Shown here: piece by piece, positions 1 through 64,000 of the stretch | How the letters are laid out: each line of letters starts with the position of its first letter | How positions within the stretch are numbered: the stretch's first letter is position 1 | Source: an uncultured Chloroflexia bacterium | GTDB taxonomy: Bacteria; Chloroflexota; Limnocylindria; Limnocylindrales; CSP1-4 | DNA: 64,000 bases | Direction of reading: 5' to 3' | Assembly: GCA_963819655.1 (NCBI GenBank) | Contig: CAWFXA010000003.1 | Location: forward strand, 448,001 to 512,000 | Program-made: the position numbers and the translations under genes | The notes under the pieces: generated by a model | Databases searched by the model: none | What the model was told of the DNA's origin: nothing | What the model saw: the letters and a program-made list of their open reading frames with translations, nothing else

Positions 1-285
1 GCCGAGGCCGCGACGACCGGCCAGACCGGCGTCGAGATGGAGGCGATGACGGCGGTGTCGGTCGCCGCGCTGACCGTGTACGACATGGTCAAGGGCGTCG
101 AGCGGGGCGTGACGATCGGTGGCGTGCGGCTGTTGGCCAAATCCGGTGGCAAGAGCGGCGACTGGGTGCGTCAGGAGCGCGAGGCACCGAGCGGTCCGGT
201 CCACCGGCCTGGCGCGCGCTCGGCGGGCAGGATCGCGAAGTCCGGGAAACCCGGCGGTCGGCCGTCGCGGGGTCCGTCGGGATGA
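1..285 (+). CDS. moaC: Cyclic pyranopterin monophosphate synthase MoaC, 5'-truncated by window edge
   Basis: Open from base 1: [23 protein letters not shown]...[10 protein letters not shown], the MoaC C-terminal signature. Confidence 0.95.
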
Positions 286-758
286 AGCGAGCCCTCGTCA
301 TCACGGCCAGCGATCGGGTCAACGAGGGCCTCCGGGAGGACACGTCCGGGACCGGTGTCGGTGAGCGGCTCGAGCTGCTCGGGTTCACGGTCCAGCGCGC
401 CGTGCTGCCGGACGATCGCGACGCGCTCCGGGAGGTCCTGCGTGCCTCGGCACAATCGCACGACCTCATCGTGACCACGGGCGGAACGGGGTTGACGCCG
501 CGTGACGTGACGCCGCAGGCGACCACTGACGCGATCGATTACGAGGTGCCGGGTCTGGCCGAGGCGATGCGCGCCGCGGGTCGGAGGTCGACCCCGTTTG
601 CCGATCTGTCGCGCGGCGTCGTCGGCGTGATCGGCCAGGCATTGGTCGTCAACCTGCCCGGCAGCCCGAAGGGCGCGCTCGAGTCGCTGGTGGCGATCGA
701 GGCCGTGCTCGACCACGCGCTCGAGACCCTGGCCGGACCGTTCGACCACGACGCATGA
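282..758 (+). CDS. mog: MogA/MoaB family molybdopterin adenylyltransferase
   Basis: [30 protein letters not shown] motifs; ATGA overlap with moaC. Confidence 0.92.
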
Positions 759-2887
759 CGCTGTTCGGCCCGTTCGCAGACGTCCCGTATTACCCTCTCG
801 TCTTCCCGCTGTTCTACGGCGCCCTCGTGGTGTTCGTGCTGGCGATGGCGCGCCACCTGCGTGTGTTCGCGGCGGTCCGCGCGGAAGGGCCCAGCCCGAA
901 CGCCGACATCCCGCGGCGGTTCGTCGGCCTGGTCGAGTACGCCTTCATCCAGACGAAGATGTTCAAGGACTGGCGTGCGGGGCTGATGCACGCGGGCATC
1001 TTCTGGGGGTTCGTCCTCCTCACGATCGGCACCGTCAACATCGTCACGGGCGGGATCGTCGAGCAGATCCTGTCGATCCCGCTGGACGGCCTGCTCTGGA
1101 CACTGATCAGCGCGATGCAGAACGTCGTCGCCGTGATCGTGCTGGTCTCGATCGCGTGGGCGTTCGTCCGGCGGCTCATCACGAAGCCGCGCCGGCTGAC
1201 CTACAACCGCGACGCCTTGATCATCCTGTCGATGATCGGCGGGGTCGTGGCGACCGAGCTTCTGGCTGAGGCGTTCGAGTTCGCGGTCCACGGCGACCAG
1301 CCGGGAGCGTTCGTGTCCGCCGCGCTGGCGGAACCGTTGCGGGGCGCCTTCGCGCCAGACACGCTCGATACGCTGTTCGTCTTCTTCTGGTGGGCGCATG
1401 TCGTGCTCGTCGCGGCGTTCCTCGTGTACCTGCCGTTCAGCAAGCACCTCCACATCGCGACCAGCTTCCCGAACATCTGGTTCCGCAAGCTCGCGCCGCG
1501 CGGCGAACTGCCGCAGATGGACCTCGAGGACGAGAACGCGACGTTCGGTCTGAAGACGCTCCAGGATCTCGGCTGGAAGGATCTGCTCGACGGCTTCACC
1601 TGCACCGAATGCGGTCGCTGCCAGCAGGCCTGCCCGGCCTGGAACACCGGGAAGCCGCTCAACCCCAAGACCTTCATCATGGGCATCCGCGACATGTCGG
1701 TCGAAGCGGAGCACGGCCTCAACCTGATCCCGAACTCGCCGATCGTGCGCGAGACGTACGGCCTCGACGACGCGCAACCGGACAGGACCGCCCTGGCCAA
1801 GCCGATCGTCGACGACGCCATCCCATACGAGGCGGTCTGGGACTGCGTCACGTGCGGCGCCTGCGTCGAGGCGTGTCCCGTGCTCATCGAGCACGTCGAC
1901 AAGATCGTCGGGCTGCGCCGGAACCTCGTGCTCGAGGAGTCTCGGTTCCCGCAGGAGCTGACGGCTGCGTTCCGGGCGATGGAGGGGCAGGGCAACCCGT
2001 GGGGTCAGCCGGCATCGACTCGCCTGGACTGGACCAAGCCGCTGCCGTTCGACGTACCGACGGTGTCCGCGCTGGCCGCCGATGGCCGGCTCGATGACCT
2101 CGAGGTCCTGTACTGGGTCGGCTGCGCCGCGGCGTTCGACCCTCGCAACCAGAAGGTGGCGCGTGCCGTGGCGACCTGTCTACACGCGGCCGGTGTGTCG
2201 TTCGCGGTTCTCGGCCAGGAGGAGTCGTGCACGGGTGATCCCGCGCGACGGATGGGTAACGACTATGTGTTCCAGATGCTCGCGACCACGGCGGTCGAGA
2301 CGCTCGACAAGTACCGGATGGGGGAGCGGACGATCGTGACCGCCTGCCCGCATTGCTTCAACACGATCGCCAATGAGTACGGGCAGCTCGGTGGCGCGTT
2401 CCGGGTCGTGCATCACTCGACATTCCTGGCCGAGCTTGTGGCCACCGGGCGGCTGGCGACCCTGCCGGAAGACGCCGCGTCGTCGACGGGCGATCACCGG
2501 CCGGGCAGCGTGACGGTCCACGACTCGTGCTACCTCGCCCGTTACAACGGCATCGTGGCAGCTCCCCGTTCCGTGCTCGGTGCCGCGGGCGTGTCGCTCA
2601 CCGAGATGCCCAAGAGCGGCAAGGACACGTTCTGCTGCGGCGCCGGTGGCGGCCGGATGTGGATGGAGGAGACGCGTGGCACGCGGATCAACGAGGAGCG
2701 GACGCGGCAGGTCCTCGAGACTGGCGCCGCGACGGTCGCGACGGCCTGTCCGTTCTGCATGGTCATGATGAGCGACGGCCTCGCGGCCGCCGATGGCGGC
2801 GCGGACGTTCGCGCGATGGACATCAGCGAAGTCCTGGCGGCCCGGCTCGCGTCCGTGCCGGAGGACCGTCGCCTGCCGGTCGTCTGA
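755..2887 (+). CDS. Membrane-bound Fe-S oxidoreductase (FadF/HdrD-like)
   Basis: N-terminal TM helices; [12 protein letters not shown] and [12 protein letters not shown]; two CCG-type domains (GC...CTG...ACPHC; HDSC...CCGAGGG...ACPFC). Confidence 0.9.
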
Positions 2888-2888
2888 C

Positions 2889-3266
2889 GTGGGCATCGCC
2901 GACGACGCCACGCCCCACGACGCCACGCCTGACGACGCGACGGCCCGCTGGGAGCGCCTCGTCGCGACGATGCTCGCCGAGGGTTCGGCGACCTACGGCA
3001 ACGAGTCAGGTCCGCAGCGCGCGTTCGGGTCGACCTCGCTCAAGACCGACGGGAAGATCTTCGCGATGCTCGTGAAGGGCGGGCTTGTCGTGAAGCTCTC
3101 GGCGGCTCGCGTCGAGGAGCTCGTGGCAGACGGCAGTTGCGATCGCTTCGATCCGGGCCACGGGCGGATCCAGAAGGAGTGGCTCGCGGTCGGTGGCGCC
3201 GATCCGGGACAGTGGCACGCCCTTGCGACCGAATCGGAAGCGTTCGTCGCCAAGAGGGCGAAATAG
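2889..3266 (+). CDS. TfoX-N/YjbR-like small protein
   Basis: AFGSTSLKTDGKIFAML...LVVKL...FDPGHGRIQKEW; GTG 1 nt after the upstream stop. Confidence 0.7.
   Translation: MGIADDATPHDATPDDATARWERLVATMLAEGSATYGNESGPQRAFGSTSLKTDGKIFAMLVKGGLVVKLSAARVEELVADGSCDRFDPGHGRIQKEWLAVGGADPGQWHALATESEAFVAKRAK
2901..2945 (+). repeat. 3 x 15-bp in-frame tandem repeat (DDATP/HDATP/DDATA)
   Basis: gacgacgccacgccc cacgacgccacgcct gacgacgcgacggcc. Confidence 0.7.
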
Positions 3267-3280
3267 GCGAAGCCGACCTG

Positions 3281-3460
3281 CGACCATGAAGTACGCGGAT
3301 CAGGGCGACCATATGTCGACCCGACGGTCCGAATCCGCCGATCTCGTGACATCCGGGCACGCCTCCACGCACGGCACACGGCCACGGTCGAGAGTCGTCG
3401 GCCTCCTCGACACCGCCCGACGGACATACGGTCGTGGTGAAACGCGATATGCATGATTCG
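3281..3460. repeat. Intergenic element with ~40-bp imperfect terminal inverted repeats (copy 1)
   Basis: Left end cgaccatgaagtacgcggat is 19/20 identical to 27826-27845; degenerate inverted copy ends at ~3460. Confidence 0.6.
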
Positions 3461-3463
3461 ACC

Positions 3464-4237
3464 ATGGACGACACGGATCTCCCCGGCCTCACCGATCATG
3501 AAGCCCAGAACCGGGCGTCCTGGAACGCCGACAGTGACGACTACCAGGCCCGGCATGGCCAACAACTCGCGGCCAGCACGGGTCTCGCGTGGGGTGTCAT
3601 GCAGCTCCCCGAAGCGGACCTTCGCGTCCTGGGCGACGTTGCCGGCAAGGACATCCTCGAGCTCGGGTGCGGGGCGGCGCAGTGGTCGATCGCGCTGGCG
3701 CGGCTGGGAGCGCGCCCGGTCGGGATCGACCTGTCCGAGCGCCAGCTCGATCACGCGCGACGGCTGATGGCGGAGGCCGGGGTCGATTTCCCACTCATCC
3801 ATGGCACCGCCGAGCGGGTCCCGCTGCCCGACGCGTCGTTCGACATCGTGTTCTGCGACCACGGCGCGATGACCTTTGCCGATCCGTATCGGACCGTGCC
3901 GGAGGCCGCGCGACTGCTCCGGTCGGGCGGCCTGTTCGCGTTCAGCCATCACACCCCGATCGAATCGATCGCGTGGCCGCTCGATTCCGACACTGTCGGC
4001 GACCGGCTCGTCGTCGACTACTTCGGGATGCATCGACTCGATGACGGCGAGTCCTCGACATTCCAGCTGCCCTACGGCGAGTGGATCCGGCTGTTCCGAT
4101 CAAACGGGCTGATCGTGGAAGACCTGATCGAGACGCGGCCGGCGGAGGGCGCGACGAGCTCGTACCGGACCGGGGAGGAGCTCGCGTGGGCGCGGCGCTG
4201 GCCGGCCGAGGAGATCTGGCGGGTGCGCAAAGCCTGA
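3464..4237 (+). CDS. Class I SAM-dependent methyltransferase
   Basis: ILELGCGAA motif I, GIDLS, SFDIV, LLRSGG; start uncertain (3449 or 3464). Confidence 0.9.
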   Translation: MDDTDLPGLTDHEAQNRASWNADSDDYQARHGQQLAASTGLAWGVMQLPEADLRVLGDVAGKDILELGCGAAQWSIALARLGARPVGIDLSERQLDHARRLMAEAGVDFPLIHGTAERVPLPDASFDIVFCDHGAMTFADPYRTVPEAARLLRSGGLFAFSHHTPIESIAWPLDSDTVGDRLVVDYFGMHRLDDGESSTFQLPYGEWIRLFRSNGLIVEDLIETRPAEGATSSYRTGEELAWARRWPAEEIWRVRKA

Positions 4238-4286
4238 AGCGGGCGGATCGCGGGGCGCGGGTCGCGGAGCGCGCGTCCCGGCGCCG

Positions 4287-4511
4287 CTACCCCGGCAGCC
4301 GCTTTCCGCAGTTCAGGCAGTTCGAGTCGGTGACCAGGTTGCCCGTCCCGCACGACGGGCAACGTTTCATGCCTTCGGTGCTGGTCGCGAAGGGCGATTC
4401 ACGCTTGGCGTCCTCGACCGTGCGGCGGTCCCTGCGCAGGATCGCGAGGACGGCGAGCATCCCGGTGACGGCCGCGATGACCAGCACGAGGAGTTGCGTG
4501 GACTGATCCAT
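4287..4511 (-). CDS. Small membrane protein with C-terminal zinc ribbon
   Basis: N-terminal TM helix; CPSC...CLNC; GGAGG upstream. Confidence 0.75.
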   Translation of the reverse strand: MDQSTQLLVLVIAAVTGMLAVLAILRRDRRTVEDAKRESPFATSTEGMKRCPSCGTGNLVTDSNCLNCGKRLPG

Positions 4512-4638
4512 CGAGGCCTCCGGACATCAGGCACCGACCCCCGTGGCGGCGCGTGGCGTCCCGCGGCGAAGGGTAGTACGCGCGCCGCGCCCAGACCAGA
4601 TGGAGGCGCAGCCTATGACCCGCGGTACGATGCCGCCG

Positions 4639-5820
4639 GTGACAACCGCGAGCCGCGCCCCCGGGCCCTTCCGCCTCACCGACGAGCACGAGATGCTCCG
4701 AGACGCCGTCCGCGTGCTGGCGGATGAGCGGGTCGCGCCGCGGGCCGCCGAGATCGACAAGACCGGCGAGTTCCCCGAGGACATGCGCCGGTTGCTCGCC
4801 GACCACGACATCCTCGCGCTCCCGTTCCCGACCGAGCACGGTGGCCTCGGCGGAGAGCTGCTGAGCGTCTGTCTCGCCGTCGAGCAGCTCAGCCGCGCCT
4901 GCGCGACGACCGGCCTGATCCTCGCCGTGCAGGAGCTGGGCTCGCTGCCGATCACGATCGCCGGGACGCCCGAGCAGCAGGCGCGCTGGTTCCCGAAGCT
5001 CGCGAGCGGCGAGCACCTCATCGCCTTCGCGCTGACGGAGGCCGAGGCCGGCTCGGATGCGGCCGCCGCGCGGACGACTGCCCGCGCCGAGCCCGGCGGC
5101 GAGGGTTATGTCATCGATGGATCGAAGCGTTTCATCAGCCAGGGCTCAGTCGCCGACCTCGTCGTCGTCTTCGCCGTCACGAAGCCCGACGCGCCGCGTC
5201 ACGAGCGCCTCAGCGCGTTCGTGGTCGAGGTCCCGACCGAGGGCTTCTCGGTCAGCCGGCTCGAGCACAAGATGGGCATCCGCGGCAGTCCGACCGCCGA
5301 ACTGGCCTTCACGAGCATGCGCGTCCCGGCGGCGAACCGGCTCGGCGACGAGGGCAGCGGCTGGGACATCGCGATGCGGACGCTCGATCGCAGTCGACCG
5401 GGCATCGCCGCCCAGGCTGTCGGCCTCGCACAGGGCGCGCTCGAGGTCGCGACCGACTACGCCCGCGAGCGCAAGCAGTTCGGGCAGCGGATCGGTGACT
5501 TCCAGCAGATCGCCGCGATGCTGGCCGACATGGACGCCCAGACCGAGGCCGCCCGGCAGCTGCTCTACAAGGCCTGCGTCGAGATCGATGCCGGGGCACC
5601 GGACGCGAGTCGGTGGTCGGCGATGTGTAAACTCGTGGCCGGTGACACCGCGATGCGAGTCACCACGGACGCCGTCCAGGTCCTCGGGGGCTACGGCTAC
5701 ATCGACGAGTTCCCGGTCGAGCGGATGATGCGCGACGCGAAGATCACCCAGCTCTACGAGGGGACGCAGCAGATCCAACGACTCGTGATCGCGCGATCCC
5801 TGCTCGGCAAGGGCGGTTGA
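4639..5820 (+). CDS. Acyl-CoA dehydrogenase
   Basis: AFALTEAEAGSD, GSKRFIS, KMGIRGSPT, RKQFG, GGYGY, RDAKITQLYEGTQQIQR; start 4630 or 4639. Confidence 0.95.
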   Translation: MTTASRAPGPFRLTDEHEMLRDAVRVLADERVAPRAAEIDKTGEFPEDMRRLLADHDILALPFPTEHGGLGGELLSVCLAVEQLSRACATTGLILAVQELGSLPITIAGTPEQQARWFPKLASGEHLIAFALTEAEAGSDAAAARTTARAEPGGEGYVIDGSKRFISQGSVADLVVVFAVTKPDAPRHERLSAFVVEVPTEGFSVSRLEHKMGIRGSPTAELAFTSMRVPAANRLGDEGSGWDIAMRTLDRSRPGIAAQAVGLAQGALEVATDYARERKQFGQRIGDFQQIAAMLADMDAQTEAARQLLYKACVEIDAGAPDASRWSAMCKLVAGDTAMRVTTDAVQVLGGYGYIDEFPVERMMRDAKITQLYEGTQQIQRLVIARSLLGKGG

Positions 5821-5853
5821 TCGAGGCGACGCCCAGGGAGGTCTGATCGGCTC

Positions 5854-6645
5854 GTGCGTATCGTCGTCCTCACGAAACCCGTCCCGGACCCGGCATCTGG
5901 CGGGGAACGGCTCGGTCCCGACGGTCGGCTCGATCGGGCGAACAGCCCCGCCGTCGTCAACGGCAACGACGAATACGTGCTCGAAAAGGCGCTCAAGCTC
6001 GTCGAGGCGGCCGGTGAGGGCGAGGTCGTCCTGCTGACGATGGCACCGGCCACCGCCCCTGAGACCATGCGCAAGGCACTCGCGATGGGTGCCACCAGCG
6101 GGGTCCTCGTCACCGACCCGGCGATCGAGGGCAGCGACACGGTCGCGACCACGAGGATCCTCGCGGCCGCGCTCAAGACCCTGGAATTCGACTTGGTCTT
6201 CGCCGGAGTCGATACGTCCGACGGCACGTCCGGCCTCGTCGCGCCCGGCGTGGCGGTCCTGACCGGGCTCCCGTATCTCTCCTACGCCGCGACCATCGAG
6301 CCTGACGCGAACGCGCGCACGGTCCGTGTCCGGCGCATCACCGCCGACGGATACGACGTCCTCGAGGCCCCGATGCCCGCACTGATCTCGGGCACGCAGG
6401 CCCTCGGCGAGCCGCGCTACCCGTCGCTCAAGGGGATCATGGCGGCGCGCTCGAAGGAGATCACGACGATCGGCCTGAGCGATCTCGGGATCGACCCGGC
6501 GACGGTCGGGTTGGCCGGTGCCACGACGAAGGTCGTCGGGTCGCAGGCGCCCGAGCCGAGGGCGGCCACCCGCGTCGTCCGCGAGGCGCCCGACGAGGCG
6601 GCACGCCAGGTCGTCGCCCTCCTCGCCGACCGTCGGATCATCTGA
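5854..6645 (+). CDS. etfB: Electron transfer flavoprotein beta subunit
   Basis: KPVPD, RKALAMGA, EPRYPSLKGIMAA. Confidence 0.95.
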   Translation: MRIVVLTKPVPDPASGGERLGPDGRLDRANSPAVVNGNDEYVLEKALKLVEAAGEGEVVLLTMAPATAPETMRKALAMGATSGVLVTDPAIEGSDTVATTRILAAALKTLEFDLVFAGVDTSDGTSGLVAPGVAVLTGLPYLSYAATIEPDANARTVRVRRITADGYDVLEAPMPALISGTQALGEPRYPSLKGIMAARSKEITTIGLSDLGIDPATVGLAGATTKVVGSQAPEPRAATRVVREAPDEAARQVVALLADRRII

Positions 6646-7625
6646 TGGCGGGTATCTGGGTCCACGGCGAGATCGCCGGCGACGGTTCGCTCGCCAAGCT
6701 CAGCACCGAGGTCGCGACGCTCGCCCGCGCGATCGCCGCCGACACGGGGGGAGCCGAGGTCACAGGCATCGTGATCGGGTCCAAGCCATCGATCGCCGCG
6801 GAGGAACTGGCGCGCTTCGTTCCGAAGGTCCTGACCGTCACAGAGCCGACCACCGCGGATCACGCCGCCGGCATGATCGTCGCACAACGGCTGGCGGCAC
6901 TCATCCAGGCGCACAAGCCCGACATCGTCATGACCGGCGCGGGTCCCGAGGGTCGCGACCTGGCGGGCGCCCTGTCGGCGCTGACCGGGTGGGGCGTGCT
7001 TGCCAACGCCACCGGGTTGAAGGGCGGCCCGGACGGCCCGGTCGCGACGCATTCGGTGTTCGGCGGCAAGCTCCTCACCGAGAGCGCGCTGTCGGTCGGG
7101 AAGGGCATCGTGACCGTGCGTCCCAACAGCGTCACGGCCGCGCCGGCCGACGCCGCCGGGACCGTCGAGACCGCCACGGCATCCGGCGATCTCGCTCAGC
7201 CCGACGTGCCGGTCGTCGAGCGCCTGCCAGCCGAGAGCAAGGCGGCCTCGATCGACGACGCGCGGATCATCGTCGCCGGCGGGCGCGGCGTGGGCGGTCC
7301 GGACGGCTTTGGTCTGATCGAGGAGCTTGCGGCGGCGCTCGGGGGGGCCGTCGGGGCTACCCGAGCGGCTGTCGATTCTGGCTGGATTCCCTATAGCCAA
7401 CAGATCGGCCAGACCGGCAAGATCGTCAAGCCGCAGCTCTACCTGGCGATGGGCATCAGCGGCGCCATCCAGCACAAGGTCGGCATGCAGACTGCGTCGA
7501 CGATCGTTGCAGTGAACCGGGATCCCGATGCGCCCATCGCGGATTTCGCCGACATGATCGTGATCGGCGATCTCGTCGAGGTCGGCACCGCCATCCTGGC
7601 CGAGCTTCGGGCACGGACGAGTTGA
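6645..7625 (+). CDS. etfA: Electron transfer flavoprotein alpha subunit
   Basis: AGGRG, GATRAAVD, QIGQTGKIVKPQLYLAMGISGAIQHKVGM. Confidence 0.95.
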   Translation: MAGIWVHGEIAGDGSLAKLSTEVATLARAIAADTGGAEVTGIVIGSKPSIAAEELARFVPKVLTVTEPTTADHAAGMIVAQRLAALIQAHKPDIVMTGAGPEGRDLAGALSALTGWGVLANATGLKGGPDGPVATHSVFGGKLLTESALSVGKGIVTVRPNSVTAAPADAAGTVETATASGDLAQPDVPVVERLPAESKAASIDDARIIVAGGRGVGGPDGFGLIEELAAALGGAVGATRAAVDSGWIPYSQQIGQTGKIVKPQLYLAMGISGAIQHKVGMQTASTIVAVNRDPDAPIADFADMIVIGDLVEVGTAILAELRARTS

Positions 7626-7629
7626 AGCG

Positions 7630-8220
7630 GTGCGCGCCTTCATGACCGTCGGCGAGCTGACGGTCATGCTGCCCGTCGCCGCGTTCGTCGCCCTGGCGCT
7701 GGGAGTCCTCATCGTCCTGCGGCGGGCCGGCCGGATCGTGGCACGTACCCGCGAGGTGGAGGGTTTCCGGTCGTCGGTCCGGGACCTCACGGCGCGGATC
7801 GACCAGTCGCTCGAGGGCGCCACCGGCCGCATCGATGCCGTCCGCCGGGGTCAGCTCGGCGCCGACACGATCGGCCCGACGATCGAGGCCGCGACCGACG
7901 CGGTCGCCCGCTATGCCGACGAGGCCCGCGCTCTGAAGGGCCCGCCGGCGGGCATCCCCATCCGCGATGCGATCGTCGAGGAGCTCGAGCGTGCCGAGCG
8001 TGCGCTTGGCATGGTCGACCACGGGGCGAAGATCCTGGCCCAGGTTCGTCGGCGCGGGCGGGAGGTCGAGGCCCAGACGTCGATCAAGCGCGGGTACCTC
8101 AACCTCGTCCATGCCCGAGATGCGATCGGCCGTCACGCCGAGGCCGCCCGCGGGCTCGAGGTGCAGCCGCCGGACCAGCCGGCCAAGGGGTCCGTCCCGG
8201 CGAGCCAATCTCGCCCCTGA
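7630..8220 (+). CDS. Hypothetical membrane-anchored helical protein
   Basis: Single N-terminal TM followed by a helical region; fills the gap between etfA and nrdR. Confidence 0.7.
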   Translation: MRAFMTVGELTVMLPVAAFVALALGVLIVLRRAGRIVARTREVEGFRSSVRDLTARIDQSLEGATGRIDAVRRGQLGADTIGPTIEAATDAVARYADEARALKGPPAGIPIRDAIVEELERAERALGMVDHGAKILAQVRRRGREVEAQTSIKRGYLNLVHARDAIGRHAEAARGLEVQPPDQPAKGSVPASQSRP

Positions 8221-8267
8221 CCACACCATGTAGTGGTATGCTCGTCCCACACCACAAGTGGTAGTGG
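8221..8267 (+). promoter_or_regulatory. Tandem NrdR boxes
   Basis: ccacaccatgtagtgg (8221-8236) and ccacaagtggtagtgg (8252-8267) resemble acaCwAtATaTwGtg; 31-bp spacing; directly upstream of nrdR. Confidence 0.85.
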
Positions 8268-8288
8268 TGGTCGAGCCACAGGAGAGCG

Positions 8289-8765
8289 ATGCGTTGCCCC
8301 CAATGCGGCGACCGGGACACCCGGGTCGTCGACTCCCGCGACCTGGATGACTCGGCGACCATCCGTCGACGCCGAGAGTGCATTTCGTGCACGACGCGGT
8401 TCACCACGTACGAACGGATCGAGGCGGCCCGGCTCGTCGTCGTGAAGCGCGACGGGACGCGGCAGGAGTTCGACCGTGAGCGGCTCGCCACCGGCCTGCG
8501 CAAAGCCCTGACCCGGCGCCCCGTCCCGGACGACGCCGCCGAGGCGGCCGCGGACCGGATCGAGGCGGAGCTTCGTGCCGCGGGTATGACCGAGGTGCCG
8601 TCGTCGCGCGTCGGCGCGCTGGCGATGGAGCAGCTCCGCGGCCTCGACCAGATCGCCTACATCCGCTTCGCCAGTGTCTACCAGAGCTTCGAGGACCTCG
8701 AGGACCTCAAGCGCGAGGTCGACAGCCTGTACGCCGAGAAGGGCAACGGGACGCACGCCAGGTGA
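8289..8765 (+). CDS. nrdR: Transcriptional repressor NrdR
   Basis: MRCPQC...VVDSR...[19 protein letters not shown] cone, AYIRFASVY. Confidence 0.97.
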
Positions 8766-9337
8766 GCGTCCTTTCCGATCGTGACATTCGGGCCGCGCTC
8801 GAAGCAGGCGAGGTCCGTATCGACCCATACGACCCCCAAGATCTGCAACCCTCCTCCGTCGACCTGCATCTCGATCGCTCGTTCCGCGTCTTTCGCAACA
8901 ACCGCTACCCATACATCGATGTCCGCAAGCCTCAGCCGGACCTGACCGAGCTGCTCAACGTCGGCGATGACGAGCAATTCATCCTGCATCCCGGCGAGTT
9001 CGTGCTCGGCCAGACCCTTGAGTGGGTCGAGCTGCCGAACGACCTCGTCGCCCGCCTCGAAGGCCGGAGCTCGCTGGGCCGCCTCGGGCTGCTGATCCAC
9101 TCCACGGCGGGTTACGTCGACCCGGGCTGGAAGGGCAACCTGACGCTCGAGCTGTCGAACGTCGCCAATCTGCCGATCGCGCTCTACTACGGCATGCGCA
9201 TCGGCCAGATCTCGTTCTTCAAGATGTCCTCACCGGTCGATCGACCGTACGGGTCGCCGGAGCTGCGCTCGCGCTACCAGGGCCAGAAGGAACCGACCGC
9301 CTCGGCCTTCCACAAGGACTTCGACGGGGATCGCTAG
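8762..9337 (+). CDS. dcd: dCTP deaminase
   Basis: [41 protein letters not shown]. Confidence 0.96.
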
Positions 9338-9342
9338 ACCAC

Positions 9343-10209
9343 GTGGCGATCAACGACGCGGTCGACTGGCGCGCGGATCTCGGCGGGGGCGCGCGCGTCG
9401 CGCTCATCCAGGCCGGAACATTCCGTTCTGACGCGGGCGCCCTGTTCGGACCTGTGCCGCGGATCATGTGGGACCGCCTCGTCCGAAACGAGATCGATGC
9501 CGAGAACCGTCTGTTGCAGGCGCTCAACTGCCTCCTGATCGAGACGCCGTCCGGGCGGGTCCTGGTCGAGACTGGGATCGGCGAACGGGTCGACGACAAG
9601 ACGCGAGCGATGCGCGGCTACGAGGGCCCGGCGATCGTCCCCGCTCTGGAGGCGGCGAACTTCCTCCCCGAGACCATCGATATCGTGGCGTTGAGCCACC
9701 TCCATTTCGACCACGCCGGTGGCCTGCTCCGCGCGGACGACGCGCGCGCATTCCCGCGCGCGGCGATCGTCGCGCAACGGGCCGAGTGGGAGATCGCGAT
9801 GGGCGACAACCCGCGGCTCGTCGCGTCCTACGTCCAGCCCGAGCTGGAGCTCGTCAAGAGTTGGGGGGAGCAGGGCTTGGTCGACGGCGAGCGGGAGCTG
9901 ATCCCGGGCGTGTCGGTCATCCCGACCGGCGGCCACTCGAGCGGCCATCAGGCGATCGTCGTACGTGGGACCGGCGACGACGCGAAGACCCTCGTGTTCT
10001 TCGGCGACCTGTTCATGCGGCCGTGGGCTGCGAACCCCCGCTGGGTGACGGCGTTCGACGACTTCCCGCTCGATTCGGTCGCACAAAAGGCCGCGCTGTT
10101 CGCCCAGGCAGCCGACGAGGGCTGGCTGATCGCCCTGTCCCACGAGAGCCACACGCCGATCGGGCGCCTCGAGCGCGACCGCGACCGCTTCCAGTTCGAG
10201 CCGATCTAG
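9343..10209 (+). CDS. MBL-fold metallo-hydrolase (YtnP-like)
   Basis: DAGALFGPVP, SHLHFDHAGG, GGHSSGH, GDL, SHE. Confidence 0.88.
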   Translation: MAINDAVDWRADLGGGARVALIQAGTFRSDAGALFGPVPRIMWDRLVRNEIDAENRLLQALNCLLIETPSGRVLVETGIGERVDDKTRAMRGYEGPAIVPALEAANFLPETIDIVALSHLHFDHAGGLLRADDARAFPRAAIVAQRAEWEIAMGDNPRLVASYVQPELELVKSWGEQGLVDGERELIPGVSVIPTGGHSSGHQAIVVRGTGDDAKTLVFFGDLFMRPWAANPRWVTAFDDFPLDSVAQKAALFAQAADEGWLIALSHESHTPIGRLERDRDRFQFEPI

Positions 10210-10895
10210 GGCGAGGGGCGGACCTCGGTCAGCATCGCCTCGATCAGCGCCTTCGCGCCCTGCTCGTCCACCGGACCGCTGACGACCTGGCGGATGACGC
10301 CGTCGACATCGACGAAGAACTGGGTCGGCAGCGCGAACACCCGGTAGGCACGCAGCACGTGCCCGGAACCATCGAACCCGATCGTGTAACGAAGGCGGTA
10401 GCGGTCCGCGTAGGCCTTGACGTCGGTGGCCGTGGTCTCTTGGACGCTGACCCCGACGACCTCGAGACCGCGGTCGCGGTACGTGTCCGCCAGCGAGCGG
10501 AGGATCGGTGTCTCCTGCTGGCACGGCGGACACCACGAGGCGAAGAAGTTCAGCCACACGACCTTGCCCTTGAGCGCCGCGAGGGTCACGGGTCGACCGT
10601 CGAGGTCCTGCAGCTGGTAGGTCGAGCCGTCGTCGAGGTCGATCGTGAGCTCCGGCGCGGTGGTGCCAGCCTGCAGCCCTTCCGGCGGTTCGTCGCCGAT
10701 CAGGAACGGCGTCGCGAGCGGGTTGACGACGCTCGGTGGCTGAGCGGTATTGCCGAGCGGCGTCGTGATCGCCACGCCGACGATCGCGACCACCAGGACG
10801 GCGATGGCGCCGGCGAGCAACTGGCGCCCGCTGAACGGCCCGATCAGGCCATGCCGGGCGCGTCGATGCGTGAACTCGGGTCGCTCGGTCGTCAT
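10206..10895 (-). CDS. TlpA/ResA family thiol:disulfide reductase
   Basis: TM anchor; LNFFASWCPPC; LPTQFFVD. Confidence 0.9.
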   Translation of the reverse strand: MTTERPEFTHRRARHGLIGPFSGRQLLAGAIAVLVVAIVGVAITTPLGNTAQPPSVVNPLATPFLIGDEPPEGLQAGTTAPELTIDLDDGSTYQLQDLDGRPVTLAALKGKVVWLNFFASWCPPCQQETPILRSLADTYRDRGLEVVGVSVQETTATDVKAYADRYRLRYTIGFDGSGHVLRAYRVFALPTQFFVDVDGVIRQVVSGPVDEQGAKALIEAMLTEVRPSP

Positions 10896-10902
10896 GTGTC
10901 GA

Positions 10903-11736
10903 TCAGATCGCCGTCAGGAACTGGAAATAGCGCGGCAACAGTCGAAGCAGGTCGAGCACCATCGCGACGCCGATGGCGCTCACGAGCAAGCCGCCGACCA
11001 GCGAGACCGTCCGGCCGTGTCGCAGAAGCGGGCGCATGAGCCCGGGCGCGCGGTCGTAGGCGAGCGCGATCGCGATGAATGGTAGGCCGAGTCCGATGCA
11101 ATAGCCGAGGAGCAGCAGAGTGCCTTGGGCGACCGTCCCGCTCGTCGCTGCCATCGTCAGGATCCCGCCCAGGATGATGCCGATGCACGGTGTCCAGCCG
11201 ACGGCGAAGATCGCCCCGAGCCCGAGCGATGCCAGCAAGCCGCCGTTCGACCCGACCAGTCGACCGCCGAGTCGATCACCTAGGCCCGGCGGTGTGTCTG
11301 GCGCCGCGGGCGATGCGAGGGCGATCGAGCCGGTCGTCGTCGCGAGGCTGCCGGCCGCGCCGGCGTCGAGTGGTCGCCAGGTCCGGTCGAGGACGGGGAT
11401 GCGCAGGATGCCGGCCAGACTCAGCCCGAGGACGATCAGCGTCGCGCCACCGATGACGCGGAGGGCGGGCAGAACGTCGACCAGGCCCTGCGCCAGGTAC
11501 GTCGCGGTTACGCCGAGGAGCGTGAAGACACCCGTGAAGCCGGCCACGAACGCGAAGGCGTGGCGCAACGCCAGCCAGCGGCCCGCGATCGGGGTCTCGG
11601 TCTGCCCGCCGGCGACCGCGATCGCGCTCAGCTGCCCGAGGTACGCCGGCACGAGCGGGAGGACGCACGGCGACAGGAAGCTGATGACCCCGGCCGCGAG
11701 TGCGACGAGGATCGTGAGATCGGTGCCGCCGGTCAT
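10903..11736 (-). CDS. ccdA: Cytochrome c biogenesis CcdA family protein
   Basis: SFLSPCVLPLVPAY and GWTPCIG; multiple TMs. Confidence 0.9.
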   Translation of the reverse strand: MTGGTDLTILVALAAGVISFLSPCVLPLVPAYLGQLSAIAVAGGQTETPIAGRWLALRHAFAFVAGFTGVFTLLGVTATYLAQGLVDVLPALRVIGGATLIVLGLSLAGILRIPVLDRTWRPLDAGAAGSLATTTGSIALASPAAPDTPPGLGDRLGGRLVGSNGGLLASLGLGAIFAVGWTPCIGIILGGILTMAATSGTVAQGTLLLLGYCIGLGLPFIAIALAYDRAPGLMRPLLRHGRTVSLVGGLLVSAIGVAMVLDLLRLLPRYFQFLTAI

Positions 11737-12026
11737 GCGGGAGTCGGCTCCGCGTCGAGGACGTCGCTGAGAAGGCGGCGAAGCTTGGCGGCGCTGGTCG
11801 CGAGCTCGAGTCGGCGGTCGCCGAGCTCGACCACCGGGATCGTCGTGAAGTACGCGCGTTCCAGGCTGGGATCGGCCTCGATGTCGAGCTCGATAAGGGT
11901 GGGGACGGGCCGACCCGTCCGCGTGCGCTCGTCCAGCAGTTCGTGGATCAGGCTTCGGGCCTCATCGCACAGGCCACAACCGGGACGGCCGTACAGGATG
12001 AGGTCGGGGAGGGGAGCGTCGGCCAT
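11733..12026 (-). CDS. Glutaredoxin family protein (DUF836-like)
   Basis: LYGRPGCGLCDEA...DI...IPVV. Confidence 0.85.
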   Translation of the reverse strand: MADAPLPDLILYGRPGCGLCDEARSLIHELLDERTRTGRPVPTLIELDIEADPSLERAYFTTIPVVELGDRRLELATSAAKLRRLLSDVLDAEPTPA

Positions 12027-12162
12027 CGTGCTGGGATTGTACGGGCGAGTGCCTTGGGGACCGGTCGGGGGTAGTGGCAAGCCGTCGCAGGGAGGCGCGA
12101 CGGCTTGTCCGTGACTGACGTCGATGCGCGGCGATCGGTTCCCGTGCAGGTGCGGGGCCGAC

Positions 12163-12315
12163 TTCATGCCAAATCGTCGTTACGCGCACCTAAGGCAGCA
12201 TTCCGCGGCTGTATCGGCCATCGGCGCGCCTGGGTCACGCACGAATTGGGGAACGTCGGCGCGATCTGCGGCCAGTTCCGAGCCCAAGCGTCACACGGTG
12301 ACGATCTGGCACGAA
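12163..12315. repeat. Intergenic imperfect inverted-repeat element
   Basis: ttcatgccaaatcgtc ... gacgatctggcacgaa (14/16 complementary, weaker pairing extends inward). Confidence 0.5.
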
Positions 12316-12353
12316 ACCGAACGACCGGAACCTCGCGGTACGATGTCGGCCGC

Positions 12354-12429
12354 GCCCCCGTAGCTCAGTGGATAGAGCGAGGCCGTCCTAAGGCCTGCGT
12401 CGGCGGTTCGAATCCGTCCGGGGGCGCCA
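12354..12429 (+). tRNA. tRNA-Arg(CCT)
   Basis: Cloverleaf: acceptor GCCCCCG/CGGGGGC, anticodon arm AGGCC-GTCCTAA-GGCCT, TTCGAAT, encoded CCA. Confidence 0.95.
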
Positions 12430-12442
12430 CGGTGACAGCAAC

Positions 12443-12465
12443 GCGGAGTCGAAGAACGGCTCCGC
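12443..12465 (+). terminator. Hairpin after tRNA-Arg
   Basis: gcggagtcg-aagaa-cggctccgc; no U-tract. Confidence 0.4.
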
Positions 12466-12601
12466 CGGTCCGGTCGGCAACCAGGCGACGACGTTCACTA
12501 ACGCTCGATCCGGTTGACGGGCCAACGCCGCGGCGCCTAGGCTCACGTCAAGGGCGCTGCGCGACATGCGCGAGGCCGCCCGAGGGATGGAGGGCTCGCA
12601 A

Positions 12602-12859
12602 ATGATTCGGCGGATCACCGGGATCATCCTTGGAGTGGCGGCCTTCCTGGTCGTGTACTGGCTCACTGGCGGGACGGCGACACCGGCCACGCCCAACTGG
12701 CCATTGGCGATCCTCGTCGGCCTGGTGGTGGCGCTCATCTGGCCGTGGGTGATGGGTCTGATCATGGTCAGGCGCGTTCGGCAGCGCCGCCAGGACGAGA
12801 TCGATCAGGAGGTCCAGAAGCAGCTCGCGCAGCAGCAGAACAACCCACCACCCTCCTGA
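12602..12859 (+). CDS. Small two-TM membrane protein
   Basis: GGAGG SD, two hydrophobic helices, Gln-rich tail. Confidence 0.75.
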   Translation: MIRRITGIILGVAAFLVVYWLTGGTATPATPNWPLAILVGLVVALIWPWVMGLIMVRRVRQRRQDEIDQEVQKQLAQQQNNPPPS

Positions 12860-12998
12860 TCCCCGGGCGAAGCGGGCCGCACGGCTGACCGCGGTTGAAT
12901 GCGCCCGGAGCCCCAGTAGCGTCAAAGGCTATCGGCGTCGCCTCAGCTCGCCGCGTACTGTGCGAGCGCGTCCGCGTGTGACCGCCGTTCCCCTAGGA

Positions 12999-13015
12999 CC
13001 GTCCGGGGGCGCCAC
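12999..13015 (+). repeat. 17-bp direct repeat of the tRNA-Arg 3' end (attR-like)
   Basis: ccgtccgggggcgccac is identical to 12414-12430. Confidence 0.75.
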
Positions 13016-13097
13016 CGGCCCAACCAGTGACTGAGTGCGGGTTCTCTCGTCTGATTCGCCCGACGTAGGCTGCCGCATTGAGGGGTGGCCGGGGTGA

Positions 13098-13574
13098 CTA
13101 CTGAGTGACCTCGAACGGGGTACGCATGCCGAGCCGATAGTGGAAGCGGATGTCCTCGACGATGTTGCACAGGAGGACGTACTTCCCGGGGGCAAGGTCG
13201 AGCGTAACGGACTCCGAGCCGCCGACCGCGACGTTTTCCGCCTCGCCGCTGATGGTGACACCCGTCCCAGCCTCGTCGAAGGACCCGCCGGCCGTCGTGG
13301 GCAGATCGTCGAGTGCGAGGTCGGTCCTGACGACAACCAGCTCGTGATTCCAGTCCGGGCCCACATTCGCGACGTTGAAGGTCACGCTGCCAGTCCGGAC
13401 CGTGGGAGATTCTGGGAGCACGGCCCACTCCTGGAGCTTGACGTCGACCGTCGACGGCGCTGAGCCGCTCGCGGCAGGTGCGACGCTTGGACTGACCGAA
13501 CCGCTCGCGCAGCCTGCGACAACCGCGGCAAGCGCAAGCGCGGTCAGCGCGACGACGAGGCGGCTGGGACGCAC
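13098..13574 (-). CDS. Cupredoxin (blue copper) lipoprotein
   Basis: Lipobox VAGC; type-1 Cu ligand pattern HELVV...CNI...HY..GM. Confidence 0.8.
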   Translation of the reverse strand: MRPSRLVVALTALALAAVVAGCASGSVSPSVAPAASGSAPSTVDVKLQEWAVLPESPTVRTGSVTFNVANVGPDWNHELVVVRTDLALDDLPTTAGGSFDEAGTGVTISGEAENVAVGGSESVTLDLAPGKYVLLCNIVEDIRFHYRLGMRTPFEVTQ

Positions 13575-13748
13575 GGCGGGACTCCTGCTGCGGCTACGCC
13601 TTTAGGGCCGGAGTGGCTCCCCGATCCGGTCCCGATCCGAACCGAGCGTAGGCACCGCAGTCTACGCAGCACGCGTTCGTCAATGGCGTACCACGTGACT
13701 GGATCATCGTGCGCCGGTGCTGAGCCCCCCGTCCGTCCGCGGGCGCTT

Positions 13749-16316
13749 TCAATGTCCGGTGGACTCCGGGCCCAGGACCTCGTCGATGATCGGGTCGCCG
13801 AGCGCGCCGGCGGCACGAGCGTCTTCCCGGCCCAGGGGGCCGCGTGCCTTCGCGGCGTGGAGCGCGCACGCGCGAAGCCATGTCGAACGCCAATGGCCCT
13901 CGGCGTCCGCCACGAGGTCCTGCAGCCATCCCCCCAGATCCGTCGGAGCTTCACTCGACGGCGCCGGCAGCTGGTTCAGCCGCTCCGACAGAGGCAGGCC
14001 GGGCTGGAGCAGCGCGACGACCTGTTTCGATTCGGCGGGGCCCAGCACGACCTCCAGGGCTTCACGTGCGAGCGGGCTGCCCGGTCCACCCGTACCGAGC
14101 TCGACCAGTACGGGCCCGAGTCGTGCGGATCCGTACCGCGCGAGCCGCCCCGCCCTGACGTGCAGGGACACGAGATCGAGCTCGTCGGACAAGGCGCGCC
14201 GGACGGGCTCATCGGTCTCGCGAAGGTCGTCCTCGCTGGCGACGATCGCGGTCAGAGCGGCCAGGATCCGACCGGCGTGTCGAACATCGTCCAGCAGCAC
14301 ACCATCGAGCACCGTCGCCGTCGCGTCGTCGGCCGGTTCAGGCGCGGCGACACGCTCCGTGACGATCACGGCGAGCTCCCGATCGGGGTGTCCGACATGC
14401 CGGCTGAGGACGTGGTCACGCTCGGCCGATCTGGTGCTGACCGCCCGAACGAGACGCATCACGGCCGGAGTGGCTGGCGATCCCGCGGCATCGAGCCACT
14501 CGCCCATCGACGGGACGACGGCATCCCCCAGTCGACCGATCGCCCCCGCGGCGGCTTCGGCCGAACGGGCGTCTCGGAGCGCCGTGAGGGTGGGCGCCAG
14601 CGCGGATCGGTCGCCGGCCTGGACCGAGTCGAGGGCAGCGCATCGGACGGCCAAATCGTCGTCCTCGAGGAGTGCGCCGAACTCGGCCCGGTCCGTCGAG
14701 TCGAGCGCCTCGAGGGCCTGGGCGGCTCGCAAGCGGACGGCCGGGGAAGCCAAGCCCACGCTGGCGCGGATCTCGTCTGCCAGCCGTCGCCGGGCATGTT
14801 CGTCGCCCGACGCCGCCAACCCGGCGAGCGAGGAGATCCGGATGTCCGGACGCGGATCCTCCGCCAGGCCGTCGAGCTCGGCTTGCAACGCCGGCGATGA
14901 CATCGTGGTGAGCAGATCGAGGCCAAGCCGCATCGCGCGGGCGTCCTGGCTCGATAGCAGCCGCCGGGCGATGGCCTCGTCCTCGGGCGTCGCGTCGAGG
15001 TCGGCGATCGGGACAAGGAGTGGACGACGTTGCAGCGCGTGGACGAGCGCTGGACCATAGGCGCGGTACAGGAGGATCCCCGTCCACGTCCAGACGGCGC
15101 ACACGATCGTCGTGACCCCGATGGTCGCGATGAGTGCGAACGGGAGGACATTGAGGATGAGGATGAGCACGCCAGATATGCCGATCGCGACCGGCACCCC
15201 GATCCCTTCGACAGCGGTCTGCACGGACAGGCGATCGCGCTCCGGGAGCACCTGGTATGTCGCGTTGATCGATGTGCGCGTCGTGCCATCGGTCAAGGCG
15301 ATGTCGGCGATGCGGGCCGCCGACACGGTCGCAAGGAGCGCGAACGACGTGCCACCGCTCAGCGCGAGCATCGCGATCATGGCGACAGCAAAGACTGTGA
15401 GCACCAGCGGATTGGCCGCGATGCCGAGCCTGAGGCCGAAGCGGCGTAGCAAGGGGCCCGCCAGCGCGAACAGGAACGCGATGCTCACGGCGTTCATGAC
15501 CGCGGTGTAGCCGGCGAGGAATCGAGCCAGGTCCGCGGGGTCCGGGTACTGCGCGATCGCGCGGTCGTAGACCAGAAAGTCGGCGAGCTGGCTGCCGAGT
15601 GCCGAGAGGACCTGATAGGCAAGGATGAACAGGACGAACCGGCTTGCGAATGACCTCCGAAGGGAAGGACGGGTGGTGCGGTCAGCCGCACCCGCGAGCC
15701 CATCCGGCGCCGGTCGGGATCCGGGCGAGCCGAGCTGCCGGGCGTACCGCCGGCCGGTCGCCCAGACGAGCGTGGCGAACACCGCCTGGGCGAGCGCGGT
15801 CGCCAGAAGGAGGTCCTCCGGCCGACCGAACCAGGTCACCAGCTGGGCACCGAGCAGGCCCCCGATGACCGCACCGGCAGGGAAACCGGCCATGATCCTC
15901 GGAAAGCTGGCCTTGATCCCGGCGATGTCGAGCAGCCGGCCGGCCTGCCCGCCGATGAACACGAAGCCGAGCTGGATCAGGATCGGAAACAGGATCAGCA
16001 GTGGCACCGATACCCACGCGGCGCCGGCCCGAGCGACGATCCACGAGACTCCGAGCCCGACTGCCGCAGCACCGAGCACGACGAGTGCGATGCCCAGGAG
16101 ATCGAACCGCTGGGCCGTGCGGGCGATCGCACCCGAGACGGCGATCCCGGCGGCGCCGATCGCGATGTAGGTCGCAGGAAGCCAGGCCGATCCATACGTG
16201 TCGAGGAACATCGCGTTGGCGACGATGCCCAGCAGAGCGGCCATCGCGCCGAATGCCACCGCCTGAGCCGTCAGCCAGTGGACAGCTCCGCCCGTCGATC
16301 CACGTGGATCGGTCAC
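13749..16316 (-). CDS. Npt1/TLC-like MFS-type transporter fused to HEAT-like repeats
   Basis: ~12 TM N-terminal half, then HEAT-like repeats (DPRPDIRISSL, PAVRLRAAQAL, DLAVRCAAL) and W-LRACA tail. Confidence 0.75.
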   Translation of the reverse strand: MTDPRGSTGGAVHWLTAQAVAFGAMAALLGIVANAMFLDTYGSAWLPATYIAIGAAGIAVSGAIARTAQRFDLLGIALVVLGAAAVGLGVSWIVARAGAAWVSVPLLILFPILIQLGFVFIGGQAGRLLDIAGIKASFPRIMAGFPAGAVIGGLLGAQLVTWFGRPEDLLLATALAQAVFATLVWATGRRYARQLGSPGSRPAPDGLAGAADRTTRPSLRRSFASRFVLFILAYQVLSALGSQLADFLVYDRAIAQYPDPADLARFLAGYTAVMNAVSIAFLFALAGPLLRRFGLRLGIAANPLVLTVFAVAMIAMLALSGGTSFALLATVSAARIADIALTDGTTRTSINATYQVLPERDRLSVQTAVEGIGVPVAIGISGVLILILNVLPFALIATIGVTTIVCAVWTWTGILLYRAYGPALVHALQRRPLLVPIADLDATPEDEAIARRLLSSQDARAMRLGLDLLTTMSSPALQAELDGLAEDPRPDIRISSLAGLAASGDEHARRRLADEIRASVGLASPAVRLRAAQALEALDSTDRAEFGALLEDDDLAVRCAALDSVQAGDRSALAPTLTALRDARSAEAAAGAIGRLGDAVVPSMGEWLDAAGSPATPAVMRLVRAVSTRSAERDHVLSRHVGHPDRELAVIVTERVAAPEPADDATATVLDGVLLDDVRHAGRILAALTAIVASEDDLRETDEPVRRALSDELDLVSLHVRAGRLARYGSARLGPVLVELGTGGPGSPLAREALEVVLGPAESKQVVALLQPGLPLSERLNQLPAPSSEAPTDLGGWLQDLVADAEGHWRSTWLRACALHAAKARGPLGREDARAAGALGDPIIDEVLGPESTGH

Positions 16317-16747
16317 CCGGGCGTCGTATCGGTCTCGGACTGGGCTCGTTCGCGCACCATCGCGACGAGCGCGCCGATGATCCCGGCCGCAAGCGCGGGT
16401 CGATCAGCGAGCAGCTCCTCGAGCAGGGGCCTGTCGATCCGAAGCAGCGTCGTCGGCTCGAGCGCGGTCACCGATGCCGACCGCGGCTCGGGAACGAGGG
16501 CGGCCAGCTCACCGACCGTCGACCCGGGACCCAGGTGAGTGATGCTGCGCTCGCCGTGGTGTACGCGGAGCCGGCCGCGCACGACCGCGTACATGTGCTC
16601 TTCCATCGCTCCCTCGGCGATGACCACCGTTCCCGCCCCGACCTCGACCTCGGTCGCACGCCGGGCGAGGGCGGCGAGAGTACGGCCCGGGACGTCGGCG
16701 AAGAGACCGACTCGATGGAGAGCGACGACGCGCTCGACGGTGGTCAT
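16313..16747 (-). CDS. Stand-alone cyclic-nucleotide-binding domain protein
   Basis: ERVVALHRVGLFA, VIAEG, GELAALVPEPRSASVTA; overlaps both neighbours. Confidence 0.9.
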   Translation of the reverse strand: MTTVERVVALHRVGLFADVPGRTLAALARRATEVEVGAGTVVIAEGAMEEHMYAVVRGRLRVHHGERSITHLGPGSTVGELAALVPEPRSASVTALEPTTLLRIDRPLLEELLADRPALAAGIIGALVAMVRERAQSETDTTPG

Positions 16748-18486
16748 CACCTGGCGGCCCCCAACGGACGCAGGCGTGCGGCGAGATCCTGGGCACGGAG
16801 CGGGCGGAGCCAGGCTCGAGCGTAGAGCTCGCCCGGGATCATGATCACCTCGACGTCGCGTTCGGCGACGATCTCGCTGTTTCGCTCGGCCCGCCGGATC
16901 ACGCCCGTCGTCCCGACCGGCACCCACGGCGGCAGAGGCGACGGAGCGTAGCCACCGTCGGGCCGGACAACCAGCCCGGGGCCGGTGGGGACGTAGACGA
17001 ACGACGGCGGCGAGCCAGGGGCGACGAGAACCTCGCCCGAACGGAGCGTCGCCCGGCAGGCGTCGGCAAACGCGACCGGTCGATCGAGGTCCGTCGTCTC
17101 TACACCATGCTCCGCCATCAGCCTGAGGAGCTCGTCCGCCTCGAGCCCGGCGCCATCGACCGGGGTGGCGAAGAAGAAACGACGTTGCTCATCTGGTGCC
17201 GCTCCTTCGGTGTCGGCGACCGTCACCAGTCGCCGGGCGAGCGTGGGATCGCGCTCGGCCACGAGGGCCGCGACCTCGTCGGCGAAGACGGGCCGGTCGT
17301 CGGGCCGCTCGAGCTGGATCTTGACATCGTCGATCGAGCGGGTCGTGGGTTGCAGCCCGCCCCCGACGGAATGGCCACCGAAGGACGGGATGACGTCCGC
17401 CTCGATGTCCGCGATGACGCTCGCGACGCTCTCCGCCGCTCGGCGAGCGGCCGCCGCGCTGCCGAAGGCGCCGCGGTGGAACGCGATGCGCAGGTGCCCC
17501 TGCGGCGTGACGAACGCGACGCGGATGTTGGCCTCGCCGGCGCCACGATCGTCGTCGTAGATGATCACGTACGCTGCGTCACCGGTCGCGGGCCGCAGCG
17601 TGCACACGGCGCGCGCCGTCTCTGCGTCCATGCAGATCTCGAACCCACCCGATGTGCGAAGGACGGTGCCCCGCTGTCGCAACACGTCCGCCGCGCGCAG
17701 CGCCCGCAGCGCGTCCACGACGTCATCGGCGAGCTCGGCTTGCGGGCCGCTCGGCGCGGTGAGCCACGCGAACGACTGCGAGGGATCGTCGTAGGCATCC
17801 GTGTTGGCGTCTGTCGGTATCGCTGACGTGTCCGCTGCCCGCGGCAGCTGCTTGCCGGCACGATGGTCGTCGAGGTCCGTGAAGATCACGCGCTGCAGCA
17901 CTCGGCGGAGCGCGATCCGGTCGTTGAGCACCGCCGCCGGGATCGCCGACTTGCTGTGGGCGACGCTCATGCTGAGCATTTCGCGAACGACGATCTCGAG
18001 CCCCGTCGCAAATGGAGCCTCATCGGCGATCTCGTCCAGCCGACTGCGCACTGGCCCGATCGCGAGGAGATGCTCGACCAGCGGCGTGACATCGGGACCG
18101 AATGCCGCATGCGCCGCGAACAATGCGTGCACACGGCGCCCCGACGGGGTCATGTCCACCATGCCGATGTCATGGAGGTACGCGATGGCGACGCCGAGCG
18201 CGTGGACGAACCGATCGCGGTCCGCGGCACGGCCTGGGAGCAGCACGCCGTTGATCGTGTCGAGCAGTCGGATGAGTCCGATCGCGACATCCCGGGCGTG
18301 GACGACACCATGGTCGGCGAAGATCGCCGGGTGGGTCCCCGGATCGGCCAGGAAGGCCGGATCGTCGTGCAGGACTTCGAACGTCGCCTGGGCCTCGATC
18401 GGTCGCCAGAAACGCTCTTCGAGATAGGTCCGAACGGGGCGAGGCAGATAGTCATCGAGCACCGCGACCGGACCCCTCTCCTCCAT
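16747..18486 (-). CDS. HD-domain phosphohydrolase with C-terminal cNMP-binding-like domain
   Basis: DHGVVH, YLHDIGM, RVH, AHS, LRAADVL; C-terminal GEVLVAPG..PSFVYV...GTTGVIRRAERNSEIVA. Confidence 0.75.
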   Translation of the reverse strand: MEERGPVAVLDDYLPRPVRTYLEERFWRPIEAQATFEVLHDDPAFLADPGTHPAIFADHGVVHARDVAIGLIRLLDTINGVLLPGRAADRDRFVHALGVAIAYLHDIGMVDMTPSGRRVHALFAAHAAFGPDVTPLVEHLLAIGPVRSRLDEIADEAPFATGLEIVVREMLSMSVAHSKSAIPAAVLNDRIALRRVLQRVIFTDLDDHRAGKQLPRAADTSAIPTDANTDAYDDPSQSFAWLTAPSGPQAELADDVVDALRALRAADVLRQRGTVLRTSGGFEICMDAETARAVCTLRPATGDAAYVIIYDDDRGAGEANIRVAFVTPQGHLRIAFHRGAFGSAAAARRAAESVASVIADIEADVIPSFGGHSVGGGLQPTTRSIDDVKIQLERPDDRPVFADEVAALVAERDPTLARRLVTVADTEGAAPDEQRRFFFATPVDGAGLEADELLRLMAEHGVETTDLDRPVAFADACRATLRSGEVLVAPGSPPSFVYVPTGPGLVVRPDGGYAPSPLPPWVPVGTTGVIRRAERNSEIVAERDVEVIMIPGELYARAWLRPLRAQDLAARLRPLGAAR

Positions 18487-18600
18487 CGACACACAGTAAC
18501 CGCTTGGTATCAGGGCCTCACGCCCAGCTCACACTGCCGCGTACCGTGTCAGGGGTCGTTGTGTGCGACTGCGCCTCCGATCCGCCCGACTCCGAGAATT

Positions 18601-18634
18601 GTCGACCCCTTCGGTCTGATCCGAAGGGGTCGAC
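18601..18634. terminator. Perfect 14-bp hairpin, probable terminator
   Basis: gtcgaccccttcgg-tctgat-ccgaaggggtcgac, 22 bp past the stop of the minus-strand gene ending at 18657. Confidence 0.7.
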
Positions 18635-18656
18635 TCCTTTTCGAGCGACGGAAGGG

Positions 18657-19514
18657 TTACTTGCCCTTCTTCGACTTCGATCCCTGACCGTCGCCGCCTT
18701 GGCTCTTGGTCTTGTCCTTGGCGGCCTTTCGCTCGGCGCGGGCAGCCGCCTTGTCCTGCTTGTTCGACTCCTTGACCTGGGAGGTCGCTGAGTCAGCCGC
18801 CGCGCCGGCGACCGCCGCCGGCGGCAGCGCACCCGGGTTCTTGCCCTTCGTGGCGAAGTAGCTGACGCAGTCGCCCTGGTTCTTGAAGCTGTTGCCGGCG
18901 TTGTCGATCATCGACTGCCAGCCGCCGTGCTTGCACTCATCCTTCGTGGGCACGTCTTCGGTCACGACGACGTTGTCGATGGCCGGTCCGAAGGCGCCAG
19001 CGGTGGTGCTGACGAAGCTGAGCGTCGTGCTTGCGCTCGTCGCAAGGAACGAGTACGTCTCCGGCCTCCAGTTCATGTTGGTCAGATCGTTCCCGGTGAC
19101 GTCATACGAGTAGAGGCCGACCGCTCCGCCGGTCGCGCTGACCTCGAGCGTCTTCACACTCGGAAGCCCTGCCGGATTGCCCGACAAGTGGAACGAGACG
19201 TTGTACGTGTTGCCGATGGTCGTCGCGAGCGTCTGGCTCAGCGTGCCCGCGTCGACGCCGCTCATATCGATGCTCATCGACCCATCCTGGGCGGGCCAGT
19301 ACGTGCGGATCCAGTCGACGCTATTTCCACCCACGGTCCAGCCCGTGATGCTCGCATTCGGGGCATTCAATTGCTGGAACCCGGATCCGTTGTCGAGGTA
19401 CGTGCCGGTGTCGAAGCTGCCGTTGGTCAGCCCGGTGAAGGCCAGTGTTGGTCCTGCGAACGCGATGGCAGCCAAGAATCCGAACAGCGTGCCAAGGCCA
19501 GATCGTCTCTTCAC
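18657..19514 (-). CDS. Secreted DUF642/choice-of-anchor C-like protein
   Basis: Signal peptide; NGSFD...ITGWTV...SVDWI...SIDMSG...GPAIDNV; tail CKHGGW...FKNQGDCVSY; GGAGG SD. Confidence 0.75.
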   Translation of the reverse strand: MKRRSGLGTLFGFLAAIAFAGPTLAFTGLTNGSFDTGTYLDNGSGFQQLNAPNASITGWTVGGNSVDWIRTYWPAQDGSMSIDMSGVDAGTLSQTLATTIGNTYNVSFHLSGNPAGLPSVKTLEVSATGGAVGLYSYDVTGNDLTNMNWRPETYSFLATSASTTLSFVSTTAGAFGPAIDNVVVTEDVPTKDECKHGGWQSMIDNAGNSFKNQGDCVSYFATKGKNPGALPPAAVAGAAADSATSQVKESNKQDKAAARAERKAAKDKTKSQGGDGQGSKSKKGK

Positions 19515-19729
19515 GGGAATCCTCCCTGCCGAATGGCAGTGGTGCAGGACGAACCTCAGGGGCTGGGAATGCCCGTCCTCGTGACCACGGCGGCGAGCCC
19601 CCGGGGTGGTCAACAGTCCAAACCCTAGGCGCGGGAGCAGGCTCGCAACAGCGGCCTAATGGTCCGGCCCGGTCGTGGTCACGACGTCCGGGGAGGCTTC
19701 GTCAGGCTTTTTGGCCCGTCATGTGCCGA

Positions 19730-20755
19730 TCAGGGCCCTTCGAACCCGAGGATCCACGGCCCGGCCATTCGCGCGTTGCCGGCGAGCTCGTCGATCGTGA
19801 TCGACCAGGGCCCGCGTCCGTCGCCGAGCCCGCTGTCGGTGAACAGGGCAACCGTTCCGTCGCCGTTCAAGCTCGACACGACGAACCGCGCGGTCCGTCC
19901 GCCGTGCGAGATGCTCCCGATCGGTGACCACGGATCGTCCTTGGGCGCGCCCTCGATGCGGGCGTCGACGCGGATGATGTTCGACGCCGCGATCACCCGG
20001 GAGACGTGCACGGTGACGCCGTCCTTCTCGGCGCTGATATCGGGCATGATGGTCGTCCCGCCGTCGACATCGAGTTCGAACTCGTAGGTCCACGGCCCTG
20101 CATGCTCGTGCCACGGCCACCAGTCGTCGTCGTTCGCGGGCGGCATCGAGTCATCGCGGACCTGGATCGAAGGGATCACGACCTGGAACGTGCGCGGCCC
20201 CGACGGTAGCGGCAAGACCGGCGGGACCTTCCAGGCGACGTTCACCGCAGCGAACGGCCCGTCCGGGGTCGACGTCGCACCGAGGCCGCCGTACTCACCG
20301 TCCTCGTCGGTGACGATGACCCCCATCGCGCTGAGCTGCGTGATCCCCGGCCTGCGCTCCTCGTCGACGACCGAGATCGCGATGGCGAGGCGCGTCGCGT
20401 CGGCGTAGGCGCGGTCGAGGGTGACCCGGTAGCCGTCGACCGTCTGCGACAGGTCAAGGGCCTCACCTCGGTGCCATGGCAGGTCGAACGGCCCGGCCGC
20501 GAGCATGTATAGGGCCTGGAGGTTGCCGGTCGCACCACCGATCACGAGCGCGGCCGCAAGCAGGCCGATGATCGCCACCTTCCGCCCGGCCTCTCGGCGC
20601 GAGCGTCGGGATGCGCGGGGATCCCACGCCTGCAGTCGGTCATCGATGCGGCGGTCGAGCCGCTCCAGGACCCCCGGCGACGGCGTGGCGTCGAACAAGG
20701 CGAGCAGGTCGACCTCGAGCGGGTCAGTTAGCGGCCGGCGAAGGTCAGCGGTCAT
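19730..20755 (-). CDS. Putative anti-sigma factor (single TM, DUF4179-like extracellular part)
   Basis: Overlaps the ECF sigma gene; TM then SQTVDGYRVTLDRAYADATRL. Confidence 0.65.
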   Translation of the reverse strand: MTADLRRPLTDPLEVDLLALFDATPSPGVLERLDRRIDDRLQAWDPRASRRSRREAGRKVAIIGLLAAALVIGGATGNLQALYMLAAGPFDLPWHRGEALDLSQTVDGYRVTLDRAYADATRLAIAISVVDEERRPGITQLSAMGVIVTDEDGEYGGLGATSTPDGPFAAVNVAWKVPPVLPLPSGPRTFQVVIPSIQVRDDSMPPANDDDWWPWHEHAGPWTYEFELDVDGGTTIMPDISAEKDGVTVHVSRVIAASNIIRVDARIEGAPKDDPWSPIGSISHGGRTARFVVSSLNGDGTVALFTDSGLGDGRGPWSITIDELAGNARMAGPWILGFEGP

Positions 20756-21320
20756 GGCGATAGTCCTCCCGCAGCGTCGCGAGGGCGCGGCTGATGAGCT
20801 TCTGGGTGGCGTGTTCGGTCTTGCCGAGGGCCGCGCCGATCTCGCGGGCGGTCAACCCCGCCGCGTAACGGAGAGCGAGCGCGTCGCGCTGTAGGTCGGG
20901 CAGCTGATCGACGGCAGCGGCGAGGATCGCGAGTCGCTCTCGCTCGACGATAGCCGCCTCGGGACTCGGGGCGCCGGTCGCATCCGCAAGCTCTGTGTCG
21001 AACGGCACGGCTTGCGCTCGTCGACCGGCATCGATGGCGGCATTGCGGGCGATCCGGAGGAGCCATGCGAGCACGCCGCCGCCAGCCGGTCGATATCGCG
21101 GCATCGCGGCAAACGCGCGCTCGAAGGCGACTGCGGTCAGCTCGGCGGCTTCGTCCTCGGTCCGGGTCCTGGTTCGCAGGTAGCGGAACAGCGCCAGACG
21201 GTGACGCTCGTACAGGACGCCGAATGCGGCGGGATCGGTTCGAGCGGCCAAGGCAAGTTCGTCATCGCGGTCGAGCGATCTCGCATGCTGCTCTGTCGGG
21301 AGCGTGCCGGCGTCTTCCAT
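20745..21320 (-). CDS. ECF RNA polymerase sigma factor
   Basis: AFGVLYERH, WLLRIARNAAID, LPDLQRDALALRY..GLTAREIG. Confidence 0.92.
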   Translation of the reverse strand: MEDAGTLPTEQHARSLDRDDELALAARTDPAAFGVLYERHRLALFRYLRTRTRTEDEAAELTAVAFERAFAAMPRYRPAGGGVLAWLLRIARNAAIDAGRRAQAVPFDTELADATGAPSPEAAIVERERLAILAAAVDQLPDLQRDALALRYAAGLTAREIGAALGKTEHATQKLISRALATLREDYRHDR

Positions 21321-21544
21321 CGAAACCCCACCAGCGTCGAGTCATCTTGACCCGTCGCATCGATAACGCGCGGGCCGGCAAGACCGGACAAACAGGGTTA
21401 CCTGCGCACGACCTCGACGATCTGCTGGACCTGCGTGACACGGACAAGCTCGTGGGCGCCATCCGGTCGCCGTAGAAGTGGAGAGGTCGTTCGTAGCGGG
21501 CTCACCTCGTACGATGACGGGAAACGCAGAAGGTCTGGAGGATC

Positions 21545-22228
21545 ATGGGCGAGTTCGAAACGGTCGAGATCAGCGACACGACGACGAGGCAGTTCGAGGC
21601 CGGTGACGTCCAGCCCGGTTCGCCCGGCGTCGTGGTGCTCCATCCGTGGTGGGGCCTGAACGACGACGTCGTCGCGTACGCCGACCGGCTGGGCGAAGCC
21701 GGCTTCGCGGCGGTCGCCCCGGACCTGTTCGGCGGCCAGGTCGCGACGACGGTCGAGGACGCGGAGCGGCTTGCCGGAGCGGCCGACGAGGCGGCGATCG
21801 ATGCCATCGTCCTCGCAACGGTCGATGGCCTGGCGGAGCGTCTCGGTCCGACGTCGAAGCTCGCAGCACTCGGATTCTCATTCGGCGCCCACTGGGCGAT
21901 GTGGAGCCCGACCGAGCGGGACGGGGTCGTCGCGACCGTCCTGTATTACGGCACGACCGGCGGACCGGTCCTGACCGCCGCGGCGGTCCCCGTGCTGGGG
22001 CACTTTGCCGAGGATGATCCGTACGAGTCAGAGGAGGGCGTCGCGGCATTCGAGGAGAGCCTCCGGTCTGCGGGGCGCGACGTCGTGCTCCATCGATACC
22101 CGGGAACCGGACATTGGTTCGCTGAGCCGTCGCGCGACGCCTACCGACGCGAGGCCGCGGAGCTCGCGTTCGAGCGGACGGTCGACTTCCTTCGGCAGAA
22201 CCTGGAGTCGTCTCAACGCCCTGGCTGA
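21545..22228 (+). CDS. Dienelactone hydrolase family protein
   Basis: HPWWGLN, APDLFGG, GFSFG, YPGTGHWF. Confidence 0.9.
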   Translation: MGEFETVEISDTTTRQFEAGDVQPGSPGVVVLHPWWGLNDDVVAYADRLGEAGFAAVAPDLFGGQVATTVEDAERLAGAADEAAIDAIVLATVDGLAERLGPTSKLAALGFSFGAHWAMWSPTERDGVVATVLYYGTTGGPVLTAAAVPVLGHFAEDDPYESEEGVAAFEESLRSAGRDVVLHRYPGTGHWFAEPSRDAYRREAAELAFERTVDFLRQNLESSQRPG

Positions 22229-22305
22229 GGACACATCCCAAGGACATCTAGCTGCGTATGAGCATTTCGGGCTCGCTTATGCTTGCGAGGCCGACGGAGG
22301 TGGGT

Positions 22306-23016
22306 GTGACGCACGACGCGGTGCTCCGGACAGACCAGGGATTTCGCTTCTGTCCGCGCTGCGGTACCGCTCTCGTTGCGGGTCTGCCGTACTGCCCGAA
22401 ATGCGGCTTCAACGTCGCCGAGATCGGTGGCCCGCGCCAGCCCGAAACGTCCCTACCCGATGCCGGCGTCGATCCGTTCGACTGGAGCAACGAGACGGCA
22501 TCATCCGGGGCCGAGAAACCGGTCACGCCCTCCGTCCCTGCACCGCACCCGGTCGAGCCGGAGCCACCGCGGAGGTCGCGCGCGACGCCGATCGTCATCG
22601 GCGGGTTGGTCGTCGCGGCCGCACTCGTCGCATACGGCCTGTTCTCTCGGCCTCAAACCGGCGCAGGTCCTCCGGTCGGCCCGGGCGGGTCGCCGGTCTC
22701 GGGAGCATCGGTTGCTCCCGGCCTGGGATCGCCTGCTCCGAGCGCGCCGATCGTCGGCATCACCTTCGAGAGCCCCGAGGACGGTCAGGCTGTCGCGACC
22801 GGTGAGGTCACTGTGATCGGGATCGCACCGCCCGGTCTGACGATCACCCGCGACATCAGCTTCGGGCTGGATCAGCACACCACGGTCGACGGCACCGGGC
22901 ACTGGGCGATGGGCGTCCGACTGGAGCAGGGCGAGAACACCCTCGTGTTCCGCATCGGCGATGACCGCTCGACCGAGAGGAAGTTGACCGTCACGTTCGT
23001 GCCGCCGGCGCAGTAG
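22306..23016 (+). CDS. Zinc-ribbon / TM / Ig-like domain protein
   Basis: CPRCG...CPKCG, Pro-rich linker, TM, C-terminal beta domain (SPEDG...LEQGEN); GGAGG before GTG. Confidence 0.7.
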   Translation: MTHDAVLRTDQGFRFCPRCGTALVAGLPYCPKCGFNVAEIGGPRQPETSLPDAGVDPFDWSNETASSGAEKPVTPSVPAPHPVEPEPPRRSRATPIVIGGLVVAAALVAYGLFSRPQTGAGPPVGPGGSPVSGASVAPGLGSPAPSAPIVGITFESPEDGQAVATGEVTVIGIAPPGLTITRDISFGLDQHTTVDGTGHWAMGVRLEQGENTLVFRIGDDRSTERKLTVTFVPPAQ

Positions 23017-23157
23017 CGCGAGAAGCCTGGTACTCAAGTCCGGCCTCCGCATGGCCGGAACAAGTTCCGCTTCGGTCGTTGCGGTCTCAATGGTCCTATT
23101 GACTGGCCATCGGGCGTCCCCGATACCACGAGTCCTAGTGGCTCCGGGGGGAGACCA

Positions 23158-24960
23158 ATGGTTCAACGGACGAAGACGAAGAAGAACACGGGGCGGCCTC
23201 TGTTGCTGCCGCTCGTGTACGTGGCGACCCTCACGCTGATCGGCGTGAGCGGCGGGGCCCTGGCCATGCTCGGGTCTGAGCACGTCCGCACGACCGCCAT
23301 CACGACGACAATGGCCGGCGATCAGGCCGCGATCCGCGATCTTGTCGCCTCGAACCTGACCACGGCCGACCTGGAGCCGGCGACCATCGACCCCGTCCGC
23401 AGAGCCGCACTCGACCGGTCGCTCAACGATGTCGCCGAACGCCACGGATATCGCCGAGTCACCGTCGTCTCCCGCGACGGCTCGACGCTCGCCGGGGATC
23501 AGGCCCCACAGGCGCCGGCCGTGGAGCACGCTCGGGCGGTTGATAGCGGGCAGCCGACAGCCACGATCTCCGGCGCGGCCGCAGGCGTGCCGATCCTGAC
23601 CGAGACCATCCCGGTCGCCGTCGACGGGCGGGTCGAGCTCGTCGTCACGCTCCAGCGGGATGCGACACCCGTGATCGCCGCCGCCGAGAACGCATGGCGG
23701 GATCTCGTCCTCGTCACCGCGGGCGCGACCGTCGTCCTCGCGATCCTCCTCCGCGCGATCTTCAAGGCCGCTGGCGTCCGCCTGCTCCATCAGGCGTCGG
23801 CGTTGACCGAGGCCCGGCGTCGCGACAACCTCACGGGTCTGGTCAACCACCCTACCGCGGTCACTCGACTCGCTGAGATCCTCGCGAGCGCCAAGTCGGA
23901 TGGCGCGGCGGTGGGGATCGCCATGGTCGACATCGATAACTTCCGGCTCCTCAACGAGACGTACGGGTCGCACGCCGGTGACGAGGCACTCCTGCTCGTG
24001 GCACGGGCGCTCGAGTCCGAGTCCGAGCCGTGGCTGGAGCTCGCGCGGTTCGGACCGGACGAGTTCCTGGCGATAGCCCCGGCCGCCGTCGCGCGCGAAC
24101 TGCCGGCCGCCATGAAGCGAGTCCAGGAGGTGCTCGGCTCGGCGAGCCTCCAGTTCGACGACTCCGAACACCTGCCACTGACCGTCAGCGCGGGTGTCAC
24201 CTACTTCCCGTTCCACGCGACCGGGGTCAACGAGCTGCTGTCGGCCGCGACCATCGCCCTCGGCGAGGCCAAGGCGGGCGGCGGCAACCAGACGATCATC
24301 GCGGACGCCTGGATGTCCGAGCCCAAGAGTGCCCAGTCGACCTTCGACGTGCTGCAGGGTCTTGTGGTCACCATCGACCACAAGGATCGCTATACGAAGC
24401 GCCATTCCGAGGACGTCGCCTGCTATGCGCTGTTCCTCGCCGCCCGGCTCGGGATGGAGGAGTCGGAGCGGTCGGTGCTGCGGACGGCGGGTCTGCTCCA
24501 CGACATCGGGAAGATCGGGATCCCCGATGACATCCTGCGGAAGCCCGGCCGTTTGACGCCGTACGAGTACGAGATCGTCAAGCAGCATGTCGCGCTGGGA
24601 GACCTGATCGTCCGCGACCTGCCCGAGATCGAGCTCGTTCGCGCAGGTGTCCGCCACCATCACGAGCGGTGGGACGGCAACGGCTACCTCGACCGCCTGG
24701 CCGCGACGGATATCCCCCTAGTCGCGCGGGTCCTGGCGGTCGGCGACGCGTTCTCGGCAATGACGACGACGCGGCCATATCGCAAGGCGTTGTCGGTCGA
24801 GCAGGCGCTCGACGAGCTTCGCGCGGCGGCGGGCACGCAGCTGGACCCGGAGTTGGTCGCCGCCTTCGTCGAGGGCATGGAGCACGATCCGGACGCGCCG
24901 CTGCCCGGCGCCGATCGGGACGGGACGAACTTGTGGACACCGACGGTCCGCGCGGCGTGA
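23158..24960 (+). CDS. Membrane GGDEF + HD-GYP c-di-GMP protein
   Basis: DNLTGL, DIDNF..LNETYGSHAGD, RFGPDEF; HDIGKIG, HHHERWDGNGYL. Confidence 0.92.
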   Translation: MVQRTKTKKNTGRPLLLPLVYVATLTLIGVSGGALAMLGSEHVRTTAITTTMAGDQAAIRDLVASNLTTADLEPATIDPVRRAALDRSLNDVAERHGYRRVTVVSRDGSTLAGDQAPQAPAVEHARAVDSGQPTATISGAAAGVPILTETIPVAVDGRVELVVTLQRDATPVIAAAENAWRDLVLVTAGATVVLAILLRAIFKAAGVRLLHQASALTEARRRDNLTGLVNHPTAVTRLAEILASAKSDGAAVGIAMVDIDNFRLLNETYGSHAGDEALLLVARALESESEPWLELARFGPDEFLAIAPAAVARELPAAMKRVQEVLGSASLQFDDSEHLPLTVSAGVTYFPFHATGVNELLSAATIALGEAKAGGGNQTIIADAWMSEPKSAQSTFDVLQGLVVTIDHKDRYTKRHSEDVACYALFLAARLGMEESERSVLRTAGLLHDIGKIGIPDDILRKPGRLTPYEYEIVKQHVALGDLIVRDLPEIELVRAGVRHHHERWDGNGYLDRLAATDIPLVARVLAVGDAFSAMTTTRPYRKALSVEQALDELRAAAGTQLDPELVAAFVEGMEHDPDAPLPGADRDGTNLWTPTVRAA

Positions 24961-25643
24961 CCCGGCGGCAGGCGCGGCGCCCCCGTCACGGCACGTCAAT
25001 CGCCTTGGCGACGACGCTCCTTGGGTCGCTGCTGGTCCTCGCCCGGCCTGTCGCTGGCGCCGACCCGCTGCCGGTGCCCTTGCCGAGTCTGCCCGTGACC
25101 TTGCCGACCCCGCCGGTCCCGTTGCCGACGCTGCCGCCGTTGCCGCTCCCCACCGTGCGGCCCCCGACGCTGCCGCCGCTCCCGACTTTGCCCCCCTTGC
25201 CCACACTCCCGCCTCCGCCGTCACTACCCGTCCCGACTCCAACCCTCCCGCCGCCTCCGACCCTTCCGGTCCCCACTCCGACGATCTCGATTCCAACGCC
25301 GAGCCTGCCGCTCCCCACCATCGTCCCTCCGTCGGCGTCGACGGGTGCATCTGCAGCGCCCATCGGCGCCGGGCCCGCCAGCTCCGTCACGCCATCGGGG
25401 CTGGGACCAGGCGGCAGCCCAGTCGGTGCGTCGGGGGCAGCGGGGGTGCCGGCCTCGGACGCCCCCAGTCGGGTCGTCTCGACGACACCGGGCGGAGTGA
25501 CCTCACCCTTCGACACGTTCGTGCTACCGGGGCTGCTCGTCGGCGTTCCGGCCATCCTCCTGTTGGGGATCCTGGCCGCCCAGGCAGCCGTCGGTGCGGC
25601 CTGGCTGCCGGTCATCCGGCGCTGGCTCAACCGCCGAGTCTGA
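24957..25643 (+). CDS. Proline-rich protein with signal peptide and C-terminal TM
   Basis: GTGA overlap with the GGDEF gene; many PTLPP/PVPTP repeats; TM plus basic tail. Confidence 0.7.
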   Translation: MTRRQARRPRHGTSIALATTLLGSLLVLARPVAGADPLPVPLPSLPVTLPTPPVPLPTLPPLPLPTVRPPTLPPLPTLPPLPTLPPPPSLPVPTPTLPPPPTLPVPTPTISIPTPSLPLPTIVPPSASTGASAAPIGAGPASSVTPSGLGPGGSPVGASGAAGVPASDAPSRVVSTTPGGVTSPFDTFVLPGLLVGVPAILLLGILAAQAAVGAAWLPVIRRWLNRRV

Positions 25644-25685
25644 GCGCCGGGTCGGGAGGCAGATGCCATCCGACCCGGCGTCCTG

Positions 25686-26681
25686 TCAGGGTTCGATCTG
25701 GATGGAGTCCACGATCCCCTGGAGTTGGGCTTGGATTTGTGGCGTCGTGCCGGGGAAGCTGTCGCCCCTCACAACCACCCGGACCCCGTCCACATCAAGG
25801 ACCCAGATGCGCCACAGAGCGTTCGGCCCCTGGGCGTAGACCCCGGGCTCCCACACGAAGTAGTAGTTGCAGAGAGGAGCCGGTGACCCGGTCGAGGGAG
25901 GCCGTCCCAGCTCGTCGGTGGTGGTGTTCGCGGGTGCTCGGAGCTCCAGGTACTGCCCGGAGTATCCGCCAAGGGTGACGTCGACGGGACTGGTCACGTC
26001 GAGGTCAGGGTGATCCACGAGCGCGGTCACGAACTCGTCGACGGTCGTACCGGTCGGGATGTTCGGTCCGGTCGGGGCGTCCGGTCCGGATCCCCCACAG
26101 ACCTGCGAGACGGTGTACAACCAGCCGCCACGACCGAAGAGCAAACCCGCTCCGTCGGGTGGCGAGTAGCGCTCGACGGAGGGAATGATGGAGTATTCGA
26201 GCCCTGCCCAGCCGTCCGGTACGGTGAGCGTGATGCGGATCGAGTCGTCCTCCGCGCCCGCTTCCGTGCAGCCAGCCTGCCCCATGCACAGACCCCCGGG
26301 GCCCACGAATGGCTGGATCGTGTGGCTGCCCGCCGGTAGTGGGCCGATCGGAAACAACGCCGGAGATGGCGCTGGGGATGGCGACGGGATCGAGCTTGGC
26401 GTTGGCGACAGGGTCGGGCTTGCGCCGGGGACGCCGACACCTTCGCTCCTCGGCAGAAGGTTGATCCCCACGATCGCGACGACCACGAGGGCCGCCGCGG
26501 CGATCGCGAGTTTCAGGGCGCTGTTCATCTCTCTCAACCTCCACGCCGGCCACGAGGCACGGCGCTGTGAGGTCGCGGGGAGCTGGTCGAGCACGCTGTC
26601 CAGGACGCGGTCCGGCAGCGCGGTCGCGCCATCCTCCAACCACGACCGAACGATGCGGGTGACGTCGCGATCGGTGCTCAC
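25686..26681 (-). CDS. Putative anti-sigma factor (TM plus extracellular domain)
   Basis: Overlaps the ECF sigma gene; VRSWLEDG...PDRVLD N-terminus, TM, Pro/Ser linker. Confidence 0.65.
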   Translation of the reverse strand: MSTDRDVTRIVRSWLEDGATALPDRVLDSVLDQLPATSQRRASWPAWRLREMNSALKLAIAAAALVVVAIVGINLLPRSEGVGVPGASPTLSPTPSSIPSPSPAPSPALFPIGPLPAGSHTIQPFVGPGGLCMGQAGCTEAGAEDDSIRITLTVPDGWAGLEYSIIPSVERYSPPDGAGLLFGRGGWLYTVSQVCGGSGPDAPTGPNIPTGTTVDEFVTALVDHPDLDVTSPVDVTLGGYSGQYLELRAPANTTTDELGRPPSTGSPAPLCNYYFVWEPGVYAQGPNALWRIWVLDVDGVRVVVRGDSFPGTTPQIQAQLQGIVDSIQIEP

Positions 26682-27226
26682 TTGGCAACCTCCCGCGTGC
26701 CGGGCCTGGCGTCTGCCTCGAGGGCAGCACGCAGGCCGCGCATCGCGTGATGCAATCGGGATCGGACCGTCCCGACAGGGACGCCGAGGGTCTCGGCGAC
26801 CTCGTCGAGCGGCAGGTCGAGGTAGTGGTGGAGCACCACCACCGCACGATGGTCGATGGAGAGGCGCCGGAAGCCGCGCTCGAGCTGGTCGCGATCGACG
26901 ACCGAGCTCAGGCCCTCACTCGCTCCGGTCGAATCGGCCGGGATGAGACGGACATTCGAAGCGGACCGGCGCTCCCGGCTTCCCTCGGCGTAGCAGGCGC
27001 GCACGAGGAGCCGGTACGACCAGGCGTCAAAGCGCGCCGGGTCGCGGAGCTGCGGAAGGTCCCGCCAGATGCTCAGCAGCGCCTGCTGCGTCGCATCCTC
27101 GGCGAGGTCGGTGTCGCGCAGGATCCTGTGCGCCACCGCGTGGAGTCGGTCGCCCGCTGCGACGGCGAGGCTCGCGAAGGCCTCCTCGTCACCGCGCTGC
27201 GCCCGTCCGATCAGATCGGCATCCAC
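26678..27226 (-). CDS. ECF RNA polymerase sigma factor
   Basis: AEDATQQALL..W, AWSYRLL, VAETLGVPVGTVRSRLH. Confidence 0.93.
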   Translation of the reverse strand: MDADLIGRAQRGDEEAFASLAVAAGDRLHAVAHRILRDTDLAEDATQQALLSIWRDLPQLRDPARFDAWSYRLLVRACYAEGSRERRSASNVRLIPADSTGASEGLSSVVDRDQLERGFRRLSIDHRAVVVLHHYLDLPLDEVAETLGVPVGTVRSRLHHAMRGLRAALEADARPGTREVAK

Positions 27227-27354
27227 GTGTCACTTCCGCCGTTTCGGCACCCGACTTCGCCGGGCGTCTCATACGGTATGGGCCGAGTCGAGCGCAGGGC
27301 GACTCACTCTTTGTCGGCCAGCGGAGGCGGGTGGCCGTCCGCGATACTCGCGGC

Positions 27355-27776
27355 ATGAAGTTGTATTTCGCCGGCCCGTTGTTCACCACGCCCGAACGCC
27401 AATGGAATGCGGAGGTCACCGCGGCCTTGCGCGCGGCCGGGCACGAGATCTTCCTGCCCCAGGAACAGGAGCCGGGGAAGGACGGACCGGGCATCTTCGC
27501 CACCGATGTGGGCGGCATCGACTGGGCCGACGGGCTCGTCGCGATCATGGACGGCCCCGACCCCGACTCCGGGACAGCTGGGAAGTGGGCTACGCCTACC
27601 GCAAGAAGCCGATCGTGCTCGTCCGGACCGATTCCCGGGCCATGGAGGGCCACGCCGGCGAATACAACCCGATGCTGACCCAGGCGGCGACCATCCGCCT
27701 CGACCTGCCGGCTGCCTCGACCACCGAGGTGGTGGGGGCCGTGCTGGAGGCGCTGGAGCGGATCCGGGCCGCCTAG
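27355..27776 (+). pseudogene. Nucleoside 2-deoxyribosyltransferase-like gene with a 1-bp frameshift at ~27577
   Basis: YFAGPLF...DGPDPDSGT continues as WEVGYAY..KPIV in another frame; may be a sequencing error. Confidence 0.8.
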
Positions 27777-27824
27777 CGATCCGACGCAGTCGGTGCTCGC
27801 GGCGACGGAGCCGCCAGCGCCCCT

Positions 27825-28015
27825 CCGACCATGAAATACGCGGATGGGAGCGTCCTTAGGTCCGGTCAGGACCGGTTCGACCTCGCTCGGGACGGCCTCG
27901 ACCGGCCATAAGGCCGCCGTCGGTGGGCGATGTGCATGGTCGGGCGCGATCCAGCAGCCGACGCCGACCGGCCGCTCGACATTATGTCGCTGTGGTACGC
28001 GTACTTCATGGTCGG
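27825..28015. repeat. 191-bp element with terminal inverted repeats (copy 2)
   Basis: ccgaccatgaaatacgcg ... cgcgtacttcatggtcgg (17/18 complementary). Confidence 0.7.
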
Positions 28016-28165
28016 GCTGGATCTGGGGGCTGGCCAGAGGTCGGGCGCGGATCCGGACGTGGCTGGGCCGGGGTCGGGCTGCATCTGGGGGCTGGCCAAG
28101 GTCGGGCGCGGATCTGGGGACGTGGCTGGGCCGGGGTCCGGCTGGATCTGGGGCTGGCCGGGGTC
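28010..28165 (+). repeat. ~62-63-bp G-rich tandem repeat, ~2.5 copies
   Basis: Units beginning ggtc(g/c)ggctg(g/c)atctgggg start at 28010, 28072 and 28135. Confidence 0.8.
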
Positions 28166-28202
28166 AGGCCTCGGACGGGGACCGGCGGACGCGGTTCCTG
28201 TG

Positions 28203-28673
28203 TCAGCTGCTCCGCTGCTCCAGCACGGCGCTCAGCTGCGGGTCGTGCTCGCGCTTGTGGCCGTACATCTGGTAGACGACCAGGTCGTTGAGCGAGTACT
28301 CGGGCCCGTACCACGCGATCGTGCCGACCTCACGCCAGACCTCGGGCGCGATCGCCGACGCGTGACGCATGACCCGCTCGTGCGCATCGAGGAACTCGCT
28401 CATGACCTGCTCGATCGGCCAGTCCTTGCGGATCGCCGCCTGATCGTCGTTGAACGTCCGCGGATCGGCTGACATCAGGTCGCTCTCGGGCTCCTCGCCG
28501 GCGAAACCTGCCACCACATCCGCGAACCTGACCTCGAATGCCCCGAGATGACCGAGCAGGTCCTTGGCGGTCCAGACGCCGAGCGCGATCCGACCCCAGT
28601 CGTCCGATCCGTATCGATCGACCGTCGATCGGACCGTGCGCTGCCCGTACATCAGCACGTCGAGGGTGTTCAT
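28203..28673 (-). CDS. DinB/maleylpyruvate isomerase-like protein
   Basis: WTAKDLLGHL...H..EH DinB-type His pattern. Confidence 0.8.
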   Translation of the reverse strand: MNTLDVLMYGQRTVRSTVDRYGSDDWGRIALGVWTAKDLLGHLGAFEVRFADVVAGFAGEEPESDLMSADPRTFNDDQAAIRKDWPIEQVMSEFLDAHERVMRHASAIAPEVWREVGTIAWYGPEYSLNDLVVYQMYGHKREHDPQLSAVLEQRSS

Positions 28674-28721
28674 TCGCTGTCCATGATGCCGGACGGGCGT
28701 GAGCCACGTACCATCGATGCC

Positions 28722-28940
28722 ATGGTCGGCGACCGCGATCGACTCGAGACCGCGCTGCGCATGCTGACGAAAGCCCGTCTTATGTCGATGCACGTCCCCG
28801 GTTTCGCAGTCGGCCGTTGGTGTGACGCGTGGGAGGCCGAAGCCGAACGGCGCGGTCTCGAGCCCAGCGCAGACTCATGGGAAGACGGGATCCGCTGGAT
28901 CGTCAGCAAGGTTGCCGCCGGCGAGCAGCCACCCGACTGA
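28722..28940 (+). CDS. Small Trp-rich hypothetical protein
   Basis: WCDAWEAEAERRGL...W.DGIRWI; TACCAT 7 nt upstream; similar to the ORF at 47282. Confidence 0.6.
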   Translation: MVGDRDRLETALRMLTKARLMSMHVPGFAVGRWCDAWEAEAERRGLEPSADSWEDGIRWIVSKVAAGEQPPD

Positions 28941-28954
28941 CTGTCATCCGCCAG

Positions 28955-29410
28955 CTATCCGATGTGCAGGCGGCCCGTATAGACGTCGGTGACCCCGGTT
29001 CCGTCGGGGCGCGCCGTCCCAACCAGTTGCCCGCCGCCGTGCAGCCCGGCGTGCTCGCCCGTCCCCTGACCCGCTGCGAAACCGCCGACAGTGCCCGGCG
29101 ACGTCCGTGACGTGGCCGCGTTGACCAACAGCTTGAACGTCCCGCTGCCGTCGGCACAGGTCAGCGTCTTGACGACATGGAACGTCAGCACACCTCCACC
29201 GCGCCGACCGCCACCGGCAACGATCGTGGGGCCGGACACCGCGGTTCCCGAGTCGCAGACGACGTCGCCTGTCGCCCGGAAGAGCTCCGGTCCACCGAAC
29301 GTCACGTCGATCGTGATGGTGGTCACGGGCGGGGGCGCCGCGAGGGCGGTCGGCGCCCAAAACATGCTGCCGATGAGCCCCACGGCGATGCCGAGTCTGC
29401 GTACGCGCAT
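28955..29410 (-). CDS. Secreted hypothetical beta protein
   Basis: Signal peptide (ALA-A), two Cys, GTGEHAGLHGGG; GGAGG SD. Confidence 0.7.
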   Translation of the reverse strand: MRVRRLGIAVGLIGSMFWAPTALAAPPPVTTITIDVTFGGPELFRATGDVVCDSGTAVSGPTIVAGGGRRGGGVLTFHVVKTLTCADGSGTFKLLVNAATSRTSPGTVGGFAAGQGTGEHAGLHGGGQLVGTARPDGTGVTDVYTGRLHIG

Positions 29411-29570
29411 AGCGTCCTCCTGTCGTTCCGCAGGTCGTGCGACCCCGTCACTCTACAAGGCGACCGTCTGGGCGGAGGGGTCCGCAGAACGTGGCGCCGT
29501 CTCGCGCCACGCCCAGGATTCGGGGTTGTCCTACGATGCTGGAGTTTCGACGCATCCCTGGAGTCCCCAC

Positions 29571-30275
29571 GTGTACTTCGACCCCCTCTACATCCTGGTC
29601 ATCATCGCGACGCTCGTCGTGTCAGGTGGTGCGCAGCTCTACATCCGCTCGACGTACGGTCGCTGGAGCAAGGTCGCCAACTCGGCCGGTCTGACGGGGG
29701 CCCAGGTCGCCGAGTTCCTGCGTGACAACGCTCGGTTCGGGAACCGCCCGGGCCGGGAAGCCATCACGGCCATCAAGGTGGCGCCCGGCGAGCTGTCCGA
29801 CCATTACGACCCGCGCGACCACTCGCTGTCGCTGTCGGAGGCAGTGGCACACCAGCCATCGGTCGCGTCGATGGCCATCGCCGCCCACGAAGTCGGTCAT
29901 GCGCAGCAGGTCGCGGAGGGCAGCACGCTCATGCAGATCCGCAGCCTGCTCGTCCCGGCCGTCAGCTTCAGCCCGACACTGGCTTACCTCTTCATCATCG
30001 GCGGGATCCTCCTGAACATGGCGGGCCTTCTGACGATCGGCATACTCCTGTTCGGGCTGGCCGTCCTGTTCTCGGTCCTGACCCTGCCGGTCGAGATCCA
30101 GGCGAGCCAGAAGGCGCTCGCGATGCTGGATTCGACCGGCGTCGTCACGACCCAGCAGGACCGCGACGGGGCGAATTCGATGCTGCGGGCCGCCGCGCTG
30201 ACATATCTCGCGGCGGCGGTGTCGGCCATCCTGACGCTCCTCTATTACCTGACCCTCGCACGCCGGAGCAATTGA
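29571..30275 (+). CDS. Membrane neutral zinc metallopeptidase (YugP-like)
   Basis: LSDHYDPR, AAHEVGHA, TLPVE..AS, AAALTY. Confidence 0.92.
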   Translation: MYFDPLYILVIIATLVVSGGAQLYIRSTYGRWSKVANSAGLTGAQVAEFLRDNARFGNRPGREAITAIKVAPGELSDHYDPRDHSLSLSEAVAHQPSVASMAIAAHEVGHAQQVAEGSTLMQIRSLLVPAVSFSPTLAYLFIIGGILLNMAGLLTIGILLFGLAVLFSVLTLPVEIQASQKALAMLDSTGVVTTQQDRDGANSMLRAAALTYLAAAVSAILTLLYYLTLARRSN

Positions 30276-31228
30276 CTCGCCCGCGTATCCCCGAAGAGGT
30301 CCTGACGGCCGCACACGAGCGGGCGAAGGCCCGGGCGGCGCGCGACTGGGCGACCGCGGACCGCCTGCGAGGCGACATCGAATCGGCCGGCTGGACGATC
30401 GTCGATCGCGGCACCGACTTCGCGTTGTCGCCGGCGTCGCCACCGGATGTCGAGGAGGGGGCCCGGGTCCGGTACGGGGCGTCGCGGAACGTCCCGTCGA
30501 GGCTCGGCGAGGCGCCGGCCGGTTTGGCGACGGTCGTGCTGATCGCGACCGACTTCCCGGCCGATACGGAGCGGGCTTTGACGGCGCTGCGGACACGCGC
30601 GCCCGAGGGGACATCGATCGTGGTCGTTGGCGACAGGCCGTCTGACGAGCAGGCCGCCGCGCTCGGCGCCGAGACCGATGCCGAGATCCTCTGGACGTCG
30701 GAGCGACTCGGCCACGCGGCCGCGACGAACATCGGCATCCGGCGGGCGGCCGGGCGCGTCGTCATCCTGATGGACGCCAGCGTCGAGCCGAGTGGGGACG
30801 TCGTCACGCCACTCGTCCGGGCGCTCGATGATCCGTCGGTCGCGGTTGCCGGGGGCTGGGGCCTCACATCGACCGACCTGCGCACGTTCGAGGAGGCTCC
30901 GCCCGGCGACGTCGATGCCATCGAGGGCTACCTGCTGGCGTTCCGCCGCGAGGACTATCTGACGCGGGGCCCGCTTGACGAGAGGTTCCGCTTCTACCGC
31001 AACCTCGACATCTGGTGGAGCCTGGTCCTCCGCGACCAGGGCGAGGGCGACCGGCCTCGGCGGGCGGTGCGGCTCGACGGGCTGCCCGCGGTCCGCCATG
31101 AGCACCGCGGCTGGTCGAGCCTCCCGGAAGACGAGCGCACGCGCCAGTCCAAGCGAAACTTCTACCGGATCATCGACCGGTTCGGGTCGCGCCGCGACCT
31201 GCTGGTCGGCACCCCCTCGACGACGTGA
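30272..31228 (+). CDS. GT2 glycosyltransferase with N-terminal CysRS-C-like helical domain
   Basis: ERAKARAARDWATADRLR..I...GW; then GHAAATNIG, ILMDAS, LDERFRFY. Confidence 0.75.
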   Translation: MTRPRIPEEVLTAAHERAKARAARDWATADRLRGDIESAGWTIVDRGTDFALSPASPPDVEEGARVRYGASRNVPSRLGEAPAGLATVVLIATDFPADTERALTALRTRAPEGTSIVVVGDRPSDEQAAALGAETDAEILWTSERLGHAAATNIGIRRAAGRVVILMDASVEPSGDVVTPLVRALDDPSVAVAGGWGLTSTDLRTFEEAPPGDVDAIEGYLLAFRREDYLTRGPLDERFRFYRNLDIWWSLVLRDQGEGDRPRRAVRLDGLPAVRHEHRGWSSLPEDERTRQSKRNFYRIIDRFGSRRDLLVGTPSTT

Positions 31229-31479
31229 CCGACGACCTTCCCGCGCCGGACGGGATCGAACGGCTCGCCGAGTCGCTCGGCATCGGCATCATGGTGCAGT
31301 CGATCGAAGCCGGTCCACCGGCCGTGATCACCGCCACGTTCCTGCTGGATGCCCGCGTTTTCGACGTCTCCGTGACCGGACCGACCGAAGGCGACGCCTG
31401 GGACGAGCTCGCTCGCAAGGCGATCGAATGGAAGAACGACGACGAGCGGAACGCCCGCACCTACTTCGGCGGCGTCTAG
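31225..31479 (+). CDS. Small hypothetical protein
   Basis: GTGA overlap with the GT2 gene; typical codon usage. Confidence 0.65.
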   Translation: MTDDLPAPDGIERLAESLGIGIMVQSIEAGPPAVITATFLLDARVFDVSVTGPTEGDAWDELARKAIEWKNDDERNARTYFGGV

Positions 31480-31492
31480 CTGCGCAGCCGCG

Positions 31493-32359
31493 CTATTCCT
31501 GGACCCAGTGGTCTCCGAATGCCCCCGCGCCGATCAGGTAGAACACGCGGCCATCGATCGTCGTTCGACCCTTCGCCGGAGCGCTCGAATCCGTACTCAG
31601 GGTCTTGGTGGTCTGCGACGCGACGCCACCGTCGGCGTCGAACTTGAAGCCCGTGTGCGGACCCGCCCCGAACGCGACGGTCTCGGGCGGGTCGAGGATC
31701 TGATAGACGCGTGCCGACGACGGGACCCACATCCCGGCGAACGCACCGGCATCGATCAGCCAGTACGTCGTCCCGTCGATGTCGACCCGTCCGCTGCTCT
31801 GGGCGCTCGAGTCGGATCCCAGGGTTTGGTCCTTCCGCTGCAGCGACGTCCCGTTCGCATCGAACCGATGACCGATGTGCGCGCCCTTGCGGAAGAAGAC
31901 CCGAGCCGGCGGGGCGAAGTACTCATAGGCAACGGCCGATTCCGGGACCCAGAAGTCCTTCCAGATCCCCTCGTCGACGAGCCAATATGGCTTCCCGTTC
32001 AGCCGGAAGCGGCCTCGGACCGGCGCGCCGGAGTCCGCTGAGATGGCTCGCTGTAACGTGTTCGTGGTGGTGCCGTTCTCGTCGAAGCGGTAGCCGGTGT
32101 GCGTACCGGCGAGGGACCGCAACCGCCGTGACGGGCTGAATGCCTCGTGGACGGATGGTGTTTCGCGCACCCAGTACTCGGAGAACACACCATCGGTGAC
32201 ATGCCACCACACCGAGCGATCCGGCATCGGGCTGCCGCGCCGGTCGGCGCCCGCGCCCGACTCCCGCGGGATCGTGTGGGTCTTCGTTCGCAGCGTCACG
32301 CCGTTCGGGTCGAACGTTCGACCGTCGTACGTGCCTGGCAGGAAGCGGATCCTCGGCAT
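31493..32359 (-). CDS. Protein of four ~70-aa tandem beta-domain repeats
   Basis: Repeat G.(H/Y).G..FD.(N/D)G...(D/E)S.A...aromatic..G.(F/W)...WV occurs four times. Confidence 0.8.
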   Translation of the reverse strand: MPRIRFLPGTYDGRTFDPNGVTLRTKTHTIPRESGAGADRRGSPMPDRSVWWHVTDGVFSEYWVRETPSVHEAFSPSRRLRSLAGTHTGYRFDENGTTTNTLQRAISADSGAPVRGRFRLNGKPYWLVDEGIWKDFWVPESAVAYEYFAPPARVFFRKGAHIGHRFDANGTSLQRKDQTLGSDSSAQSSGRVDIDGTTYWLIDAGAFAGMWVPSSARVYQILDPPETVAFGAGPHTGFKFDADGGVASQTTKTLSTDSSAPAKGRTTIDGRVFYLIGAGAFGDHWVQE

Positions 32360-32418
32360 GGCCCCGGTCCTTTCCCGTGGACGATCGGCCGACGGAGTAT
32401 GGCAGCCATGTGTGAACG

Positions 32419-33957
32419 TCAGGGACGAGCGAGCACCTTCGAGCCGTCAGGCCCGTCGACGACGTCCCAGCCCAGGGCCCCGATCTCGTCCCGAAGCGCG
32501 TCGGCACGTTCGTAGTCTCGTGCGGCCCTGGCCCCGTTGCGTTCTGTCAGCAGCGCCACGACGTTTGCGGGAACCTCGGTCCGCGAGGCCGCAACCTCCC
32601 ATACACGGTGCAGGTCGAGGCCGAGCACGGTATCGGCGTCCAAGACGAGCCAGCGTCGTTCGTCGGCCGGCAGGTCGGCGCGGAGCATCTCGCGGACGAT
32701 CACGAGCGCCGCCGGCAGGTCGAGGTCGGCATCCAGCGCATCCACGAAACGCGCGTGCAGCGCGACGCCGCCGGGCGACAAAGGGGCCGCGGGCGCGTGG
32801 GCCCGGTCGGCGATCGCGTAGTCGCCACCGCCGAACCCGGACGCACCCTCCGCCGTACCCAACGGGCGATCGCCTGCGGCACCGGCGACCAGCACCGGCG
32901 GCGCGACCCACGCGCCGCTCGCGGGCGGTGGCCCAAGCGCCGCCAATCGACTGCGGAGCGAGGTGTACGCCGCGGCCGCACCCGCGATCGATTCGTCCGA
33001 GTAGTTCAGCTTGTGCGCGTAACGCGACGTCAGGACGAGATATCGGAAGGCGAGTGGCTCGATGCCCTCGTCGGCGAGCTCCGTGACACGCTGGAAGTTG
33101 CCGGCGGACTTGGCCATCTTCCGGCCTGCCATCAGCAGGTGCTCCCCGTGGACCCAGACGCGCGCCGGCGGCCCGCCGACCACCGGGGCCGACTGGGCGA
33201 TCTCGTCCTCATGGTGGGGGAAGATGTTGTCGATGCCGCCCGTGTGGAGGTCGAACTGGTCGCCCAGGTAGCGGCGCGCCATCGCCGAGCACTCGAGGTG
33301 CCAGCCGGGATAGCCGTCGCCCCAGCGCGCCGTCGGCCACTTGAGGGCGCGCCGCGGGCCGGCGGCCTTCCACAGCGCGAAGTCGGCCGGATCGCGCTTG
33401 TCGGACTCGATCTCGCCGCGATATCCGGCGCGGAGGTCGTCCAGCGAGTTCCCCGATAGCCGGCCGTATCCGTCCAGGGAACCGACGCCGTAATACACGT
33501 TGCCGAGCTCGGACGCGTAGGCATGCCCGAGATCCTCGAGTTGCTCGGCCAGCTCGACCATCTCGGGGATATGCTCGGTCGCGCGCGGGAAGACATGCGC
33601 CGGCAGGATGTTCACGAGGGCCTCGTCGGCGTGGAACGCGGCCTCATAGGCGTCGGCGATCTCGGCGGTCGTCTTGTGCTCGAGGCCGGCCTGGACGAGC
33701 ATCCGGTCCTCGCCGCGGTCGAAGTCGTCCTCGCGCAGGTGCCCGACGTCGGTGATGTTCTTGACGTGGAACACGTCGATGCCGTGGTACAGCAGGGCGC
33801 GCCGGATGAGGTCTGCGAGGAGGTTGGATCGCAGGTTGCCGACGTGGGCGAATCGGTACACGGTCGGCCCGCAGGTGTACATGCGGATCCGGCCCGCCTC
33901 GAGCGGCTCCACGGCCTCGATGGATCGCGTGAGCGTGTTCCGGATCCGCAATGTCAT
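32419..33957 (-). CDS. cysS: Cysteine--tRNA ligase
   Basis: CGPTVY, HVGN, DFALWK, PGWHLECSAM, FPHHEDE, KMAKS. Confidence 0.96.
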   Translation of the reverse strand: MTLRIRNTLTRSIEAVEPLEAGRIRMYTCGPTVYRFAHVGNLRSNLLADLIRRALLYHGIDVFHVKNITDVGHLREDDFDRGEDRMLVQAGLEHKTTAEIADAYEAAFHADEALVNILPAHVFPRATEHIPEMVELAEQLEDLGHAYASELGNVYYGVGSLDGYGRLSGNSLDDLRAGYRGEIESDKRDPADFALWKAAGPRRALKWPTARWGDGYPGWHLECSAMARRYLGDQFDLHTGGIDNIFPHHEDEIAQSAPVVGGPPARVWVHGEHLLMAGRKMAKSAGNFQRVTELADEGIEPLAFRYLVLTSRYAHKLNYSDESIAGAAAAYTSLRSRLAALGPPPASGAWVAPPVLVAGAAGDRPLGTAEGASGFGGGDYAIADRAHAPAAPLSPGGVALHARFVDALDADLDLPAALVIVREMLRADLPADERRWLVLDADTVLGLDLHRVWEVAASRTEVPANVVALLTERNGARAARDYERADALRDEIGALGWDVVDGPDGSKVLARP

Positions 33958-34138
33958 GGCGCCATCGTAGAGGCCCTAACGGCAACCTCAGATCCTCGTT
34001 ATGCCATCAGAGGCCTCGCGGTTCCCACATCGTTCCCCCGGCGGTGTAGTCCTGCGAGGCCTCGTCTCATGTCCTCGATGCTGGGTGCGTGGAGGCCGTC
34101 GGGCGGCCAGAACGGGCACCGCCCGTATACTCCGGCCG

Positions 34139-35695
34139 ATGCGCCGCCGGATGGTCATTCTCCTCGTTGCCCTGGTCGCCGGCGCCTGTGGCGGGTCGGC
34201 GTCGGGAGCTGCCAGCGGCACGGCACGGATCGCCGTCAGCCCGCCGTCCCAGCTCGATCCGGCGGCCAGCGGTGACGCCCAGAGCTCCGCGGTCATCGCC
34301 CAGTTCTTCGAGACACTGACCGCGCTCGACGATTCGCTCGTCCTCCAGCCGGCGCTCGCGGAATCGTGGCGTGTTGAAGAGAGCGGTCGGCGGGTGATCT
34401 TTCGCTTGCGCCCCGACCTGCGGTTCAGCGACGGCACCCCGCTCCGGGCCAGCGATGTCGTGCGCAGCTGGCTCCGCGTGATCGATCCGGACGCGCCGTC
34501 CCCGCTCCATACGTTGCTACTCGACGTCCGCGGGGCGTCGGCGTATGTCGCGGGGCAGGGGACTGCCGACGATGTCGGTCTGCGTGCCGATGACGGGGCC
34601 GGCGACGTGATCATCGATCTCGTCCAGCCCAGCTCGGAGTTCCCGGCGATCGTTGCGGGCCCGACCTTCGCGGTCGTCCCGCCCGGCATCGACGACCCCG
34701 TCGGACTCCGGCCGGGCGACGGGTTCGTCGCGAGCGGCGGATATCGGCTCACGTCGGCGTCCGACACCGAGATGGTGTTGCAGGCCAATCCGAACTACTG
34801 GGCCGGGCCGCCGGCGCTGGGCACGATCACGGTACTGACGGACCTCGGCGGCGCCAGCCCGGTCGAGAGCTTCGAACGGGGCGATCTCGACTACGCCCAG
34901 ATCTCCGGCTTCGACGCGTCCTGGATCGCATACGACAAGACCCTCGGACCGCAGTTACGGACGGTGCCGGCGATGTCGACCGACTTCTACGGCTTCGATA
35001 CGACGGTCGCGCCGTTCGACGACGTGCGTGTCCGTCAGGCGTTCGGGGCCGCCGTCGACTGGCGCCGGATCGCCCGGCTCGCGGTCGACGACCCGACCGC
35101 GGTCGCGACGTCGATCGTCCCGCCCGGCATCCCCGATCGCGCGACCCGCGACATGCTGCCCCGCTACGAACCCGAGGCGGGGCGGGCGCTCCTGGCCGAG
35201 GCCGGCTTCCCGGGAGGTGCCGGTTTCCCGGACGTCACGCTGGTCACCGGCGGCAGCGCCTACGACGAGGCCGTCGTCGCCGAGCTCGAGCGCGAGCTGG
35301 GCGTCACGGTCAAGGCCGAGAACATGGACTTCGGGGCGTACTTCGACCGACTCGATACCGACGCCCCCGCGATGTGGTCGCTGTCGTGGATCGCCGATTA
35401 CCCCGGCCGCAACGACTTCCTGGGCGTGCTGCTGGGCACGGGATCCGCCAACAACTACGGCCGCTGGAGCTCGCCCGAGTTCGACGCCGCGATCGCCGAG
35501 GCGGCCGCGGCCACCGACCCTGCCGCGGTGGCGGCTGCGTACGACCGCGCCGAGGAGGTCGTGCAGCGGGACGTGCCGGTGGTCCCGATGAGCTATGGCA
35601 CGGGCTGGGCCCTGTCGCGCGATGGTTTTCTCGGCGCCGGGCAGAACGGTCTCGGCTCACTGCGCTTCGCGGGGCTGGCGTGGTCCGGCCAGTGA
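34139..35695 (+). CDS. Peptide ABC transporter substrate-binding lipoprotein (family 5)
   Basis: Lipobox AGAC; LDPA, PALAESW, FSDGTPL.A.DV, PFDDVRVRQA, WIADYP. Confidence 0.92.
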   Translation: MRRRMVILLVALVAGACGGSASGAASGTARIAVSPPSQLDPAASGDAQSSAVIAQFFETLTALDDSLVLQPALAESWRVEESGRRVIFRLRPDLRFSDGTPLRASDVVRSWLRVIDPDAPSPLHTLLLDVRGASAYVAGQGTADDVGLRADDGAGDVIIDLVQPSSEFPAIVAGPTFAVVPPGIDDPVGLRPGDGFVASGGYRLTSASDTEMVLQANPNYWAGPPALGTITVLTDLGGASPVESFERGDLDYAQISGFDASWIAYDKTLGPQLRTVPAMSTDFYGFDTTVAPFDDVRVRQAFGAAVDWRRIARLAVDDPTAVATSIVPPGIPDRATRDMLPRYEPEAGRALLAEAGFPGGAGFPDVTLVTGGSAYDEAVVAELERELGVTVKAENMDFGAYFDRLDTDAPAMWSLSWIADYPGRNDFLGVLLGTGSANNYGRWSSPEFDAAIAEAAAATDPAAVAAAYDRAEEVVQRDVPVVPMSYGTGWALSRDGFLGAGQNGLGSLRFAGLAWSGQ

Positions 35696-37056
35696 GGACC
35701 GGTCGGATCGCGCTGCGCGCAGTGGCCGCGGTCGTCGTGGGGCTCACGGCTGCGTGGTCGGTCGCGTCGCCCGTCCGGGCGGCGGCGCCCGAATTCGGCC
35801 GGCCGACGATCGAGGGTTCGTTCGGCGAAGCCATCGTCGCGAGCCAGCCGGTCACCCTTGACAGCCGGCCCGACCTCGTCGAGGTGCTGATCACGACGGC
35901 CGACCATCCGGCACCGCTCGTCAGCGAGGTGCCCCCGCCCGCCGAGACCGGCGCCACGACGTTGCAGTACACGCTCAGCAGCGCGGACGGCCACGTCCTG
36001 CCGAACACCCCGCTCCGCGTCCGCTGGCGCGTCACGTCTGACGGCGTGACGACGCTAGGGCCCGAGGCGCGCACCGTGGTCGCCGACGAGCGCTTCGATT
36101 GGCAGACGCTCCAGGGCGACGTCGTGCGCGTCCACTGGTACGAGGGTGGACAGGCGTTCGGTGAGCGGGCGCTGCGGATCGGCGACGAGGCCGTGACGAA
36201 GACAGCCAAGACATTCGGTGTGACCGAGGACGACCCGGTCGACTTCTTCATCTATGCCGATCGAGACGCCTTCTACGAGGCGCTCGGACCGGGCACGCGC
36301 GAGAACGTCGGGGGCCAGGCGAGCGCAGACATTCGGACGATGTTCGCGCTCATCGCGCCGGGCTCGATCGACGATCCGTGGGTCGAGAACGTCGTCCCAC
36401 ACGAGCTGATCCACCTCGTGTTCGACACAGCGGTCAAGAACCCGTATCACTTCCCGCCGCGTTGGCTGAACGAGGGCCTGGCGGTCTACCTGAGCGTCGG
36501 GTACGAGCCGGGCGACCGCGCCGCGGTGGACGTCGCGGGGCGCAACGGCGATCTGATCCCGCTCGACGGCCTGGTCGGGCAGTTCCCGACCTCGGCCTCG
36601 AGTTTCAGCCTCGCGTACGCGGAGAGCGCGAGCGCCATCGATTTCCTGATCCGGACGCATGGCGAGGACACGATGGTGTCCCTCGTCCGCTCCTACGCCG
36701 ACGGGCGCACCGATGACGAGGCATTCGAGGCGGCGATCGGCATGGACGTGGCCGCCTTCAATGAAGCCTGGCTCGCGGACCTCGGTGCGAAGCCGGCCGT
36801 GAAATACGGACCGCAGCCTGCTCCGGCAGGGCCGGTCCCGGACGGCTGGGGCGCCGCCTCGCCCGCACCGGGGAGCAGTGCACCGACGCGGCCTGGCGCA
36901 TCTGCTGTGCCGAACGTGGTGACCCCGACCGCTCCGCGCACGACGGTGTCGCCACCGCCGGTCGGGCTAGTGCTCGTCGCCCTTCTCGTCCTCGGGGGCA
37001 TCGTGCTTCTCGTGTGGATCCGCACGCGACGCCCGGTCGCCGGGCCTCCGTCGTGA
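35692..37056 (+). CDS. Peptidase MA family metallohydrolase, membrane-anchored
   Basis: Signal peptide; HELIH...WLNEGLA; C-terminal TM. Confidence 0.88.
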   Translation: MRTGRIALRAVAAVVVGLTAAWSVASPVRAAAPEFGRPTIEGSFGEAIVASQPVTLDSRPDLVEVLITTADHPAPLVSEVPPPAETGATTLQYTLSSADGHVLPNTPLRVRWRVTSDGVTTLGPEARTVVADERFDWQTLQGDVVRVHWYEGGQAFGERALRIGDEAVTKTAKTFGVTEDDPVDFFIYADRDAFYEALGPGTRENVGGQASADIRTMFALIAPGSIDDPWVENVVPHELIHLVFDTAVKNPYHFPPRWLNEGLAVYLSVGYEPGDRAAVDVAGRNGDLIPLDGLVGQFPTSASSFSLAYAESASAIDFLIRTHGEDTMVSLVRSYADGRTDDEAFEAAIGMDVAAFNEAWLADLGAKPAVKYGPQPAPAGPVPDGWGAASPAPGSSAPTRPGASAVPNVVTPTAPRTTVSPPPVGLVLVALLVLGGIVLLVWIRTRRPVAGPPS

Positions 37057-37793
37057 TCGCGCGCATCCGCTCGATCCCGAGCTGGCAGATCACGCTCGGG
37101 GCGGCGCTACTCGGCCTCGGCTTCCTCATCGCGGCCCAGCTCGCCGCCGAGGGTCCGCGCGTCCGCTACACGACCCAGGAACGGTCGCCTCTCGTCGAGA
37201 CCGCCACCCAGCTGCAGCAGCGCCAGGACGAGCTGAAGGCACGCATCCTCGAGCTGCGCGGTCGCATCCAGGCGACGGAACAGGCCGACGCGGGTTCGGC
37301 GGAGCTTGTCCGCGAGCTCAACGACGATCTGCAGGACGCGCGCATCGCCGCCGGCCTGATCCCGCTCACGGGCACCGGCATCGTGCTGCAGGTCGAGGAT
37401 TCGGCGGAGCCCCCGGCGCCGGGATCGAACGAGGCCGACTACCTGGTCGGCGCCCGCGATCTGCGCGCATTGGTCGAGGAGCTGTGGGCGGCGGGCGCCG
37501 AGGCGATCGCGGTCAACGGCGAGCGGATCACGCCGACCACGGCGATCATCGATGTCGGCCCGTCGATCCTGGTCAACGCCGCGTATCTGGCCGGCCCGTA
37601 CCAGATCACCGCCCTCGGCCCGGAGGATCTGTATCCGCGCCTGGGCGCGTCCCCCGGGTTCGTCGACCTCCTCCGGACCAGGGCGCAGGGGTTTGGCATC
37701 CGTGTCTCGATCGCCGAGCCGGACGCGGTCGACATGCCGGCGTTCGCCGGCACGGTCACGCTCCGGTACGCCCGGCCCGAGACGGGGAGCTGA
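37053..37793 (+). CDS. DUF881 family protein
   Basis: TM, coiled coil, AGL..LTGTG, ELWAAGAEAIAVNGER. Confidence 0.9.
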   Translation: MIARIRSIPSWQITLGAALLGLGFLIAAQLAAEGPRVRYTTQERSPLVETATQLQQRQDELKARILELRGRIQATEQADAGSAELVRELNDDLQDARIAAGLIPLTGTGIVLQVEDSAEPPAPGSNEADYLVGARDLRALVEELWAAGAEAIAVNGERITPTTAIIDVGPSILVNAAYLAGPYQITALGPEDLYPRLGASPGFVDLLRTRAQGFGIRVSIAEPDAVDMPAFAGTVTLRYARPETGS

Positions 37794-37797
37794 GGCG

Positions 37798-38472
37798 ATG
37801 CGTCGCCGTCGTGCCCAGGTGACGATCGCCGCCGTCACGTTCCTGCTCGGGCTGCTGGTCGTCGTCCAGCTGCGCACCCAAGCGAGCAGTGAGGCGTTCG
37901 CCGGGCTGTCGTCGCAGGACCTGACGTTCCTCGTGGCGAATCTCGACGATCGCAACGACCAGCTGCGGACCGAGGTCGCCACGCTGGAGCGCGAGTTCGT
38001 CGTCCTTGAGCAGAACACCGAACGCGGCGACATGTCGCTCGACGAGCTGCGTGCCGACCTGCGGCGGGTGCGCCTCTACGCCGGGATCGATCCGGCCAGC
38101 GGCCCGGGCGTCTCGATCGTCGTGCGCGGTCCCATCGACGGTCCGGGCATCGAGGACCTCGTCAACGAGCTCCGCAACGCAGGCGCGGAAGCGATGGCGA
38201 TCGACAGCGTCCGGCTGGTGCCCGGGGTGGTCGCGATCGGGACGCCGGGCGCCATCACGGTCGGCGCTGTCGCGCTCGAGGATCCGTTCACGCTGAACGC
38301 GATCGGCGCCCCGGACAAGCTCACCGGGTCCTTGACGCGGCCGGGCGGGATCATCGCCCAGCTGTCCGCCACGCAACCAGACGTGACGGTCGACGTGACA
38401 CCCATGGAACGCATCGGTGTACCGGCGACGGACCGTGACCTCGTCCCGAGTCATGGCCGTCCACGCCTCTGA
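37798..38472 (+). CDS. DUF881 family protein
   Basis: GPGV, VNELRNAGAEAMAI, AIG.P. Confidence 0.88.
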   Translation: MRRRRAQVTIAAVTFLLGLLVVVQLRTQASSEAFAGLSSQDLTFLVANLDDRNDQLRTEVATLEREFVVLEQNTERGDMSLDELRADLRRVRLYAGIDPASGPGVSIVVRGPIDGPGIEDLVNELRNAGAEAMAIDSVRLVPGVVAIGTPGAITVGAVALEDPFTLNAIGAPDKLTGSLTRPGGIIAQLSATQPDVTVDVTPMERIGVPATDRDLVPSHGRPRL

Positions 38473-38485
38473 TACCCTGCCCGCC

Positions 38486-38758
38486 GTGCCGGACCGACCC
38501 ATCGTGGACCTGCTGCTCGGGGACGTCGTCCGCCTTCGTCGGGCGCACCCATGCGGCGGCGACACCTGGCTCGTCGACCGGCTCGGCGCGGACATCGGGA
38601 TCCGCTGCCGGACGTGCGACCGCCACGTTCTGATCGCGCGCGCCACGCTCGAACGACGGCTCGCAGGGTTCGTCGAGCGCGGCGATCCGGCGATCACGGC
38701 CGCCGTCGTGGGCGACGCACCCCCGCGACGACCGACGTCGCCCGACCCACCTTCGTGA
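38486..38758 (+). CDS. DUF951 family protein
   Basis: GDVVRLRRAHPCG...RLGADIGIRCRTC. Confidence 0.9.
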   Translation: MPDRPIVDLLLGDVVRLRRAHPCGGDTWLVDRLGADIGIRCRTCDRHVLIARATLERRLAGFVERGDPAITAAVVGDAPPRRPTSPDPPS

Positions 38759-40281
38759 CCGACGCGAGGGTGCCGGTCGACATCGAAGCGATCGACGAGA
38801 CCGCAGAGGGCGTCACCACCGAAGGCTCGCTCGCGGTCTTCCGCAATCCCTCGTTCCTCCGATTGTGGCTGTCGCAGGCGGCGACCCAGATCGGCGGGAA
38901 CATGGTGCTGTTCGGGTTGACGGTCGTCGTCTCCGAGAACAACCCGAATACCGCGGTCAGCCTGCTCATCCTGTCGTTCCTGGTACCGGCCGTCCTCGTG
39001 TCGGCGGTCGCAGGGGTCTACGTGGACCGTGTCGATCGTCGACTCATGCTCATCGCGACCAACGTGTTGCGTGGCCTGGCGATGATCGGCATCTTCTTGG
39101 TCGGCGACTTCCTTTTGCTGCTGCTCTTGCTGAACCTGTTCGTGTCGACGGTCACCGTGTTCTTCGCACCCGCCGAAGCGGCGATGATCCCCGAAGTCGT
39201 ACCGCGCCGGCAGCTGCTGGCCGCGAACGGCGTCTTCACGCTGACCCTGAACGCGGCATTCGCCCTCGGCTTCGCGCTGCTCGGGCCGCTCGTCATCAAC
39301 ATCGCAGGCCCGCAGGCGGTGATCCTGGTGGTGGCTGGCCTCTACTTCCTCGCCGCGGTCTTCTGCTGGACGCTCCCGTCGTCGCCACCACCGGCGCGCG
39401 CCACGAACGGCGGCGGCGCGGTCGGCCAGACCCAGAAGGCCATGGAATCGACCCTGGCGCAGCTGCGCGAAGGGTTCGATTTCATCAGCGCGAATCGGAA
39501 GATCGGCTGGTCGCTGCTGTACCTCGGGATCACGGCGTCGCTGGTCGGTGTGCTCGGCGTCCTGGGGCCCGATTTCGCACAGTCTGCGCTGGGGCTGCGA
39601 CCGAAGGACACGGCGATCATCGTGCTGCCCCTGGGCGCCGGGATCGTGATGGGCATCCTGCTGCTTAACTCGTACGGGAAGTTCCTGCCGCGCCGACGGG
39701 TTATCGAAGGCGGCCTGATCGTGCTCGGCGTCATGCTCGCCCTGCTGTCGGTTGCCGGACCGATCAGCCAATTCCTGCAGAACGTCGACCGCGGCGGAAG
39801 CCTGCTCGACCTGTCGGCCGTCACGTCACTGCTCGCGATCGTCGTGTTCATCGCGTTCATAGCGGGCATCGCCTACTCGGCAGTGGCGATCCCCGCTCAG
39901 ACCCAACTCCAGGAGGACCTCCCGGAGGACGTCCGGGGCCGCGTCTACGGCGTCCTGTTCATGCTGGTGTCGGTTTCGAGTTTCGTGCCGATCATCGTCG
40001 TCGGGCCGATCTCGGATTTCATCGGCACCGCGACCGTCATGCTGATCGTGGCGATCGGCGTGCTGGCGTCCGGTGTCGCCAGCGTCTTCCTGCGCGATCC
40101 GAACCTGGGCGTCGCGGGGGCCACCGCCGACCCGCACGTCGAGGACCCGATCGCGGCGGCCCTCGGCGCCGACCGGCCGACGTGGCGAGCTGAACGTGGC
40201 TCGCCGAGCAGCCCCCTGCCACCGCGCGCCACGGATCCGGTGGGGAACCCCGGTCCGTCCGACCCCGCCGATCGGGACTGA
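38755..40281 (+). CDS. MFS transporter
   Basis: FLRLWLSQ, AGVYVDRVDRR, ~12 TMs, RGRVYG. Confidence 0.92.
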   Translation: MTDARVPVDIEAIDETAEGVTTEGSLAVFRNPSFLRLWLSQAATQIGGNMVLFGLTVVVSENNPNTAVSLLILSFLVPAVLVSAVAGVYVDRVDRRLMLIATNVLRGLAMIGIFLVGDFLLLLLLLNLFVSTVTVFFAPAEAAMIPEVVPRRQLLAANGVFTLTLNAAFALGFALLGPLVINIAGPQAVILVVAGLYFLAAVFCWTLPSSPPPARATNGGGAVGQTQKAMESTLAQLREGFDFISANRKIGWSLLYLGITASLVGVLGVLGPDFAQSALGLRPKDTAIIVLPLGAGIVMGILLLNSYGKFLPRRRVIEGGLIVLGVMLALLSVAGPISQFLQNVDRGGSLLDLSAVTSLLAIVVFIAFIAGIAYSAVAIPAQTQLQEDLPEDVRGRVYGVLFMLVSVSSFVPIIVVGPISDFIGTATVMLIVAIGVLASGVASVFLRDPNLGVAGATADPHVEDPIAAALGADRPTWRAERGSPSSPLPPRATDPVGNPGPSDPADRD

Positions 40282-40284
40282 GGG

Positions 40285-41274
40285 GTGCGCACGGTCGCGG
40301 TCGTGTTCACCGGCGGCACGATCAGCATGGGCTTCGACCCGGTGGCCGGCGGGAACGTCCCGACGCTCGATGGGGCGGCGATCCTGGCGCGGACATCCGG
40401 GCTGGACAGAATCGCCGACGTCGTGCCCATCGACCGGGGCCTGACGCCTGCCAGCCACTTCACGTGGGCGGACGTGCTGGGTCTCGGTGCGGTGATCCAG
40501 GACGCGCTCGACGACCCGTTGATCGATGGGGTGGTGGTCGTGCAGGGCACCGACACGATCGAGGAGACGGCCTTCGCCTGGGACCTCGTGCTGCGATCGT
40601 CGAAGCCCGTGGTGGTGACCGGCGCCATGCGCGCCTCGCACGAGGACGGGTACGACGGGCCGGCGAACCTGCGCATGGCCGTGGCAGCGGCGGCGGCACC
40701 GGCGCTGCGAGACGTCGGGGTCATCGTCGGTCTCGCCGGGACCCTCGAGACGGCCGATGACGTCACGAAGATGCACACCCGGGCCTTCGACACGTTCCGG
40801 TCGCCCAACGTCGGCTCGCTTGGTCGGGTAGGGGAGGACGGCGTCGTCGTGCTCGAGCGAGCGCGTGGGGCACGACGGTCCCTCACGCCTGTGCCGGCCG
40901 ACGGCGCGCGGGTCGAACTTGTCCAAGCGGGCATCGGGTCGGATGGGGCGATGCTCGACGCGGCTGTCGCGACGGGTGCTCGCGGCGTCGTGATGGCGGC
41001 CACCGGCGCCGGGAACACCTCTGCGGGCCTCCTCGCCGCGGCCGCGAGGGCGATCGGGGACGGCGTCTCGGTCGTCCTGGCCTCGCGCTGCCCGGCCGGC
41101 GCGGTGTCGACCGCCTACGCGTTCCCGGGCGGTGGTGCGACGTGGGTCCGCGCGGGCGCGATCCCGGCCGGCGCGCTCTGCGCGATCAAGGCCCGGGTCG
41201 CGCTGGCCCTGGGCCTCGGAGCCGGGCTCGCGCGGGATGACCTCGCAACGCTCCTCGCAGACCCGATAGGCTGA
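40285..41274 (+). CDS. Asparaginase/glutaminase family protein
   Basis: FTGGTISM, QGTDTIEET, VTGAMR, GAGN. Confidence 0.92.
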   Translation: MRTVAVVFTGGTISMGFDPVAGGNVPTLDGAAILARTSGLDRIADVVPIDRGLTPASHFTWADVLGLGAVIQDALDDPLIDGVVVVQGTDTIEETAFAWDLVLRSSKPVVVTGAMRASHEDGYDGPANLRMAVAAAAAPALRDVGVIVGLAGTLETADDVTKMHTRAFDTFRSPNVGSLGRVGEDGVVVLERARGARRSLTPVPADGARVELVQAGIGSDGAMLDAAVATGARGVVMAATGAGNTSAGLLAAAARAIGDGVSVVLASRCPAGAVSTAYAFPGGGATWVRAGAIPAGALCAIKARVALALGLGAGLARDDLATLLADPIG

Positions 41275-41281
41275 CCGCTCC

Positions 41282-42922
41282 ATGCCCCTTGACGCCCTCA
41301 TCACCGGTCGTATCGCCACGCTCGCGGGCGACTCGGGGTTCGGCTGGGTCGAGGCGATCGGGATCCGCGACGGTCGGGTCGCATTCGCCGGCTCTGAGGT
41401 GTACCTGGACACCAGGGCGGACCCGTTCACGGAACGCATCCGCCTCGAGCCGGAGCAGATCGCGATCCCCGGGCTGACCGATGCCCACCTGCATCTGGCA
41501 CAGGCGGCGCTCGCGTCGCGCCATGTGGATCTGGGCGATTCGCCGACACTCGAGGACGGGCTCGCCCTTCTGCGCAAGACGCACGACAAGCTGCCCGCCG
41601 ACGCCTGGCTCGAGGGCCACGGTTGGGATTCGGATCGCTGGGGCGGCTGGCCGACGGCCGACTCGCTGGAATCGGTCGCGCCGGGTCGGAAGGCCGCGAT
41701 CTGGGCGCACGACCATCACGCGCTGTGGGCGAGCCACGCGGCGGTCCGCGCGGCGGAGCTACCCGCTGGCGATCCGCCCGGAGGCGTCATCCGGCGCGCA
41801 GACGACCGGACACCCGAAGGCGTGCTGTACGAGGCGGCCACCCGGCTCATCACGATCCACGTCCCGGCCCCGTCGGCCGAGGACCTCGAACGCGCGATGA
41901 TCGAGGTCGGGCAGGACCTGGTGTCGCTCGGCGTCGTCGCGTGCCATGACCCGGGCGGCGTCGCCCCGGACCCTGCGCTGTCCTACTCGTTCCCGGCATA
42001 CGCTCGGCTGTCCGACGCGGGACGGCTACCGGTCCGCGTCCACGCGTGCATGCGCGACGACGCGGTCGCGGCGGCGATCGAGCAGGGCCATCGCAGCGGG
42101 GCTCGGCTGGGCGCCAACCCTGACGGCCGCGCCACCGTCGGCTGGCAGAAGTGCTTTGCCGACGGGTCGCTCGGGTCGCGCACTGCTGCGCTTCTCGACG
42201 ACATCGAGCCGGAGCCCGACCGACCGCTGCCTCCCGACCTCCGGCGCGGCGTCTGGATGACCGATCCGGACGCTTTACGGGAGCGCGTCCAGTGGGCGTC
42301 CGGCGGGGGCATCGCCACGACGATCCACGCCATCGGCGATGCGGCCGTGCGCGCCGCCCTCGACGTGCTGACCCCGTTCGCGCCGACGTCGCCCCTCATG
42401 CCCCGCATCGAGCACGTCCAGATGCTCCATCGGGACGACCGACCGCGTTTCGCGGCCGCCGGCATCGCCGCCAGCGTCCAGCCCGTCCATCTCGGGTCCG
42501 ACGCGATCCAGGCCTGGAAGCTGTGGGGCGACCGCGCGGAGGCCGAGGGCTACACCTGGAAGGCGATCGCCGACACCGGCGCGGTCATGGCGTTCGGCAC
42601 GGACGCGCCGGTCGAGTCATACGACCCGTGGCCGGGCCTGGCGCTCGCGGTGCGACGCGAGGACGCACGCTGGCCGGCGGGCACACCGGCGTTCGCGCCG
42701 GATGAGGCGCTCACGCTCGAGCGTGCGCTGCGGGCGCAGTGCATCGATGGCCCGGTCTCGGCTCGCGAGCTCGACCGCGGCCGTCTGACGGTCGGCCAGC
42801 GGGCCGACGTCGTTGTGATCCCCGCGGCGTCGCTCGATGAGCAGGTGACGCCGGGTGGTCCGTTGTCGACGACGCGCCCGGACATCGTGCTGATGGACGG
42901 CAAGGTCGTCTTCGAGGTCTAG
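41282..42922 (+). CDS. YtcJ-like amidohydrolase
   Basis: PGLTDAHLH, K.FADGSLGSRTA, HAIGD, RIEH, FGTDAP. Confidence 0.92.
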   Translation: MPLDALITGRIATLAGDSGFGWVEAIGIRDGRVAFAGSEVYLDTRADPFTERIRLEPEQIAIPGLTDAHLHLAQAALASRHVDLGDSPTLEDGLALLRKTHDKLPADAWLEGHGWDSDRWGGWPTADSLESVAPGRKAAIWAHDHHALWASHAAVRAAELPAGDPPGGVIRRADDRTPEGVLYEAATRLITIHVPAPSAEDLERAMIEVGQDLVSLGVVACHDPGGVAPDPALSYSFPAYARLSDAGRLPVRVHACMRDDAVAAAIEQGHRSGARLGANPDGRATVGWQKCFADGSLGSRTAALLDDIEPEPDRPLPPDLRRGVWMTDPDALRERVQWASGGGIATTIHAIGDAAVRAALDVLTPFAPTSPLMPRIEHVQMLHRDDRPRFAAAGIAASVQPVHLGSDAIQAWKLWGDRAEAEGYTWKAIADTGAVMAFGTDAPVESYDPWPGLALAVRREDARWPAGTPAFAPDEALTLERALRAQCIDGPVSARELDRGRLTVGQRADVVVIPAASLDEQVTPGGPLSTTRPDIVLMDGKVVFEV

Positions 42923-44302
42923 GTCGGGCGGTCCAGCTCGCGGAGTGCGTCGGCGAACAGGCCGTTGAAGATCCGCGACGTCGATGGGAAGGCGTGGATC
43001 GTGTCCGCCAGGACGTCGATCGTGACGTGGGCCTGGATCGCCAGCACGCATTCGTGGATCGCCGCCGATGCGTCGGGGCAGGCGATGGCCGCGCCGACGA
43101 GCTCGCGCGACCCGCGGTCGACCACGATCGTGAGGTGGCCGAACGTGGCCTCGAGCGCATAACCGCGACTGCTCTTCGCAAAGTCGGCGACCTGCTCGAA
43201 CGCGTCGAGCCCTCTCTCGTTCGCGGCCTCGAGCGACACCCCGACGAACGCCGCCTCGGGGTCGGTGTACGTCGCGCGCGGCAGCGCGCGGTAGTCGGGC
43301 ATGACGGTCTCGCCCTGGGTCATGCGGGCAACGAGCTCGCCCTGGTAGTGCGCCTGGTGCGTGTGGAGCTCGGGCCCGGCGGCGTCGCCCACGGCGTACA
43401 GCCCGTCGGCGATCCGCAGCCGTCCATCGCGCGGGTAGGGTGGTGTCCGCCCGCTCGGATCGAGGCCGTAATGCTCCAGGCCGAGATCGTCGAGCGGCAC
43501 TTCGCGGCCGACGGCAGCGAGGACCACGTGTCCCTCGGCAGTGGAGCCATCGTCGAGCTCGATGACGTGGGCACCATCCGTGCCGACGCCGGCCCGCGCG
43601 GCCACCGCCCGGACGCCGGTCCGTACCGTCACGCCATCGGCGTTGAGCGTGGCGCGTATCACCTCTGAGTTCCGCGGATGATCGGTCGGGGCGAGGCGCG
43701 GCCCGGACTGGACGATCACCACGGGCACCCCGAACCGGGCGTAGACCTGGGCGAGCTCGCAGCCGGTCGGACCTCCGCCCAGGATCAGCATGCTCCGCGG
43801 CAGCTCACGGGTCAGCGTGGCCTGCTCGTTCGTCCAGACGTCGATATCGTCGATGCCCGGGATCTGGATACGGCGCGAGCCCGAGCCGACCGCCACCACG
43901 ACGTTCGATCCCGACAGGTCGTGGCGGACGCCGTCGTGCGTGACGCTGACCCGCCCGCGACCGACGATCCGCGCGTCCCCGCGATAGACGACGGCACCCG
44001 CCTCCTCGAGCGCGCGGACGTGGCTCGAAATCGTCGGGCTCTGCGGCACCGGCGGGACGGTTCACCATGAAGTCCCGATAGGTGGACGCCCGTGGCCACT
44101 CGTAGCGAGCCGGGTTCGCACGGTGTTCCGCCGCGCCGTGGAGCAGCGACTTCGACGGTACGCAGCCGATGTGCGGGCAGCTTCCACCGAACCAGCGATG
44201 GTCCGCGATCGCGACGCTCGCGCCGAGGCCGCGGGCCTTGTGCGCGGCCGCCTCACCACCCGGGCCGGCACCGATGATGACGAGGTCGAAGATCGGATCC
44301 AT
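42919..44302 (-). pseudogene. Pyridine nucleotide-disulfide oxidoreductase (Lpd/MerA-like) with a frameshift at ~44029
   Basis: GAGPGG and GGSCPHIGCVPSK in one frame; GGGPTG and HAFPS in another; one extra base in a 3-nt homopolymer. Confidence 0.85.
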
Positions 44303-44306
44303 CGCG

Positions 44307-45137
44307 TCAGTCTGCCCGCTGCCGAAGGCGGCCGCGCTGCCGTCGCGCTTCGTACAGCAGGACCGCAGCAGACACCGACACGTTCAGGCTGTCGGCCACG
44401 CCGTGCATCGGCAGGCGGACGGTTGCGACGTCGTCGCCCTCCCAGTCGGCCGTCAGGCCGTCCGTCTCGCTGCCGAATGCGATGGCGAGCGGGCCTGTGA
44501 GGTCCGCGTCGCTGTAGAGGCGCTCGGCGTCGACCCGTGTCGCGACGATCCGGAGAGCGCGCTCGCGCAGCCATCCGACCACCTCACCGGTCGGCGCGGC
44601 CGCAAGCGGCACCGCGAAGATGGTGCCCGCGCTCGCCCGGATCACGTTGGGGTTGGCGAGATCCGTCCGAGCTGACGCGGCGATGAGCGCGTCGGCACCG
44701 GCGCCGTCGGCGCTGCGCAGCACCGCCCCGATGTTCCCCGGCTTCTCGACGCCCTCGACCACGATCACGAGCGGGTCATCGGGCAGGGTCAGGTCGGCGA
44801 GCCGCAGGGTTGGCGCGCGTATGACTGCGACGAGGCCCTCGGCTCGATCGCCGAAGGCGAGCTTCGCGAACGCGGTCTCGGTCGTGCCCGTGATGGGGAC
44901 GCGGGCCGCGGCCAGCAGATCGAGCGCCGCCCTCGCGTCCTCGCCGGCGAGCAGGGGTTCGCACACGAACGCCTCCACGACCTCGACCCCGGCATCGAGC
45001 GCGCGGCGCAACTCGCGTGCACCGTCGACCAGCGTCAGGCCGGTCGACTCGCGCTCGCGTCGATCGCGCAACCGGGCGACCGACTTGATCCGCGGGTTCG
45101 ATGGGCTGGCAAGGGCAGGGGAGGGCATCGCACTCAT
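44307..45137 (-). CDS. TrmH/SpoU family RNA methyltransferase
   Basis: PGNIGAVLRSAD, FGSETDGL, SLNVSVS. Confidence 0.93.
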   Translation of the reverse strand: MSAMPSPALASPSNPRIKSVARLRDRRERESTGLTLVDGARELRRALDAGVEVVEAFVCEPLLAGEDARAALDLLAAARVPITGTTETAFAKLAFGDRAEGLVAVIRAPTLRLADLTLPDDPLVIVVEGVEKPGNIGAVLRSADGAGADALIAASARTDLANPNVIRASAGTIFAVPLAAAPTGEVVGWLRERALRIVATRVDAERLYSDADLTGPLAIAFGSETDGLTADWEGDDVATVRLPMHGVADSLNVSVSAAVLLYEARRQRGRLRQRAD

Positions 45138-45974
45138 GATGCGCCGCTCCCGCGGGCGAAGGCACCCAGCTCGAGGCTCGCACCGGACGTCGCGCGAAGA
45201 ACCAGCTCGCCGATCTCGACGTCATCGACGACCGTCGACAGCCACGCGCCGAGATCGTCGGCGTCGATCCCCTCGGTGTGGGCGGTCAGGAGCACCCAAC
45301 CCGCCGGCGTGAGGAGCCGGCGGATGTCGTCGAGAAGTGGCTCCAGGTCGTCCTCGAGTCGCCAGGCCTTGCCAGACGCGCCGTGCCCGTAGGTCGGCGG
45401 GTCGAGGACGACGCCGTCGTAGCGCCGTTCGCGACGGAGCTCGCGCGCCACGAAGGCACCGGCGTCGTCCACGATCCAGCGGATCGGGCGGTCGGCGAGC
45501 TCGTTCAGCGCCGCGTTCCGTCGCGCCCAGGCGACGGCGGGCCGTGCCGAATCGACGTGTGTGACGGCGGCGCCGACGCGAGCAAGAGCGAGCGTCCCCA
45601 TACCCGTGTAGCCGAACAGATTGAGGATCGACGGGCGCTCCGTGGCGGTGTCGGTGCCCTTCCGGTCGACGTGCGCCGTCGACCACGGCAGCATCGCGGC
45701 GTGCTCGGGGAAGACCCCGACCTGCCCGGAGGGGGTGGGTCGAAGCTCGAAGGCGAGGTCGGCGATCCGGGCGATCCAGCCGTTCCGTGCCTTGACGAGA
45801 CCGGTCCCACTCCAGCCCGTTGTCGCGATCGAACCGCAGATCGGCGTCCGCCCACTCGCGCGGCGAGCGCTGCCGCTCGCCGATGGCCGCGGGATGCGGT
45901 CGGTGGACGATGTGATCGCCGAATCGCTCGAGGCGCGCGCCGTCACCCGCGTCGATGAGCTCGTAGTCGTCCAC
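45134..45974 (-). pseudogene. RlmI/RlmK-like SAM methyltransferase with a frameshift at ~45821
   Basis: YELIDAGDGARLERFG in one frame; GVFPEH, LNLFGYTG, LDPPTYG in another; start approximate. Confidence 0.8.
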
Positions 45975-46047
45975 GGGCTCATCATCATCGAAACCGCGTA
46001 CGCCGAGCCGTCGAATCGTCTGCAAGGAACGGAGAAGGAGGGTCCGC

Positions 46048-46188
46048 GTGGTCCGTCGATCGATCCTGGCGTTGGTGCTGGTCCTGGCCGCCGCCCTGGG
46101 CGCCTGCACGAGCCCGTCCGGTGGAGGGTCGGGCGGCGGCGCGTCAGGCGCCCCGTCCGAATCGCCCGCCGCCAAACCGGGTTACTGA
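46048..46188 (+). CDS. 46-aa lipoprotein (not in the ORF track)
   Basis: AGGAGG SD; MVRRSILALVLVLAAALGAC-TSPSGGGSGGGASGAPSESPAAKPGY; lipobox LGAC. Confidence 0.7.
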   Translation: MVRRSILALVLVLAAALGACTSPSGGGSGGGASGAPSESPAAKPGY

Positions 46189-46405
46189 GCGCGCGTCGTC
46201 GTCACGCGAGCAGGTTTGTCGGTCGCGGCCCCGTTCGGGTACGATGCCCGCTGCCGTACGGGTCGCGGCACCGTCATTTCCGGCGCCTAGGTGAGACGTG
46301 GAACATCTCGCCGTTACGGGTTCCGGGAGAGGCGATGTCGAGGCACGAACGGTAGGTTCCGACAGTCGTCGGGTGTAGCCACACTCGGCGGACGCCGGAA
46401 CCGTC

Positions 46406-46445
46406 GGGCGGCTAGCTCAGCTGGTCAGAGCACTTGCTTGACATG
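46406..46445 (+). repeat. 5' half of tRNA-Val (att site)
   Basis: 39/40 identical to 50576-50615; identity ends just after the anticodon loop. Confidence 0.92.
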
Positions 46446-46706
46446 AGCGAGCGCCCTACGGCCGTGCTAGCCGCTTACTCATGCGCGGCTTTCCCACCGT
46501 CACCCACGCCGATATCGGCTGTCCGGGATCGGCTCTAATCGTGCCTCACCCTGGTCGGCCCGGACCAACTCACGGCTCAGGGGACCGAGGGCTCGGGAGC
46601 CCGACCGACCCATTTCTGCCCCGCGGGGTATCCTGCGCCCTTCGACCTTGAGCCAGCGGGAGGGCAATTCCCTCCCCGCCTGAGGACGACAGAGGGGTAC
46701 CGTCCA

Positions 46707-47147
46707 ATGGCCAAGTTCGACTGCACCACGACGATCAAGCGACCCGTCGAGGAGGTCTTCGCAGTGCTGAGCGACTTCTCGAAAGGTCCGGAGTGGTCCT
46801 CGAGCGCCGTAGAACCGGCGAAGAAGACCTCAGATGGTCCGATCGGCGTCGGAACGACATGGCACGCGTTCGGCAAGACCGCCGGTCGGAAGTTCGAGAG
46901 CGACGTCAAGTACACCGAGTTCGAGGTGAACCGAAAGATCGTCTCTACCGTCACGAAGCCATTCCCGACGACGCTCACGGTCACGCTCGAGACGGTTCCC
47001 GGTGGCACGCGTGTCGACCAGACCGTCGACGGCGAGCCGGGCGGGTTCTTCAAGCTCGCCGAGCCGCTCGTCGTGAAGATGTCCAAGCGACAGTTCCAGG
47101 GCGATCTCGACAACCTCCGCGACCTCATGGACGCTCGCGCGCTCTAA
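46707..47147 (+). CDS. SRPBCC family protein
   Basis: IKRPVEEVFAVLSD...PEW...GPIGVGT...DLDNLRDLM. Confidence 0.88.
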   Translation: MAKFDCTTTIKRPVEEVFAVLSDFSKGPEWSSSAVEPAKKTSDGPIGVGTTWHAFGKTAGRKFESDVKYTEFEVNRKIVSTVTKPFPTTLTVTLETVPGGTRVDQTVDGEPGGFFKLAEPLVVKMSKRQFQGDLDNLRDLMDARAL

Positions 47148-47281
47148 CCCGGCAGCGGCCAAAGAAGACGTCAGGTCCCCGTCGGCCCGGACCGACTGGC
47201 GGCTGACGAGGGATCGAAGGTCCGGGGCCGGAGCCAGGGCGATGACAGCCTAGCGGTCGCCCTACCGCAGACTTAGCTGTG

Positions 47282-47500
47282 ATGTCCCGACGATCGGCTC
47301 CTGAACGCCTCGACACGGCCTGGCAAGCCGGCGTCCGCAACCGCCTCACCGGCGAGGGCATGACCGAAGCGACGGCCGACGCCTGGATCGCCGTGTGGGA
47401 GGTTCACGCGGCGCAGGACGTCGTCGAACGCGGTTCTGGTTACTGGGAGGCAGCCTGGGTTGGATCGCCGCTCAGCCAAAGGATCGGGTCAGGCCGAACC
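47282..47500 (+). pseudogene. Small Trp-rich protein, frameshifted near 47460
   Basis: ADAWIAVWEVHAAQD...YWEAAW, then WIAAQ in a shifted frame; similar to 28722-28940. Confidence 0.5.
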
Positions 47501-47704
47501 CGGTCGGCCCGAACCGACTGGCCGACTCGGGGCGCCCAATGCCCACCGGTCGCGCTGGACGGCCGACCGAGGGTGACGGAGCCGGAGACGGCGTCCGCGC
47601 GCTGCCATCCCCGGCCCATGGGGAAGGCCCCTGACGAGTGGGAGGAAACCAGCACCCACCCGGAGCCTGAGCTGCCAGAGGACCAACGACTCCCGCGGGT
47701 GAAC

Positions 47705-47860
47705 TCACAAACCGAGGATCTTCACGAACTTGCCGGTGCGGACGTAAGGCTCGGCGTTGAAGCCGAACTCCTCCTCCGCCCGGAAGCCGGTGACGTTCGG
47801 GTCGAACCTCGAGCCCGCCTTCGACGACACCTCGATCCGGTTGCCGGCGGCCTCACAGAC
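47705..47860 (-). pseudogene. C-terminal fragment of an HK97-like phage major capsid protein
   Basis: Manual translation RIEVSSKAGSRFDPNVTGFRAEEEFGFNAEPYVRTGKFVKILGL*, resembling the F..N...FRAEE..GF capsid motif. Confidence 0.65.
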
Positions 47861-47942
47861 GGCGGCCGCCTCCCCTGCCGTGACGGCCGAAGCACGCAGA
47901 CGGACTACAGTTGACGGACCGCCGGGAGAAAGGGAGATACGG

Positions 47943-48443
47943 ATGCGGAAGATTGCGAGCGTAGGCGCCGCCTTGCTGCTGCTGCTCGCGGCAGCCGGAC
48001 CCGCCGCCGGAGCGAGCCGTACCTACTCGGTGCACCTGGATGGCGACACGGAGGTGCCGGCGAACGCGTCGCAGGCGGCTGGGCAGGCCGTCTTCCAACT
48101 GAGCCGTGACCGCACGTCGCTCGAGTACATGCTGATCGTCGCCAATCTGGACAATCCGGTCGCGGCGCACATCCACGTCGGTCCGACGGGCGTGAACGGA
48201 CCCGTGGTCGCGAACCTCTTCTCCGGAGTGCCAGGAGATGGGACCGCGAACGGGATGATTGCGGAGGGCACGATCACCGCGACAAATCTCACCGGGCCGC
48301 TTACCGGTCAACCGTTGTCGGCGCTCGTCGAGGCTCTCAACTCCGGCAACGCGTACGTCAACGTGCACACGAACGATGGCGTGCCGCCTGCCGGTACCGG
48401 CCCGGGCGATCTCCCGGGCGGCGAGATTCGCGGGGACTTCTAA
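47943..48443 (+). CDS. Secreted CHRD domain protein
   Basis: Signal peptide; L.G..EVP, AAHIH.G..GVNGPVV, AYVNVHT...PGGEIRG. Confidence 0.92.
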   Translation: MRKIASVGAALLLLLAAAGPAAGASRTYSVHLDGDTEVPANASQAAGQAVFQLSRDRTSLEYMLIVANLDNPVAAHIHVGPTGVNGPVVANLFSGVPGDGTANGMIAEGTITATNLTGPLTGQPLSALVEALNSGNAYVNVHTNDGVPPAGTGPGDLPGGEIRGDF

Positions 48444-49060
48444 GAGTCCTGAAAACGTCCGCCAGCGTCCGTCGCTGACGGACTCGCGCACGGATACGCC
48501 TCAGAGGCGGGTGTCCCATGGGGGATGTCCGCCTCTGTTGCAACCAGCGTTGCTCCCAAGCGGCCTCTGCAAGGCGCCGGTCGGCCCGGACCGACTGGCC
48601 GCTGACACGGGATCGAAGGTCCGGGACCGGAGCCGGGTCGCCACACCGTACCCGCCGACCCTTACCGGCGGCTTCACGGTCGGGCCGAACCACGGACCGC
48701 ATACAAGATGCTCGTACAGCCGGTTTCGGACCCGCCACAACCGTCTTCTGCGCCGGCGGCTTGCTGGAAAGCACGAAGCCGATGGATACATCGTTTGGGC
48801 TCGAGCCCCCAACGAACGAGTAGCCGTGGCACAACGTGCAGGGGACCTCAAGACGGCACGGTCATGACCGTGCCGTCGTCCTTTTCTCTTGGGAGCCTCC
48901 GCTGCGAGCGATGTGCGGCCCGGCGAGGAGATGGTCCGGCTACCCTCGCCGTCAGGACACGGCGCAGGCTGTCGGCGTACGAGCGGGAGCAGCGGGCGAG
49001 GCGCGGCACGCCCCAGGCCGATCCCCGGCCGTGAAAGCCCGCCGAATCGCGTGAAGCTGG

Positions 49061-50035
49061 TTAGTGTTCGACCACCTTGGCGAGCTTGCCAGCCTGGTCG
49101 ATCCAGGCCGCGACCTCGGCCTCGCTCGGGACACGACGGACGATGCCCGGTCGTGCGGCGACGACCTCCTGGACCGTGGTCGCGAGGTTGGCTGGGTTCC
49201 GCTGGGCGAGCTCCGCGGGTGAGCCGACGCCAGCCGCCTGGAGCAGGTCGCTGTATTGCGGCCCGACGCCCGGGACCCGCATGAGATCGACGATGTCGAC
49301 CCACTCGAGGACGAGCTTGCTGCTGATGCCCGTGGCCTCCGCGAGCCTCTCGCGGTCATTGGGCTTCGCACCGGCCGCGAGCAGGTCGTCGGTCGTCGAG
49401 ATGCCGACCGCCGCGAGCCGCTCAGCTTGTGCGGGGCCGATCCCTTCGACATCCTCGATCCGCAGGTGATGCTCGCCGACCGACGCCGAGACGGGCTCCG
49501 GGGAGGCCGATTCTGGCGCCGTCGTCGTGGCCGCCGCGGCTGCGATCGGCGCTACTGACGCGATCGGCGCTGCTGACGCGATCGGCGCTGCTGCGGGCGG
49601 CGCTGCCGCTACAAACGCCCTGGGCTCCGCGGCCGGCGACGGCCGCTCACCGACCCCGAACGCCTCCTTGACCTCGCTCGTGCTCAGGTACCACAGGATG
49701 AACGCCGGCATGAGCGCGATCCCGAACGCGACGCCGGTGCCCGGGAACTGGAAGAAGGCCAGGACCGCCTCGAACAGCCCCAAGCCAGCTACGATCTGGG
49801 CGAAGAGACGCGCCCACGGCTGGAGCGCCCACAGTCCAACGGCAGCGAGGAGCCAGACGATCCCCGTGGCGACGGCGAGCCAACCCCAAAGCCCGACCTG
49901 CTCGAAGACAGGCAGATCGCCGAGTGCGCCAAACCAGTCGAAGCCGAGGACCCGCAGTCCGAAGAACAGGAATCCGAATCCCGCGAGTGCGGCGAAGAAG
50001 CCGATGACTGCGATGAGGACGGGTGGGTTCTTCAC
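49061..50035 (-). CDS. Membrane protein fused to DUF4332 (helix-hairpin-helix) domain
   Basis: 4 TMs, Ala/Pro linker with a 3 x 18-bp repeat (49542-49595), IEDVEGIGP...DLMRVPGVG...ELAQRNPANL. Confidence 0.85.
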   Translation of the reverse strand: MKNPPVLIAVIGFFAALAGFGFLFFGLRVLGFDWFGALGDLPVFEQVGLWGWLAVATGIVWLLAAVGLWALQPWARLFAQIVAGLGLFEAVLAFFQFPGTGVAFGIALMPAFILWYLSTSEVKEAFGVGERPSPAAEPRAFVAAAPPAAAPIASAAPIASVAPIAAAAATTTAPESASPEPVSASVGEHHLRIEDVEGIGPAQAERLAAVGISTTDDLLAAGAKPNDRERLAEATGISSKLVLEWVDIVDLMRVPGVGPQYSDLLQAAGVGSPAELAQRNPANLATTVQEVVAARPGIVRRVPSEAEVAAWIDQAGKLAKVVEH

Positions 50036-50059
50036 GGAGCGCCCCTCAATCCGATCGGG

Positions 50060-50500
50060 TCACGACGACGGTGGCTCCCGGAGCGGGGCCTGCCCCACAT
50101 GACTCGCCAACTCTAGCGCGCTGCCAGCCACTCCGCAGGACCGTCCGGCCTGCTCGCCAGCACGCCAGATCTGGCCCCGGACGTCGTCCATGACGTTCTC
50201 GAACCAGGCGAAGAACCTCTGGCAGCGCCTATATCGCAAATGGACGGTGGTGGACTTGTAGCCCTTCTCGGATAGGGCGATCTGCCACCGCTCGGTGTGG
50301 CGGCGTTCGATCGCCTTGGTGTCGGTGGGGAGGTTGTTGTCGACGAGGAATTGGGCGAGCGATGCGACGGCGCCAGCATAGGCGTATACGGTGTTGCCGC
50401 TGACGTTCTGGGCCTTCAGGTGATCGATGAACGCCCAGTAGTCGTCGGCCAGGTCGCCGGGTGTGACGACGCTGGGGAGTGTTGGTATAGTCGCCGCCAT
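50060..50500 (-). pseudogene. Truncated tyrosine integrase (N-terminal SAM-like core-binding domain only)
   Basis: FIDHLKAQNVSGNTVYAY...GYKSTTVHLRY....RFFAW; no catalytic R-H-R-Y domain; next to the att site. Confidence 0.8.
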
Positions 50501-50575
50501 CGGAAAGAGCCTCGGCTCAACAGCGCCGTGCTAGTCAACAGCAAAGCGTTCTAGGCTCTTCCCGAACACAAAACC

Positions 50576-50652
50576 GGGCGGCTAGCTCAGCTGGTTAGAG
50601 CACTTGCTTGACATGCAAGAGGTCACTGGTTCGAGTCCAGTGTCGCCCACCA
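50576..50652 (+). tRNA. tRNA-Val(GAC)
   Basis: Acceptor GGGCGGC/GTCGCCC, anticodon arm CTTGC-TTGACAT-GCAAG, TTCGAGT, CCA. Confidence 0.97.
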
Positions 50653-50659
50653 CATCCTC

Positions 50660-50895
50660 AAAGAGAGCATCGAGCGGGACGCGCCATCCGAGCCATCGAT
50701 CCCCAGAGAGCCGGGCCCCAGGCTGGAAGCCCGACGATCGAGCCGGAGTGGCACCACCCGCGAGCGATCGGTGAACCGATCCGGGAGTCGCCCGATAGCG
50801 CGGCCACGAGAGCGCTACGTCCCAGCGACGTAGCGAACGCGGGTGGAACCGCGGGAGGTCGAAACCTCTCGTCCTGCACGGACGAGAGGTTTTCT
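50660..50895 (+). ncRNA. T-box riboswitch (Thr) upstream of thrS
   Basis: AGAGAG and GCTGGAA stem I motifs, candidate ACC specifier ~50753, T-box AACGCGGGTGGAACCGCG (50836-50853), terminator aaacctctcgtcc/ggacgagaggtttt; 5' boundary approximate. Confidence 0.88.
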
Positions 50896-50913
50896 GATTC
50901 CTGAGGAGTCGAC

Positions 50914-52755
50914 ATGACCGACGACGACAACATCGAAGTCGAAGAAGAGCCGATCGAGCTCGAGTCGCCCGAGCGCGGCAGCGCCACGGAGCTGATGGAC
51001 CACGGGGCGAGCGGGGAGCTCGGCCCGATGCGCCACAGCGCCGCGCACGTCCTCGCCGAGGCGGTCCTCGACCTGTTTCCTGGCACCCAGCTCGGGATCG
51101 GACCCGTCATCGAGGACGGCTTCTACTACGACTTCCTCCTGCCTCGACCGCTGACGCCGGACGACCTCCCGAACATCGAGGAGCGGATGCGCGAGTCGAT
51201 CGCAGCGGATCACCCGTTCGAGCTCAGCGAGGAGACACCGGAGGCGGCGCGGGCGGCCCTCGTCGAACGCGGCCAGCCGTTCAAGGTGGAGATCATCGAT
51301 GACCTGCTGGCCGCCTCGAAGCGCGACGGCACGCCGATGCCACCGACCACCTTCTATCGGCAAGGCCCGTTCATCGACCTGTGCCGCGGACCGCACGTCG
51401 AAAGCACCGGCAAGATCGGCCCGTTCAAACTGCTCGGGACCGCCGGTGCCTACTGGCGCGGCGACGAGAAGCGCCCGATGCTCCAACGCGTCTACGGCAC
51501 GGCCTGGGCGACCCAGGAGGACATCGACGCGTATCTCTGGCGCCGAGCCGAGGCGAAGAAGCGCGACCATCGCCGGCTCGGCGTCCAGCTCGACCTGTTC
51601 TCGTTCCACGACGTCTCGCCCGGGTCCGCGTTCTGGCACCCGAAGGGCCAGCGGATCTGGCGGACCCTCGAGGAGTCGATGCGCGAGCTGCAGGCGAGGC
51701 GCGGCTACCAGGAGGTCTCGACCCCGATCGTCGTGAGCGAGCGGCTGTGGCGTCAGTCGGGCCACTGGGAGCTGTACCGCGACAATATGTTCCTGATCGA
51801 ATCCGAGAACCAGACGTTCAGCCTCAAGCCGATGAACTGCCCGGAATCGACGTTCATCTACCGCTCGAAGCTGCGGTCGTATCGCGACCTGCCGTTGCGG
51901 TTCAGCGAGTTCGGGCGGCTTCATCGAAACGAGCGCTCCGGAACGCTGTCGGGGCTGACCCGGGTGCGCCAGTTCATCCAGGACGACGCTCACCTGTACG
52001 TCCGTCCGGACCAGTTGATGGACGAGATCCAGGCGCTCCTCGGCGAGGTCCGCGAGTCGTACGGCTGGTTCGGCCTGACGCCGCGGTTCGCGTTCGCGAC
52101 GAAACCCGACAAGGCCCTCGGCGATCCGGCGCTGTGGGAACGCGCCGAGCGGCTGATTACGGAGGCGTTCGCGGCAAGCGACATCACCTACGACCTGAAG
52201 CCCAAGGACGGCACGTTCTACGCGCCCAAGATCGACATCTACATCGACGACGCACTCGGTCGCGAGTGGCAGATGGCGACCATCCAAGTCGACCTGACGA
52301 TGCTACCCGAGCGGTTCGACCTGACGTACATCGACGAGGAGGGCAAGCCGCAGCGGCCGATCGCCATCCATCGTGCGATCTACGGCTCTCTCGAGCGGTT
52401 CATCGGGATCCTGATCGAGCACTTCGCGGGCGCCTTCCCGCTGTGGCTCGCGCCTGTGCAGGCTGTCGTCATCCCGATCGCGGATCGGCACGTCGAGGCC
52501 GCCGAGGAGCTGGCCGGTGTGCTGCGTGAGCGTGGGCTGCGGGTCGAGGTCGATGACTCGTCAAACCGGATGCAGTACAAGATCCGGACCGCGCAGGAAC
52601 AGAAGGTGCCGTACATGGTCGTGCTCGGCGACCGCGAGATCGAGGCGCGGACCGCCTCGCCGAGAACCAGGGCAGGGGAGCAGCAGGAACCTCAGGCGTG
52701 GGAGGCCTTCGCCGACCGGCTGGCAGAGGAGTCGCGCGCCCGGGCGATCGAGTAG
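50914..52755 (+). CDS. thrS: Threonine--tRNA ligase (lacks the TGS domain)
   Basis: RHSAAHVLA, DLCRGPH, KRDHR, KPMNCP, FYAPKID, HRAIYGSLERF. Confidence 0.97.
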   Translation: MTDDDNIEVEEEPIELESPERGSATELMDHGASGELGPMRHSAAHVLAEAVLDLFPGTQLGIGPVIEDGFYYDFLLPRPLTPDDLPNIEERMRESIAADHPFELSEETPEAARAALVERGQPFKVEIIDDLLAASKRDGTPMPPTTFYRQGPFIDLCRGPHVESTGKIGPFKLLGTAGAYWRGDEKRPMLQRVYGTAWATQEDIDAYLWRRAEAKKRDHRRLGVQLDLFSFHDVSPGSAFWHPKGQRIWRTLEESMRELQARRGYQEVSTPIVVSERLWRQSGHWELYRDNMFLIESENQTFSLKPMNCPESTFIYRSKLRSYRDLPLRFSEFGRLHRNERSGTLSGLTRVRQFIQDDAHLYVRPDQLMDEIQALLGEVRESYGWFGLTPRFAFATKPDKALGDPALWERAERLITEAFAASDITYDLKPKDGTFYAPKIDIYIDDALGREWQMATIQVDLTMLPERFDLTYIDEEGKPQRPIAIHRAIYGSLERFIGILIEHFAGAFPLWLAPVQAVVIPIADRHVEAAEELAGVLRERGLRVEVDDSSNRMQYKIRTAQEQKVPYMVVLGDREIEARTASPRTRAGEQQEPQAWEAFADRLAEESRARAIE

Positions 52756-52766
52756 GCCGGCTGGTC

Positions 52767-53384
52767 ATGCCCGATCGTCGCCTACTCGCGGTCGATGTCG
52801 CGATCAAGGTCGTGACGGTCGTCCTGTTGGCCTGGGCGGTCGGGAACCCGGATCTCCCCCAATTCAGCGGCAAGGCGTTCACCGGCCGCGCTCTGGCGTA
52901 CCCCATCGCGCTGCTCGTCCTGCCGGTCGGGTGGTCGTTGCTCGCGCGTGGGCGGCTCCCGTATCCCGTCGCCGCTGACATCCTCCTCGGGCTGCCATTC
53001 CTGATCGATGTCGCCGGGAACGCGCTGAACCTCTACGACACCGTCGAGTGGTGGGACGACGCGAACCACCTGGTCAACTGGGCGTTGCACACTGCGGCGA
53101 TCGGGTTGCTGCTGCGGGCCGGGCCATGGGGGCCGTGGACGCGCGCCGCCTTGGCGTTCGGCTGGGCGGCGAGCACGGCGGTGGTCTGGGAACTCGCCGA
53201 GTATGTTGCGTTCGTGCCGAACTCGCCGGAGGCCGCGACGGCGTACGCCGACACTCTCGGTGACCTGGCACTCGGGCTGCTAGGCGGCGGCATAGCAGCC
53301 ATCGTGGTGAGTCGCCTCCCGGGGCGCGGAGCGAAGCCGGGCTATGAGCCCGTTCCCGAGCGATCCACCGGCGAGTCCAGGTAG
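52767..53384 (+). CDS. Membrane protein (DUF2238-like)
   Basis: LYDTVEWWDDANH, VWELAEY, YADTLGDL. Confidence 0.7.
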   Translation: MPDRRLLAVDVAIKVVTVVLLAWAVGNPDLPQFSGKAFTGRALAYPIALLVLPVGWSLLARGRLPYPVAADILLGLPFLIDVAGNALNLYDTVEWWDDANHLVNWALHTAAIGLLLRAGPWGPWTRAALAFGWAASTAVVWELAEYVAFVPNSPEAATAYADTLGDLALGLLGGGIAAIVVSRLPGRGAKPGYEPVPERSTGESR

Positions 53385-53516
53385 CCCGCGGCGCCGGCCC
53401 GCACCGCCCCGTTCGTTGTCGACCCCGGAAGGCCTGTGCTATCCTGCCCGCTCGTCCGGTGGGGGCCGTCTGCCCGTGCCGGTCGAGTCCATGTCCAGCA
53501 CCGCGAGGGGTGAACC

Positions 53517-54200
53517 ATCAGCCGAGACCTGCGTGTCAACCAGATGATCCGGATCCCACAGGTCCGGGTGGTCGATGAAGAGGGTGCCCAGCTGGGTGTC
53601 ATGCCCACGCCGCAGGCCCTCGAGATGGCGCAGGAACGGGGATACGACCTCGTTGAGGTCGCTCCGATGGCCCAGCCCCCGGTGGTCCGGTTCCTCGACT
53701 TCGGGCAGTACAAGTACGAGCTCACGAAGCGGGAGAAGGAAGCCAAGCGCAAGCAGCGCTCGGTGACCTTCAAGGAAGTCCGTCTGACGCCGAAGATCGG
53801 CGTGGGCGACTTCGATACCAAGGTCCACCGAGCGATCGAGTTCCTCGAGGATGGCGACCGGATCAAGGTCACGGTGCGCTTCCGGGGTCGGGAATTGACC
53901 CACCCGGAGATCGGCCGAAACCTCATCGCCAGGTTCGTGGAGCGAGTCAAGGATCACGGAGTCGCGGAACGAACGCCGCTGCTCGAGGGCAAGTCGATGC
54001 ACATCACGATGGCATCGATCCACAAGCCCAAAGGCCACGACGCACCGGACCGCAAGCACGCGCCGGATGTCATCCCGGCAGACGCGACGGCTGAGCCGCC
54101 GCCCGCGCCCGAATCTGAAACAGTCGTGGCTCAGCCGAAAGCCGTCGCCCCGCCCAAGGCGCCGGCACAGACGCCCGAGCCGGTCCAAGCAGGAGAGTGA
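53517..54200 (+). CDS. infC: Translation initiation factor IF-3, AUC start
   Basis: GAGGGGTGA SD, then ATC-SRDLRVNQMIR; DLVEVAP...PPV; VRFRGRE. Confidence 0.95.
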   Translation: MSRDLRVNQMIRIPQVRVVDEEGAQLGVMPTPQALEMAQERGYDLVEVAPMAQPPVVRFLDFGQYKYELTKREKEAKRKQRSVTFKEVRLTPKIGVGDFDTKVHRAIEFLEDGDRIKVTVRFRGRELTHPEIGRNLIARFVERVKDHGVAERTPLLEGKSMHITMASIHKPKGHDAPDRKHAPDVIPADATAEPPPAPESETVVAQPKAVAPPKAPAQTPEPVQAGE

Positions 54201-54207
54201 GGCCACG

Positions 54208-54405
54208 GTGCCGAAGATCAAGAGCCACAAGACGGCCCAGAAGCGCATCGGCAGGACCGGTAGCGGCAAGTACATCCGGGTCAAGGCGTGGCGTGGCCAT
54301 CATCTCGAGATCAAGTCGTCGCGACGGACCCGGCGCTACGCCGGCAAGACCGTGATCAAGGCCGTCCACACCAAGCAGGTCCGGCGCCTGCTGCCGTACC
54401 TCTAG
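54208..54405 (+). CDS. rpmI: 50S ribosomal protein L35
   Basis: MPKIKSHK.AQKR...TGSGK...LLPY. Confidence 0.95.
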   Translation: MPKIKSHKTAQKRIGRTGSGKYIRVKAWRGHHLEIKSSRRTRRYAGKTVIKAVHTKQVRRLLPYL

Positions 54406-54420
54406 GAGCCACACCCCGTC

Positions 54421-54771
54421 ATGGCACGAGTCAAGCGCGGCGTCACCGCTCACAAGCGCCACAAGCGCCTGCTCAAGGCGGCCGAGGGCCGCAAGGGCAC
54501 CCGCTCGAAGCTGGTCAAGCCGGCTCGCGAAGCCCTGCTCCACGCGCTCGCCTACGCGACCCGTGACCGCAAGCAGCGGAAGCGCCAGATGCGCGAGCTG
54601 TGGATCGTCCGGATCAACGCGGCCGCCCGCCAGAACGGGCTGACCTACGGGCAGTTCATCAACGGCCTCAAGCGCGCCGATATCGAGATCGACCGCAAGA
54701 TCCTGGCCGACCTGGCCGTGCGCGACAGCGCGACGTTCGGTCGCATCGCCGAAGCAGCCAAGACCGCATAG
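54421..54771 (+). CDS. rplT: 50S ribosomal protein L20
   Basis: [33 protein letters not shown]. Confidence 0.98.
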
Positions 54772-54854
54772 CCTCGACTGGCTCGCGGGAGTCTCGCGAT
54801 CAGTCCTCCGAAGGCCGAGCGCGCACGTCGAAGCGCATCGGCCTGAGGAACGCC

Positions 54855-55895
54855 GTGGATCTCGCCGACCTGACCCGCGATCTGGAGGCCCTCCAGTCGG
54901 AGGCGCTGGCGTCCGTCGCCGCCGCGCCGGATGCCGCGACGCTCGATGCGCTCGAGCTCGAGATCCTCGGCAAGAAGGGCCGGCTCACGACCGTCCTGCG
55001 TGGGATCGGCGGTCTCGCGGCCGAGGACCGCCCCAAGGTCGGCGCGGTCGCCAACACGGTCCGCACGACCATCGAGGGCGCGCTGACCGAACGCGGCACC
55101 ACGCTCCGCGGATCGGAGCTGACCGCCCGACTTGCCGCTGAGGCGATCGACGTCACGACCCCCGGCCGCCCGATCCGGCGCGGCACGCTCCACCCCAGCA
55201 TCGAGGCCATGCGCGAGATCGCGCAGATCTTCGAGCAGTTCGGTTTCGTGACCTACGAAAGCCCGGAGATCGAGGACGACCTCACCAACTTCCAGATGCT
55301 CAACATCCCGCCCGACCACCCGGCCCGGGACCTGTGGGACACGTTGTACGTCGACGTCGAGGGGCGCTTGTTGCGGACCCACACGTCGCCCGGCCAGATC
55401 AGGGTGATGCAGACCGAGACGCCCCCGATCCGGGCGCTGCTCCCCGGTCGCTGCTTCCGGTACGAGGCCATCGACGCCAGCCACGGCTCGGAGTTCTTCC
55501 AGGTCGAAGGCCTGATGATCGATGAAGGCACGACGATGGCCGACCTCAAGGGTCTGCTCGACCAGTTCGCGAAGGCTATGTACGGCGCCGACAAGCGCAC
55601 CCGATTCCGACCGGGCTACTACCCGTTCACGGAGCCGTCCGTCGCGTTCGACGTCGAATGCCTTGTGTGCGGCGGCACGGGTTGCCCCGCCTGCGGCCGG
55701 ACCGGCTGGATGACGATCCTCGGCGCGGGCATGGTCCACCCTGTCGTGCTCCAGTACGGCGGCCTCGACCCCGAGCGCTACCAGGGCTTCGCCTTCGGCA
55801 TGGGCCCCGAGCGGATCAAGATGCTCAAGCACGGCATCACCGACCTCCGGCTCTTCCTCGAGAACGACCTTCGCTTCCTCGAGCAGTTCCGGTGA
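54855..55895 (+). CDS. pheS: Phenylalanine--tRNA ligase alpha subunit
   Basis: HPARD, LRTHTSPGQ, FFQVEG, YYPFTEP, GFAFGMG. Confidence 0.97.
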   Translation: MDLADLTRDLEALQSEALASVAAAPDAATLDALELEILGKKGRLTTVLRGIGGLAAEDRPKVGAVANTVRTTIEGALTERGTTLRGSELTARLAAEAIDVTTPGRPIRRGTLHPSIEAMREIAQIFEQFGFVTYESPEIEDDLTNFQMLNIPPDHPARDLWDTLYVDVEGRLLRTHTSPGQIRVMQTETPPIRALLPGRCFRYEAIDASHGSEFFQVEGLMIDEGTTMADLKGLLDQFAKAMYGADKRTRFRPGYYPFTEPSVAFDVECLVCGGTGCPACGRTGWMTILGAGMVHPVVLQYGGLDPERYQGFAFGMGPERIKMLKHGITDLRLFLENDLRFLEQFR

Positions 55896-55980
55896 GGGGA
55901 ACCTCCGACCGATGGCTCGCAGTCGCGTCGCCTCGGCCGTCGGTGCGTGATCGCCGGTACCCCATCGAGAGTGGCCAGTA

Positions 55981-58470
55981 ATGCGGGTACCTCTGTCATG
56001 GCTGCGCGACTACGTCGATATCCAGCTCACGCCGGAGCAGCTCGCCGAACGGCTGACGCTGCTCGGGATGGAAGTCAAGGGCATGGAGGCGTGGGGCGCC
56101 GACTGGCAGAACGTCGTCGTCGGCGAGCTGCTCAGCGTCGAGCGCCATCCGCGCGCCGACCGGCTGTCGCTCACGCGCGTCACGATCGGCGATGGAGAGC
56201 CGCTCGAGATCGTCTGCGGCGCCACGAACATCGCGGCCGGCCAGCGCGTCCCGGTCGCGCTGCCGGGCGCGGTGCTGCCCGGCGACCGGCGCATCGAGCG
56301 GACCGAGAAGATGGGCGTCGTCAGCAACGGGATGCTGTGCTCCGGCGACGAGCTGAACCTCACGTCCGACGCGGACGGCATCCTCATCCTGCCGCCCGAC
56401 GCACCGCTCGGTGTCGCGCTGGCGGACCTGTACGGCGACGTCGTGCTCGATGTCGACGTCAAGCCGAACCGCGGCGACGCGCTGAGCATGATCGGCCTGG
56501 CACGCGAGGTGTCGGCCGTGACCGGGGCGCCGGTCCGGTTCCCTGACACCGACCCGGTCGAGACCGGGCCACCCATCGAGGAGCGCCTGACGGTCGAGGT
56601 CGAGGAGCCGGCCCTGTGCACCCGTTTCGTCGGCCGCTGGGTGGGCGGCGTCACGGTGAGGCCGTCGCCGGATCTGGTCCAGATGCGGCTGCTCGCCGCC
56701 GGCCAGCGCCCGGTCAGCAACGTCGTCGACGTGAGCAACTACGTCATGTTCGAGCTCGGCAAGCCGATCCACACGTTCGACGCGACGGCCGTCCACGACG
56801 GACGGATCAGCGTGCGCCTGGCCCGCGAGGGCGAGCGCATCGAGACCCTCGACCACCAGGTCCGCGAGCTCAGCCCGGACACGCTGCTGATCGCCGACTC
56901 GGCCGGCCCGCTCGGCATCGCCGGGGTCATGGGCGCGGCGACCTCGGAGATCTCCGATGACACGACGGACGTCGTCGTCGAGTCGGCCATCTTCGACCCC
57001 ATCAGCATCAGGCGCACCGCCTTCCGTTACGCGCTCCGTTCGGAGGCGAGCCTGCGGTTCGAGAAGGGCCAGGAGCACCGGCTGGCGCGGCTCGGCGCGG
57101 ATCGCACGGCCCGTCTCATCAACGAATGGGCCGGTGGCCAGGTCGCGGTGGGCGCGGTCGACACGAACCCGACCGAACCGCTGCCGACACGCGTGGTGTT
57201 CCGACCCGCACGGGTGAACCGCCTGCTCGGCACGGAGATGACGGCACAGGAGCAGGCGGCCGTGCTGGCACGAGCGGGTGTAGCCACGGAACCCGCCCCG
57301 AGCGGTAGCCGCGTCCTCGTCGCGACCGCCCCCCAGCCCCTCGAGGTGGCCGCTGGCGAGGCGGAGGCAGCGATCGCAACGATCCCCACATGGCGGCGCG
57401 ACCTGGTCGTCGAGGCGGACATCGCAGAGGAAGTCGCGCGCGTCCAGGGCTACGACACGATCCCCGAACTCCTGCCGCACACGCCGATGCCGACGTACCG
57501 GCATTCGCCGCTGCGGCTGCGCGACGCGGTACGCGACACGCTGGCCGGGGCCGGGCTGTCGGAGGTCGCGACGTTCGCCCTGGTCTCCCCGGCGATGGTC
57601 GAGCGGTTCGGCCCGATCGAGGACATCGTCGTGGCGGGGGAGGGTGAAGCCGGCGGCCGGCCCGTGACCGTCACGAACCCCCTGTCGAGCCAGCACTCGG
57701 TCATGCGCCAGAGCCTGATCGGCAGCCTACTCGAGGTCATCGAGACCAACGTCCGCCAGGGCCGCCAGGACGTGGCGATCTTCGAGATCGGCAAGGGTTA
57801 CGGCGCGACCGAGGACGGCGATTCGACGCACGAATGGTGGCGCCTGGGCATCGCCCTCACCGGTGCCGCTGAGATCCCTGCCTGGAATCGCCCGGCTCGA
57901 CCGTATGACCTCGACGACGCGAAGGGCGTGATCGACCTCATCGCGGTGCGACTCGGGCTGCAGCCCACGGACTACGCGCCACTGACCGACGACACGCGGC
58001 TGCATCCCGGGCGCGCCACCCGCGTCCAGGCAGGCGACGGGCTCGCCGGTCATGTCGGGGAGCTGCACCCGGCCGACGTCGAGGCCCTCGATCTGCGGAC
58101 GTCCTCGCGCATCCTCGTCGCCGAGCTTGCCATCGCCGGGCTGTCCGGCGGCCAGCCGAGCGTGCCCAGGGCGACGAGCCTGCCGCGCTATCCGGCGGTC
58201 GAGCGGGACCTCGCGGTGATCGTTGCGGAGGACACCGCAGCGGCCCTCGTCGAGGCCGCCATCCGTCGCCACGCCGGCCCGCTGCTGCGCTCGGTCGACC
58301 TGTTCGACATCTACCGCGGCCGTCCGCTGGCGGAAGGTGAAAAGTCCCTCGCATACCGTCTCGCGTTCCAGGCAGACGACCGAACGCTGGTCGAATCCGA
58401 GGTCGACCACGCGCTGTCCACCGTCAGCGCGGGCCTTGCCGCGGACGTCGGAGGTCGCCTCAGGGCCTGA
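55981..58470 (+). CDS. pheT: Phenylalanine--tRNA ligase beta subunit
   Basis: MRVPLSWL, IVCGATN, PNRGD, SEASLRFEKG, C-terminal FDX-ACB domain. Confidence 0.97.
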   Translation: MRVPLSWLRDYVDIQLTPEQLAERLTLLGMEVKGMEAWGADWQNVVVGELLSVERHPRADRLSLTRVTIGDGEPLEIVCGATNIAAGQRVPVALPGAVLPGDRRIERTEKMGVVSNGMLCSGDELNLTSDADGILILPPDAPLGVALADLYGDVVLDVDVKPNRGDALSMIGLAREVSAVTGAPVRFPDTDPVETGPPIEERLTVEVEEPALCTRFVGRWVGGVTVRPSPDLVQMRLLAAGQRPVSNVVDVSNYVMFELGKPIHTFDATAVHDGRISVRLAREGERIETLDHQVRELSPDTLLIADSAGPLGIAGVMGAATSEISDDTTDVVVESAIFDPISIRRTAFRYALRSEASLRFEKGQEHRLARLGADRTARLINEWAGGQVAVGAVDTNPTEPLPTRVVFRPARVNRLLGTEMTAQEQAAVLARAGVATEPAPSGSRVLVATAPQPLEVAAGEAEAAIATIPTWRRDLVVEADIAEEVARVQGYDTIPELLPHTPMPTYRHSPLRLRDAVRDTLAGAGLSEVATFALVSPAMVERFGPIEDIVVAGEGEAGGRPVTVTNPLSSQHSVMRQSLIGSLLEVIETNVRQGRQDVAIFEIGKGYGATEDGDSTHEWWRLGIALTGAAEIPAWNRPARPYDLDDAKGVIDLIAVRLGLQPTDYAPLTDDTRLHPGRATRVQAGDGLAGHVGELHPADVEALDLRTSSRILVAELAIAGLSGGQPSVPRATSLPRYPAVERDLAVIVAEDTAAALVEAAIRRHAGPLLRSVDLFDIYRGRPLAEGEKSLAYRLAFQADDRTLVESEVDHALSTVSAGLAADVGGRLRA

Positions 58471-58589
58471 CCCGAAAGTACCGGTCGGGGGGTGCATCGC
58501 GTTCCTTGCGACCCGCGAAGACCCGCTGCTACCCTTGCGCGGCTCCGGGTCGGATGACCCAGGCGGGCACCGTCACCCAGGGAGGTTCC

Positions 58590-59180
58590 GTGGACCTCGG
58601 AACGTTCTTCGGCAGTATCCAGACCGTCGATCTGGTGCTTGCGCTCCTCTTCATGGGGTTCTTCGTGCTGGGCTTCGCGCAGGGCACGATCCGCCGCCTG
58701 ATCGGCGTCGGCTCCATCCTCTTCTCGTTCCTGTTCGCCGCGAATATTGCTGAACCGTTCGGCGCGTTCCTGGCAACGAACTGGTATCACCTGCCCAAGG
58801 AATACTCATACATGGTCGGCTTCATGACGATCTTCGTGGCCGCGTCCCTCGCCTTCGCGATCGTCGTCCAGGGCTTCTATCGACCGCAGCCCCTGTTCGA
58901 GAAGGCCCGATTCGTGGACGAGATCCTCGGCGGACTGCTGGGGCTCCTGCAGTTTGCGATCATCCTCGGATCGGTCGTGATCATCCTCGATTCGTTCTTC
59001 CGCCTGTCGGGTATCGCCCAGGACCCGGACGAGATCGAGTTCCTGCGCAACCTGTGGGTGTTCCTGGATGGCTCGCAGATCGTCGAGGTCTTCCGGACGA
59101 CGCTCATCCCGGCGTTCTTCGTGCTCGTCGGCCTGTTCATCCCGAGCAACATCAAGCAGATGTACCCAGGCGGCTCCTGA
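58590..59180 (+). CDS. cvpA: CvpA family membrane protein
   Basis: D.V...GFAQGTIR, DEILGGLLG; GGAGG SD. Confidence 0.8.
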   Translation: MDLGTFFGSIQTVDLVLALLFMGFFVLGFAQGTIRRLIGVGSILFSFLFAANIAEPFGAFLATNWYHLPKEYSYMVGFMTIFVAASLAFAIVVQGFYRPQPLFEKARFVDEILGGLLGLLQFAIILGSVVIILDSFFRLSGIAQDPDEIEFLRNLWVFLDGSQIVEVFRTTLIPAFFVLVGLFIPSNIKQMYPGGS

Positions 59181-59866
59181 GCGTCATCGACCGAAGGACG
59201 CTGACCGGCGCGACGCCGGAGGTCGCCCGGACACTGCTCGGCGTTCGGCTCGTCCGCGAGGACGACACCGGGCGCCGGGTCGGGCGACTCGTCGAGGTCG
59301 AGGCGTACGGCGGACCCGACGATCGCGCCTCGCATGCCCGTTTCGAGAGCAGACGCCGCAACCGTGTCATGGCCGGACCGGCGGGCGTCGCCTACGTGTA
59401 CCTTGTCTATGGGATGTACGACTGTCTGAACGTCGTGACGGGCACGGAGAGCGCTCCCGCGGCGGTGCTGATCCGTGCGGTCGAGCCGATGGCCGGGCTG
59501 GATCGCATGCGCGCCGGCCGACTGACGGTCGAGGCGCGCCGAAAGGCGTCGCGCACGCCTGACGGCCTCGAAGCCGCACGGGCTCGCCTGGAGCTCACGC
59601 CCGATCATCGGCTCGCGAGCGGACCCGGGCTCGTCGCGGCGGCCTTCGGCGTCGATACGAGCTGGACCGGCCTCGACCTGTGCGCGGCCGACGCCCCGTT
59701 GCGCCTCGAGCGTGACCCTGACGTTCCCGACGACACGATCGCGTCCGATGCCATCGCGGCCAGCACACGGGTCGGCGTCGCCTACGCCGGCCCCGACTGG
59801 GCGAGTCGGGCGTGGCGATTCTCGATCGCGGGCCACCGATCGGTGTCGGGCCCGCGCCCTCGCTAG
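59177..59866 (+). CDS. mpg: DNA-3-methyladenine glycosylase (AAG/MPG family)
   Basis: VEVEAY, ASHA, AYVYLVYGM, AVLIRAVEP, GPG, RVGV; start uncertain (CTG). Confidence 0.92.
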   Translation: MSVIDRRTLTGATPEVARTLLGVRLVREDDTGRRVGRLVEVEAYGGPDDRASHARFESRRRNRVMAGPAGVAYVYLVYGMYDCLNVVTGTESAPAAVLIRAVEPMAGLDRMRAGRLTVEARRKASRTPDGLEAARARLELTPDHRLASGPGLVAAAFGVDTSWTGLDLCAADAPLRLERDPDVPDDTIASDAIAASTRVGVAYAGPDWASRAWRFSIAGHRSVSGPRPR

Positions 59867-59877
59867 TCGGTCGACGA

Positions 59878-62242
59878 ATGGACGCGCGCTCCCAGGCCCT
59901 TCTCGAGTTCCCGCTCGTCCGCGACCGGCTGGCGGCGGCCACCTCGTTCCCACCGTCGCGTCGGCTGGCCGAGGCGCTCGAGCCGTCGTCGGATCCGGTC
60001 GTCGTCGCGCGCCAGCTCGACGAGACCGACCAGACGCGGGCGCTCTTGTCGGACCACCCGGGTGTGGGCGTCGGTGCGGCGCATGATATCGGCCCGTCGA
60101 TCGAACGCGCGGTCCGTGGCGGGCGGCTCGATCCGGAACAGTTCCTGGCGATCGCCGACACCCTCGATGCGACCGCGCGGCTGGCGACGTCGCTCGCCGA
60201 CGAGCGCCGGCCGTTGTTGCGCGAGCTCGGTCACGAGCTCCATCCGCTGCCGGCCGTCCGCAGCACGCTGGCGCGAAGCTTCGACCCGGTCGGGGAGCTG
60301 CTCGACACCGCATCGCCCCGGCTCGGCGGGCTGCGGGCCGCGGTCCGCGTCGCGTACGACCGCCTTCGCCGCCGCCTCGACGCGCTCGTGGGGGCGGAGC
60401 TCGGCAGTGCGCTCCAGGAGCCGATCGTCACGCTGCGCAACGGGCGATACGTCGTCCCAGTCAAGGCGGAGGCGCGATCGCGCGTCAAGGGCATCGTCCA
60501 CGACGCCTCGGGCAGCGGCCAGACGTTATTCGTGGAACCGCTCGTCGCGGTCGAGCTCGGCAATGCGTGGCGCGAGGCGCAGGTCGCCGAGCGTGAGGAG
60601 ATCGCGCGCATCCTCGACGAGCTGTCGGCGCTCATCGCGGTCAACGGGCCGAGTCTGCGTGAGACCCTCGACGCGCTCGCGCGCTTCGACCTGTGGGCCG
60701 CCAAGGCTGTCCTCGCGTCCGAGATGGACGCCACCCGCGCCGAGACCGCCGACCGGCCCGAGGTCGTGCTGCTGTCTGCACGCCACCCCGGTCTGAGCGG
60801 TCGCGTCGTCCCGATCGACGTCCGTATCGGCGACGGCTACACGGCCCTCGTCGTGACCGGCCCGAATACCGGTGGCAAGACCGTCACCCTGCGGACCCTC
60901 GGGCTCTTGAGCCTGATGCATCAGGCCGGTCTCCACATCCCCGCCGAGGCCGGCAGTCGCCTGCCCGTGTGGCGCGACGTGTTCGCGGACATCGGGGATG
61001 AGCAGTCGGTCGCGCAGTCGCTGTCGACGTTCTCGGGCCACTTGCGGCGGATCACGACGATCGTGGCCGAGGCGGGACCCGGCACCCTCGTCCTGCTCGA
61101 CGAGCTCGGCGCCGGGACCGACCCGACCGAGGGCTCGGCTCTCGCCCAGGCCCTGCTCGACCACTTCATCCGGGCGGGCGCCATCGTGGCGGCAACGACG
61201 CACTACGCCGAGCTCAAGGCGTACGCCCACACGACGCCCGGGGCACGCAACGCGGCGGTCGAGTTCGACCTCGACACGCTGTCGCCGACGTACAAGCTCA
61301 CGATCGGGCTGCCCGGTGGCAGCCAGGCGTTCGCGATCGCCGAGCGGCTCGGATCTGCCGGAATCGATCGTGGCCGACGCCCGCTCACGCCTGACCGAGA
61401 CGCAGCGCTCGTTCGAGGCGACGCTGGCCGCCATCCGCGAGACCGAGGGCGAGACGAGCGACGCGCTGGATCGCGCCCGTGCCGCCGAGGTACGCGCCGC
61501 CGATGCGTTACGGACCGCGGAGGAGGAGCGCCGGCGCGCCCGTCGCGAGCGCGACGAGCATGTGCGGACGGCGCGCGAGGAGGCCGACAAGGTCGTCGCC
61601 GACCTGCGCGCCGAGCTGGCGACCACGCGCCGTGCGCTGGAGCGCGAGACTGTCACCGCCTCGTCGCTGGATGCCGCGCTGGGCCGCGCGGAGGCTATCG
61701 CCGAGAGACTTCCAGCGAACGAGGAAGCCAGGCCAGCCCCGTTCGAGCCCGCGGAGGCGCGTGCCTGGAAGGTGGGCGATCGGGCTCGCAGCCGATCGGG
61801 CGGATGGGAGGGTCGGATCGCCGCGCTCGAGAAGGGCGGCCGCCGGGGCACGCTCGAGGCAGGCGGGATGCGCGTGACCGTCGAGGTCGACGACCTCGTG
61901 CCGGCGCTCGGGCTGCCGACCGCCGTCGGCGCGGGTGCCGGCCGCTCGAGCACCGCAGCCACATCGAACGCCGCGGCGCTGCGCATGGAGCGGGCGCGCA
62001 GCGTGGCGTCGTCTCTCGACCTACGGGGTGCCCGGGTGGAGGAGGCGCTCGAGGCGCTGGATCGCTACATCGATGACGCCGCGGTCGCGGGGCTGGGCTC
62101 GGTGACGATCATCCACGGCATGGGCACGGGCGCCCTACGTGATGCAGTCAGGGCCGCTGCCGCGGGCCATCCCTTGGTTCGCTCCGCGCGACCGGGAGAG
62201 CGCGGCGAGGGCGGCGACGGAGCGACGGTCGTCAGCCTCTGA
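59878..62242 (+). pseudogene. mutS2: MutS2 with a 1-bp frameshift at ~61353 (probably intact in vivo)
   Basis: TGPNTGGKT, SLSTFS, DELGAGTDP; coiled coil and Smr domain (LDLRG, IIHGMGTG) lie in another frame. Confidence 0.9.
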
Positions 62243-62257
62243 TCGACCCGACGCCGG

Positions 62258-64000
62258 TCAGGTCGGCTTCGGTGGTTTCGACTTGGTCGGGCCGGGTGGC
62301 AGACACGTCTCGGGGAGGGCCGGGTCGCACGACGGCGGCGGCGTCTCCACGGGTGCGATCGGGCACTTCGCGGACGGCGCGAACGGCGCACCCCACGACT
62401 TCCCGAACGGCGCGAACGAATTGTTGTAGAAGTACGAGGTCCTGGTCCCCTCGGGGCCGCCCCGACGCCCGGCGCCCTTGGCCGCCCTGGCCGCCCAGTT
62501 GCGGTTCGCCTTCTGCCAGTTCGGGAAGTTGCTCTCGACCTCGTTGAGGTTGAAGAAGCCGCGCGTCACGCGCGGACCGGCGCACCCCTCGCGCCACAGC
62601 AGCCCCGACGCCGCGTCGACGTCACGCGAGACGCGGATCGTCTCCCGCTCGGTCGGGATCGTGCCCTTGATGAACAGCTCCTTGACGGTCTTCTTCGTGA
62701 ACGGGCCGGGCTTGAGGCCGGTGAATGCGTCGACGGTGGCCGTCTGGAGCCCACCCGGGGCCTTGAAGTTGGCGATGGCCTGCTTGGAGCTGACCTCCTG
62801 CATGATCGCCGACCACAGCGGCGCCGATGAATCGAGCGACAGGCTGCCGCGGTTCGGTGCGTTGTTGCTGTTGCCCATCCAGACGCCGACCGCGAGGGCG
62901 GGCACGTTCTTGCTGGCGGGCGGCGCCAGATAGCCGTACGCGTGCACGTCGCGGTTGTCGTTGGTCGTCCCCGTCTTGTATGCGGCCGGCCGGCGCTTCC
63001 CGCCCTTGTAGACGGCGAACTCGCCCCAGTACGGGTTGATCTTGGGCTGGGTGTTGCCGGCCAGGATGTCGGTGATGATGTACGCCGCCTGCGGGCTGAT
63101 GACCTCGGTGCCCTCGAGCTTGCCGGTGCCGGTCGGCCAGACCTGCAGGCCGTTCTCGTCGACCACGTTCAAGATCAGCTGGCGCGGCATGCGAACGCCG
63201 CCGTTTGCGATCGTCGAGTAAGCCGAGAGCATGTCGATCGGGTGTGTCTCGAGCGTGCCGATGCCCATCGAGGTGACCGGGAGCGCAGTCGACGGGAAGA
63301 CAAGGCCGAAGTCCTGGCTGCGCTCGAAGGTGTGCTCGAGTCCCTGCATGATCGTGGCCTTGATGGCAGGGATATTCAGGGAGAACTGCAGCGCACTGCG
63401 GACGCGGACGGGACCGCGCTCGAGCTTGTCGGCCTGGGTCGGGGTGAAGCCACGTCCGAAGTTGGTCACGACATCCATCAGCATCGTGCTGGCCGTGATG
63501 GTCTCGTCGTCGATGCCGATGGCGTAGTCGATGGGCTTGATCGACGACCCGGGCTGGCGCCAGCCGTCGGACAGGACGTCGAATTGGGGCTGGAACTTCT
63601 TGGTCCCCTTGTGCGTGTAGCTCGCGCTGCCGACGTAGGCCAGGACCTGGCCGGTGCGGTAGTCCATGACGGCAGATGCGGCGTTGTGGATGTTGCGGCC
63701 GCGCAGGTTCAGGATCCAGCCCCGCTCACCGCGCGGGATCTTGCGCTGGCTGAGGATCTGACTGGCCTTCGACGACTGCGGCGCCCGGGCCGCGACGAAC
63801 ACCCATTTCTCGGTTGCCTTCTGCATCGTCCAGTCGAGCGTCGTCGTCACCCGGTAGCCGCCAGTGTCGACCTTCTCGCAGTCGGTCGGCGTATCCGGGC
63901 ACAGGATCGTTGCCAGCTCTTCGCGCACCTGCCACACGAAATGTGGCGCGCGCCACGAGGCGGAGACCTGCGGCTTGATGATGACCGGCGCCAGCTTGGC
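62258..64000 (-). CDS. Class A penicillin-binding protein, transpeptidase part; 5' end beyond the window
   Basis: RQPGSSIKP, SLN, KTGTTN, VGVWMGN. Confidence 0.92.
   Translation of the reverse strand, partial: AKLAPVIIKPQVSASWRAPHFVWQVREELATILCPDTPTDCEKVDTGGYRVTTTLDWTMQKATEKWVFVAARAPQSSKASQILSQRKIPRGERGWILNLRGRNIHNAASAVMDYRTGQVLAYVGSASYTHKGTKKFQPQFDVLSDGWRQPGSSIKPIDYAIGIDDETITASTMLMDVVTNFGRGFTPTQADKLERGPVRVRSALQFSLNIPAIKATIMQGLEHTFERSQDFGLVFPSTALPVTSMGIGTLETHPIDMLSAYSTIANGGVRMPRQLILNVVDENGLQVWPTGTGKLEGTEVISPQAAYIITDILAGNTQPKINPYWGEFAVYKGGKRRPAAYKTGTTNDNRDVHAYGYLAPPASKNVPALAVGVWMGNSNNAPNRGSLSLDSSAPLWSAIMQEVSSKQAIANFKAPGGLQTATVDAFTGLKPGPFTKKTVKELFIKGTIPTERETIRVSRDVDAASGLLWREGCAGPRVTRGFFNLNEVESNFPNWQKANRNWAARAAKGAGRRGGPEGTRTSYFYNNSFAPFGKSWGAPFAPSAKCPIAPVETPPPSCDPALPETCLPPGPTKSKPPKPT

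Follow-up and report, generated by a model that had tools for sequence, protein, structure and literature searches.

A palindromic repeat in tRNA-linked islands of uncultured Chloroflexota: possible marker of a gene-shuffling system distinct from integrons

An imperfect palindrome of about 85 nt recurs in small tRNA-integrated islands of Limnocylindria-like Chloroflexota. We propose, as a reading that is quite possible if short of probable, that it marks the joints between gene modules and that the modules recombine there at the DNA level. Modules carrying one copy each would be gained, lost or swapped through recombination at the joints, and the outcome would be co-oriented arrays beginning beside the tRNA-fragment end of the island. 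The element may thus belong to a system for shuffling genes that differs from integrons. It was followed up from a single window, i.e. the whole stretch of 64,000 nucleotides analysed, in which a sequence-only reading had offered four repeats as possible recombination sites of a gene-capture array linked to an adjacent tyrosine integrase. The array architecture, the island setting and a covarying stem agree with recombination sites, whereas the link to the integrase does not hold.

Four repeat copies in a tRNA-Val island

A scan of the 64 kb window with the 16-nt core pattern gives matches without mismatch on the forward strand at 46554, 47181, 47503 and 48580, exactly where the sequence-only reading had placed them, with spacings of 627, 322 and 1077 nt. 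Allowing up to two mismatches adds just copies 2 and 4 read in reverse, and the resulting total of six compares with 1.38 ± 1.13 expected and is reached in 0 of 100 shuffles. Neither the core pattern nor the covariance model (R1, trained on 26 full-length family members) reveals a fifth copy in the window, in agreement with the earlier statement that there is none.

Copy 2 (47173..47257, + strand) and copy 4 (48572..48655, + strand) are full family members, with covariance-model scores of 80.2 and 77.1 bits, respectively, and 87% identity across 69 nt (47173-47241 versus 48572-48640). Copy 2 is full length, with the 5′ core hairpin, the variable small hairpin, the conserved 3′ arm and the conserved tail. 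Copies 1 and 3 retain mainly the 5′ core. Copy 1 (46546..46627, + strand), located about 100 nt from a tRNA fragment, keeps the core with a different 3′ half; it scores 20.7 bits (E 0.049) and is matched by nhmmer at profile positions 3-55 (24.8 bits). Copy 3 (47498..47524, + strand) consists of the core only, is not reported by the covariance model and is matched by nhmmer at positions 4-30 (18.0 bits). Since these scores fall within the range of chance matches in unrelated genomes, the highest being 34.9 bits, the membership of copies 1 and 3 rests on their clustering and shared strand. The earlier description of two long and similar copies, a diverged one and a bare core is borne out.

The four copies lie inside an island with a partial tRNA-Val copy (5′ part, 40-41 nt; 46405..46445, + strand) as distal direct repeat (att scar) at one edge and the intact tRNA-Val(GAC) gene (50576..50652, + strand) at the proximal end. 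The segments 46405-46445 and 50575-50615 are 98% identical over 41 nt, or 97.5% over 40 nt in a second comparison. The GC content of 400-nt windows is 0.61-0.72 (mostly 0.63-0.70) inside 46400-50600, versus 0.70-0.77 in 40000-46000, and GC3 is 0.72-0.82 for the array genes versus 0.85-0.95 for the flanking genes.

Three of the cargo genes that had been named between the repeats are real. The first encodes an SRPBCC protein (Polyketide_cyc2; 46707..47147, + strand; Pfam E 4.2e-16), a family also present within or beside the arrays of seven other regions. The second encodes a CHRD-domain protein (47943..48443, + strand; Pfam E 2.6e-23), whose N-terminus is hydrophobic and resembles a signal peptide. 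The third is a small Trp-rich gene (47282..47500, + strand). The label 'capsid fragment', given to a short frame within 47578..47893 (- strand), had to be dropped, with no Pfam family, no PHROGs family and no tblastn match against 50,697 phage records; the segment that includes this frame is common to other arrays, with about 80% identity to L046/L074, L025 and L080 (regions are designated here by locus labels). A membrane protein with C-terminal DUF4332/helix-hairpin-helix (49061..50035, - strand; DUF4332 E 1.4e-36) occupies the tRNA-proximal part of the island and has a homologue in L015 adjoining tRNA-Arg.

The small Trp-rich gene belongs to a real but rare family, with eight homologues of 72-74 aa. 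The protein has no Pfam or PHROGs family, no Atlas match and no PDB match at E ≤ 0.001 (best E 2.2). The version in the window differs from the family at its C-terminus, and its reading frame continues to 47914 (ORF 47279-47914). Searching by tblastn gives 17 HSPs, which fall at 16 places spread over 8 of the 12 other regions; in at least six cases the gene stands directly downstream of a repeat, and in a subset the conserved tail of the repeat is followed by the start codon 20-30 nt on.

Arrays, islands and mosaic homology in related genomes

Among the matches listed by a public-genome scan, the loci being fetched because the core is present, the family occurs in 28 of 123 fetched loci and in at least 12 Chloroflexota MAGs. 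The hosts are uncultured soil Chloroflexota of Limnocylindria-like affiliation. The best 51 score rows, in which overlapping-locus duplicates are included, range from 53.7 to 94.8 bits and the other six family rows from 28.4 to 32.8 bits, the top score in 95 unrelated loci (875 kb) being the 34.9 bits mentioned above. No description of the element was found in the literature on Chloroflexi integrons and attC, Limnocylindria, tRNA-island cassettes and palindromic repeats, and PMC13212565, a paper on Limnocylindria genomes, contains 0 occurrences of repeat, integron, cassette, integrase, palindrom or genomic island.

Thirteen regions with 47 copies were compared. Arrays are present in ten of them, and 33 of 34 adjacent pairs are co-oriented, so that the architecture described for the window as cassette-array-like recurs in relatives. 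The median spacing is 751 nt, with 22 of 33 spacings at or below 1100 nt, and the modules between joints measure 0.3-5.6 kb. According to gene calls made in the related loci with a crude GC3-based ORF picker, the repeat shares its strand with the upstream gene in 20 cases and lies opposite to it in 14, and for the downstream gene the counts are 18 and 18. The orientation of the repeat is independent of the direction of the neighbouring genes and follows the array instead.

The association of the arrays with tRNA islands, also suggested earlier, is found again in the relatives. A tRNA-edged island with a direct-repeat tRNA fragment is present in L062, L015, L051, L033 and L017 as well as in the window, and an intact tRNA stands at the opposite island end in six regions. 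Additional fragments occur in L052, L008, CAWABV5_236k and L080, with two each in L052 and L008. Where a region has a fragment on just one side, the fragment is located 5′ of the repeats (9 of 9 regions), at 76-784 nt before the first copy; the arrays are thus polar with respect to the tRNA fragments.

Could the arrays have arisen by tandem accretion, the repeats being scars or the backbone of stacked small integrative elements, each with cargo and a putative operator or binding site of the 72-aa protein? The recurrence of the small gene, at 16 places in 8 of 12 other regions and at least six times directly downstream of a repeat, would fit, and so would the paired tRNA fragments of L052 and L008, the foreign tRNA-Asn fragment that lies between the two repeats of L015 within a tRNA-Arg island, and the distance of 76-130 nt between tRNA fragment and first repeat in the window, L051, L062 and L080. 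However, accretion at tRNA att sites would leave one tRNA fragment per joint, and most joints are without one; moreover, most repeats have no neighbouring small gene, and the 72-aa protein has no recognisable DNA-binding fold by the PDB search. We regard accretion as decidedly unlikely.

Homology between regions breaks at the repeats. When homology blocks of 200 nt or longer are considered, 23 of their 124 ends lie no more than 25 nt from the edge of a repeat, compared with 2.9 ± 1.7 expected by chance and a maximum of 10 in 2000 random draws. A repeat-SRPBCC-repeat unit is shared by two genomes in non-syntenic places with 88% identity over 679 nt, and its homology ends at the outer repeat edges; since this value equals the core-gene identity of the two genomes (~89%), the shared module may have descended vertically and been rearranged afterwards. 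Variable cargo, which the sequence-only reading had named as support, is seen in L015 and L051, which occupy the same tRNA-Arg site with different cargo. Some shared blocks retain the repeat with its upstream segment and others with its downstream segment, and therefore no fixed cassette unit can be defined.

The element could be a selfish small palindrome (MITE- or REP-like) spreading in the intergenic DNA of already variable islands, in which case module shuffling would be a passive by-product of homologous recombination between copies. REP/BIME sequences, Correia- and ERIC-type MITEs and the terminator-like hairpins of mycobacteria are multi-copy, intergenic, GC-rich imperfect palindromes with possible promoter or terminator activity. 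The present element resembles them in its imperfect palindromic form, its terminal inverted arms, its many near-identical copies per genome and its intergenic location. Its truncated copies are heterogeneous, that of L062 having lost a loop and that of CAWABV5_552k an internal stretch, and no dedicated recombinase is encoded nearby (0 of 219 ORFs), both of which are what a selfish element would give. REP/BIME/MITE-type elements are, however, dispersed genome-wide, BIMEs alternate in orientation, and MITEs show target duplications and empty sites. Here, the copies form polar island arrays with 33 of 34 pairs co-oriented, which random insertion does not predict, and dense REP-like dispersal is not seen, with 0 copies in the other ~60 kb of the window. 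An empty site was found for 0 of 28 repeats having a flank match elsewhere, and there is no consistent target duplication, the weak upstream TAG (within 20 nt) being present at 13 of 53 copies. No transposase or RAYT-type gene lies in ~230 kb around the arrays, and no Y1_Tnp domain is present among the 219 ORFs. On balance, a selfish palindrome seems somewhat unlikely to us.

Folding of the element and the recombinase question

Four parts make up the element: an 8-6-8 core hairpin with one G-T position, a small hairpin whose length varies, a 3′ arm that is conserved and folds back to pair with the core, and a short tail, likewise conserved. In alignments A1 and A2, the arm sequences are CCCCGG.../...CCGGGG and GGTCGG/CCGAC; the length of the central hairpin varies by up to ~20 nt, and bulged bases are located on the 3′ arm. 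Core-only copies end at differing points past the core, a pattern that suggests decay or deletion more than a single exact site of crossover.

The hairpin is maintained across the family, its stem covarying as a recombination site or a structured RNA had been expected to do. The inner stem is 95.7% paired. In the family alignment, 91.3% of the cells are paired, compared with 87.2 ± 0.4 in shuffles, and 11 pairs are changed on both sides, compared with 3.6 ± 1.2 expected, a number reached in 0 of 500 shuffles; these controls overstate the significance of the covariation, which was counted among related copies in an alignment fitted to the model. The hairpin is also strand-asymmetric, the strand as read being the better-folding one in 31 of 44 copies under RNA parameters and in 32 of 44 under DNA parameters. 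The inner stem contains G-T versus A-C in a ratio of 15 to 2, whereas the outer stem (8 versus 14) and the small hairpin (0 versus 13) have no G-T excess.

An action at the RNA level should be considered in this context, with the transcribed hairpin serving as terminator or insulator, mRNA stabiliser or regulatory leader and the tail forming part of the promoter of the next gene. That the inner stem accepts G-U and not A-C, that the as-read strand is the more stable one in most copies, that copies are near gene ends and starts, and that the tail precedes the start codon of the small gene by 20-30 nt in a subset would all be in keeping with it. On the other hand, the orientation of the copies ignores the flanking genes (20 versus 14 upstream, 18 versus 18 downstream) and tracks the array, the repeats have no T-tract, and a sigma-70-type scan gives 0 promoters in 46300-49100. 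The window copies have ordinary folding z-scores (+0.98 to -2.15), with energies unexceptional against shuffles, and no Rfam family matches the four copies at E ≤ 1. We therefore rate an RNA-level role as improbable.

A few other resemblances were followed. The Rfam scan of 40000-56000 matches only tRNA and T-box, and a hammerhead-like pattern noted by eye ('CTGA.GA...GAA') is without Rfam support. An origin of the repeats as tRNA-derived att scars was tried by blastn-short with 12 tRNAs against the regions, and no repeat was matched. The T-loop-like motif GATCGAA in the repeat is an impression only. The sole terminator-like hairpin of the scan, at 48852-48877, is unrelated to the repeats.

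If the element marks joints at which modules recombine, which enzyme would act on it? The adjacent integrase had been the candidate. The gene at 50060..50500 (- strand) contains only the N-terminal SAM-like domain (Pfam Phage_int_SAM_1), and ~108 of the 146 aa of its product (72-74%) align to relatives of 315-332 aa. These relatives are Xer-like, yet they fall under every curated cutoff, and they score 33-39.5 bits against the integron-integrase model TIGR02249, the cutoff of which is 265. Judged from these alignments, the gene is a truncated Xer-like tyrosine recombinase and not an integron integrase. In 12 related regions, 0 of 219 ORFs around the arrays carry an integrase, recombinase or transposase domain (including PF00589 and Y1_Tnp), and tblastn with the fragment, searching for integrase remnants in the related arrays, matches the window alone. 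An integrase beside the tRNA is thus present but truncated in the window and absent from five or six related islands. Furthermore, at least five different tRNA genes serve as island sites, so that the repeat they have in common cannot be accounted for by a single island integrase.

The joint reading, which we prefer, would require that recombination truly occurs at the repeat. It may be site-specific and act on a folded single strand, as in integron attC, instead of being ordinary homologous exchange between repeats of 85 nt, and its enzyme may be encoded elsewhere in the genome. A stronger version would make the element the site of a previously unknown gene-cassette system of Chloroflexota, analogous to integrons but with another recombinase and residing in tRNA islands. 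Modules would then be excised and inserted as circles at a folded single-strand hairpin site, the array would grow in a polar manner, and the rare 72-aa three-helix protein might be an accessory factor. We consider this stronger version unlikely.

Comparison with known systems

To our knowledge, integrons are the sole well-understood builder of single-gene cassette arrays. Were the joint reading true, a second, unrelated site family would be doing an integron-like job, and this would broaden the range of routes by which bacteria are known to assemble accessory genes. Chloroflexota are an abundant but uncultured phylum of soil and freshwater, and the covariance model R1 would then be a practical marker for the flexible genome in their MAGs. 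Even if the repeat is merely passive, it still explains the mosaicism of small tRNA islands and flags a conserved 72-aa protein family that travels with the element.

The attC consensus has conserved AAC ... GTT triplets (RYYYAAC / GTTRRRY). In alignments A1 and A2, the element has no AAC/GTT pair at the arm ends, in line with what had been noted before for GTTRRRY, and is set apart from attC by this consensus. Different from integrons, whose cassette ORFs are mostly co-oriented, the cargo genes here are found on either strand and the arrays lie within islands bounded by tRNA sequence. The sole nearby recombinase gene is the truncated Xer-like one, and its relatives do not pass the integron-integrase model.

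The pdif sites of Acinetobacter plasmids are 28 bp long (11-6-11, bound by XerC/XerD) and alternate in orientation. The present element, in contrast, has 8-nt arms, co-oriented copies and ~60 nt of extra conserved structure, and it is chromosomal. As far as the excerpts of the reports on plasmid dif modules go (PMC6449649, PMC13141974), the likeness lies in small modules bounded by short sites with inverted arms around a 6-nt centre, in the shuffling of modules among replicons, and in a recombinase encoded elsewhere. The additive flexible genomic islands of Alteromonas, in the portion of the account available (PMC4898812), share tRNA-adjacent hotspots, cassettes varying in number and nature, partial tRNA repeats and different cargo at the same site among relatives; the joints there are tRNA-derived repeats left by integrases, whereas here they are mostly the ~85 nt non-tRNA element and integrases are missing.

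The closest comparison is with integron attC sites and with CALIN, the attC clusters without integrase, as presented in the extracts of Cury et al. 2016 (PMC4889954). Both systems have co-oriented imperfect palindromes with conserved arms, a variable centre, unpaired bases on one arm and a strand-asymmetric hairpin, as well as single-gene spacing, small accessory cargo and copies that are highly similar within a lineage, and in both a neighbouring integrase is often absent. Our best reading is that the element marks module joints used for recombination, in a way that resembles cassette arrays, yet, judged by the attC triplet consensus, is not an integron attC site.

Repeat copies and genes of the tRNA-Val island

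The core GTCGG-CCCG(G/A)A-CC(G/A)AC occurs exactly, on the plus strand, at 46554, 47181, 47503 and 48580 of the 64-kb window, which confirms the four same-orientation copies of the sequence-only reading; the distances between successive copies are 627, 322 and 1077 nt. With up to 2 mismatches allowed, the only extra matches in the 64 kb were copies 2 and 4 read in reverse, so that the statement that no copy lies elsewhere in the window also holds. These six matches compare with 1.38 ± 1.13 expected, and none of 100 shuffles had six. As had been described, copies 2 and 4 match over a long stretch (87% identity across 69 nt), copy 1 is diverged, with the core in common and little beyond, and copy 3 is short, sharing ~27 nt with the element.

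The island extends for 4.1 kb from a copy of the first 40–41 nt of tRNA-Val(GAC) at 46405–46445 to the intact gene at 50576–50652, with a G+C content below that of the upstream DNA. From the tRNA fragment onwards, repeats 1 and 2 bracket an SRPBCC gene, a small Trp-rich gene lies between repeats 2 and 3, and between repeats 3 and 4 come a segment common to other arrays and then a CHRD gene. Beyond repeat 4 are a membrane protein gene (DUF4332/helix-hairpin-helix) on the opposite strand and a 146-aa tyrosine recombinase remnant adjoining the tRNA. An open frame in the shared segment had been labelled a capsid fragment, an identity for which no support was found. Between repeat 4 and the DUF4332 gene, where genes are few, a perfect hairpin of 11 bp runs into a T-rich tail (48852–48877, plus strand); it is the sole terminator-like site within 46300–49100. 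Head-to-tail repeats of 15–18 nt inside the DUF4332 gene (49532–49608) code for a linker rich in Ala/Pro/Ile/Ser. Directly 5′ of the threonyl-tRNA synthetase gene (50914–52755), a T-box leader-like match lies at 50661–50879 on the plus strand, scoring 40.6 bits (E 3.8e-06), under the Rfam gathering score of 93.

The Trp-rich gene belongs to a family of 72–74 aa with only 8 matches among 5.8 billion proteins and no Pfam domain. Structure prediction gives the protein as a bundle of three helices (pLDDT 85.1), a fold with no significant match in the PDB. In the window copy (47282–47914, plus strand) the C-terminus diverges from the family, the usual stop at ~72 codons is missing and the frame continues through repeat 3, for 211 codons; this overrun probably marks the copy as frameshifted or decaying. 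Eight of the 12 other regions have the gene, at 16 places in all and at several of these 28–104 nt downstream of a repeat. Accordingly, stacked mini-elements with the 72-aa protein at their centre might have left the repeats as scars, a reading that we consider improbable.

The element family and its folding

A scan of the 20-nt degenerate core against 185,579 species-representative genomes gave at least 123 loci, 95 of which, from many phyla, have the 20-mer alone in common and score no more than 34.9 bits with the covariance model. The extended element was found at at least 28 loci among those listed, chosen by eye from sequence context and afterwards confirmed with the covariance model. All are from Chloroflexota, in 12 MAGs labelled uncultured Chloroflexia, Chloroflexota or Candidatus Limnocylindrales. 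The best 51 family rows, with duplicates from overlapping loci counted, score 53.7–94.8 bits. The closest fetched loci match the window at only 74–84% identity; therefore, the source genome of the window is not among them.

In an alignment of 26 full copies, the element begins with a short C-rich lead-in and a core that can form a hairpin of its own (8-bp stem, 6-nt loop), followed by the conserved GACTG, a small hairpin variable in sequence and length, the conserved GGATCGAAGG and a 3′ arm pairing with the core's loop and 3′ half. There is further an outer stem and, in about half of the copies, a conserved GTGACAGCCTAG-like tail. In a second alignment of 46 distinct rows, fitted to the model, 91.3% of cells are paired (87.2 ± 0.4 in shuffles, 16–64% in slid controls) and 11 pairs are changed on both sides (3.6 ± 1.2 in shuffles). 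The 10-bp inner stem has 15 G-T cells versus 2 A-C cells, and no such excess is seen in the outer stem (8 vs 14) or the small hairpin (0 vs 13). Of 44 copies compared on both strands, 31 (RNA parameters) or 32 (DNA parameters) are more stable in the strand as read. Since the copies share ancestry and the alignment is biased to the model, these pairing, covariation and strand figures are indicative only. A hairpin working at the RNA level would be one way to read them. Gene direction is unrelated to repeat orientation (same versus opposite strand, 20 vs 14 upstream and 18 vs 18 downstream), and we hold an RNA-level role to be of low probability.

Arrays at tRNA genes and their variable cargo

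The window and 12 related regions, with overlapping loci merged, carry 47 copies (nhmmer), spaced at a median of 751 nt (range 292–5606), and 33 of 34 adjacent pairs lie on the same strand. tRNA genes are present in 8 of the 13 regions (ARAGORN). In line with the expected tie to tRNA islands, partial tRNA copies edge arrays in the regions compared, for several tRNA types with Val among them: a partial tRNA copy at the array edge, with the intact tRNA at the opposite end, is seen for Val in the window, Arg-TCT in L062, one common Arg-TCG site in L015 and L051, Asn in L033 and Leu in L017. The L017 island is a less clean case, because it would enclose genes that lie outside the L051 island. Further fragments are of Pro in L052 and L008, Val in CAWABV5_236k and an Arg-like tRNA in L080. 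Where the fragment is one-sided it lies 5′ of the repeats in 9/9 regions, 76–784 nt from the first copy (two-sided sign probability ~0.004). In L008 fragments flank the array on both sides, and in CAWABV5_552k a whole tRNA-Pro lies 95 nt off the 5′ side of the first copy.

The 5′ half of the tRNA is duplicated, with the island upstream of the intact gene, in the window (46405–46445 with 50576–50652) and in L062 (15220–15257 with 2270–2345); the duplicated part is the 3′ part in L015, L051, L033 and L017. Integration on the 5′ side of a tRNA is an unusual arrangement. Two-component genes, 89% identical, are found by tRNA-Leu (620–706) in L017 (759–2875) and by tRNA-Arg (13704–13780) in L051 (13904–16020), and hence the tRNA neighbourhood itself has been rearranged.

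The cargo consists of small accessory genes, with SRPBCC in 8 of 13 regions, besides DinB_2, DUF1801, SnoaL_2, GNAT, alpha/beta hydrolases, cyclase-like proteins and ECF sigma factors. Several arrays have, within or beside them, a member of a ~270-aa family whose N-terminus is conserved and PRPSTPEDAMRGF-like and whose adenylate/guanylate cyclase domain is weak (L062 4142–4948, L077 1751–2563, L080 8666–9640 and L074 6253–7041). Variable cargo among relatives was borne out by L015 and L051, which have flanks and tRNA-Arg site in common and entirely different cargo. Between CAWABV5_552k and L017, whose core genes are ~89% identical, a repeat–SRPBCC–repeat unit matches over 679 nt at 88%, with homology stopping at the outer edges of both repeats, and adjoins different tRNA loci. 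Another gene-plus-repeat unit is common to CAWABV5_236k, L062 and L017, while CAWABV5_57k and L019 share a gene and, of the repeat after it, just the 23-nt core. Overall, of the 124 ends of homology blocks that reach 200 nt or more, 23 are no further than 25 nt from a repeat edge; 2.9 ± 1.7 would be expected at random. A 31-nt tRNA-Asn piece, 100% identical, lies between two repeats of the island inserted at tRNA-Arg in L015 (8181–8211) and suggests that pieces pass from island to island even where the tRNAs differ.

A tie of the repeats to the adjacent tyrosine integrase had been put forward as a possibility. It found no support, as the window gene is a remnant and Pfam shows no domain of an integrase, recombinase or transposase in any of 219 ORFs from the 12 related regions (157 lying up to 3.5 kb from arrays and 62 others of at least 110 aa, from our own GC3-based picker, by which short or broken genes may be missed). 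Full-length relatives of the remnant, Xer-like proteins of 315–332 aa, cover just 72–74% of it and fall under every curated NCBIfam cutoff (33–39.5 bits vs 265 for the integron integrase model).

The best reading would be that the element forms module joints acting at the DNA level, in keeping with the co-orientation, the polarity to the tRNA fragment, the homology breaks, the independence of gene direction and a hairpin maintained on one strand; recombination at such joints would be either site-specific or plainly homologous. A precise recombination site is argued against by truncated, core-only copies that break off at differing points. A selfish MITE/REP-like element appears rather unlikely. 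Target duplication was looked for at the repeats and none was found, and none of 28 flank-matched repeats has both flanks adjoining in another region, so no empty site was seen.

Comparison with known systems

No description of the element was found in the main texts of the literature searched. In its working the element would come closest to the attC arrays of integrons or to CALINs (Cury 2016); of their defining features that were tested, it lacks the core triplets (the GTTRRRY pattern is missing, as had been remarked), an IntI integrase near the arrays and co-oriented cassettes. The dif modules are a looser analogue. The Chloroflexota islands match the 'additive' tRNA-linked islands of Alteromonas (PMC4898812), which, as described there, are without a dedicated repeat not derived from tRNA, unlike the islands described here.
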